Source of the DNA: Candidatus Harpocratesius repetitus | Lineage (GTDB): Archaea > Asgardarchaeota > Lokiarchaeia > Sigyniarchaeales > Promethearchaeaceae | Assembly (NCBI GenBank): GCA_021498095.1 | Contig: JAIZWK010000001.1 | Span: 3,780,001 to 3,812,000, forward strand | Length of the DNA: 32,000 nucleotides | Reading direction: 5' to 3' | Shown here: positions 1 through 32,000 of the stretch, one piece after another | How the letters are laid out: each line of letters starts with the position of its first letter | How positions within the stretch are numbered: the first letter of the stretch is position 1 | Program-made: the position numbers and the translations under genes | The notes under the pieces: model-generated | Database searches by the model: none | What the model saw: the letters and a program-made list of their open reading frames with translations, nothing else | What the model was told of the DNA's origin: nothing

Positions 1-2
1 TT

Positions 3-2867
3 TCAGCTGCAGAAATAGTTGGAACATACACAGTAATAAAAGGAGATTATCCATTGTGTATTCCATATTATGGCACAAACCTTCAATCAGATTGGATAAC
101 GAATGACTTAGAAGGAGTAATCGATTTAGCCGTTGGTGATACTGATAATGATGGAAGACGGGAGATTGCAGTTGGTTGGGATTCACAAGTTGCAGTTTAT
201 GAATTGGATTCTTCAACAGATGGAACTGGCTTCATGGAATACACACAAGATTGGCTTTCTGATCCTTTCAAGAATGAATTTACAGGAATAACAATCTATG
301 ATACAAATGGAAATGGCTGGGAAGAACTTGGAATTTCTACAAAGCGGGGAAATGTTTATTTAATGGAATACCCAAATCCAACTTCAGAAAAAATCAGAAT
401 GATTCAATCAGAAGAATCGTGGAATAAAGATATTGGTATCTATGCAAAAACCCAGAATATGCTATCTTATGACTATGATAATGATAGTAATGATGAAATG
501 ATATTCATTGATTCTCTCAGTGGTCGCCTAAAATTGGTAAGTGAAACAGGAGACGAAGTTTGGAGTAAATTATATGGAGGAGGATATAGCAAATCTTTAA
601 TTTTGGCAGATATTACAAATGATTCTTTTCCTGAGATTTTATTCGCAAAAGAAAATGGATATCTCTATGTTGTTGACCTTAAAACGGGAGATCAATTGTG
701 GAATCGCTCAAACACAGGCGGCAGTGGAGGAGGCGATATTGAAGTAATTTTAGTAGGAGATATCGATAATTCAGGAATGCCTGAGGTACTATACTGTGAT
801 AATGCAGGTTGGCTTACAATCCTAGATTATCAAGGAAATTTCACTGCAGAATATGATTTAAATGATGGAGTAATCCATTCAGTATATTCAGCATCGTTAG
901 GATATTTCATGTCCACAACCAATCTGTCTTTGGCATATGGAAACTCTCAAGGAATTCTCAGAGTGATTAATCCGCTTAATGGAACGATCTTATATGAAAG
1001 TGCCCAAAATATAATTTCAAATAATCCTTCATACTGGTCTGTTCCTATATTGCACTTAGATCTTGATGATGATGGTTTGGAAGAATTAATAATTGGTGAT
1101 GATTGTTTGCGAATTGTTGATCCCTTCGACAATGCAATAATTTACAACTCTACTTATTATGGTGAAGTTCAAAATAATATGTTCTTAGCCAATTTCGATA
1201 ATGATGATGATTTAGAAGTGCTTGTTGAAACAGTAGATAATGGAATATTCATGGAAGATATTATTGCACGACAAACCAAATGGCATTACAGTCCATCTTC
1301 AGGAAATGTAAAGGATATGGATATTGGTCACTTCCAAGATGATGATTTACTAGATGTAGCTTTAGCTACAGAAGATGGATTTGTTATTGCTGTAGATGGT
1401 TTAAGCGGAAATATGATATGGTTCAATTACACAGGAGATCAATATGATGGACTTGAATGTTTATTCAAATCAAACTCTAACAAATCATATCCAACAGCGT
1501 GGGATAATGTAGGATTGATCCATCAATTCGATTCATACATTTTAAATCAAACTGAACCAGAGCCTGCATTCGTTGAGCGAGCATTAGATTATTCAGTTAA
1601 ATTAAACTCAAACAATGTAGATATTTGGAGTTCAGATATCAAACCAGATGGAGTAGACGAAGCAATTTGGCTTGAAGACGGACATCATATAGTAGTATGG
1701 GATTATTTATCTCGGAAAATAATTTGGGAAAAGAATTTCACTGATGATGTATCATTTGTCCGCTTTGGCAATATAGATAATACAACACAATATATGGAAA
1801 TTGTCGTTGTCTATGCAAATGATATAATTGAAGTCTATAATATTGAAGACGATACTATGTTGTTTGAGATTAAACCTGAACAATATTACAAACCAAAGGA
1901 AGTTATAGTTGCAGACTTTAATAGTGGATATTCAGGAGAAGAATTAGCAATACTATATGAAAAATCAGAAGGAGTTGATAATGGAACCATAGAATGGTAT
2001 GATTCGCTTGGAAAGTTTCTTTATCGAAGTGAAGCAGATTTCTCCACTGTAGGAAGCAAAATGATTCCAGTGCATTATTCTAGCTTAAGTACATTTGACG
2101 TTGCTGTTGCTGGTTATTTTGCGTATATTGATGTATTTAACGGCGGTGATGGTAAAAGAAGTCATCATCTCTATTATGCACCTTATGTATATGATTTTAT
2201 TGCAGGTGACTTTAATGGTGATGGCTATAGTGAAGTTGTTACATCTAATTCCATCGATACTGTTATTGCATGGGATTTAATTGGTGGTGGCTTCCTTTTA
2301 TCTTTAAGTTTTGGAACTGGAAACATATTACAAATGAAAATGGGTGATCTCTATTTAAATGATTCCAAACAAGAATTGGTTGTTAACGTAAACCAGCTTG
2401 GTGTAGCCGCTTATACAGATTCTGCATCTTCTACTGGTGATTATATATGGATTTTTAATGCACCCTTAATTATTGGAGAAAAAAACAGTGAATTCGAGAT
2501 TGCGGACCATAACAACGATGGTTATCAAGATTTATCCTTTAAAAATTATAATTATTGGAATGTAATCGATGGCCATACAAGTCGTTTATTATGGCATTAT
2601 CAATCAGATACCCCTATCTATGATTTTACAATTGGAGTTTTTGATGAAAGAGCGGAACAAATAGGAATGGTATATAGAGAAAATGATAGTATATTATTCA
2701 TTTCATATAAACCGACTGATCCATTAATGTCAGGTCAAGGAGCAGGAATTCCAGAAGCAATTGCAGGAATCACACCAGGGCAAATTGCAGCGACATTGTT
2801 TACAGTACCATTTTTGATTGCAGCAATTTATGTATTTTTGCATAGAACTCGCAAAATAAGAAGATAG
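3..2867 (+). CDS. FG-GAP/VCBS-repeat beta-propeller cell-surface protein with C-terminal membrane anchor (5'-truncated by window edge)
   Basis: The frame is open from base 3 (SAAEIVGTYTVIKGDYPLCIP...), so the TTG at 54 is not the real start. About 14 DxDxDG-like loops (GDTDNDGRREIAVG, ADITNDSFPEILF, GDIDNSGMPEVLY, LDLDDDGLEELIIG, GDFNGDGYSEVVT, ADHNNDGYQDL). C-terminal hydrophobic helix followed by basic tail HRTRKIRR. Confidence 0.85.
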   Translation, partial: SAAEIVGTYTVIKGDYPLCIPYYGTNLQSDWITNDLEGVIDLAVGDTDNDGRREIAVGWDSQVAVYELDSSTDGTGFMEYTQDWLSDPFKNEFTGITIYDTNGNGWEELGISTKRGNVYLMEYPNPTSEKIRMIQSEESWNKDIGIYAKTQNMLSYDYDNDSNDEMIFIDSLSGRLKLVSETGDEVWSKLYGGGYSKSLILADITNDSFPEILFAKENGYLYVVDLKTGDQLWNRSNTGGSGGGDIEVILVGDIDNSGMPEVLYCDNAGWLTILDYQGNFTAEYDLNDGVIHSVYSASLGYFMSTTNLSLAYGNSQGILRVINPLNGTILYESAQNIISNNPSYWSVPILHLDLDDDGLEELIIGDDCLRIVDPFDNAIIYNSTYYGEVQNNMFLANFDNDDDLEVLVETVDNGIFMEDIIARQTKWHYSPSSGNVKDMDIGHFQDDDLLDVALATEDGFVIAVDGLSGNMIWFNYTGDQYDGLECLFKSNSNKSYPTAWDNVGLIHQFDSYILNQTEPEPAFVERALDYSVKLNSNNVDIWSSDIKPDGVDEAIWLEDGHHIVVWDYLSRKIIWEKNFTDDVSFVRFGNIDNTTQYMEIVVVYANDIIEVYNIEDDTMLFEIKPEQYYKPKEVIVADFNSGYSGEELAILYEKSEGVDNGTIEWYDSLGKFLYRSEADFSTVGSKMIPVHYSSLSTFDVAVAGYFAYIDVFNGGDGKRSHHLYYAPYVYDFIAGDFNGDGYSEVVTSNSIDTVIAWDLIGGGFLLSLSFGTGNILQMKMGDLYLNDSKQELVVNVNQLGVAAYTDSASSTGDYIWIFNAPLIIGEKNSEFEIADHNNDGYQDLSFKNYNYWNVIDGHTSRLLWHYQSDTPIYDFTIGVFDERAEQIGMVYRENDSILFISYKPTDPLMSGQGAGIPEAIAGITPGQIAATLFTVPFLIAAIYVFLHRTRKIRR

Positions 2868-2872
2868 ATAAA

Positions 2873-2944
2873 TCGTTTTTTCGTTTTTTCGTTTTTTACC
2901 TTTTTACTTTTACTTTTACTTTTTTATAGGTATTTTTTTTTTTT
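2873..2944 (+). terminator. Iterated oligo-T tract, probable archaeal terminator
   Basis: CGTTTTTT x3, then ACTTTT-type units and a long T run immediately after the stop at 2867. Confidence 0.55.
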
Positions 2945-3046
2945 AATGCTTCCATCCTTCAAAAAAATTGTGGTTTTGCAATTGGGTGCATTCAAACCAA
3001 AAAAAATAAATTTAATCTCACTTTGTGATGCTTAGTTGAAGATCAC

Positions 3047-3292
3047 ATGAGAAACCCCTCTCTTCATTTACATTTTAAAACATTGTATGGCAAACCAGTA
3101 AAGATTCGAGTGCGCCTATATCAAACATTTCTCACCGGTACTCTCGTATCAGTAGATCAATATTCTAACATTCTGCTAAGCAATGCCACCGAATATCAAA
3201 AAGATGAAGAAACGGGTGAATTGATCGAAAAAGAAACCTATGCCAACCTGCTTTTGCGGGGAGACTCCATTATCAACTTATCAACTACCTAA
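3047..3292 (+). CDS. Sm/LSm family RNA-binding protein (SmAP)
   Basis: Sm1 motif GTLVSVDQYSNILLSNA and Sm2 motif LLLRGDSII. Directly upstream of rpl37e, a conserved archaeal arrangement. Confidence 0.92.
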   Translation: MRNPSLHLHFKTLYGKPVKIRVRLYQTFLTGTLVSVDQYSNILLSNATEYQKDEETGELIEKETYANLLLRGDSIINLSTT

Positions 3293-3319
3293 AAATCTAA
3301 ATATTCACGGTGACAACTT

Positions 3320-3571
3320 ATGGGAAAAGGAACACCATCATTTGGAAAGCATAATAAGGCTTCAACTCACAAAATGTGTCGTCGATGTGGAAATCACAGT
3401 TTTCATAAAAGATTAGGATACTGTGCCAGCTGTGGTTTTGGCAAAACATCACGATTGAGATCTTATAATTGGAATGTTAAAATTAGAGCAGCCAATGGAC
3501 AGAAAGCCAGAAATGGACGCAAAGAAATGTTTTTAAGAAAAGTTAAGGGAAAACACACCAAAAAGCATTAA
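3320..3571 (+). CDS. rpl37e: 50S ribosomal protein eL37 (L37e), with C-terminal extension
   Basis: [10 protein letters not shown] start, CRRC...CASC zinc ribbon, RSYNW motif. Confidence 0.97.
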
Positions 3572-3633
3572 TTTTTTTTCACGATTTTTAAATAGTAAAA
3601 ATTCTAAATACTAAAAATTCTAAATTAAAAATA

Positions 3634-3921
3634 TTAATATAATTTTATGTTAGGATTAGGGGTTAGCACCAAAATATCGTCTCCGACTCGGCCAATTGAC
3701 CCTCCATTACGAAGACAAATTTGTTTTAATTGATTCATAGTGTTTTTCAGAGTAATTAAATCATTTTGATGCTGTTCAAAGAATTTTTTCGTTTGTACAA
3801 AGAGAATTCGATTTTTTGCCAAATTTTCGCTGATTTGCCTTAAATCTCTTTGATCTTGTAGATCTAATTTACGAATGTAGACTGGCTTTGAGGATCTTTG
3901 ATCCACTGATGTTGTTCCCAT
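3634..3921 (-). CDS. sepF: Cell division protein SepF (archaeal type)
   Basis: C-terminal GGSIGRVGDDILVLTPNPNIKL matches the archaeal SepF/DUF552 pattern; overall size fits. ATG at 3921, alternative GTG at 3933. Confidence 0.8.
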   Translation of the reverse strand: MGTTSVDQRSSKPVYIRKLDLQDQRDLRQISENLAKNRILFVQTKKFFEQHQNDLITLKNTMNQLKQICLRNGGSIGRVGDDILVLTPNPNIKLY

Positions 3922-4226
3922 GATTTCACACACTCCATAGAATGAAAGGACACATTTTCATTCTTTAGTTTATTTTTCATAGATCAAACCCTTTGAACAC
4001 GGTTATTATGGAGTCAATATGCAGATCATCTCTACGGAAGATCTTTGCTGTAAAGCTAAATGATTAATGAAATTTATGAAACGAAAGGGGTGTTTACTTT
4101 TTTAGGAAATTACTCATATGGCTGATACAAGCATATTATATTAAGAAATTAATGAAAGTAAATGATCCATTTTAAAAATTTTAAGAAATCGGTATAATCA
4201 TTTGATAACTTGAGGATTTGAAAGCA

Positions 4227-5624
4227 ATGCCGACAATATTAGAAAAGATACGAGTATTAGGTGAAAATGGAAAATGGGACGTTTGTGCCAGTACTGCAGG
4301 AAATCGCAGTGAAATTGCCCCAAAATTGTTTTCAACCACAAAATCATCAAATAGCACATTTGGTTCGACCATCTCCTCAGGTATTTGTCATTCGTATACT
4401 CCAGATGGCAGGTGCGTTTCACTGTTTAAAGTTCTTTTTACAAATAAATGCATATATAACTGTCAGTATTGCTTTAACAACGTATGCAAGCAACGAATGG
4501 AATTTACCCCTGAAGAATACGCCAAGGTTTTTATAAAATTATATACGATGAACGTTCTCGAAGGTCTTTTTTTAAGTTCTGGTGTGTGTGGTGATGCAGA
4601 TGAAACAACCAAAAAAATGTTGAAAACGGTGAAACTTCTCCGATATAAATATGGATTTCAAGGTTATATTCATTTTAAATGTCTTCCTGGAACCAGCTAC
4701 TATCTCTTAAAGGAAGCGGTAAGATTGGTTGATAGGATATCAATTAATGTAGAAGCACCAACTAAAGAACACTTGAATGCAATCGCCAATCAAAAGAATT
4801 TTAATAATGATATCATCCAACGTCAAAAATGGATTAAAAGCATTCGCTATCGACATAATAAAGAAGTTATGAAAGAAATCCACGATTTGCAAGAAGATCA
4901 AAGAATTAAACTTCCGCCAGCAATTTACAATCCAACAGAAAAATCAACTGCTCATAACTTTTTCACCCAAAGTTCTGATACGAAATCAAAAAAGGGTTGG
5001 ATAGATGAACTTGGATTTGAGAGAAAAGCAACAGGTTATAATAAAATTCGCTGGGATAATGCACCGGTTCTCAATACGGGTCAAACAACTCAGTTTGTTT
5101 TAGGAGCCAGCGAAGAATCAGATTGGGATGTGCTTAAGCGTTTGGATTGGGAATATCGTGAGATAAATCTTCGTCGGGGTTATTTTTCAGCATTTTATCC
5201 AATAAGCGGCACCCCTCTTGAAAGATTAAACCCAACACCTTTAGATAGAGAACATCGATTATATCAAACAGACTGGCTTCTTCGTCTTTATGATTTTCGT
5301 ATACGCGATATAAAGGAGATTCTCACAGATGAAAACAACCTGCCATTGGGTGATCCTAAAATTCATTTAGCTTTACAATATTTCGGAAAAAAGACTAGGG
5401 TTGATCCCAATACCGCTCCAAAGGATGAATTATTAAAAGTTCCCGGGATTGGATTACAATCAGCCAATCGCATTATGCAGATGAGAGCTCACCATCAAAA
5501 AATCCGCACACGCGCTCAATTAAAAGCAATGGGAGTAGTTCTTAAGCGGGCAGAACCCTTTTTAAAAATAAATGGTCAAACCCAACGAAGAGTAACTGAT
5601 TATCTCCCAATACTCTCAGCTTAA
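4227..5624 (+). CDS. Putative DNA modification/repair radical SAM protein (TIGR03916-like) with C-terminal HhH
   Basis: KWDVCAS, GICHSYTPDGRCVSLFKVLFTN, CIYNCQYC (CxxxCxxC), EGLFLSSG, GQTTQF, REHRLYQTDWLLRLY, HhH LLKVPGIG. ATG at 4227, alternative TTG at 4218. Confidence 0.9.
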   Translation: MPTILEKIRVLGENGKWDVCASTAGNRSEIAPKLFSTTKSSNSTFGSTISSGICHSYTPDGRCVSLFKVLFTNKCIYNCQYCFNNVCKQRMEFTPEEYAKVFIKLYTMNVLEGLFLSSGVCGDADETTKKMLKTVKLLRYKYGFQGYIHFKCLPGTSYYLLKEAVRLVDRISINVEAPTKEHLNAIANQKNFNNDIIQRQKWIKSIRYRHNKEVMKEIHDLQEDQRIKLPPAIYNPTEKSTAHNFFTQSSDTKSKKGWIDELGFERKATGYNKIRWDNAPVLNTGQTTQFVLGASEESDWDVLKRLDWEYREINLRRGYFSAFYPISGTPLERLNPTPLDREHRLYQTDWLLRLYDFRIRDIKEILTDENNLPLGDPKIHLALQYFGKKTRVDPNTAPKDELLKVPGIGLQSANRIMQMRAHHQKIRTRAQLKAMGVVLKRAEPFLKINGQTQRRVTDYLPILSA

Positions 5625-5672
5625 TTCAATTTTTGTTTTCTAATTGAAGATGATAAAGTAAGGAGCACAAAA

Positions 5673-6383
5673 ATGAATAAATATCATAATTTAAATAGAC
5701 TAAATACAAATGGATGCATTATAACAAGATCAGCTTATCAATGTTATAGGAAAAAAGAGATTTTAGACCATATTCAGCGTCATGCTAATTATTCATCTTA
5801 TTTAGAAAAAAAAATTAGAGAAATACCTGAACCCATTTTACAATCTTCAAGTTCACCTTTTGCTAAGCAGATAAATTCGATGATTCGAGAAATATTCAAA
5901 GAGATGGATAGACAGCGCCAATTTACTCGAACACAGCTTTCATCAAGAGGAATTCTTTTTGGAACAATTCAATGTAGACATCATGTGGAAGATCTTATTT
6001 TAGAGTACTTTCATATCCGTTTTCCAGATTTTATTATTTGTCTTTTTAATGAATTGAAAAACCGCACTTGGGTTATTCTCGAATCGGCAGAAATACTATC
6101 ATTTTCGGAAGAACTGGAAGTTATTGTGGAAAAATTTTCACATTCCAGAAAAGAAATTGCGTGGAATTTAGATTATTTTGATGATGGTGAAAACTTAAAG
6201 ATTCCACAGGCAGAAGCATTATTTAACGAATTTTATACATCACAATTTATAAAAAAAAGAGAAAATAGACAGTATTTTCAAAAAATGATTCCAAAAAAGA
6301 TGAAAAATCATCCGGGATTAAGGGGGAAGATTGAAACAAAATTTCAAAATAATAGTTTGGACACTTTTTTAAAAAAATCTTGA
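5673..6383 (+). CDS. DUF4130/TIGR03915-like putative DNA repair protein
   Basis: C-terminal ALFNEFYTSQFIKKRENRQYFQKMIPKK resembles the family motif (LW..YF.SI.I..R.N...Q...MPKKY). Canonical position directly after the TIGR03916-like gene. Confidence 0.75.
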   Translation: MNKYHNLNRLNTNGCIITRSAYQCYRKKEILDHIQRHANYSSYLEKKIREIPEPILQSSSSPFAKQINSMIREIFKEMDRQRQFTRTQLSSRGILFGTIQCRHHVEDLILEYFHIRFPDFIICLFNELKNRTWVILESAEILSFSEELEVIVEKFSHSRKEIAWNLDYFDDGENLKIPQAEALFNEFYTSQFIKKRENRQYFQKMIPKKMKNHPGLRGKIETKFQNNSLDTFLKKS

Positions 6384-6490
6384 TCACTCTTGTTTTATGT
6401 CTTATTTTATGGTTGTTATTCTATATTTTCTTCATCCCATTATTCATTTAGGAGAAACTTTTATAAGAGAGTTATTTATGATAGGATAGA

Positions 6491-7078
6491 ATGCCATTTA
6501 CACCCTTTCATTTTGGACACGCTCTTCCATTTTGTTTTTTAGATTGGAAAAAAAATCGAATTGATTTACTTTCAGCATTATTAGCATCGGTAATCATTGA
6601 TGCAAGAGCTACATATATTTTTCTATTTCATTTAAATGCACCATTTCACGGAATTCTTCATAATTTTTTTATGGCTACAATATTGGGAATATTAATTGGA
6701 TTATTGATGCAAGTTACTCAAAAATGGTGGAATCCACTACTTAAGAAGATTGATTTGGAGCAGCACAGTTCCTTAATCGGAAAAGTTGCAATTGCTTTGT
6801 TGATGTCATGGATTCACGTTTTTTTGGATGCCACAATATATCCTGAAATGAATCCATTATGGCCTTTCCAATCAGGAAATTTTTTTTTCGGTTTGCTTAG
6901 TTCTGGTCAAGCATATACAATTTGCATGTTTGGATTTATTATCTCATGTGTACAAATTGTGGGTTATTATTTTTATCGAAATTTACGAAAAGAGCATGAT
7001 TCAGATGCATTATTAAGACAACAAGGTGAATATCAACAAAATCTTCTATCCATTAGTAAATCAAAAACAAATGATTAA
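6491..7078 (+). CDS. Membrane-bound metal-dependent hydrolase (DUF4184/YdjM-like)
   Basis: MPFTPFH start, HGILHNF, SWIHVFLDA, MNPLWPF motifs, several transmembrane segments. Confidence 0.75.
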   Translation: MPFTPFHFGHALPFCFLDWKKNRIDLLSALLASVIIDARATYIFLFHLNAPFHGILHNFFMATILGILIGLLMQVTQKWWNPLLKKIDLEQHSSLIGKVAIALLMSWIHVFLDATIYPEMNPLWPFQSGNFFFGLLSSGQAYTICMFGFIISCVQIVGYYFYRNLRKEHDSDALLRQQGEYQQNLLSISKSKTND

Positions 7079-7279
7079 AACTAATTATTTTTTTATACTA
7101 ATTTTGAATTATGAATAATTATTCATAAATTGATCTACTCTCTGTTAAATTTAATTACAATTAAAAATTAGTCGAAGAAGAGTCTTTCCATTAGTTTGAT
7201 TTTTGTAAATCGAAAAAGTTTTCCAATTTATAAGAACAAAAATTTTTAACTCATATTTCATTAATTATATTTAGAGAAT

Positions 7280-7293
7280 TTAGACATACCTAA
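7280..7293 (+). promoter_or_regulatory. Putative DtxR/MntR-family metal repressor operator upstream of feoA
   Basis: TTAG-ACATAC-CTAA (TTAG-N6-CTAA) lies between a TATA-like TTATATTTA (~7265-7273) and the feoA ATG at 7316. Confidence 0.55.
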
Positions 7294-7315
7294 CAAACTC
7301 TCCTTGTGAACACAT

Positions 7316-7597
7316 ATGGTGCAATCAAATTTAAATTTAAATTTAAAGCATTCTTCAACAATCTCTTTGGCAGATGTTTCACTTCAAACTTGGTGTGTTG
7401 TAAAATTCATTAATGCTGGAATCAAAGCAACAAGTCGCTTAACAGGTTTAGGAATCACACCTGGAGTAAGAATAAAAAAGTTAAGTCAAGCTCCTTTTCG
7501 GGGACCGGTGCAAATTGAAGTTCGTAATACACGCTTAGCAATTGGACAAGGTTTGGCTCGAAAAATTATAGTTGAAATCGAAAATATCAAGAAATAA
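7316..7597 (+). CDS. feoA: Ferrous iron transport protein A
   Basis: RLTGLGITPGVRIKKLSQAPFRGPVQIEVRNTRLAIGQGLARKIIVE; upstream of feoB. Confidence 0.95.
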   Translation: MVQSNLNLNLKHSSTISLADVSLQTWCVVKFINAGIKATSRLTGLGITPGVRIKKLSQAPFRGPVQIEVRNTRLAIGQGLARKIIVEIENIKK

Positions 7598-7794
7598 ATA
7601 TGGATTCTCAAACTTCATAGGAATTCATAGAATAAACAATTAAGTTCTTTTAATTTATCACTTGTATATTGAGGAAAAAGGTTTTCTTTTAAGGAAACTA
7701 TTGGAAAAGAAAATGATTTTAGAAGAATTATGGTAGATTTCATTTGTTTTTTTATCAAATTGATAAAATTAAAGGATAAGTTAAGGAATAAATA

Positions 7795-9906
7795 ATGAAA
7801 ACTGAAAAACAAGAAATCAAAACAATTAGAATTGCTTTGGCTGGACAACCAAATGTTGGAAAAAGTGTAATTTTTAATACAATTACTGGTTTAAGTCAAG
7901 TAATTGGAAATTGGCCCGGAAAGACAGTCGCTAAAGCAGAAGGTACTGCAAGATTTCATAATTACATTTTTAAAATCATTGATCTTCCAGGGATTTATTC
8001 ACTTTCAACATATTCTTTGGAAGAAATTGTAAGTAGAGATTATATCCTTAATGAAAAACCGGATTACTTAATCAATGTAATAGATTCAACTCATTTAGAG
8101 CGAAATTTATTTTTTACTCTTCAACTTTCAATGTTAAATGTCCCCATGATAATCTCGTTAAATCAAATAGATTTGCTCGAAGAACGCGGATATAAAATTG
8201 ATTACTCCAAACTTGAAAAAATACTAAAATTCCCCACAATTCCTGCAATAGCAGTCCACAATAGAGGAGTTCACGAGATTTTAGAAAAAATAATTGAAAT
8301 TGAAGAACAAAAAAGAAAAAACAAGGAAAAAGAAGAAAATCAAGACAAAAGTATAAAATATCAAGAAAATATTGAAAAAAAACAAAATCGAGTTAATAAA
8401 ATTGAAGATTTATTTATCAGAAAGAGTAATAAATATGATATTAAACTTGGAAAAGAAATTGAAGAGCAATTAATCAAGATTATTCAAAGATTTCCCTCTG
8501 ATCTTAATAAAGGAAATTACCCATCTAAATTTTTAGCATTAAAATTACTCGAAAATGATGATGAATCCATTCGATATCTACGCGAATTGAATCCTAATTC
8601 AAAAAATATAATAGATCGTTTAATATATTTGGTTGGAGAATTAAGACAAAATTTAGAAGAAATTCATGGAGAACAAATTACTACAATAATTAATGCAGAA
8701 TTTTATAATATTGCATCTCAAATTGTTGAAAATGTTCTAGTAATTGAAAAGCGATCACGAAAAACTAAATGGAGCTATATTTTTGATCATATTACATTGG
8801 GAAATGTTAGTGGTTATATCATTTTCTTTGGATTAATGTTAGGAATATACTTTTTGGTTTTCCGATTTGGAGATTGGATAAGTGGTTTAATGGATACCCT
8901 TTACGAGATCTGGACCCCTAAAGCCGAAAATTGGATGGATCCTTCCTCATGGTGGTATAAAATCATTTGGATTGGAATAATGGGCGGTTTATTTGCAGGA
9001 GTCGGCGGTGTATTACCATATGTTATCCCCTTTTTCTTGATTATTGAAATTTTGCAAGATACTGGATATCTTCCTCGTGCAGCTTATTTGATGGATCGAT
9101 TTATGCATCATATTGGAGTCCATGGAAAAACGATTATCCCAATTCTAATTGGATTTGGATGTAACGTACCTGCTGTATCTGCAGCCATGATTATGGAAAC
9201 AGAGCGGGAAAAGAAACGGGCAATTTTAGTCTCTTCCATGATTCCATGTTCAGCAGTTACAACCATTGTATTGGGTCTTGTTGCAAAGTATATGGGATTT
9301 CTTTGGGCAGTAGTTTTATATATCATTAATTTTGGCGTAATTATACTTATTGGTCGAATCCTTACCCGATTGGATAAATCACATGCAATGGATTCAGAAT
9401 TGATAATTGAATTACATGAATTTAGAACTCCAAATTTTCAAGTTATCTTAAAGCAAACTTGGGCACGAAGTAAAGAATTCGTAGTAATGGCGCTACCTTT
9501 AATTGTTATTTTAGGAATAATTCTTCAAATACTAATGGAATTTAATCTAACTGCACCAATAAACGCAGTTCTATATCCAATTTCGGTTATTATCCTTGGA
9601 CTTCCTGTTGAAGTCGGAGTTTACTTATTTTATGGAGTCTTACGGAAAGAATTGAATTTGGTTCTTCTTGAAATGTTTGTGGCATCCCAAGGGTTGACAA
9701 TGGTCCAATTTATGAATCCACTTCAAATGTTGACATTTACATTGGTAACCATGCTATATATCCCTTGTCTTGCAACAATAATTACTATCAAAAAAGAAAC
9801 AGGGTGGAAATTTGCACTGCAGGTGATGTTTTTAGAATTAGGAATTGCTCTTATATTCGGAGGGATTATGCATGGAATTGGAGCAATAATTAGTATATTA
9901 TTCTGA
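7795..9906 (+). CDS. feoB: Ferrous iron transport protein B
   Basis: G1 GQPNVGKS, GNWPGKTV, G3 DLPG, G4 NQID; membrane domain with GFGCNVPA, SMIPCSA, LYIPCLATI. Confidence 0.97.
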   Translation: MKTEKQEIKTIRIALAGQPNVGKSVIFNTITGLSQVIGNWPGKTVAKAEGTARFHNYIFKIIDLPGIYSLSTYSLEEIVSRDYILNEKPDYLINVIDSTHLERNLFFTLQLSMLNVPMIISLNQIDLLEERGYKIDYSKLEKILKFPTIPAIAVHNRGVHEILEKIIEIEEQKRKNKEKEENQDKSIKYQENIEKKQNRVNKIEDLFIRKSNKYDIKLGKEIEEQLIKIIQRFPSDLNKGNYPSKFLALKLLENDDESIRYLRELNPNSKNIIDRLIYLVGELRQNLEEIHGEQITTIINAEFYNIASQIVENVLVIEKRSRKTKWSYIFDHITLGNVSGYIIFFGLMLGIYFLVFRFGDWISGLMDTLYEIWTPKAENWMDPSSWWYKIIWIGIMGGLFAGVGGVLPYVIPFFLIIEILQDTGYLPRAAYLMDRFMHHIGVHGKTIIPILIGFGCNVPAVSAAMIMETEREKKRAILVSSMIPCSAVTTIVLGLVAKYMGFLWAVVLYIINFGVIILIGRILTRLDKSHAMDSELIIELHEFRTPNFQVILKQTWARSKEFVVMALPLIVILGIILQILMEFNLTAPINAVLYPISVIILGLPVEVGVYLFYGVLRKELNLVLLEMFVASQGLTMVQFMNPLQMLTFTLVTMLYIPCLATIITIKKETGWKFALQVMFLELGIALIFGGIMHGIGAIISILF

Positions 9907-10019
9907 GTACTTAATCTTTTTTTGCAAAATATCCAGATTAAAGATCTAACAGAATTTTAAGATTTTTTTTCTCTATATCATTATTTTTCATCTTATTCTA
10001 TTAATTATCTTTTAATCTT

Positions 10020-10847
10020 TCAATTCATCAAATTTTCGTTTACTTCAACAAAGAAAGATTGAATTGCTTCTAATATCGCATTTTTTTCAACATCCAACGG
10101 CATTGTATGACCAGAACGGTTAAACCAGCGAATTTGTACAGGTCCAGATACATTTCTTTCGATGAGATGAGCAACTGATGGAAGAATAGTATCATCTAAT
10201 TCAGAATGGCACTCTAATAGAGGACATTGAATTTGAGATAAATTTTTTCGCACCACATCACCCAAACGTCTTAATTCTCGAGCAGATCTTATACTACGGA
10301 AAGAATATCCTTCATTGAAAAAAGAAGTTTCTTCTTCGTCTTTATCAAATATATTAAATCCGCCCAGTAGTCGAATAAAAAGCCTACTCTGCCAAACAAG
10401 CTTAATGGCAGGTGCAGTAACGGCGCAAGCTTCAACCAACTGTTCTTCAGCCATTAACATAGCAAGCGCGCCCCCCATTGATTGCCCATAAATAAAAACG
10501 TGATCATAAGATTTACGAGCCATTTCTATTTCAAATTTAACTGCCCTTATCCAATCGGTATATTTTACTTCAGAAAATATTTTTTTTGCGAAATTTAAAT
10601 CCTTTATACCATGTCCCGGTAATAATGGAACGGAAGCAGCAAAACCTTTACTTTGAACCGCCTTAGCAATTGGAATTGCTTCATAGGGACTAGCTCTCCA
10701 ACCATGAAGACATATTACTAAAGTATTTCGAGTTGATTCAGGAAATAAAAGCGGTTTTGAATAAGGAAGTAGAACGGATTCAGGAGGAATAGAATCAGGG
10801 TTAAGTGCAGAAAACCCATTTTCCCATTTGATGTTTGTGAGATCCAT
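10020..10847 (-). CDS. Alpha/beta-hydrolase carboxylesterase (Est30/YvaK-like)
   Basis: LHGW oxyanion motif, LLPGHG, nucleophile GQSMGG, acid residue in HSELD, catalytic His in SGHTM. Confidence 0.88.
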   Translation of the reverse strand: MDLTNIKWENGFSALNPDSIPPESVLLPYSKPLLFPESTRNTLVICLHGWRASPYEAIPIAKAVQSKGFAASVPLLPGHGIKDLNFAKKIFSEVKYTDWIRAVKFEIEMARKSYDHVFIYGQSMGGALAMLMAEEQLVEACAVTAPAIKLVWQSRLFIRLLGGFNIFDKDEEETSFFNEGYSFRSIRSARELRRLGDVVRKNLSQIQCPLLECHSELDDTILPSVAHLIERNVSGPVQIRWFNRSGHTMPLDVEKNAILEAIQSFFVEVNENLMN

Positions 10848-10914
10848 AAGTTGCTTATTTTTTAGGCAAATGAACTAAAAAGTGTTTTCTTTCTTTTCTC
10901 AAAAGAAGAATGGG

Positions 10915-11841
10915 CTATTTCATCGATGTTTCCATAAGAGCGAATAATTCTTTTGGAGGAATTTGAAAAATAGGAACATCAGAAAATTCACTCTGAAGAG
11001 ATATTTCAGTAAACAAGGGAAAACGCAATAAAAAAGAAGAATTTTTCATAGAAATTGATTTTGCAATATTACGAAGTAATTTTTTTTTGCAAAAAAAAAG
11101 TGTACGTAAAAATTCAATAAATAAAGAGCGATTTGCATAATAATTTGATTCTGGATTGAAATTTTCTTTAGGAGAAAGTCTTAGAAGAACGGTAGGAACA
11201 TCAGGTAATGGATAATAAGCAGATTTGGGAATATCTTCTAAAATTTCGATATCGAAATATACATTTGCTAACGCAGAAATAAAAGTATAATGCGATTGTC
11301 CTGGTTGAGCACATAAATGTTGCTGAAATTCACGCTGAACGATTAATACATATAGATCTAAAGGTTGTTCTCTTATACATCGCAAAATAAATGGAATTGA
11401 TATGCCAAAAGGCACATTTGATATGAGTTTATTCACTTTGGGAAAAGGAATTGAGAGAAAATCACCTTGAATTAAATTAACTTTTGCTTTTTCTGGAATT
11501 GAACCTAAAAAGGAGATATTTCGTAAATCATGTTTAAAAATAGAAATATCAAGGATTTTATGAGAAAGAAGTGAAAAATGTGAATATAAGTATGAGATAC
11601 ACTTTGGATCTCGATCGATTAAGAAAATAGTTCTTGATTTGTTTAAAAGAAGATCAGAAAATGCACCAAATCCGGGACCAACTTCAAGTACTCGATCTTG
11701 GTTAGGGAATAAATTAAGTGCATCAACCGCTCTTTTACATACTTGATAATTTATGATGAAAATTTGTCCAAACTTTTTTTCAGGAATAAAATGCAGTTTT
11801 TGAAAGAGTTTTTTCAAAGATCGGGATGAATATATTGGCAT
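10915..11841 (-). CDS. ksgA: 16S rRNA adenine dimethyltransferase KsgA/Dim1
   Basis: KKFGQIFI, VLEVGPGFG (SAM-binding), GDF, ISNVPFGIS, LYVLIVQREF, FDIEILEDIPKSAYYPLPDV. Native start taken as ATG 11841 because the track start (11910) lies inside the IS. Confidence 0.88.
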   Translation of the reverse strand: MPIYSSRSLKKLFQKLHFIPEKKFGQIFIINYQVCKRAVDALNLFPNQDRVLEVGPGFGAFSDLLLNKSRTIFLIDRDPKCISYLYSHFSLLSHKILDISIFKHDLRNISFLGSIPEKAKVNLIQGDFLSIPFPKVNKLISNVPFGISIPFILRCIREQPLDLYVLIVQREFQQHLCAQPGQSHYTFISALANVYFDIEILEDIPKSAYYPLPDVPTVLLRLSPKENFNPESNYYANRSLFIEFLRTLFFCKKKLLRNIAKSISMKNSSFLLRFPLFTEISLQSEFSDVPIFQIPPKELFALMETSMK

Positions 11842-11853
11842 AATTAATAGCTC

Positions 11854-11860
11854 ACTGTAA
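11854..11860. repeat. Left target-site duplication ACTGTAA
   Basis: Identical 7-mer directly outside both TIRs. Confidence 0.9.
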
Positions 11861-13343
11861 CTTGAGTTTGTCAAAATAAAATAAATTTCTTCATATTTGA
11901 TTTTTTGCATCGTTTTATCACGACAAAAATTGCTTGCTTAAAAAAGTAACCTTTAAATCTAAGGAACTCTTTGTTTAAATAAGCATGAAAACCTTGGGCT
12001 TCTACGACTTACCACACCAATTTCTAAAGAATATACTCCAAAATACCGTCCATCAAAGTCCTAATATGAATTACTTGATAGAACGTCTAATTACAGGTAT
12101 TTTGGGTCAAGAAAAGCCTTCAGCTCGCAAGATCCATCAGGAACTTGTGGTTGGCGAAAGTTTGAAAACGTTTTATCGCCAGATTCATCACTTAGCTGCT
12201 CAAATGCCCTTTCTTTTCTCCAATATAATCAAATCACTCCAAAATGGGTCTGATATTCCAATGAAAGTGGATGGAGTGTTGAGCATCGATGAACACTTAA
12301 TTCCCCACACGAGCCCAAAGATGGAAGGGGTGGATTATTTCCACTCTTCTTCTTCAAATGGGAAAATTTTGGCGCATTCGATCATCTCAACTCATTATTT
12401 TCGACGGGGGATTGAGTATCCTGTCTCGTTCCAGTTTTATCGGCGTGAGCGCGAGCTAGAAAAATGGGGTGAAATAGAAAGTTATCACAAAAAAAATGAC
12501 ATTGCCCAAGAGGAACTTGAAAAAATTTGTAAAATGGCCAATTCGCCCAAATATGTCCTTATGGATTCCTATTTTATGACAAAAGAAAATTGTCGATTGC
12601 TCCAAAATTATAAAAAAACATATATTTCTCGCCCAAAACGCAATTGGAAAGGGACATTGGGCCACAAACGCCAAAGCTTGACTGAAATATTTGAAGGGAT
12701 TCCTGACAGAGAATTTCAACAAACATGCATTCGAAATTCAAAAATAGGGTCGAAGAAATATTATTTAACAGCGAGTCGGAACATCTTTTTTCCCAAAATC
12801 GGAAACCATCAAGTAATTTTCGTTAAAATCTTGTCAGATACAGTACGATCGCCTGATCTCTTTCAAAATGTCGAAGAAACTGTAGATTCTCGTGGTTACG
12901 CTTTTCGGGTGTTTATTACCAATAATCTAGAGATGTCCGTAGAACGAGCACTCTCTTTATACAGCCTTCGGTGGACAATTGAGACCGGTTACCGAGATAT
13001 GAGCCAAAATTTAGGCCTTCATGGATGCATATGGCAAAATCTGAGCGGACAATACTGCTTTATTGGTCTGTCATTTCTGTGCTATATCTTTTTGATGTGG
13101 GCTCGGCATCGCGGTGCGTTTTCTCATTATGGTTTAGATTTACGAACGATAGGGCAACTACGAATGGCTTTTCGTCATTATTTACAAAGAGAATTTGCGG
13201 AATGGCTGGAGAAGATCCATCTTCAGTGTCAAGACTGCAAAATGGCAAATTGGTTATATCAGCATGTATTTGTAGGAAGTTGAGGACAAAATACCGCATA
13301 AAGAAGAAAAGAAACAAATTTAAGTATTAATGACAAACTCAAG
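11861..13343 (+). mobile_element. Complete insertion sequence (1483 bp), IS4-superfamily/IS701-like DDE type
   Basis: Perfect 13-bp terminal inverted repeats CTTGAGTTTGTCA (11861-11873) and TGACAAACTCAAG (13331-13343). Flanked by direct repeat ACTGTAA (11854-11860 and 13344-13350). Encloses one intact transposase. Confidence 0.95.
11985..13283 (+). CDS. DDE transposase (IS701/IS4-like)
   Basis: LSIDEH (D1), VLMDSYF (D2), YSLRWTIETGYRDMSQNLGL (Y-R-E catalytic motif). Confidence 0.93.
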   Translation: MKTLGFYDLPHQFLKNILQNTVHQSPNMNYLIERLITGILGQEKPSARKIHQELVVGESLKTFYRQIHHLAAQMPFLFSNIIKSLQNGSDIPMKVDGVLSIDEHLIPHTSPKMEGVDYFHSSSSNGKILAHSIISTHYFRRGIEYPVSFQFYRRERELEKWGEIESYHKKNDIAQEELEKICKMANSPKYVLMDSYFMTKENCRLLQNYKKTYISRPKRNWKGTLGHKRQSLTEIFEGIPDREFQQTCIRNSKIGSKKYYLTASRNIFFPKIGNHQVIFVKILSDTVRSPDLFQNVEETVDSRGYAFRVFITNNLEMSVERALSLYSLRWTIETGYRDMSQNLGLHGCIWQNLSGQYCFIGLSFLCYIFLMWARHRGAFSHYGLDLRTIGQLRMAFRHYLQREFAEWLEKIHLQCQDCKMANWLYQHVFVGS

Positions 13344-13350
13344 ACTGTAA
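13344..13350. repeat. Right target-site duplication ACTGTAA
   Basis: Identical to 11854-11860. Confidence 0.9.
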
Positions 13351-13359
13351 TAATCATTG

Positions 13360-14334
13360 TTATAATTTAATATTGCAACCTGCCGATTTCAAATTTTCGA
13401 ACCATTCTATCCAATCATGAGTTAACTCTAATGGATTATTCTGTATCCAGAGGGTTCTTAATTGATTTAAGTCTTTTAATGAAATGGGTAAAAATTTGAG
13501 GTGATTATTGGCGAGAGTTAAAAATTTTAAAGAGTAAAGATTACCCATTTGATCCGGTAAAGATTCCAATCGATTGGAAATTAAATTGCATTCTTCCAGT
13601 AGAGTTAATTGAGTAAAACTTGAAGGTAGTTCTGTTAGACTATTTTTAAAACAGGAGAATTCAACCAATTTAGAAAGTTCGCCGATAGAATCAGGTAATA
13701 TATGAAGCTTATTATTACCCAAAGTAAGGTGCTCGAGATTTTTCAGATTTCCGAGCTCTTCTGGAAGGTTTTGAATGTAATTATTGAATAGTATTAACTC
13801 AGATAATGATTTCTTTTCAAAAATCCAAGCAGGAATCTGGTTCAATTTAAGATCATTTAACGCAATACTACAAAGTTTGGGTATATTTTGAATAAGATCG
13901 GGAATATTTTTCCATGAATTTCCACCTATTTTCAAAGTTTTAAGTTTTGGTAATTCTAAAATACAAGCAGGAAATTCAATAAAGCTATTTTTTGCAAGAT
14001 TCAAGAATTCAAGATGATGAAGTTGTGATATATCTTCAGGAATTACTTGAATATCATTATTTGATATATCCAAATGAGTTAATTGTGAAAAAGACATTAC
14101 ATCTTTCGGGAACAATTTTAAAGATTGATGCTGTAATTCCAAAGCTACAATGTGATTATTGACAATCTTTACTCCAAAATGATGAAAATTAAATCGATCT
14201 ACCCGGGGAATAGGAGTTCCAATTTCTGATATAATTCGTACCAAAGCGTCTTTTTCAGAATCAATTAAATCGCTAAAATCACTTTTCATTGAAGGTATGT
14301 CATCCATAATTTCATTTACATTTAGTCTTACCAA
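13360..14334 (-). CDS. Leucine-rich repeat protein
   Basis: About 10 tandem LxxLxLxxNxLxxLP repeats (e.g. LTHLDISNNDIQVIP, LEHLTLGNNKLHILP). Start uncertain (TTG 14334 or a downstream ATG). Confidence 0.92.
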   Translation of the reverse strand: MVRLNVNEIMDDIPSMKSDFSDLIDSEKDALVRIISEIGTPIPRVDRFNFHHFGVKIVNNHIVALELQHQSLKLFPKDVMSFSQLTHLDISNNDIQVIPEDISQLHHLEFLNLAKNSFIEFPACILELPKLKTLKIGGNSWKNIPDLIQNIPKLCSIALNDLKLNQIPAWIFEKKSLSELILFNNYIQNLPEELGNLKNLEHLTLGNNKLHILPDSIGELSKLVEFSCFKNSLTELPSSFTQLTLLEECNLISNRLESLPDQMGNLYSLKFLTLANNHLKFLPISLKDLNQLRTLWIQNNPLELTHDWIEWFENLKSAGCNIKL

Positions 14335-14668
14335 TTATTATTACTTATGCAATGATGGAATTCTAAGATCTGATCTTATTAATCTATATTTCTAAGCACA
14401 TTTTTTTTAGAAGTTAAATGAAAAACATTTAAATAGGTAAAGTGTTCGTTTTTAAATAACAGTGTAAGAAGTAATATTTTTAGTAAATTTTCGAATTCTC
14501 TAATGAAATTGAATCAGTGAACAAGAAAAAAAAGAGAAAAATTTTACAAAATTTCGACAAAAAATGTTGAAAAATAACCTTTAAATCTTGGTTGTCCTTT
14601 TTGTTCATATTGGATCGCATGATTTGAATATCATTGAGAAGATCGAGAATTCCGTGGGCTGACTGACA

Positions 14669-15169
14669 GTGGAAATGGAGATAAATCTGAATATGAATCT
14701 GAATGGGAATGAAATAATCCCGCAAAGCCTTGAACAAATGATTGATGAGGCTATAGAGCAGGATTTTGTCGAAGTAAAAGCCATTTCAGAGGAAGATCGG
14801 AATAATGAAATGTATAAAGCCATGATGTTTTCATTCGATTCAGCCCATGTCGAGGTATTGTATGAAAGAAAAGTGGTTAGTGAGGATAAACTCTCATTAG
14901 TTATCCCGCATGAACAATTTCTATTTGGATTTCGCCCAACTGATGGCCTTTGCATATTTTCAAATAAAGAAGCACATAAAGAAATGTTGTGTGATGGTCC
15001 TGTACGGGAATTAGCGCGCCAATGCCCATTAACCCAATCTTTGCAATATATTTTAGTACCCCTTAATAATTTTCAAGTATGGTCATATATTCCAGTTTGC
15101 TGCTCAAATGAAGATTCTTGCCCGTTGAAAACTCGACCATTCAATTATCGTAGAGATTTATTTAATTAA
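14669..15169 (+). CDS. Hypothetical protein with Cys-rich C-terminal half
   Basis: 166-codon ORF between known genes with protein-like composition. Cys at LCIF, MLCD, QCPL, VCC, SCP. Start GTG 14669 or ATG 14675. Confidence 0.6.
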   Translation: MEMEINLNMNLNGNEIIPQSLEQMIDEAIEQDFVEVKAISEEDRNNEMYKAMMFSFDSAHVEVLYERKVVSEDKLSLVIPHEQFLFGFRPTDGLCIFSNKEAHKEMLCDGPVRELARQCPLTQSLQYILVPLNNFQVWSYIPVCCSNEDSCPLKTRPFNYRRDLFN

Positions 15170-15225
15170 AAATAGAATCTTTGAAATTGAATTAAATTTT
15201 AAAAAATCTTCATCATTATTTATTA

Positions 15226-16932
15226 TTAGCAGTTCATTGCGCGTTCTAATTGTGATTTTAACCAATTTGGTGATATATGATGAATTATCTTATTCCACGG
15301 TCGTTTTCCAAAAGGTAATTTTTGTAAGGTATGAAGATAATCGATTATTTGAGTTTGCCATACATTTTTAGGATCTGTACAATAGCGATACCATTGTTTT
15401 GGCTTCATTCCTTGATAATAACATTCTTCTATTAATGATGCAAAGTGTTCATTGCCCAAAGCGAGTACCATTTGCAAATAAGCTTCCCAAAGAGGCATAA
15501 AATCGAATTCAATCCAGGGATTTTTTTGGAGGGCTTTTTTTATATGTTTTATTTTCTTCTTTAAATTCGGCATTGACGGATCAAAATATTCTTCAAAAGC
15601 TACCTCCAATGGCGTATGTGCTTTAGGAATAAATGGATTAATGCTAAGTTTGATACCTCTTTTCCCAAAATTCATCTTCGCTAATTTTTCGACCAACATA
15701 ATTAATTCATCAATATCTTCTGGACTTTCGAATGGAAATCCTATAATTAAGTATATTTTAAGTGCTTTAATTTTCGCATCATGCAGATAAATTACTCCTT
15801 GAAGAATTTCTTTATTGGTGAGGTGTTTATTCAACTGTTTCCGCAAACGATCAGAACCTGTTTCAGGAGCAATGGTGACTGTTTTCATACCTCCCTTTCT
15901 AAGGATTTCTGCCATTTTTGGCGTTAATTTATCCACACGGATCGAAGGAACATTCAACCGCAATCCTTGTTGAAGAATGAATTCAGCCAAATCAATAAAA
16001 TTCTGATGATCTGTTACTGATGATCCTATCAATGCAATTCGTTCACAATCTGTAAGTTTTATACCAGATAAAATAATTTCTTTAAGGTTTTCTAAACTTC
16101 GATAACGATACGGTTTGACTTGGTTTCCAGTCATACAAAATCGGCAAATATGGGGACAACCACGCGCCACTTCCAAAAAGAAAGAATCATTAAAAGCAAT
16201 ATTTGAATTTAAAGATTGATTAACCGAATCAACTTTAAGTTTAATTTGAGCTAGTGGATGGGGTGTTCGATCTAATTCATAAGCAATGACATGATTAATG
16301 GTTTTTTCATGCATTTCAAAAAAGGGATCGCCTGGTAGCCAAAATCCTGCAATATTTGCCAAATCTTTGAAAAAAGCTGTTTTTATAGCTTGAAAATCCC
16401 TCAATTCAGGATTATCATAGTTACTTAACCAAGCTTCAATAAACTGTGCATTTACAGGTTCGATTTCTCCAACAAAGATTGCATCCATAAAATCCAAAAT
16501 AGGTAGAGGATTTGCCCGAATGATTGCTCCCCCAGCAATAATTACAGGGTATGAATCTGAAGAAATATTATCTATACTTTTTTTTTTCTCTCGATCATTT
16601 CTATAGAAAGGGATTCCAGCATTCTCTAAGAACCATAAGATGTGAGGATAATCTAATTCATAAGAAAGTGTAAAAGCAATTAGATCAAATGCTTCTAAAG
16701 GCATCTTATTTTCTAAAGAAAGCACATTTTGAAATAAATGACCACGAGGTAATGGTATTTTTGAATCAGGAAGAAAAAAACGTTCACAGATTATCCGTTC
16801 ATGTTCATTCCAGAGTGAATATAGCGTTTGTACAGTTAAACCAGCCATAGCAGAATAGCGATTAGGATAAACTAACGCGATTTTAAACATGCCTTCTTTC
16901 CATGGTTTTATTATGACATTTTTTTCTTGCAT
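15226..16932 (-). CDS. B12-binding-domain radical SAM protein (TIGR03960-like)
   Basis: IALVYPNRYSAM N-terminus, FTLSYELD, IIAGG, LEVARGCPHICRFC (CxxxCxxC), IAPETGS, PFIPKAHTP. Confidence 0.88.
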   Translation of the reverse strand: MQEKNVIIKPWKEGMFKIALVYPNRYSAMAGLTVQTLYSLWNEHERIICERFFLPDSKIPLPRGHLFQNVLSLENKMPLEAFDLIAFTLSYELDYPHILWFLENAGIPFYRNDREKKKSIDNISSDSYPVIIAGGAIIRANPLPILDFMDAIFVGEIEPVNAQFIEAWLSNYDNPELRDFQAIKTAFFKDLANIAGFWLPGDPFFEMHEKTINHVIAYELDRTPHPLAQIKLKVDSVNQSLNSNIAFNDSFFLEVARGCPHICRFCMTGNQVKPYRYRSLENLKEIILSGIKLTDCERIALIGSSVTDHQNFIDLAEFILQQGLRLNVPSIRVDKLTPKMAEILRKGGMKTVTIAPETGSDRLRKQLNKHLTNKEILQGVIYLHDAKIKALKIYLIIGFPFESPEDIDELIMLVEKLAKMNFGKRGIKLSINPFIPKAHTPLEVAFEEYFDPSMPNLKKKIKHIKKALQKNPWIEFDFMPLWEAYLQMVLALGNEHFASLIEECYYQGMKPKQWYRYCTDPKNVWQTQIIDYLHTLQKLPFGKRPWNKIIHHISPNWLKSQLERAMNC

Positions 16933-17485
16933 GATCCATTCATTCCTTTCACTCCACTCTCAATCTCAACAAGAAACGATATATTAACGATATATTTTTA
17001 ATTCTTGCATAAATAATCCATAACTTCACGCAGATAAATCACTTATCTTTATTTTGAAAAAATTATCAAATTATTAATCAATGATAATTTCACTTTTATC
17101 TTGAAATAGCGAATTTTAAAAGAAAATTTGGAATTGTTCTAATTTTGGGCTAAAAATCATGTGGATTTTCTAATCTTTTATTAAAATATTGAAATTATTT
17201 CAATCTTTAAATATTGAAACACATTTAAACAAAAATTAGAAATTTTTATCCAATATTCTAAAAAACGAGAGTTTAAAGCCGATTTATTATTTTATGGAAT
17301 GAGTATTAGAAGAATTATTTTTTGTATCTGGTAAAGTGAAATTAATTGAATATAATTGAATGTATTTGTAATTAAAAGAAATTGAATATATTCGAAATTA
17401 AAAGTATGCAAGTCACTGATCCAGATCAGATCTCAGTATTCTCTATGCTTAATATATACATCAGATAACATTCCTTGTTGATATT

Positions 17486-17800
17486 ATGAATCCAATCCGT
17501 TTCGATGATGAAGTCGATTACTACCTTACATTATTAGATAAATTTGAAACGAGTGTTTGCCAAAATAAAATAGACCTCGATACATTTTTCGCAAAAGAAA
17601 TCATAGATATCATGCTAGAATTAAAGCAGGAACGAGACAATATTCCACTAATGCTTAATATCACAAAAAACATGTTACTAATTCTTTTATCATTCTATCA
17701 TGAACAGCGAAATTTCAATAAATTTACATCATTTTGCGAATTAGAAGATTGTGATAAAGAACTAGTTAGAAGCAGATTTATCCCACTTATTTCAAATTAA
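17486..17800 (+). CDS. Hypothetical protein
   Basis: 104-aa ATG-started ORF filling an intergenic gap; no recognised motif. Confidence 0.55.
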   Translation: MNPIRFDDEVDYYLTLLDKFETSVCQNKIDLDTFFAKEIIDIMLELKQERDNIPLMLNITKNMLLILLSFYHEQRNFNKFTSFCELEDCDKELVRSRFIPLISN

Positions 17801-17858
17801 ATGATATAACAAGTATTGATATTGATATATTAATGATAATATAAGTTAGTGTTAAAAT

Positions 17859-18425
17859 TTAAAAGAAAATTTCACTAGTGCTTTTCTCGTCTTCTTCATT
17901 TTCAGCTTCTCCATCATCATCAAAATATTCACCTTTATCTTCAGATTTTAACATTTTTTCAATAAAACAAAATAACTTCTTTCCTTTAAGAATGTTAGAT
18001 AAATTCACAATATTCATCGAATCAATATATGGATTTTTTTTTAATTCAGCAATGAAATTATCATAATGTTCATCGTTTCTAAAGGTTGAAATGCAGTGAA
18101 TTTGCTCATCATCGCCAACAGCAGCAAATAATACCTCATTATATTGATCACTGACAAATTTCGCAAAACTTTCTAAAAACATCGTATCTAATTTACCAAT
18201 AACCATCTTTTTTAAACGAATAGAAAGAAGCTTATGTATTGTTAAGCCTATCTCAGTTGGGTTAACCACAATAGTATAACGCTCTAAGATATTTGATTCG
18301 CGAAGTTTATGTAAACGATGATATATGGTAGAAGTTTTCACGTTTAAATCGCGGGCAAGATTTTTTAAAGATACGCGAGCATTTTCTTCTAAAGCAGCAA
18401 GTAGTTTAATATCAATTTTATCCAA
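17859..18425 (-). CDS. Lrp/AsnC family transcriptional regulator with acidic C-terminal tail
   Basis: MDKIDIKLLAALEENARVSLKNLARDLNVKTSTIYHRLHKL HTH followed by YTIVVNP. TTG start preceded by a GGAGG Shine-Dalgarno. Confidence 0.9.
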   Translation of the reverse strand: MDKIDIKLLAALEENARVSLKNLARDLNVKTSTIYHRLHKLRESNILERYTIVVNPTEIGLTIHKLLSIRLKKMVIGKLDTMFLESFAKFVSDQYNEVLFAAVGDDEQIHCISTFRNDEHYDNFIAELKKNPYIDSMNIVNLSNILKGKKLFCFIEKMLKSEDKGEYFDDDGEAENEEDEKSTSEIFF

Positions 18426-18464
18426 AGATTTTATTCCTCCAAAAAATATTTATTTAAAGGCATG

Positions 18465-18480
18465 TCGACAAAAATGTCGA
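18465..18480. promoter_or_regulatory. Palindrome TCGACA-AAAA-TGTCGA, candidate Lrp autoregulatory site
   Basis: Perfect 6-bp arms around an A-rich centre, 40 bp upstream of the Lrp start. Confidence 0.5.
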
Positions 18481-18753
18481 TTAGATTTTTCTGTTGCATA
18501 CTTCAATCATAGATATGTTTTGTTAGAGTTTTTTTAACAAACTATATTATAATATTCACAAAATACCTAAATAAATATTGGTTAAATAACAACAAATAAC
18601 TCTTTTTTTTAATATCATGAATAATTTCTCTTTTTTCTCAGCTGATATTTATACTGAATATTATAACCAAAAGAAATATAAAAAGTAATCAAAAAAAGAA
18701 AAAATTCCTTTCAGCAACAATAGGAAGAAATAGATTTTTTTACGCACTTTTGC

Positions 18754-20063
18754 CTACAAATTTAACTCTTTTAACTCTTTACGAATAGTTTTTACCCGAT
18801 CAGGTGTCAACGTGTTCATTTTCGCAAAAATAATCAATCCTATAATCATAAAGATCATAGGCAATACACTCATATGAATGCGAATACCCCATTTAGCCAA
18901 TGGAGTTTGTTCTACATCGGATTTATTTACAAAACCTGTTACAGCATGAACAATGGCAAAACTTAATGCTTGCATAGCATTGTAATTGTATATCCCCAAT
19001 AACTTGTTGTGAAAGACATCCCAATTAATCCAACGATTATGACAACGGCTGCCCACATCAAAGCTTTCTGATTACTGTCTAACCTAACAGCAATACGACC
19101 CCAAAGTGGAACTGATATCAGCGCTCCGATCAGCATACCAGCAAATATCATGGTCGTATCGCTTTTATCTCCCGGAAGGATATAGTCGCCAACATAGTCA
19201 ACGGAGGCGCTCATACTCATTGTACATGCCTGATACAGGAAATAAAATAAGATAAATGCAACAAAATTCTTATGCGTAAATGCTTCTTTAAGTTGGATGA
19301 AAAAAGAATCTTCTTTTTCTTCCTTTGCTTTCTTTTCAACTGCAGCAATGTATCGTTCAATCATATCGAGATCTTCTCGAACACCAGGAAGCATTAAAAA
19401 GAAGAAAATAATTCCAATAATCGTGAAAATAACCGCATTTAATTGATAAGTGCTCGCATAATCATAATCAACAATGAACGTCGGCATTAGATTTCCAAGT
19501 GCAATTCCAATAACCCCAATAACTGTGGCAATCACGGCTGCATTGGCTCGAACTTTCTCTTTTCGGAACTTATCGGGGAATAGTGATTGATAATTTAATT
19601 CCCAGATGGAAAAGAAGAAATCATGAAGGCAAATTACCGATACCAACCATAGAAAAAGCCATCCTTGATTTGAACCTGGAGATTCAATAAATGGTTTCGG
19701 AACAATAAAGATAGGCAGTAAAGTAAATACCCAAATACCACCACCAAGAACGATCCATGGAAAGCGTCTTCCATATTTATAAGCAAATCGGGTCGGACGA
19801 ATGGTGAAGTAACCAATAATTGGGTCGTTAATAGCGTTCCAAATAGAATAAATGATTATTGCTAATCCGGTTAACCAACCATTTAATCCTAAGTTTGTCT
19901 CGTAGTATTTGTATATTAAAACGCTAAAAGCCGCCGAATAAAATTCAACCAAAAATTTGCCCGTTCCGTATGAGGTCATAGTTAAAAAAGAATGTTTTTG
20001 AGGTTCTGATGAATTCATATCCGCGTTGTTCTTTATTTCAGTCATAATTACTGTGTTCTCCAT
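18754..20063 (-). pseudogene. GPH/MelB-like MFS sugar-cation symporter disrupted by internal deletion and frameshift
   Basis: TM1-TM9 in ORF 18963-20063 (NAINDPIIG, GRRFPW, FPDKFR). TM11-12 (QALSFAIVHAVTGF...WGIRIHM) are in another frame. The junction at ~18976 lacks the second half of TM10 and the cytoplasmic loop. Confidence 0.8.
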
Positions 20064-20080
20064 TAAAAGAATATTTCAAA

Positions 20081-20120
20081 TTATTAATCAATTATAATCA
20101 ATTATAATCAATTTTCAACC
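20081..20120. repeat. Short 10-bp tandem repeat (ATTATAATCA) in the divergent MFS/ABC promoter region
   Basis: ttattaatca attataatca attataatca attttcaacc. Confidence 0.6.
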
Positions 20121-20265
20121 ACAGAACTTAAAAAATCATCTAAAAAATCATCTTTGAAAAATCTTTATTTGAAAAAGGGAGAAATAATTTTTCATTTGAA
20201 AGCGGAATTGGATTTCTTTTCAATCGCAACTATTATTTAATAATAATAATTTGGATCGTTAACCG

Positions 20266-22029
20266 ATGACCGAACATTTATTACTAAAAAAATTTATTTC
20301 ATATTATCGCCCGCACCTTAAACTCTTTATACTTGATATGGTGTGTGCGTTTTTAATTGCTGCTTTAGATTTGGTATTTCCTCTTATTAGTGAAAGATTT
20401 TTAAAGGATTTCATTGTCAACTCCAATTTACGAATGATTTGGACCTTTGGTGGAATATTATTAGGATTATATTTAATTCGAACAGTTGCATTTTACATTA
20501 TGGCATATTGGGGCCATTTAGTAGGAGTTAACATGGAATTTGATATGCGTGCTGATTTATTTCGACACATTCAGAAATTAGACTCCGAATATTTTGATAA
20601 CACCAAAACTGGTCAAATCATGGCTCGACTTACAAATGATCTTCGCGATATCACTGAGCTGGCACATCATGGACCCGAGGATTTGTTTATCTCCATAATT
20701 GAGATAATTGGAACTTTTATTCTACTACTATTAAGAAGTTGGCTTCTTACGCTTATTCTTTTTGTATTTGTGGCAATTTTAATCTGGTTTACAGTTGGAA
20801 TGCGTACAACTATGTTGAAAGCGTTTAGAAATACGCGCCAAGAGCATGCTGAAATTAATTCTGTGCTCGAAAATTCAATTTCTGGCATCCGTTTATGCAA
20901 AAGTTTTGCAGCTGAACCTTATGAATTTGAAAAATTTGAGCATAATAACATTCGATATCGAAAATCTTACTATAAAGCATATCGAGTTATGGCAAATTAT
21001 GCTTCAGGAAGTAATTTTCTTACAGATATTTTAAGTTTGATTGCGTTAGTGGTTGGAGCAGTTTTTGTAGTCAAGGGAATTCAAGGATTAAGTAAGGAAC
21101 AATTGGTAACTTATCTTTTATTTACTAGCATTTTTGTGGCTCCAATTCGACGATTAGTTCAATTCACACAAATATTTCAATCAGGATTTGCCGGATTTAT
21201 ACGTTTTGGCGAAATTATGGATATTAAACCCAAAATAATCGATAGTCCTGAGGCTAAACCACTAGACAACATTCAAGGAAATATTGAATTTCGTAATGTA
21301 ACCTTCAAGTATAAGGATCAAACAAAACCGGTTCTTCATAACTTTAATTTATTTATTGAACAAGGAAAGACTGTAGCATTGGTTGGGCCCTCAGGAGTAG
21401 GAAAGACCACAATCACCCATTTAATTCCGAGATTCTATGAAGTAGATGAAGGTCAAATTTTACTTGATGGAAAAAATATCAAATCCATCGCAATTGACTC
21501 CCTGCGTAGCAATATTGGTTTTGTTCAACAAGATGTTATCGTTTTCTATGGAACAATCCGAGATAATATCATTTATGGAAAACCAGATGCAAGTGAAGAA
21601 GAAATAATTCAAGCAGCAAAACTTGCAAACATCCATGATTTTATCATGTCTTTACCTGATGGATACGATTCAATGGTTGGAGAGCGAGGTGTAAAACTTT
21701 CAGGCGGGCAAAAACAAAGATTAGCCATTGCTCGAGTATTTCTCAGAAATCCGCCTATACTTATTTTGGATGAAGCCACTTCTTCACTTGATACTGTTAC
21801 TGAATTGTTAATTCAAGATGCAATTATAAAACTGGCAAAAGGTCGAACCACAATAATAGTAGCACACCGATTGAGTACTATTAAAAACGCCGATGAGATT
21901 TTGGTGCTTACTGATGAAGGTATTGCCGAACGTGGGAACCATGATGAACTACTTGCACGAAACGGTCTTTATACCAATCTTTATAATGCTCAATTTGAAG
22001 GTTACCTACCTGATTTCATCGAAAAATAA
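20266..22029 (+). CDS. ABC exporter, fused permease/ATPase (MsbA/MdlB-like)
   Basis: N-terminal transmembrane domain; Walker A GPSGVGKTT, signature LSGGQKQ, Walker B ILILDE, H-loop VAHRLST. Confidence 0.95.
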   Translation: MTEHLLLKKFISYYRPHLKLFILDMVCAFLIAALDLVFPLISERFLKDFIVNSNLRMIWTFGGILLGLYLIRTVAFYIMAYWGHLVGVNMEFDMRADLFRHIQKLDSEYFDNTKTGQIMARLTNDLRDITELAHHGPEDLFISIIEIIGTFILLLLRSWLLTLILFVFVAILIWFTVGMRTTMLKAFRNTRQEHAEINSVLENSISGIRLCKSFAAEPYEFEKFEHNNIRYRKSYYKAYRVMANYASGSNFLTDILSLIALVVGAVFVVKGIQGLSKEQLVTYLLFTSIFVAPIRRLVQFTQIFQSGFAGFIRFGEIMDIKPKIIDSPEAKPLDNIQGNIEFRNVTFKYKDQTKPVLHNFNLFIEQGKTVALVGPSGVGKTTITHLIPRFYEVDEGQILLDGKNIKSIAIDSLRSNIGFVQQDVIVFYGTIRDNIIYGKPDASEEEIIQAAKLANIHDFIMSLPDGYDSMVGERGVKLSGGQKQRLAIARVFLRNPPILILDEATSSLDTVTELLIQDAIIKLAKGRTTIIVAHRLSTIKNADEILVLTDEGIAERGNHDELLARNGLYTNLYNAQFEGYLPDFIEK

Positions 22030-22040
22030 CCTTTTTGTTT

Positions 22041-22190
22041 TTTTCCAATTTTTTCCAAGTTTTTCTACCTTTTTCCAACATTTTCTAACTTTTTCCAATA
22101 TTTTCTAACTTTTTCCAATATTTTCTAACTTTTTCCAATATTTTCTAACTTTTTCCAATATTTCCATCTTTATCTAACTATTTTCAACTA
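22041..22190. repeat. 10-bp-period tandem repeat with 20-bp higher-order unit
   Basis: Twelve 10-mers of TTTTC(C/T)A-NNN from 22041 to 22160, including four exact copies of TTTTCTAACTTTTTCCAATA (22081-22160), plus degenerate copies to ~22190. Confidence 0.93.
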
Positions 22191-22219
22191 CTTATTCAAA
22201 ATTTTAAAAGATTAGTAAT

Positions 22220-22249
22220 AAAAAAAGAAGAACTCCTAATGCAAAGGAG
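22220..22249 (-). terminator. Hairpin plus U-tract after selD SECIS
   Basis: CUCCU-UUGCAUU-AGGAG followed by UUCUUCUUUUUUU on the minus strand. Confidence 0.5.
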
Positions 22250-22293
22250 GCTCGGGAGAAAACTCAAAGTTTACTTCTCTCCGTCGTAGCATT
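22238..22293 (-). promoter_or_regulatory. Eukaryote-like SECIS element in selD 3'UTR
   Basis: AAUGC/GCAUU helix I; A-CGAC...CGAG tandem G.A core; 8-bp helix II GGAGAGAA/UUUUCUCC; apical AAA 11 nt from the core. Lies 31 nt after the selD stop. Confidence 0.85.
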
Positions 22294-22324
22294 GAATTAC
22301 AAGATAATTTATTCCATTAAGATC

Positions 22325-23386
22325 TTAATATTCTTCAATTTCATGGTAGGTGATCTTATCATCAAATTTAACACCCTGTAGATCTTTTTCAATCTGTCCT
22401 ATCTCTATCCACCAAACACCAAAAGAATCCAACATGGAAGTGAAATCACTCCAAATGCTTGGATCAACTGCAATTAACATGGGACCTGCAATTTCCGCAG
22501 ATTCCCCTTCAGATAACCCATAACAAAAGAGATCATCCAACTCTAATGCATAAGCAATTGCAGGTAAATGAGTAATGCGTGCCCCCAAGTCGGTATTCAG
22601 AAGCATTTCTTCAAGATGACCTTTAAAACCGAAACCTGTAATATCCGTCATGGCATGAATATGAGAGAAAAACTTGCCAGCGTGAATTACATCAGGAATG
22701 GGTTTATTGCTAGTCGTCATGATTTTTGTAGCTATAGAAACGGCGCGTTCAATTCGTGTCAAATCAAAATTCTTCAACCATGCAATATCTGAATTTTTAG
22801 CACGATCCGCAGCCATTACGGGATGAATTCCCAAGGGTTTGGTTAATAAAAGCCGATCACTCGCTTTAATTCCACGTTTAAAGATTAAATGTGCAGTTTT
22901 TTCGATAGCACTTACACTTCCACCTAATAATGGCCATGGATTTTGAATAGTATGACCGCCTGAAATGTCAGCACCTAATGATTTAAGCAGATCTCGTGTT
23001 CCTTTGAGCATCTCCTCGGCATAACCTTTGGGAAGATCGGTGGGTAGTCCTAAGAAACAACTGTAGTTTAAGATACGGCGCGCATTTAGAGCATATATAT
23101 CATTTGTTACATTAACAGCTGCAATTTTTCCCATGATATATGGATCATCATGAATTGGAGTTACAATATCCAGATTGGTTAATAGACTATCTGTCTCAGA
23201 AATTGCAGTAATTGCGCAATCTTCTGCATCCGAATTAAGTCCGACTTGATTGAGTAGATTATTGAGATCAAGGGCAGGAAGTTTACAGGATCATCCATGA
23301 AGTTGAGTTTTTTCAGTTAATCTGAAGACAGAGTTTTTTGAAAGAATATTAAAATCGGACTGTCGTTCAAAATTTATTCGATTCAC
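22325..23386 (-). CDS. selD: Selenide,water dikinase (selenophosphate synthetase), selenoprotein with Sec at UGA 23291-23293
   Basis: The frame upstream of the track start continues FRLTEKTQLHG-UGA-SCKLPALDLNNLL...EDCAI...LDIVTPIHDDPY into MGKIAAVN. Downstream motifs GGHT, LLLTKPLG, DITGFG. About 353 aa from GTG 23386. Confidence 0.95.
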
Positions 23387-23472
23387 CTCCACTCCGTGAG
23401 TGCATGATTATAAGAAGAAATCAACCAAAAAAAACTGTGGTATTATTTAAAATTAATAAATTTAACTTCAAT

Positions 23473-26364
23473 TTACAAGATAATTTCCATTTCTTTTTGC
23501 ACGCTCGATAATTTTCCAAATGGGTTTTGGTAATTAATATTTAATAGCCAACGTTTTAATTCATAGCGCTTTTCCCTTTCTTTTTCAATTTTAAATACCC
23601 ATCTTAAAATTCGAGAGGTTTCTGGTTCAAATTCATGAATTATCAATTCAAGTGGATCACTTTGATTTGTTTGCAGTTTTAAAAAAGAAGGATGAATAAA
23701 GATTAGACTTAAATCATTCAAAAAGAATTTTGTTGGATTATGAAGACGGAGATCAAAAATAATTTTACTTCCAATAATTTCAACTTTTCTATGCAATTGT
23801 ATGAAATTTTCACCTAATGGTTTGTTGGGTTGAACCAATGCGTTATTTCGAATTTCTGCAAGAAGTTTGTGTTTCTTTAATAAATTAAATATAGAAGTCT
23901 TCAATTCTTCAATAGGAATTGAATATACTCGAGATAGTTGATATAAAGAAAGAGGATTCATATAACTTAAATATTCATTAATTTCAGCGCTGAAGATTTC
24001 TTCTTCAATAGCATCTTGAAATTTATCTAATAAGTCTTTTAATTCAATTTTTACATTATTCCAATGAAGCACATAATTTTGCAATTCTTCAGGATTTATT
24101 TGAGATAAGTCAATAGAATCAATTTTTTGATATATATTATCAATTTCTTTATTATACTCTTCAATTGTGTTAGAAATATTATCTATTGTCATTTTAACCA
24201 TATTACGCGCTTCAGCAAACCGACGTTTTTTAATTTCAAGAAATATGGGTTTTGTTAATTTATCAAAGCTTTCTTTAATCTCACGCAAATTTTGAATAGC
24301 TTGTAAAACAATACGTTGAAGATTACTATTTAGAAAATCAAATGTTATTTTCTTTTTCAAAATATTTTGATTATCATCCTTTATTTCGAGAGTTCTTTCT
24401 AAATCTTTGAAACGATAAATTACTGAAGAAAGATATTGTTGAACTTCAATCTTAACATCAACCCATAATAAGGTAACTTCTTTCAAAGCCTCTTTAAATT
24501 CCATATTTTGCATCCACAATTGCCCAATTTCAAATTCCAGGGTATAAAGTTCTTTCCGCACAAAAGAAATTTTTTCTAATAACTTTTCAGAAAGGGTAGA
24601 TTCAGATAAATTTTGATTTTCATGAAGTTGATTCTCAAGATCTTCGATTTCTTTGTAATTTTCATTCATTTGGTGAATTCTATTTGTTAATTTTTGAATT
24701 TCTTGCTTTAATTCATCTAAATATTTTTCACGTCCTTCTGAAAGTCTATTAATCATGATATATTTTACATCTGAAATATTCTCAAGAACTTCATCCTTTA
24801 TTTCTTTGAAATCTTGTACAATCTCCATAGAAAAACGTTTAAATTCGGAGTTATTTAAAAACGTCTCCATTTCATTTAGTTTTTCGACAATTCGATTACT
24901 CTCTTCTTCCATAAATACTTCTGCTTTTTGAAATTGATTTTCTTCTATCATTCTCTCAGATTCTTCACGCATATTTTGTATATAGGTCTGAAAATCTTCA
25001 AGTCCTTGATAAAATTCTTTTCGTTGTATTTCAATTTCTTTAATGTCTTCATCGATATTTTCAAATAAATTATGAATTTTTTCTAATGAAATATCAATCT
25101 CATCAAGCACATCGAGATCTTTCTCATCTTTTCGATAGTTTTGAAGATTTATAAAAGTCCATACTGCAACAGATTGTATATTCAGAATATAAGTCAAATC
25201 ACCTAAAAGTCTTATAGTTTGCCTTCTTTGGCGCCAATCATCCGGATTTAATCCTAAATACATACGTGCTAATTCTTCTTCAAATACATCTGATTTTTCC
25301 ATATAAATTTTAATCAAACAATCACTAATAAAATCTCTAAACTTTGAGCCTGAATCAATTAATTGCTGAATTAACTGAGGTAACATCTGATGCATGTTTT
25401 GCACAACAATGAATATTGTAGATTCAGTTATTCCTTCTAAAATATCTCTTGATACATCATTTTCTTCAAGATACTGTCTGAAAAATTGAAGTAATCCAGG
25501 ACCCTTTGATTTCCCCACTTTAACAAATGCATCAATGGTTTTTGTCTGAACCATCATAATAGAATCAGAAAACATATCAATCAAACGGTGGAAGATTATT
25601 GTAAAATCAGTGAAAAATAAATCGCCTATTTCTCCGACTATCCAAATTCCTTTTTCGCGTATTTCCCAATCTGAATCATTTAAGATAGATAATAAGATAT
25701 CAACCATTTCTGGACCAGATAAGTGGTAGCCTAATGCTTTTACTGCTTCTGTAGTTAAACCTCTGATTTCTTCATCAGGATCTCGAATTAATTTAGAAAA
25801 ACTTGCTTGAAATATTTCGAGTAGTCTTTTTGGAGGATGAGAACTAGGAACCAAAAATTCCAGCATACCTTCTATAGCTTTTGCTCTAACCCTCCAAGAT
25901 TTATCCTCAAACATCTTTGAATAAGTTATGTAAAGATCAGGATAATGATCAAATGATTTCTTAAGTACTTCAGCAAGTAGTTTAACTGCTGATTCTCGAA
26001 CCTTTTTATCTGTATCGAATAGTTTTGATTCACACATTTCAATAATTGGATCAAATTTCGCAATATCAGCAATTCTAAAGATTTTTCTAAGAATAAGAAG
26101 TGTTTCTTGACGAACCCAATATTCTTTATTATTCAACAACTCTGGAATATATTTCATAGTCAATTCTATGGTTAATGGAGTTTTATCACAAAGAGCATCA
26201 TAAACTTCCAAACAATAAGCAAGGTGGTCTTCATCTTCTGATTGTAAGGTATTAACCAGAAAAGAATTGGTTCTTTCTATCGCAATTTCATACTGGCGAT
26301 TCTTAATTGCTTGCTGAATAAATTCAATGAGATTGTTCGCATTATTCAAAATTTCGGGGTTCAT
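23473..26364 (-). CDS. Large HEAT-repeat protein with helical middle region, PCI-like winged helix and C-terminal Ig-like/appendage domain
   Basis: About 9 HEAT repeats (LLNNKEYWVRQET, LFDTDKKVRESA, MFEDKSWRVRAKA, LIRDPDEEIRGL, ILNDSDWEIREKG, LNPDDWRQRRQT), an E/K/Q-rich helical region, and a beta-rich last ~115 aa. Confidence 0.85.
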   Translation of the reverse strand: MNPEILNNANNLIEFIQQAIKNRQYEIAIERTNSFLVNTLQSEDEDHLAYCLEVYDALCDKTPLTIELTMKYIPELLNNKEYWVRQETLLILRKIFRIADIAKFDPIIEMCESKLFDTDKKVRESAVKLLAEVLKKSFDHYPDLYITYSKMFEDKSWRVRAKAIEGMLEFLVPSSHPPKRLLEIFQASFSKLIRDPDEEIRGLTTEAVKALGYHLSGPEMVDILLSILNDSDWEIREKGIWIVGEIGDLFFTDFTIIFHRLIDMFSDSIMMVQTKTIDAFVKVGKSKGPGLLQFFRQYLEENDVSRDILEGITESTIFIVVQNMHQMLPQLIQQLIDSGSKFRDFISDCLIKIYMEKSDVFEEELARMYLGLNPDDWRQRRQTIRLLGDLTYILNIQSVAVWTFINLQNYRKDEKDLDVLDEIDISLEKIHNLFENIDEDIKEIEIQRKEFYQGLEDFQTYIQNMREESERMIEENQFQKAEVFMEEESNRIVEKLNEMETFLNNSEFKRFSMEIVQDFKEIKDEVLENISDVKYIMINRLSEGREKYLDELKQEIQKLTNRIHQMNENYKEIEDLENQLHENQNLSESTLSEKLLEKISFVRKELYTLEFEIGQLWMQNMEFKEALKEVTLLWVDVKIEVQQYLSSVIYRFKDLERTLEIKDDNQNILKKKITFDFLNSNLQRIVLQAIQNLREIKESFDKLTKPIFLEIKKRRFAEARNMVKMTIDNISNTIEEYNKEIDNIYQKIDSIDLSQINPEELQNYVLHWNNVKIELKDLLDKFQDAIEEEIFSAEINEYLSYMNPLSLYQLSRVYSIPIEELKTSIFNLLKKHKLLAEIRNNALVQPNKPLGENFIQLHRKVEIIGSKIIFDLRLHNPTKFFLNDLSLIFIHPSFLKLQTNQSDPLELIIHEFEPETSRILRWVFKIEKEREKRYELKRWLLNINYQNPFGKLSSVQKEMEIIL

Positions 26365-26523
26365 CTTGGTACTCCAATCAAGAGTTTCCTTTGTATTATC
26401 CTACAATTCACATATAAAGATGCTTTCTTATATTTTTTTATTTTTCTACTAAAAGATTTGGAAATTCTCCTTTAGATCATAAACGCGAAAAACTCATAAA
26501 TTATGGGTTATTTTGAATTATTG

Positions 26524-28089
26524 ATGGCGAAGAAGAAAAAAAAAGCCGTAGTCGATCATGATGATATATCAGCGAAAGATTTAGGTATTACTCCAGAAAA
26601 GAAAGAAACTAAAAAATCCACTAAAAAAACAACCTCGAAGAAGAAAAGCACGAAAAAAACTACTACAAAGAAATCTACATCGAAAAAATCGAGTGTAAAA
26701 AAAACTAGTGCAAAAAAGACTTCTGTAAAAAAGTCAACTTCGAAATCTAAAAAATCATCCTCAAAAAGAGCTTCAGTAACTAAGAAATCAACACGTAAAA
26801 AAACAGCAAAAAAGATTACTAAAAAACAAGAATTCATTCAAAGTTCCTGCAATGTGGGTTTAGTAGGACATGTAGATCATGGAAAGACCACATTGGTAAA
26901 ATCACTCTCTGGAACTTGGACTGAACGCTACAGTGATGAACAAAATCGTGGAATTACAATTAAACTTGGTTATGCAGAAACTGTTATTTTAGAATGTCCT
27001 AATTGTCATTTATTAATATCTGAGAATCTCGCGAACAAAGCAAGAAAAAGTAAGAAAGATCCCAAAGGGATGTGTCCGAATTGTCAAATTCCTTTGGAAT
27101 TTAGAAGACGGTTAAGTTTTGTTGATGCTCCAGGTCATGAAATCCTTATGGCAACTATGCTTTCAGGTGCATCATTAATGGATGGTGCTATTCTTTTAGT
27201 AGCCGCAAATGAAGATTGTCCCCAACCTCAAACACGTGAACACTTGGCTGCTTTAGAAATTGCAAAAATTGAAAATATTATCATTGTTCAAAATAAAATT
27301 GATTCAGTAGGTAGAGAACGTACTTTAGAACATTATCGACAAATTAAAGCATTTGTTAAGGGAACAATTGCAGAAAATGCACCAATTATCCCTGTTTCAG
27401 CGATATTTGATGCAAATGTGGATAAGGTAATCGAAGCAATTGAAGAATACATCCCTTCTCCAGAATTAGATGACGAGTCAGATTTTCTGTTTAATGTAGC
27501 TCGATCTTTTGATGTAAATCGACCAGGAACAAAAATTGATGAATTAAAAGGTGGAGTTATTGGGGGTAGTATTATATCTGGAGTAGTCCACGTTGGAGAT
27601 GAAATCGAAATTCGCCCAGGAATCAAAGATCCAGAAACGGGTAAATATCGTCCAGTAATTACTAAAGTTGCTTCAATTTATGAAAGCTCTCATTCATTAG
27701 AGAGTGCTCGACCAGGTGGTTTAATTGCATTTGGAACACTTCTTGATCCTGCAACTACTCGAACCGATCAACTTATTGGAAGTGTAGTTGGTGCTGTTGG
27801 AACTTTACCAGAAATAAAAACTACTATTCAAATTGAAACCCACTTATTAGATACAGTATTAGGTGCAGAAGAAGAGATAAAAGTGCAACCAATTAAAAAT
27901 AATGAATTATTGATGATTGTTGTTGGTACTTCTCTCTCAGCTGGTATTGTTACAAAAATTGGGAAGAAAAATGTTATTACCTTAAAATTAAAAAGACCAC
28001 TTTGTGCAATGGAAGGATCAATTACTGCAATTAGCAGGAGGATTAATAATCGATTCCGGTTAATTGGATACGGTTATTTAATGGAATAA
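26524..28089 (+). CDS. eif2g: Translation initiation factor 2 subunit gamma with Lys-rich N-terminal extension
   Basis: GHVDHGKT, RGITIKLGY, CPNC...CPNC zinc ribbon, DAPGH, QNKID, RSFDVNRPG, ISRRINNRFRLIGYG. ATG at 26524, alternative ATG at 26503. Confidence 0.97.
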   Translation: MAKKKKKAVVDHDDISAKDLGITPEKKETKKSTKKTTSKKKSTKKTTTKKSTSKKSSVKKTSAKKTSVKKSTSKSKKSSSKRASVTKKSTRKKTAKKITKKQEFIQSSCNVGLVGHVDHGKTTLVKSLSGTWTERYSDEQNRGITIKLGYAETVILECPNCHLLISENLANKARKSKKDPKGMCPNCQIPLEFRRRLSFVDAPGHEILMATMLSGASLMDGAILLVAANEDCPQPQTREHLAALEIAKIENIIIVQNKIDSVGRERTLEHYRQIKAFVKGTIAENAPIIPVSAIFDANVDKVIEAIEEYIPSPELDDESDFLFNVARSFDVNRPGTKIDELKGGVIGGSIISGVVHVGDEIEIRPGIKDPETGKYRPVITKVASIYESSHSLESARPGGLIAFGTLLDPATTRTDQLIGSVVGAVGTLPEIKTTIQIETHLLDTVLGAEEEIKVQPIKNNELLMIVVGTSLSAGIVTKIGKKNVITLKLKRPLCAMEGSITAISRRINNRFRLIGYGYLME

Positions 28090-28157
28090 ATAGATAATTG
28101 AACATATAATTGAGTGAAAAAACACAAAAAAAGGGAACTACATTAAGGAAAATTTAA

Positions 28158-28646
28158 TTACAAATAAAATGAAGCTCCAGGATCATCATCCGAGTCTTCA
28201 TCTTCATCATCATTCTTTTTCTTTTTCTTAAAGAGTTGGTCCATGATATTTTGGGATAATTCATTTAATGTATCTGGATCTAAATCGAAGCCCATATCTT
28301 TTAAGTCTTTCATTTTCCCAAAGGGGACGACTTTTACATCAAATTTAGTATTTTTAAGCTGTTGGGCTTTAATTCTACGCTCTTTTTCGCGATGTGCCAA
28401 GTTTCTCTTTATTTCTTTAGCATGTTTTTTATAGAGAAGATCAATAATTGTTTGAATTAGCTGTTTTTCTAATTCTTCTGCTTCTAGCAGCAATAATTCA
28501 TCGGCGTTATATTTTTTTTCAAGAATTTGGATGGCTTCATCAATTGTAGCATGATTTGGAGTTATGGTCGTATTTCTCCGCACTTTATCAGATACAATTG
28601 CCCAATTAATTATCGCCCAAATGGGGGATCGGGAATTATCATTCAT
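28158..28646 (-). CDS. Hypothetical helical protein with acidic tail ending in FYL
   Basis: 162-aa ATG-started ORF; ends KKKKKNDDEDEDSDDDPGASFYL. Confidence 0.75.
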   Translation of the reverse strand: MNDNSRSPIWAIINWAIVSDKVRRNTTITPNHATIDEAIQILEKKYNADELLLLEAEELEKQLIQTIIDLLYKKHAKEIKRNLAHREKERRIKAQQLKNTKFDVKVVPFGKMKDLKDMGFDLDPDTLNELSQNIMDQLFKKKKKNDDEDEDSDDDPGASFYL

Positions 28647-29352
28647 AATTTTCGCTAAGTACTAGATCGAATTTTGCTTTTAAAAGTTAAGCATTTAGAA
28701 TAATTCGACTATTTTTAAGGATAAAGGATCAATTAAGAGAAGCCATATTTTTTAAATTATTTCCAAATTATCTTTCAAATATTTATTTTTGGCAACTTAT
28801 TTGAAATTTATATGCAAAGTATGCAGTATTTTAAAGCTTTTGACAAGGAAAAGCAGGAATATGCATAAATTGATATTTTTTATAAAACTCTCAAACTGGC
28901 AAAAAATATACTTTCCGCAGTTACAGTTGCTATCAAGAAAATACAAGACTATGTGTGCAAAAGTTATATCTATTTATCCTGCGGAGAATATAAATAGGGT
29001 GATATAGACTCGCGTGCATTTAACTGTTCCTAAAACACATGAAGGTTTAGTATAGTGACTTCGGGCATAAATTACAATCACAAATAAACCCGAAATCTTA
29101 TGAATTACCATTGTTCCACACCGATTTTGCCCAAAAATTCTATTTAATGTATAGAACAATTCAATAATTAAACGATTATTTCAATTAAACGAAAAATGGG
29201 GGAAAAAAATTCAAACCAAGGTGTCAATGAATTGATTCTTCGTAATTAAAAATAGCCAATAATTCTACTTTTTTGAAAAAATTATCTTAATTTTAAAGTT
29301 AAGCGGTATTTAATATTGTAAAAAGTAATCTTATTCTTTCAAGTGGATTATC

Positions 29353-30384
29353 ATGGCAATACTTAAGCACCAGGGGGAAATTTCCCCTAATTTATATATG
29401 ATTGACACAATGCAGTTTAATGTTTCTCATATAACAACTGTTTTCTGCTATTACGATGGAAAAAATGCATTACTGATGGATATTGGAACAACTGATAATG
29501 TTCAAAATGTATTGAGAAATCTGAAAAAATTTAAAATTCCCATTGAACATTTGAGAGGAATTGCATTAACCCACTATCATTTTGATCATGCTGGTGGTGC
29601 CACTAAATTATGGAAGAAATTGCATAAGAAAAATCTTGATTTTAAGATATATACCACAAAGATTACAAAAGAAAAACTTCAAAATGCAAATTCTCATGTA
29701 ACGGGCGCTACAACAACTTTCGGTGAATTTGTTGGAACTATGAAGCCAATCCCAAAAGAATTTGAAGAAGAAGCCTTTATAATCTTAGATCAAAATAATA
29801 GAGATAAAAATCGTGATAATAAAATTCCAATTGAATTTGAATCAAATGTAGAAATCAAACTTATTCCTTCTCCAGGACACAGTCCAGATCACGTGTGTCC
29901 TGCAGTATTCACAAATTCTTCCAAATCTCCCGATTTTCTTTTTGGAGGAGAAGCTGTGGGTACTTTTTACAATGAAACTCAGTTAATATCTGCATCAACT
30001 TCCATGCCTCCAAATTTTCAGTACGAAATTTATTTGGAATCACTTAAAAATATTGCAAAAATTAATCCAGAAATACTAGGAGTATGCCACTATGGTGCTA
30101 TAAGTGGAAAATCCGATGTGCAATATTATTTAGATGATCAAATTAAATACATGGAAGATTTACGAAAAGCAATAATAAAACATTATGCAGAGGAACCCAG
30201 TGTGCGCTATGTTATTGAAGAATTGAAGAAAGATCAACTTCATATAAAAAATAGGATAGGAAACCGATTTACAAATGATCCAGTTAGTGAAAGATTTCTC
30301 AACAATCTTCAATTGGCTTTAACTTATGGTATAATGATTGATCTTGGATATAGAAATTCAAAATATGAAAAAAGAAGCGTTTAG
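29353..30384 (+). CDS. MBL-fold metallo-hydrolase
   Basis: THYHFDHAG (HxHxDH), PGHSPDH, GGEA, CHYG. Confidence 0.92.
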   Translation: MAILKHQGEISPNLYMIDTMQFNVSHITTVFCYYDGKNALLMDIGTTDNVQNVLRNLKKFKIPIEHLRGIALTHYHFDHAGGATKLWKKLHKKNLDFKIYTTKITKEKLQNANSHVTGATTTFGEFVGTMKPIPKEFEEEAFIILDQNNRDKNRDNKIPIEFESNVEIKLIPSPGHSPDHVCPAVFTNSSKSPDFLFGGEAVGTFYNETQLISASTSMPPNFQYEIYLESLKNIAKINPEILGVCHYGAISGKSDVQYYLDDQIKYMEDLRKAIIKHYAEEPSVRYVIEELKKDQLHIKNRIGNRFTNDPVSERFLNNLQLALTYGIMIDLGYRNSKYEKRSV

Positions 30385-30407
30385 ACGCAGATCAACAATT
30401 TATGAAT

Positions 30408-32000
30408 CTATTTCATTTGCAAAATAATTTCATCTATAATATCTTGAAAATTCAAGTCTGAATTTGAAAAGAAGCATTGAACTGAAGCTTTTTTGCCTCC
30501 ACCTTTACCTTGAAATTTCTCAATAACAGGTTTAAAGTATGCAGTTAAATCAATATCTGGGGAGTTTTCATTGCGTAATGCAATGACATTCCACCCTTTT
30601 GCACTCTGACCCCCAAGAATTACAATGAGGTTTTTTTCTTTTTTTAAGAGTTTTTTAGCAAGATTAATGAGTAATTTATTATCCACCTCTTTATAATAAG
30701 CAGAAATAAGAGAGCATTTGGAAAGTTCTTGAATTGAGTTTAATAAATCTTGAATATTCTTTTCTCCCATAATTTGACTGATTTTTTGAATATTTTGCTT
30801 CATTGTTTCCCATTCTTGCTTAAATTTCTGAATTCTTGTAACTAAGCTTTCAATGGAACTTCCAAGTTCTTTACTTAATATTTTAAGGGGATCTTCATCC
30901 GAAGGATTAAATTCAGATAATTCTAAGGCAGATGGTTCAACTACTCCTTTATTTTTTGCTTTTCTTAATTGTTTCCATTTGTAAATCAATTCACGACAAC
31001 GAGTAATCAAGTTTTCTTCAGATGTTTCAAGAATTTCAGATAATTTATGTCGAATTTCAGAATAATGGGCTAGTAATTTTTCAGTGGCTTCTCCTGCAGT
31101 AAAAGTTAATCTAACAATTCCATCTTGAATTTTTTGAGACTTTATAATCTTTATTCTTCCAATCTCAGCAGTGTTATTTACATGTGTACCTCCACAAGCT
31201 TCGATGTCCACCTCTGGAATTTCAACAATCCTTAGTTTTTGACCTGGAACTGCCCCACCTTGATATAATCCCATCCCATAATTTTCTTCTGCTTCAGTTC
31301 TTTCCATAAATCGATGATCTAATTTAATTTCCTTTTGGACTATTTCATTAGCTTTTTCTTCTATTCGATGAAGGTCTTCTTCAGAAATATTTTCAAAATG
31401 GGTTATATCCAAATGTGCTTTTTCAAGAGTCTTCTTAGCACCTGCTTGGTTAATATGATTTCCTAAAACGGCTCTTGCGGCAGCATTCACAACATGAGTG
31501 GCACTATGATGAAAAGTAAGAAGATTTCTGCGATTTTGATCAATTTTTACTTGAACTTTATCTCCTTCTTTAAAATTGGGAGGTTTATTAAGAATATGCA
31601 CTATTGTATGTCCAAGAGTAATGACATCTTTAAATGGAACACCATTTATCCATCCATTGTCGTGCAACTGCCCACCAGAAGTCGGATAGGCACAACTTTG
31701 GTCCAAAATTACAGCCCAAGCATCTTGTTTTCGATTAGTTTTCGATTCATTTTCATTTTCATTTTTATTATCATTTTCTTCATCAGAAAATTCATGATTA
31801 ATTGGTTGAATCATTAATACTTTTGCAGAATTTTCATATTTTCGATAATCATCATAATATAATCGTTTGGTTGGTGGAAGATTATCAATAGAAATGTCAA
31901 GAGCTTTATGTGTGGCATGAATTTGTGAGACTTGTTCATGTAAAGCAATTACTTTCTTATAAAAATCATCAGGGATTTCAATGTTTATTCCACGCTTTTT
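30408..32000 (-). CDS. alaS: Alanyl-tRNA synthetase, C-terminal part (5'-truncated by window edge)
   Basis: The frame is open to the window end (KKRGINIEIPDDFYKK...TKRLYYDD). YPTSGGQLHD, editing motifs HHSATH and CGGTH, C-Ala GKGGGK. Confidence 0.95.
   Translation of the reverse strand, partial: KKRGINIEIPDDFYKKVIALHEQVSQIHATHKALDISIDNLPPTKRLYYDDYRKYENSAKVLMIQPINHEFSDEENDNKNENENESKTNRKQDAWAVILDQSCAYPTSGGQLHDNGWINGVPFKDVITLGHTIVHILNKPPNFKEGDKVQVKIDQNRRNLLTFHHSATHVVNAAARAVLGNHINQAGAKKTLEKAHLDITHFENISEEDLHRIEEKANEIVQKEIKLDHRFMERTEAEENYGMGLYQGGAVPGQKLRIVEIPEVDIEACGGTHVNNTAEIGRIKIIKSQKIQDGIVRLTFTAGEATEKLLAHYSEIRHKLSEILETSEENLITRCRELIYKWKQLRKAKNKGVVEPSALELSEFNPSDEDPLKILSKELGSSIESLVTRIQKFKQEWETMKQNIQKISQIMGEKNIQDLLNSIQELSKCSLISAYYKEVDNKLLINLAKKLLKKEKNLIVILGGQSAKGWNVIALRNENSPDIDLTAYFKPVIEKFQGKGGGKKASVQCFFSNSDLNFQDIIDEIILQMK

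Follow-up and report, generated by a model that had tools for sequence, protein, structure and literature searches.

Behind the only selD gene of Candidatus Harpocratesius repetitus stands a 3′UTR hairpin that is, in our judgment, very probably the working SECIS element of that gene, folded as a kink-turn and carrying at position L3 a C that the lineage tolerates. In this one letter, the Loki selD element naturally has a substitution that, in the eukaryotic system, amounts to a null allele. The class of element has been described already and the gene has been catalogued (Huang 2024); what is new here is the ACGA core, which places C at L3, is maintained by selection, and coincides with the mammalian loss-of-function change. 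In other words, ACGA is a variant of one nucleotide in one lineage within a described class. That it matches a mammalian loss of function makes it, we think, more noteworthy rather than less: a natural ACGA, kept in two diverged strains behind the sole selD, offers a direct handle on how archaea recognize a SECIS.

How would such an element work? We suppose that the selD SECIS would direct Sec insertion at a UGA 1 kb upstream; that the RNA would fold into a GC/GC C-stem, a UAC bulge, tandem G.A and A.G pairs, a C.C pair, an 8-bp helix II, and a loop containing AAA, with a small hairpin and then a U-tract lying 3′ of the kink-turn; and that, by analogy with the complexes of L7Ae-family proteins and kink-turns, where U is normal at this place, the L3 base would be flipped into a protein pocket. 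If the lineage does tolerate C at L3, it follows that C must be acceptable to its SECIS reader, or else that ACGA is read with reduced but sufficient efficiency.

The Gene and Its UGA

The window (by which we mean the whole 32,000-nucleotide stretch analyzed) is part of a complete 4.36-Mb genome (G000:C1:3780001-3812000), and in that entire genome there is one selD match. The protein scores 194 bits against NCBIfam TIGR00476, for which the cut-off is 125, and it is letter for letter (100%) the entry "Lokiarchaeia_GCA_021498095_U" in the selD supplement of Huang et al. 2024 (PMC11227280). The FrhA, FrhD, and HdrA selenoproteins of GCA_021498095 in the files of that paper likewise map to the genome at 100% identity, and selD had therefore been catalogued earlier as a selenoprotein gene; the present gene lies inside the 2024 data set, where selD is among the families that carry eukaryotic-SECIS-like elements.

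A single in-frame UGA interrupts the frame, at 23293-23291 on the minus strand, within the motif HGUSCKL, which is a known Sec/Cys site. The genome also has a tRNA-Sec and SepSecS (347 bits), and at least nine other SECIS-bearing genes (at least 10 including selD itself) rely on this one selD. The hairpin thus lies in the 3′UTR of a gene with UGA at a known Sec site, in a genome with Sec machinery.

The neighborhood holds several things of interest in their own right. Immediately upstream of selD is an ORF of 963 aa (23473-26364, minus strand) with faint HEAT-repeat matches in Pfam and a long middle part that is coiled-coil-like and rich in Glu and Lys. An ABC-transporter-like gene (20266-22029, plus strand) is convergent with selD. 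The gap between the two convergent genes contains, just past the selD U-tract, a tandem repeat (22041-22189) with a 20-nt unit, 7.5 copies, and 87% matches, which in a second strain is shorter and diverged.

The Element and Its Surroundings

The minus-strand letters that drew attention to this place (22293-22238) proved exact on re-reading, and most of the parts first named in them hold. The distance of about 1 kb from the UGA is 1000 nt as measured, and the hairpin begins 32 nt past the selD stop. The 8-bp helix is there (22282-22275 with 22262-22255), as is the unpaired AAA in the loop, which starts 12 nt past the A of the 5′ GA. The tandem G.A/A.G core was also rightly recognized; its G and A are invariant in the 78-element alignment described below. 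The parts are collected in the table.

Table. Features of the selD gene and its 3′ element, in window coordinates
Feature	Positions	Strand	Remarks
selD (selenophosphate synthetase)	22325..23392	(-)	GTG start 23392; TAA stop 22327-22325; frame open if TGA is read through
Spacer, stop codon to conserved element	22299..22324	(-)	Freely variable; 6 differences in 26 nt from second strain
Conserved 5′ flank, AAUUC then AAUGC	22289..22298	(-)	Identical in second strain
C-stem, 5′ strand GC	22290-22289	(-)	Covariation of -1b/-1n and -2b/-2n
3-nt bulge UAC (L1-L3)	22286..22288	(-)	Variant C 22286 is L3, in the place of U in AUGA
5′ G-A of core (22285-22284), then 3b (C 22283)	22283..22285	(-)	G and A invariant
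Helix II and apical loop	22255..22282	(-)	8 bp; loop GUAAACUUUGAG 22274-22263, 12 nt, UAAAC conserved
3n (C 22254), 3′ G-A (22253-22252), GC 22251-22250 (C-stem, 3′ strand)	22250..22254	(-)	
3′ hairpin: CUCCU, loop UUGCAUU, AGGAG	22233..22249	(-)	5 bp, in minimum-free-energy fold; adjoins C-stem
U-rich tract UUCUUCUUUUUUUAUU	22217..22232	(-)	Flagged with 3′ hairpin as terminator-like site

Could a hairpin of this kind stand here by accident? We scanned the 4.36-Mb genome, both strands, with a strict pattern ([UC]GA, any nucleotide, a stem of 8 or more perfect base pairs, AAA near the start of the loop, any nucleotide, GA), which matched only 34 times. At that density, a 100-nt segment would contain roughly 4e-4 matches on average, and this is about the probability of a chance match within 100 nt of the selD stop. 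Together with the homologous elements that follow selD at the corresponding position in relatives, this puts the hairpin beyond chance. A second SECIS for selD was sought between 21900 and 23700 and was not found, the other pattern matches there falling only in the tandem repeat.

The 3′ hairpin and the U-tract that follows it make up the sole terminator-like site in the region, and the tract (22232-22217) is probably where the transcript ends. A run of U lies 3′ of the element in nearly all of the relatives. Counterparts of the hairpin, written in other letters, adjoin the core on its 3′ side in the congeners and in the rest of the family, as well as behind the genes for FrhA, FrhD, and two small selenoproteins of the same genome.

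Covariation and the Fold of the Core

Behind the selD stop of 81 relatives, drawn from the genus, family, order, and class, lies an element with the same layout, and we aligned the 78 distinct selD elements (alignment A6). Helix II is 99.6% paired in this alignment, with double-sided changes at six of its six shared pairs. Over the whole element, 95.3% of the cells assigned to pairs are in fact paired, compared with 75.8% in shuffles (0 of 500 reach the observed figure) and 31-52% when the partners are slid.

The core has its own signal. In 78 of 78 elements, position -1b, which lies 4 nt upstream of the 5′ GA, is paired with position -1n, the first nucleotide past the 3′ GA, as CG (51), UA (19), GC (4), or UG (4), with 23 double changes and a mutual information of 0.81 bit. 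Next to it, -2b/-2n is paired in 69 of the 78 (UA 56, AU 6, CG 4, GC 3); the bulge is 3 nt long throughout; and the 3b.3n pair is mostly non-Watson-Crick, the C.C found here being unique to this selD among the 81. The covariation of -1b with -1n argues for a core that would be a canonical 3-nt-bulge kink-turn, in which the variant C would be L3, unpaired in the bulge. That is, C-stem, 3-nt bulge, G.A, A.G, 3b.3n, and helix II appear in the canonical order, and the element would share with the known kink-turns (box C/D, the U4 5′ stem-loop, Kt-7) the C-stem, the 3-nt bulge, the presumably sheared G.A pairs, the 3b.3n pair, and the NC stem. The same layout also fits the other SECIS-like elements of the genome.

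The initial annotation had drawn the core otherwise, with the C facing a G and with a helix I (AAUGC with GCAUU). Spelled out, that geometry would be a non-Watson-Crick quartet in the eukaryotic style, in which the C is joined to the G that follows the 3′ GA, an isosteric C-G standing in for U.G, and helix I would close the element, leaving an 8-nt internal loop on the 3′ side. L3 and -1n are indeed pairable (U/G, U/A, or C/G) in 74 of the 78 elements, and AAUGC is complementary to GCAUU; however, the mutual information of L3 and -1n is 0.006 bit, which is to be set against the value for -1b/-1n, and the two positions present no double change and four cases of U.C. Helix I fares no better, having no counterpart in the congener G002 (it is not conserved) and clashing with the position-conserved 3′ hairpin, in whose loop GCAUU sits. 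As a model, it evaluates at -9.7 kcal/mol, compared with -14.3 kcal/mol for helix II together with the 3′ hairpin. Covariation already disfavors the quartet, and we regard it and its helix I as very unlikely. What stands of the first reading is the eukaryote-like (Lokiarchaeota-type) SECIS in the 3′UTR with C for U; what falls is the C facing a G and helix I.

If the kink-turn fold is right, then the "eukaryote-like" elements of Loki would be plain 3-nt-bulge kink-turns rather than SECIS elements with a large internal loop, which bears on the transition that has been proposed from archaea to eukaryotes.

The C at L3: Reality, Rarity, and Maintenance

A single odd letter in a single genome invites suspicion, and the first thing to ask is whether the letter is real. 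It is. The C at 22286 (minus strand) does take the place of the U of AUGA, as had been claimed, and contigs from the sample that is the probable source read the same as the window. Because an independent contig from another study (a Logan contig of 47,966 bp, with 95.7% identity over 22130-23397) has the same letters, the C did not arise from faulty assembly. The protein cluster of the ORF downstream of selD led us to this second-strain contig, on which we read the 3′UTR directly; its SelD is 96% identical to the present one, and the same protein is also found on a 188-kb NCBI contig.

The C is also rare. L3 is U in 80 of the 81 selD elements (the bulges of the congeners read AGU and GUU) and in 9 of the 10 SECIS-like elements of the genome, selD being the exception. 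Scans for SelD in further genome and metagenome contigs added eight loci, none with C at L3. A literature search for "ACGA" in connection with SECIS gave nothing relevant, and the published text of PMC11227280 mentions no ACGA core, the Asgard cores given there being AUGA_GA, AUGA_AA, and GUGA_GA only.

It has nonetheless been kept. The second strain is identical over the 90 nt that run from AAUUCAAUGC through the U-tract, ACGA included, so that the element has 0 changes in 90 nt and the adjoining spacer 6 in 26 (Fisher p = 2e-4). The coding differences listed between the strains number 30, all of them after the UGA codon, with 20 synonymous and 10 non-synonymous. By these two comparisons, both the reading frame past the UGA and the ACGA element are under purifying selection, as a working SECIS predicts.

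These same figures bear on the bleakest reading of the variant, namely, that the SECIS is dead and that selD is on its way out or has found another route to expression. The thought is a natural one, for the same substitution is a human null allele (PMC1874613), but the genome has only this one selD, its Sec machinery is intact, and at least nine other selenoprotein genes remain in it. Substitutions beyond the UGA still favor the synonymous by two to one, and the element has not changed at all where its spacer has. We consider a disabled relic exceedingly improbable and return to the element as a working SECIS.

Still, what can be held against a working SECIS deserves to be put together. By analogy with mammals, the change from U to C should weaken the element; the near-universal U among the relatives suggests that L3 is normally constrained; and we have also counted on this side the failure of the Rfam SECIS models to match and the existence of a competing Watson-Crick register. 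This last point needs some explanation. There are three differences in the core from that of G002 (at L3, 3b, and 3n), all of them from U to C, and two of them give the core G's Watson-Crick partners; as a result, the unconstrained fold is better by 3.4 kcal/mol than the fold compatible with a kink-turn, a gap that ranks second among the 78 elements (median 0), in nearest-neighbor energies that do not score kink-turns. The gap may reflect attenuation or switching, or it may mean nothing.

It would mean something if the SECIS were deliberately weak or switchable: the C at L3 and the C.C pair would lower the affinity for the reader, the core could pass into a plain Watson-Crick helix, and SelD would be made at low or conditional levels, as feedback on the Sec pathway. 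The weakening of recognition by U-to-C in mammals (PMC1874613, PMC3706390) fits such a scheme, as do the rank of the competing register, the uniform direction of the three core changes, which furnish both core G's with G-C partners, and the perfect conservation of the element between strains. Against it, a relative with a normal AUGA (L012) has a similar energy gap, and nearest-neighbor energies leave kink-turns unscored. We think a switch of this kind unlikely, and it would in any case be a refinement of the working SECIS, not an alternative to it.

Relation to Known SECIS Elements

Where does the element belong? In terms of the model of Huang 2024, its core is of the GA_[G/A]A type, with GA and GA flanking the stem at an offset of one nucleotide on each side (C and C), and its 8-bp stem and 12-nt loop with adenines at the start of the loop fall within the limits of 7-15 bp and 8-20 nt. 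The AU (rarely GU) that precedes the 5′ GA elsewhere is here AC; AU is a strong consensus that lies outside the 2024 search model.

With the eukaryotic-SECIS-like elements of Asgard archaea (PMC4989117, PMC11227280), the selD element shares its place in the 3′UTR near the stop, the arrangement 5′ xUGA...3′ GA around a stem of 7-9 bp, and the adenines with which the apical loop begins. It differs from them in its core, since ACGA is absent from the list of cores in the published text, and in its loop: the published selD elements of Asgard archaea are mostly type II with a ministem, whereas the present element, like the others of its family, belongs to type I and has a loop of 12 nt.

With the eukaryotic SECIS (RF00031, SBP2), it has in common a kink-turn-like G.A/A.G core, a helix II of similar length, an unpaired AAR some 11-12 nt above the core, and presumably action from the 3′UTR at a distance. 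Unlike the eukaryotic SECIS with its large internal loop, it has a 3-nt bulge and a covarying Watson-Crick pair; it has no Rfam match; and its genome is without an SBP2 homologue, having only two genes of the L7Ae family (PMC4989117). The kink-turns bound by L7Ae and 15.5K strongly prefer U at L3, where this element has C (PMC1874613), and its role would be recoding, not RNP assembly. As for the methanogen SECIS, with its asymmetric GAA_A bulge and its G+C-rich stems, both would be archaeal 3′UTR hairpins for the recoding of UGA, and there the likeness ends, the architectures being unrelated (definitions in PMC4989117 and PMC11227280); no GAA_A bulge was found in or around the hairpin.

Neither RF00031 nor any other SECIS family of Rfam matched the window at the gathering threshold or the region 22100-22420 at E<=10. 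The absence of a match agrees with the report that both the eukaryotic and the archaeal SECIS models miss Loki elements (Mariotti et al. 2016, PMC4989117). The matches that these scans did yield were chance ones, to snoRNA and CRISPR families.

A GGGA type of SECIS has reportedly been described in protozoa (Novoselov 2007).

The Mammalian Mutation and the Reader

Mammalian SECIS elements invariably have U as the third nucleotide of the bulge or internal loop, and a change of that U to C in the SECIS of selenoprotein N abolishes SBP2 binding and selenoprotein N synthesis and leads to rigid spine muscular dystrophy (Clery et al. 2007, PMC1874613). The proteins of this class are not of one mind about the pocket: L7Ae and 15.5K prefer U there and yeast L30 prefers C or A (PMC1874613), and U40C abrogates binding by mammalian L30 (PMC3706390). 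The pocket position of the selD element, then, does not hold the U of an L7Ae/15.5K/SBP2-type kink-turn.

Who reads it? The genome has two genes of the L7Ae family, as do its relatives, in keeping with a report that Asgard archaea lack SBP2 (PMC4989117). We aligned L7Ae and L30e from the genome and four relatives, and the alignment has no lineage-specific change in the RNA-binding motifs, a result that does not bear on which protein would be the reader. We know of no binding protein for any archaeal SECIS. The candidates whose handling of ACGA and AUGA could be compared are L7Ae, L30e, and aSelB.

Tentatively, and conceding that the odds are against us, we suggest that the Asgard reader differs from SBP2, L30, and L7Ae at L3 and accepts C, or else that a deliberately weakened, switchable SECIS has been retained behind selD to provide feedback on the Sec pathway. 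Were the reader to accept C, then ACGA, along with the AUGC_AA and GA_UA cores of the same genome, would become a probe for the archaeal SECIS-binding factor and a route by which to trace the rise of the strict AUGA requirement of eukaryotes.

Other SECIS-Like Elements in the Genome

The other selenoprotein genes of the genome were found by way of the protein lists of the 2024 paper. Covariance modeling from four selD elements (R1 and R2) proved too specific, recovering neither the other SECIS elements of the genome nor those of the distant family. A loose pattern scan with an upstream-ORF filter was dropped after some 1,600 noisy candidates, as was a codon log-odds screen for read-through UGAs, in which even the known cases were unranked.

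The SECIS in the 3′UTR of frhA/vhuU (G000:C1:1500025-1500100, plus strand; L041, ~325-400) reads AAU-GC-A...G-AA-G, as it does in the congener G002, and its second core pair would be C.A rather than A.G. In other members of the family, including the congener G001, the core is AUGA_GA; in the variant element, the C-stem pairs, the AAU bulge, a helix I of CGCCC/GGGCG, and the 3′ hairpin are all present. Two further elements of G000:C1 have non-standard 3′ cores, GA_UA, with A opposite U, at ~3231726 (minus strand) and GA_AA at ~479068 (plus strand). The A.G position of the core seems to be loosely constrained in this genome, the G.A pair and the U at L3 being kept.

Two small paralogous proteins of 104 and 89 aa have the motifs GUUG, with two adjacent Sec residues, and GUCG, respectively. 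Their loci are L031:170-481 and L032:162-428, both on the minus strand (G000 ~2668770-2669080 and ~1470510-1470780), and a canonical AUGA SECIS follows each gene. The proteins match NCBIfam NF041239, "CC/Se motif family (seleno)protein," weakly and below its threshold, and are outside the five families given for this genome in the searched files of PMC11227280.

In a neighboring family (f3), finally, the frhA gene and its element appear to run into one another: at four loci (L051, L053, L054, and L056), the stop UGA appears to be shared with the U-G-A of the SECIS core, the order being UGA, U, an 8-bp stem, an A-rich loop, the stem again, U, AA, and C, and the element would thus begin within the last codons of the gene.

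Follow-up and report, generated by a model that had tools for sequence, protein, structure and literature searches.

The genome of Candidatus Harpocratesius repetitus, a single closed contig of 4,361,485 bp with 31% G+C, contains one copy of selD, which is very probably decoded with selenocysteine (Sec) at an in-frame UGA and served by a eukaryote-like SECIS element in its 3' UTR. The gene is located on the minus strand of the window, the stretch of 32,000 nt analysed here. Its coding sequence including the stop codon spans 22325..23377 and encodes 350 aa if read from the ATA codon at 23377, an assignment based on the family model TIGR00476, on Pfam and on strain comparison. The frame is open from the stop codon at 23410-23408 to the TAA at 22327-22325, and the sole interruption is the TGA at 23293-23291. 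This Sec codon (23291..23293, minus strand) specifies residue 29 if translation starts at the ATA or residue 32 if it starts at GTG 23386, and lies in the motif H-G-U-S-C-K within the sequence R-L-T-E-K-T-Q-L-H-G-U-S-C-K-L-P-A-L. The UGA in LHG-U-SCKLP had been pointed out in the initial annotation, and both its coordinates and the motif were confirmed on reading the codon.

Read through the UGA, the protein (353 aa from GTG 23386) affiliates with the NCBIfam family TIGR00476 (194.2 bits, cut-off 125), and Pfam recognized the domains AIRS (57.7 bits) and AIRS_C (45 bits), both above their cut-offs. The best NCBIfam model was the methanococcal-type PRK14105 with 258.7 bits, a score below its own cut-off of 291. 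The U aligns with the Cys of the Leishmania SelD 5l16 (G-C-S-C-K) and with the Thr of human SPS1 3fd5 (G-T-G-C-K), and the lysine of the U-x-x-K motif follows at +3 (U-S-C-K). The proposals that the UGA occupies the catalytic Cys/Sec position of SelD and that a SelD-like frame continues on either side of it, in this case as far as the TAA, are thus borne out by the alignment and by the family score. Standard annotation misses this region: the table-11 ORF list holds for selD only a piece of 269 aa from ATG 23134, and the public NCBI protein has 295 aa, begins after the Sec codon at ATT 23212-23210 read as Met, and is devoid of the catalytic N-terminus and loop.

A complete Sec machinery, comprising tRNA-Sec, PSTK, SepSecS and SelB, had been anticipated from the UGA. 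Three of these components were identified in the genome. The tRNA-Sec is located at genome positions 1668826-1668915 and was detected by Rfam (59.8 bits, cut-off 47) as well as by ARAGORN, which calls it SeC with the anticodon tca. SepSecS scored 443 bits (cut-off 224.85), and an archaeal SelB of 491 aa scored 247.7 bits (cut-off 242.25) and additionally matched the Pfam family aSelB_III. For the fourth component, PSTK, the search yielded a candidate below cut-off, a KTI12-family protein of 371 aa. Its best NCBIfam matches are two PSTK models, with scores of 98 and 66 bits that fall far short of the cut-off (98 against 290.5); this KTI12/PSTK-like protein likely represents the PSTK component. 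A genome devoid of tRNA-Sec and SelB had been named as evidence against Sec decoding, and both are present. Positive feedback on the selenium supply via SelD, as suggested by the initial annotation, may reasonably be supposed because the gene is the only selD of the genome. In another part of the window (26851-27618), a 529-aa open frame matches a model of translational GTPases (selB/EF-Tu) in two pieces, covering model positions 2-44 and 45-213 and separated by approximately 100 nt; it may encode a GTPase with an insertion near the P-loop.

The eukaryote-like SECIS element (22250..22290, minus strand), recognized by pattern, homology, covariance model and covariation, starts 40 nt after the TAA stop codon of selD. 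Its 5' core A-C-G-A (22287-22284) is followed by a single C and an upper stem of 8 bp without mismatch (22282-22275 with 22262-22255). The apical part consists of a bulge GUAAA (22274-22270) and a ministem of 2 bp (C-G and U-A, 22269-22268 with 22264-22263) closed by the 3-nt loop UUG, and on the 3' side the return strand leads into a single C, the G-A at 22253-22252 and a G. The predicted fold has a free energy of -13.2 kcal/mol (z = -2.9), and we infer a kink-turn geometry for the element. The general model for eSECIS-like elements of Asgard archaea combines a GA_[G/A]A core with a 7-15 bp upper stem in which up to 2 mismatches are allowed (Huang, Xiao and Zhang 2024, PMC11227280); it is matched here by the GA at 22285-22284, the GA at 22253-22252 and the 8-bp stem. 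Adenines after the upper stem and a type II ministem are likewise present. No 3' bulge occurs, so that the published PatScan pattern for type II, with 1-6 nt at this place, is not matched literally; read as type I with a loop of 12 nt, the element fits. Between the core with its GA/GA and the upper stem lies an unpaired position (22283/22254) at which a C stands opposite a C, and in the genus-mate G002 (L018) a U opposite a U; both sides have changed and the opposition is still pyrimidine-pyrimidine.

Homologous hairpins were found in relatives, either 10-47 nt after the selD stop codon or, in three of them, overlapping the stop codon itself. A covariance model (R1) built from four gap-free members recovered four further members of the family that were not among its seeds, each where it was expected, with E values from 1e-4 to 9e-3. 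In the SECIS alignment (A5), which was fitted to the covariance model and whose numbers hence lean towards structure, all 86 cells pair and 7 of the 11 pairs have changed on both sides. The second pair of the ministem underwent a compensatory change, with C-G in five sequences and U-A in two. The covariation score of 0.727 was reached by none of 500 shuffles (0.283 for shuffles), and slid controls paired at 42-74% with covariation scores of at most 0.25. An independent pattern-based segmentation of the relatives resulted in the same pairs. RNAalifold obtained no pairs from a plain MAFFT alignment of ten SECIS segments, owing to misplacement of the 3' strand by MAFFT; the covariance-model alignment was used instead. 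A search of the whole window at the Rfam gathering threshold retrieved no SECIS or other family, and at E values up to 10 nothing but two chance matches to snoRNAs was obtained for the region 21800-23600; this type of SECIS is not represented among the Rfam models. A bacterial-type SECIS directly after the UGA (23293-23234) was rejected on the basis of its folding energy of -4.5 kcal/mol (z = 0.16). For an archaeon, no structure is expected just after the UGA. Folding of the whole 298-nt 3' region (z = +1.75) was uninformative owing to an A-rich tandem repeat. Immediately beyond the SECIS, a second hairpin of 5 bp with a U-rich tract (22221..22249, minus strand) forms a terminator-like site. 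A hairpin with oligo-U after the SECIS is also present in relatives, and to judge by its sequence the site is likely the transcript end.

The 5' end of selD deviates from that of its relatives. Almost all related selD genes have an ATG that lies 2-5 nt downstream of a (G)GAGGTGA or AGGTGA motif. In H. repetitus, the corresponding Shine-Dalgarno-like sequence GGAGGTGA (23383..23390, minus strand), whose motif is conserved in relatives, contains GTG 23386, and the codon that aligns with the ATG of the relatives is an ATA (23375..23377, minus strand), a probable non-canonical start. Candidate starts are therefore ATA 23377 (350 aa), GTG 23386 (353 aa) and GTG 23392 (355 aa). The same position is occupied by ATT in G002 and by ATC in G001, which together with the ATA makes a run of ATH codons within one genus a second small oddity of this gene. 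In G002, AAT TAA comes directly after the GTG, which thus cannot start selD, and only the ATT is left. The start-region sequence of G002 recurs in a metagenome record; the scan of metagenomes returned 2 loci, one of which is 99.9% identical to G002 and hence non-independent. G008 contains no ATG, GTG or TTG between the in-frame TGA of its Shine-Dalgarno sequence and the Sec codon, and carries an ATA where other relatives have the ATG. A non-AUG (ATH) start in the clade, with ATA 23377 in the present gene, appears likeliest from these sequences, and GTG 23386 or GTG 23392 are possible starts in this genome. The extension of 84 codons beyond the called ORF in the initial annotation is accordingly real in kind, and its length is probably 81 codons, given a start at ATA 23377. 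A genome-wide survey of GGAGGTGA followed by a start codon found 59 sites, of which 4 were canonical, too few to gauge the frequency of ATH starts. Further upstream, a TATA-like A/T box (23441..23452, minus strand) is suggested by the sequence and is conserved in a strain of approximately 95% identity. An out-of-frame ATG (23403-23405) opens a 12-codon upstream ORF which extends to about 23367, ends at a TGA and overlaps the Shine-Dalgarno sequence as well as the selD start region; the loss of 1 nt in the 95% strain places the upstream ATG in frame with selD.

The SECIS core of selD is unusual in its second base. The tetranucleotide AUGA (rarely GUGA) expected in such elements is replaced by ACGA, both in this genome and in the 95% strain. 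A U precedes the sheared G-A in all other 63 selD SECIS elements (AUGA in 54, UUGA in 6, GUGA in 3; L029 was read by hand and the paralogue L077 left out), which renders ACGA unique among the 64. SECIS-like hairpins next to other UGA genes of the genome (a VhuD homologue and two other candidate sites) carry AUGA; a strict genome-wide scan for SECIS-like patterns separated poorly from its control, with 62 matches against 25. The SECIS is identical in the 95% strain, with no change from just before the element through the hairpin, the U-tract and the first bases beyond, as against 6 changes in the 36 nt between the selD stop codon and the SECIS. In the predicted minimum-energy fold, the C of ACGA permits an alternative closing of the core by Watson-Crick pairs only. 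In kink-turn terms, the variant base would correspond to loop position 3, which flips into a protein pocket. At this position, U is strongly preferred by 15.5K/Snu13p, L7Ae and SBP2, and C or A by L30 (Cléry et al. 2007, PMC1874613). In the SECIS of human SelN (SEPN1), the exchange of this U for C prevents SBP2 from binding and leads to rigid spine muscular dystrophy (PMC1874613).

Since the gene is the sole selD and purifying selection acts on it both before and after the UGA (see below), we infer that the ACGA element works in the organism. Its persistence in two diverged strains that keep selD under purifying selection argues that the U at the core position is non-essential here, unlike in humans. 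By analogy with SEPN1, the efficiency of the SECIS could nonetheless be reduced. That the only selD works with an ACGA SECIS, either because the reader has a specificity unlike that of SBP2, 15.5K and L7Ae or, in combination with the probable AUA/AUU/AUC start codon of the genus, as a brake on the self-dependent SelD loop, is a possible but tentative interpretation. If the ACGA element were fully functional, the Asgard SECIS reader would differ from SBP2, 15.5K and L7Ae with respect to the flipped-out base and might resemble L30e, with its preference for C or A. A related explanation, which we regard as rather unlikely, accepts Sec insertion and holds that the ACGA core and a weak AUA start make selD deliberately inefficient, thereby throttling the self-dependent selenium loop, rather than constituting a neutral variant. 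It draws on a core that is unique among 64 elements yet identical in two strains, on the invariance of the stretch from SECIS to U-tract compared with the changes preceding it, on the replacement of ATG by ATH throughout the three species of the genus as well as in G008, and on the weakened recognition of a U-to-C variant by SBP2, 15.5K and L7Ae (PMC1874613). However, the C may be fully tolerated by the Asgard reader, GTG 23386 is still a possible start in this genome, and the sample is one species.

Decoding of the UGA as Sec is further supported by its conservation. selD is present in 56 of the 61 genomes of the same (Lokiarchaeial) order, and nearly every match contains exactly one in-frame TGA. 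Of the related selD copies whose N-terminal region was read, in three batches (29 + 23 + 13), all 65 place the TGA in the same G-U-x-C/V-K column, with the consensus H/F/Y-G-U-S/K/N/A/D-C/V-K, a regularity that far exceeds chance. The TGA is also kept in the strain of ~95% identity, which an independent study of 2025 provided as a contig of 47,966 bp. Over the 243 nt upstream of ATG 23134, this strain differs at 12 positions, ten of which are third codon positions; the changes amount to 10 synonymous and 2 non-synonymous codon changes distributed over both sides of the UGA. In the ten codons R-L-T-E-K-T-Q-L-H-G before the UGA, the comparison with G002 revealed 5 synonymous and no non-synonymous sites. 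Because synonymous changes dominate in both comparisons, the selD frame appears to be translated on both sides of the UGA, and a selD pseudogene was rejected on the same grounds.

A UGA acting as a true stop, with a product of 269 aa (ATG 23134) or 295 aa (ATT 23212) or a decaying pseudogene as the outcome, is for these reasons highly improbable. Standard ORF calling and the public annotation do deliver such a truncated product, and the human SEPN1 mutation suggests, by analogy, that the ACGA core might be defective (PMC1874613). Yet the truncated product would lack the catalytic U/C-x-x-K loop, and a true stop disagrees with the excess of synonymous changes upstream of ATG 23134, with a UGA column kept across the related genes of 56 genomes, with the status of the gene as sole selD, with the genes of the Sec machinery (including the PSTK candidate) and with other UGA-containing genes in the genome, for example the VhuD homologue with 2 TGA codons. 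A changed genetic code was rejected, as TGA is an ordinary stop in this genome, terminating 291 of 1735 long frames, and no tRNA other than tRNA-Sec has a UCA anticodon. A TGC or TGT misread as TGA in sequencing or assembly, implying a Cys-type SelD, has nothing specific in its favour and a negligible probability, since the contigs of the probable source run agree on TGA at a depth of 22.8 with zero variants, and the independent 2025 contig and the 65 related genes carry it as well; reads with TGC or TGT, which the initial annotation had named as contrary evidence, were thus not encountered. Its central proposal of a Sec-containing SelD is supported by family scores, UGA conservation and machinery genes, and from the sequence evidence Sec is probably inserted at this codon.

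Translation of selD would accordingly begin at ATA 23377, or at GTG 23386, behind the Shine-Dalgarno sequence GGAGGTGA, and the ribosome would then arrive at the UGA at 23293-23291. There, Sec-tRNA(Sec) brought by the archaeal SelB would decode the UGA under the direction of the kink-turn type, eukaryote-like SECIS at 22290-22250 in the 3' UTR. The product would be an enzyme of 350-353 aa with a U-x-x-K loop, supplying selenophosphate for SepSecS. With a single selD whose product itself requires Sec to be made, the pathway would be self-dependent.

Eukaryotic SEPHS2 (SPS2) carries a type II SECIS. Like the SelD described here, it is a Sec-containing synthetase which itself needs the Sec pathway, and its 3'-UTR SECIS is of the kink-turn type. 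In contrast, the reader of the eukaryotic SECIS is SBP2, a protein that went undetected in Lokiarchaeota (PMC4989117) and whose human form fails to bind an ACGA core (PMC1874613). A close resemblance exists with the Loki-like SPS genes, for which an in-frame UGA and a distinct, type-II-like lokiSECIS have been described (Mariotti et al. 2016, PMC4989117). Both have one in-frame UGA at the Sec position, a 3'-UTR SECIS near the stop codon, a GA/GA core of the kink-turn type with a short main stem, followed by adenines and an additional apical stem, and so resemble type II. They differ in that the present element has ACGA rather than AUGA, an apical ministem of only 2 bp and no 3' bulge, and in that the present gene derives from a closed genome and the former ones from metagenome fragments (PMC4989117). 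In Asgard archaea, SelD is the most widespread selenoprotein and occurs in its Sec form in more than 90% of the Sec-using members, mostly with a type II eSECIS-like element (PMC11227280). The gene of H. repetitus agrees with these in its Sec-SelD and in the general SECIS model, whereas the main text of that study gives AUGA_AA and GUGA_GA and leaves ACGA_GA unmentioned (PMC11227280); in its supplements, ACGA or the name of the organism matched in protein sequences only. With the SelD of Methanocaldococcus and Methanococcus, the protein shares the character of a Sec-containing archaeal SelD with a 3'-UTR SECIS and the best match to PRK14105, from which it differs by remaining below the cut-off of that model. 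The euryarchaeal GAA_A SECIS is different in kind, as neither the GAA_A bulge nor the run of G-C pairs is found in this eukaryote-like element.

The Sec-decoding selD is hence a correct finding which is already described for Asgard archaea (PMC4989117, PMC11227280), and in practice amounts to an annotation correction: an automated pathway reconstruction based on the 295-aa fragment would see a crippled SelD because the catalytic loop is missing. The new details are the ACGA core, the probable non-AUG start and the shortening of the NCBI protein to 295 aa. Every selenoprotein of the cell depends on the sole selD. In the archaeal lineage that stands nearest to eukaryotes, its ACGA element, kept unchanged in two diverged strains, offers a natural test case for SECIS recognition.

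Two minor observations concern the surroundings of selD and its copy number. A tandem array of approximately 7.5 copies of a 20-nt unit, A-rich on the selD strand (TATTGGAAAAAGTTAGAAAA), is located at 22040-22189 of the window and takes up the interval between the genes for SelD and an ABC transporter, which are convergent. The array has fewer copies in the 95% strain, so that its copy number varies. Many genomes of a sister family (f3) contain two adjacent selD copies (L034/L075, L036/L071, L031/L072 and others), one with G-U-S-C-K and one with G-U-N-C-K, each followed by an AUGA SECIS 11 nt after the stop codon, in agreement with Huang et al. 2024 (PMC11227280), who reported multiple selD genes.

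Follow-up and report, generated by a model that had tools for sequence, protein, structure and literature searches.

The window, a 32,000-nucleotide stretch of the Candidatus Harpocratesius repetitus genome, contains an uninterrupted ORF, for a protein here called P0001, which is flanked by genes for selenophosphate synthetase and the gamma subunit of initiation factor 2. The features at this locus, in window coordinates, are:

22325..23386, minus: selD (selenophosphate synthetase; NCBIfam SelD), with an in-frame TGA (Sec) at 23291-23293
23473..26364, minus: scaffold protein ORF P0001, complete, 963 aa plus stop (ORF list and translation)
23476..23814, minus: predicted Ig-like β-sandwich of GAE/appendage type, residues 851–963; eight strands, no platform subdomain
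23827..23961, minus: predicted PCI/UFL1-class winged helix, residues 802–846; invariant N803-P804 at its start
23962..25056, minus: predicted rod of long helices, residues 437–801 (AF2 secondary structure); acidic, with invariant W634 and W768
25066..26364, minus: HEAT-repeat α-solenoid, residues 1–433; 24 helices, about 10–12 repeats (Pfam and AF2)
26365..26502, unstranded: AT-rich divergent intergenic region between the scaffold gene and eIF2-gamma (sequence)
26503..28089, plus: aIF2/eIF2 gamma with a Lys-rich N-terminal extension (NCBIfam eif2g_arch, 573 bits; Pfam GTP_EFTU and eIF2_C)

P0001 is the product of a genuine conserved gene of Loki-type Asgard archaea, and is a large soluble scaffold protein. 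Its homologues align over the full length at identities from 93% down to about 15%, all being about 960–1,000 aa long. A chance ORF is rejected, since full-length homologues reach 15–30% identity and the four regions (HEAT, rod, winged helix and sandwich) are about equally conserved. No transmembrane segment was predicted, and the lack of any hydrophobic segment led us to discard a membrane protein reading. Among public sequencing runs, only DNA runs contain the P0001 stretch, with no RNA run listed; one of these DNA runs may come from the source sample itself. An AlphaFold2 (AF2) model built from 29 homologues (pLDDT 86; the models made for the protein score 86 and 88) finds all four parts where the original prediction, from the letters alone, had placed them, and the peptides quoted there occur in the 963-aa translation. 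The original observation, that these four parts occur together in one protein, is confirmed.

Domain architecture of P0001

The trunk matches Pfam HEAT at 57.1 bits (cut-off 23.5) and HEAT_2 at 43.5 bits (cut-off 27.7), and its tandem helix-turn-helix repeats of about 40 aa, carrying the canonical D-x-D-x-x-V/I-R signature, place it among the HEAT-repeat proteins (Pfam clan TPR). The AF2 model contains 24 short helices at residues 3–433 (nt 25066–26364), so that the roughly nine repeats first proposed at 26300–25090 become about 10–12. Across 29 members, Pfam matches include Cnd1 (26 members, best E 6e-11), GCN1 (14), EF3 (11), SCD (9), PDS5 (6, best E 2e-13) and Adaptin_N (3, best E 1.2e-11); P0001 itself has no match to Adaptin_N (PF01602) at E ≤ 1. 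Against PDB sequences, the family profile matches the AP-1 β1 trunk best (E 9.7e-7) and INTS4 second (2e-6), with PP2A-A also found; Foldseek with the full model returns INTS4 as the top PDB match (E 6.6e-12), together with INTS7, PP2A-A and karyopherins, and the trunk fold also matches bacterial PBS-type HEAT clusters. The trunk is generic: its fit to adaptins is no better than its fit to INTS4, PP2A-A, karyopherins or bacterial PBS-type HEAT proteins. A separate ORF of about 1,120 aa adjoining MCM in sister-family genomes was considered as a paralogue of the four-part architecture and rejected, being an unrelated all-HEAT protein.

Following the trunk, the AF2 model predicts helices of 38, 28, 70, 31, 38, 35, 13, 34 and 44 aa at pLDDT mostly 75–90, and the sole stretch below 50 within residues 437–846 is 583–587. 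This agrees with the long charged helical region first described: the composition is acidic (22% D+E, 14% K+R), and conservation equals that of the other P0001 domains. The model thus depicts about 365 aa of confidently folded helices with no flexible hinge. Profile searches of the rod against Pfam and PDB sequences returned coiled-coil noise only, an ESM Atlas feature search gave no usable match, and a homodimer prediction for residues 437–850 (score 0.00) delivered no verdict for or against self-association.

A PCI-like winged helix had been proposed at 23975–23830 and was found at 23827–23961, on the PCI votes of relatives, fold matches and the module homology described below. Pfam PCI matches 17 of 21 family members (best E 7e-6), one of them over the cut-off (22.7 against 22 bits), and P0001 alone has no Pfam PCI match; as the model also matches in 4 of the 14 control genomes from ordinary prokaryotes, a weak PCI match by itself is not specific. 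Votes for eIF3L are also seen across the family, the best PCI-type matches being eIF3e and eIF3L, and comparison with PDB sequences brings up RPN5, eIF3e and CSN1 at E 0.14–0.37, which serve as pointers only. The predicted fold superposes on solved PCI winged helices. Of the top 50 fold-match rows, four are winged-helix matches, to DDRGK1, UFL1, a CSN entry and a TREX-2 chain, and each belongs to a protein or complex of the PCI/UFL1 class. Relatives, profiles and predicted fold together support a PCI/UFL1-class winged helix, and PCI-type matches occur in at least three further proteins of the same genome. PCI domains build the proteasome lid, CSN and eIF3, where they dock onto other winged-helix proteins; we know of no multi-PCI complex in archaea. 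In lid, CSN and eIF3 subunits a TPR-like helical-repeat subdomain precedes the winged helix and a C-terminal bundle helix follows it, whereas the AF2 models of P0001 have rod helices of 34–44 aa before it and the β-sandwich directly after; the PCI-like winged helices of UFL1/DDRGK1 and TREX-2 are also among the closest known.

The final 115 aa or so had been read as adaptin-ear-like, a reading that holds, if narrowly. AF2 places eight strands at residues 856–962, and appendage or GAE domains of AP, COPI, GGA or the BBSome account for 25 of the 50 best PDB matches and, among Swiss-Prot models, for 19 of the best 30, with a margin over generic Ig/MG/CARDB folds of less than 1 Z unit. Alpha_adaptinC2 is the only Pfam family matched in the sandwich by more than one member, P0001 itself lying below threshold; there is also one weak GAE_BBS1 match, and the sandwich profile finds only insignificant arrestin/YbgC matches among PDB sequences. 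These comparisons support a predicted sandwich that is nearest to the GAE/appendage sandwiches of the BBSome, AP and COPI. The GAE domain of BBS1/2/7/9 follows a coiled coil, the sequence link to P0001 being the single GAE_BBS1 match; unlike P0001, these BBSome subunits begin with β-propellers and carry a platform and an α domain after the GAE domain. The NPF tripeptide at residues 947–949 was considered as an EH-binding motif and rejected: it lies in the turn of the last β-hairpin and is not conserved in distant members.

A module shared across Asgard archaea

The scaffold gene is single-copy, and almost every genome of one Lokiarchaeial order has it. Of the 75 sampled genomes of the window's own order (Promethearchaeales by NCBI names), 73 carry a full-length relative, divided between its two families as 5 of 6 and 68 of 69 genomes, normally with one copy per genome. 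The cultured Ca. Lokiarchaeum ossiferum (NEF87_003957) and Promethearchaeum syntrophicum each have an orthologue. One very divergent full-length copy carries a Sigynarchaeota label. No full-length copy outside the order was found in 301 sampled Asgard genomes, where matches elsewhere are to the HEAT region only.

The C-terminal part has a wider kinship. Archaea also have proteins of 314–432 aa made of a winged helix and an Ig domain. A pan-Asgard family of about 790 aa unites a Cys-rich (Zn-finger-like) N-terminus and an array of UFL1/DDRGK/PCI winged helices with an Ig sandwich and Vps28-C. Its members come from Loki, Thor, Hod, Heimdall, Hermod and Odin MAGs, and Vps28 is present in many of them; the L. 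ossiferum member is NEF87_003698. One copy lies in the same genome as the window:

C1 about 350.9-353.2 kb (L033:1911-4181), minus: copy of the pan-Asgard ~790-aa family, with matches to PCI (60.5 bits), UFL1 and DDRGK

Aligned by hhalign, the profile of the P0001 C-terminal module matches this PCI-Vps28 family at 95.8% (E 7.1e-9) over 161 columns spanning winged helix and sandwich, and the single sequence does so at 92% (E 5.4e-7). By profile comparison, the winged helix and sandwich of P0001 are homologous to the last winged helix and sandwich of the pan-Asgard family; both share the first-strand motif G-x-x-[IL]-x-F-x-[ILV]-x-[ILV]-x-N, and both proteins are soluble Asgard multidomain proteins. 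P0001 nevertheless shares a module with this family without belonging to it. It has one winged helix against about five, lacks the Cys cluster and Vps28-C, and is confined to one order, whereas the pan-Asgard family lacks the HEAT trunk and the 365-aa rod and spans Asgard classes at 52–55% identity. The latter family matches a fusion type already in the literature (Liu et al. 2020/2021; Makarova et al. 2024): Asgard fusions of UFL1/PCI winged helices, adaptin C-terminal-like domains and Vps28 are described in a preprint (Liu et al. 2020, 10.1101/2020.10.19.343400) and by Makarova et al. 2024 (PMC10936438), both of which attribute them to extensive domain shuffling.

Since the winged helix and sandwich are homologous to the pan-Asgard module, the architecture of P0001 is best explained by Asgard domain shuffling. 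We consider P0001 to be, probably, a soluble, acidic, lineage-specific interaction scaffold of four modules, in which the Lokiarchaeial lineage would have fused an existing winged-helix–Ig unit to a HEAT trunk and rod. From the domain types we infer a protein–protein interaction hub. Its HEAT solenoid would hold one set of partners, and the rod would act as a rigid spacer, possibly also driving oligomerization; by analogy with the lid, CSN and eIF3, the winged helix may dock onto other winged-helix proteins, and the sandwich may bind short peptide motifs as adaptin ears do. The likeliest setting for such a hub would be an ESCRT/ubiquitin-like sorting network, where the related module occurs.

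A more specific version of this role, which we judge unlikely, has P0001 functioning as an archaeal counterpart of coat or sorting adaptors, with trunk and ear combined in a single chain: its ear and PCI winged helix would engage ESCRT components or the Vps28-linked PCI protein of the pan-Asgard family, and the HEAT trunk and rod would recruit cargo or a GTPase. Were this true, prokaryotes would have their first trunk-plus-appendage adaptor in P0001, which would also represent PCI-type assembly beyond the eukaryotes.

Gene neighbourhood and a possible link to translation

The surroundings of the scaffold gene (selD, eIF2-gamma and housekeeping genes) show no link to ESCRT or sorting. As originally reported, the gene lies just upstream of selD on the same strand and shares a divergent region with eIF2-gamma; the gap measures 138 bp, or 159 bp if eIF2-gamma starts at its second ATG, and read-through translation of selD gives LHG-U-SCKLP. 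A promoter and terminator scan found nothing above shuffled sequence, its models being of bacterial type and not applicable to an archaeon.

These neighbours invite the proposal that P0001 is a translation- or selenocysteine-linked scaffold, which would either act with eIF2-gamma as a PCI/HEAT platform akin to eIF3 or pair with SelD. In its favour, selD is the next gene on the same strand in 11 of the 14 sister-family loci and in most loci of the window's own family, even though identity between the scaffold proteins has fallen to about 25%; eIF2-gamma is the divergent neighbour in 7 of 8 own-family loci (L. ossiferum among them) and lies within two genes in the eighth; and the orientation of the whole selD-scaffold / eIF2-gamma block is reversed relative to the flanking DNA. 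The eIF3e and eIF3L matches of the winged helix and the GCN1 and EF3 matches of the trunk point the same way, but reflect generic winged-helix and HEAT similarity. All the genomes, moreover, come from one order, so the shared gene order may be inherited rather than selected. The eIF2-gamma pairing is found in none of the 14 sister-family loci, whose upstream genes instead encode a NOG1-like GTPase, a hydantoinase-like protein, an amino-acid kinase and MaoC dehydratases, and L. ossiferum and genus g7 keep the scaffold gene with no adjacent selD, which g7 has elsewhere. Synteny as a check on the original prediction therefore gives a divided answer: selD is kept widely, and more widely than the eIF2-gamma pairing, yet not obligatorily, and the pairing stops at the boundary between the two families. 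On balance we think a dedicated role in translation or selenocysteine metabolism distinctly improbable.

Comparison with adaptins and other HEAT proteins

The original prediction cast P0001 as a candidate ancestral coat or adaptor protein, an idea that the evidence does not support, given a distribution over one order plus one divergent Sigynarchaeota-labelled copy, the generic HEAT trunk, the folded rod and winged helix, the slim lead of the sandwich and an eIF2-gamma pairing confined to the family level. The likeness to an adaptor large subunit is one of layout, and the evidence does not support placing P0001 within that family or at its origin. As a true homologue of AP/COPI large subunits, it would share a common ancestor of trunk and ear with them and serve in a membrane coat or cargo adaptor assembly, a reading we hold to be very unlikely. 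The domain order is indeed co-linear, HEAT trunk first and C-terminal sandwich last, and AFDB cluster alignments to AP-2 α, γ-COP and β-COP span trunk to ear; the AP-1 β1 trunk as best PDB sequence match, the three members matching Adaptin_N and the GAE/appendage leaning of the ear add to the case. However, adaptins are equalled or outdone as trunk matches by INTS4, PP2A-A, karyopherins, Cnd1/PDS5 and bacterial PBS-type HEAT proteins, TM-scores to adaptins are 0.16–0.24, and generic HEAT solenoids dominate the full-length fold searches of P0001, so those searches do not decide adaptin ancestry. The parts differ as well. AP/COPI large subunits have an Adaptin_N trunk of about 600 aa, against 433 aa in P0001 that are not specifically adaptin-like, and a disordered hinge where P0001 has a folded helical rod of 365 aa and a PCI winged helix; the P0001 ear has no platform subdomain, and its sequence similarity lies below the Pfam threshold. 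AP and COPI are heterotetramers with a second large subunit, σ and μ; no σ or μ partner was identified for P0001, the search of the window's genome for PF01217 (σ-adaptin) and PF02883 (Alpha_adaptinC2) returning no match but being uninformative because the control genomes likewise gave no positive. Finally, the winged-helix–Ig module has its closer relative in an archaeal family outside the adaptins, and among 301 sampled Asgard genomes no full-length copy turned up beyond one Lokiarchaeial order.

Least likely of all is a scaffold role in chromatin or RNA machinery on the model of HAWK/condensin or Integrator INTS4, with the winged helix binding nucleic acid or a kleisin-like partner: the Cnd1, PDS5 and SCD matches and the prominence of INTS4 in fold and sequence searches favour it, but the same canonical-HEAT similarities also reach adaptins, PP2A and bacterial proteins, INTS4 did not come up in the searches with the C-terminal module, the adjacent genes include none for SMC, kleisin or a nuclease, and the winged helix belongs to the protein-binding PCI class. 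An 'INTS4 cluster' of 57 proteins, mostly Lokiarchaeial, described in a 2026 preprint (10.64898/2026.10.28.762692) may include the P0001 family.

Asgard genomes are searched for precursors of eukaryotic trafficking machinery, and P0001 unites a HEAT trunk with an ear-like sandwich in a single polypeptide, adding a winged helix of the class that builds the lid, CSN and eIF3. The evidence speaks against taking it for an adaptin ancestor; it is better seen as one more case of Asgard lineages recombining a few interaction modules, with its winged-helix–Ig unit tying it to a Vps28/ESCRT-linked protein family. Near-universal and single-copy in the order of the cultured Lokiarchaea, the gene is open to experimental study, and the partners of P0001 would tell whether such modules served as sorting adaptors before eukaryotes.

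Architecture and distribution of the putative scaffold protein

P0001, a 963-residue product encoded within one 4.36-Mb contig, is best read as a soluble scaffold specific to its lineage and assembled through domain shuffling. Its gene and immediate neighbours are as follows:

23473–26364, minus strand: scaffold gene, uninterrupted ORF of 963 codons (ORF list and translation)
26503 (start), plus strand: eIF2-gamma, divergent from the scaffold gene (NCBIfam eif2g_arch, 573 bits)
22325–23386, minus strand: selD, downstream of the scaffold gene, with an in-frame TGA at 23291–23293

The HEAT repeats of the original prediction are borne out by Pfam, with HEAT and HEAT_2 both above threshold. AlphaFold2 modelling of the full-length chain (29 homologues, mean pLDDT 86; residues 780–963 modelled separately, pLDDT 88) predicts four folds:

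Residues 3–433: HEAT solenoid of 24 short helices
Residues 437–801: rod of nine long helices, 13–70 residues each
Residues 802–846: winged helix, three helices and a hairpin
Residues 856–962: β-sandwich of eight strands, forming the C-terminal end

The chain is acidic and lacks hydrophobic segments. Its closest named relative is a Candidatus Harpocratesius protein (93% identity), and NEF87_003957 of Ca. Lokiarchaeum ossiferum is among its orthologues. Solenoid, rod, winged helix and sandwich share 51, 48, 41 and 59% identity with the L. ossiferum protein, and 28, 29, 26 and 31% with a distant member; this equal conservation argues for constraint on the whole chain.

When 301 sampled Asgard-phylum genomes were searched with a whole-protein profile, the window's order (Lokiarchaeial; Promethearchaeales by NCBI names) yielded full-length copies in both its families, in 5 of 6 genomes of one and 68 of 69 of the other. 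Outside that order the profile matched the HEAT region only; a C-terminal profile agrees. Further full-length members, very divergent (15–30% identity, 963–998 residues) and one of them labelled Sigynarchaeota, came from database searches; the Heimdall-, Hod-, Thor- or Odin-type genomes searched yielded no full-length copy. Two sister-family genomes encode an all-HEAT protein of ~1,120 residues (L031:2252–5608, plus; L032:4507–7899, minus) directly upstream of an MCM helicase gene on the same strand; we rejected it as a relative of the scaffold, the likeness stopping at the HEAT repeats.

Gene neighbourhood

The predicted neighbours, a divergent eIF2-gamma and a same-strand selD, are both present. 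The N-terminal part of SelD is reachable only if the in-frame TGA is read as selenocysteine, which places LHG-U-SCKLP at the catalytic position; the organism therefore has a selenoprotein SelD and presumably the full Sec machinery. The pairing with eIF2-gamma extends through the window's own family, where the genes diverge at 7 of the 8 loci compared, L. ossiferum among them (at the eighth, eIF2-gamma is two genes away), but fails in the sister family, where eIF2-gamma lies elsewhere and the upstream co-directional genes encode a NOG1-like GTPase, a hydantoinase-like protein, an amino-acid kinase and two MaoC dehydratases. Of 14 sister-family loci, 11 have selD 3′ of the scaffold gene, sometimes in duplicate; one genus has lost the adjacency and kept selD elsewhere, and L. 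ossiferum has no selD adjacent to the scaffold gene. In several sister-family genomes (L017, L018, L019 and L023) the duplicates are tandem selD-like genes, about 290–320 residues each, just downstream of the scaffold. Comparison of window positions 13000–32000 with loci L001 and L003 (L. ossiferum or a JGI contig) reveals the selD–scaffold–eIF2-gamma block inverted as a unit relative to its flank (a 162-residue gene, a metallo-β-lactamase-fold gene and AlaRS). These comparisons fall within a single order, where gene order may be inherited, so the neighbourhood is a weak lead. That P0001 is a translation- or Sec-linked scaffold, a proposal whose one basis is these neighbours, is unlikely.

Two further features of the region were observed. 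The N terminus of eIF2-gamma is extended by about 100 Lys-rich residues (26503–26830, plus) with a weak Pfam HC2 (histone-H1-like) match; the homologue on the JGI contig L003 has this match too, and the extension is therefore shared by at least some members of the family. The 162-residue protein (28158–28646, minus) matches no Pfam family, is conserved at 44–45% identity and adjoins the lactamase-fold gene also in L. ossiferum and L003. Among public sequencing runs, none of RNA was found to contain this stretch.

The winged-helix–Ig module and its pan-Asgard relative

The PCI-class and appendage-like character of the last two predicted folds emerges at family level. The winged helix is PCI/UFL1-class in this sense, sustaining the PCI-like assignment of the original prediction: P0001 itself has no Pfam PCI match, and fragments from 21 members match PCI in 17 cases (best E 7e-6; the same model also finds matches in 4 of 14 control genomes from ordinary prokaryotes), eIF3L/Paf67 in 11, UFL1 in 3 and DDRGK in 2, other winged-helix families being matched by at most 3 members each. 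A single member scores above the PCI gathering threshold. PDB sequence searches rank the PCI regions of RPN5, eIF3e and CSN1 first, with insignificant E-values. Unlike a canonical PCI domain, the predicted structure lacks the preceding TPR-like subdomain and the trailing bundle helix.

The window's genome encodes further proteins with PCI-type matches, including:

About 350.9–353.2 kb of the contig (G000:C1; L033:1911–4181), minus strand: 756-residue protein (PCI 60.5 bits, plus UFL1 and DDRGK)

This protein has a Cys-rich N terminus, a UFL1/DDRGK/PCI winged-helix array, an Ig sandwich and a helical tail. A profile of the last 204 residues of P0001 aligns to it through the winged helix and the sandwich alike (hhalign 92%, E 5e-7), and the C-terminal profile matches a 15-sequence alignment of this protein's pan-Asgard family over 161 columns (95.8%, E 7e-9); taken separately, the sandwich scores 80% (E 1.5e-5) and the winged helix 27% (E 6.5e-4). 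At the level of sequence profiles, the module is thus homologous to that of the pan-Asgard Vps28-linked family. That family, many of whose members carry Vps28-C, has named sources in Loki, Thor, Hod, Heimdall, Hermod and Odin at 52–55% identity, unusually high across classes for an Asgard-specific protein. It agrees with reported fusions of UFL1-like winged helices, adaptin C-terminal-like domains and Vps28, attributed to domain shuffling (Liu et al., 10.1101/2020.10.19.343400; Makarova et al. 2024, PMC10936438); other archaeal ESCRT-linked proteins place PCI-like helical domains beside adaptin-like Ig domains (Makarova et al. 2024, PMC10936438).

The sandwich is promiscuous in Asgard archaea: shorter parts of its profile match Asgard proteins in which it is combined with TPR repeats or with Zn ribbons. 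Tandem genes at L035:5713–7937 and L036:752–3227 (another Asgard family, f9) encode 360–420-residue proteins that end in a LysW/NZF-like Zn ribbon and have, in their central part, a match to the first half of the sandwich profile (E 1e-5 to 1e-7); L037 encodes a 621-residue TPR protein with the same sandwich. Separately, a 1,471-residue protein at about 2787.7–2792.1 kb (G000:C1; L034:1672–6087, plus) has two separate PCI-type winged-helix matches (37.8 bits) and no other Pfam domain.

By a narrow margin, the sandwich is appendage/GAE-like. BBSome GAE, AP-2 alpha appendage, gamma-adaptin/GGA ear or COPI appendage domains make up 25 of the best 50 Foldseek matches in the PDB (the rest being TRAP subunits, complement MG domains and transglutaminase domains), and AP-3 delta, BBS9, beta-COP, BBS1, AP-1 gamma or AP-2 alpha 19 of the best 30 Swiss-Prot models; the matches of the predicted ear thus go beyond generic CARDB/Ig folds. 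In Pfam, Alpha_adaptinC2 is matched by 3 of 21 members, below threshold (best E 1.4e-4); all other matches are single and weak, to GAE_BBS1, DUF11 and NPCBM_assoc. The nearest ESM Atlas clusters are Asgard PCI/UFL1/DDRGK proteins, archaeal hypotheticals with the same winged helix and sandwich, and CARDB/DUF11 proteins. Homology to adaptin ears is not proven.

A generic trunk and the scaffold reading

The HEAT trunk is generic and does not single out adaptins. The best PDB sequence match of the family profile is the AP-1 beta1 trunk (E 1e-6), closely followed by INTS4 (2e-6) and PP2A-A; Pfam matches among 29 members are to Cnd1 (26), INTS1_R4 (25), GCN1 HEAT (14), EF3 HEAT (11), PDS5 (6) and Adaptin_N (3). 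Foldseek with the full model ranks INTS4, INTS7, PP2A-A and karyopherins first, and in the ESM Atlas gamma-COP stands alongside bacterial PBS-lyase-type HEAT clusters. AFDB-cluster alignments to AP-2 alpha, gamma-COP and beta-COP span trunk to ear, with TM of only 0.16–0.24. A true proto-adaptin would agree with the layout, but the generic trunk, folded linker, narrow distribution and closer archaeal relative of the ear module make it unlikely. A HAWK/INTS4-like scaffold, proposed solely from generic HEAT similarity, is about as unlikely. A preprint's 'INTS4 cluster' of mostly Lokiarchaeial proteins (2026, 10.64898/2026.10.28.762692) may include the P0001 family.

Both the kinds of domain present in P0001 and the way Asgard archaea shuffle them are already published; the papers searched contained no description of this four-part architecture, and Eme et al. 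2023 state that adaptin domains in Asgard archaea were not found fused. As a shuffled scaffold, it would have arisen by joining a canonical HEAT solenoid and rigid helical rod to a pre-existing Asgard winged-helix–Ig unit. It may act as an interaction hub in which the HEAT trunk would hold partners, the winged helix would dock other winged-helix proteins and the sandwich would bind peptide motifs, probably within an ESCRT/ubiquitin-like sorting network.
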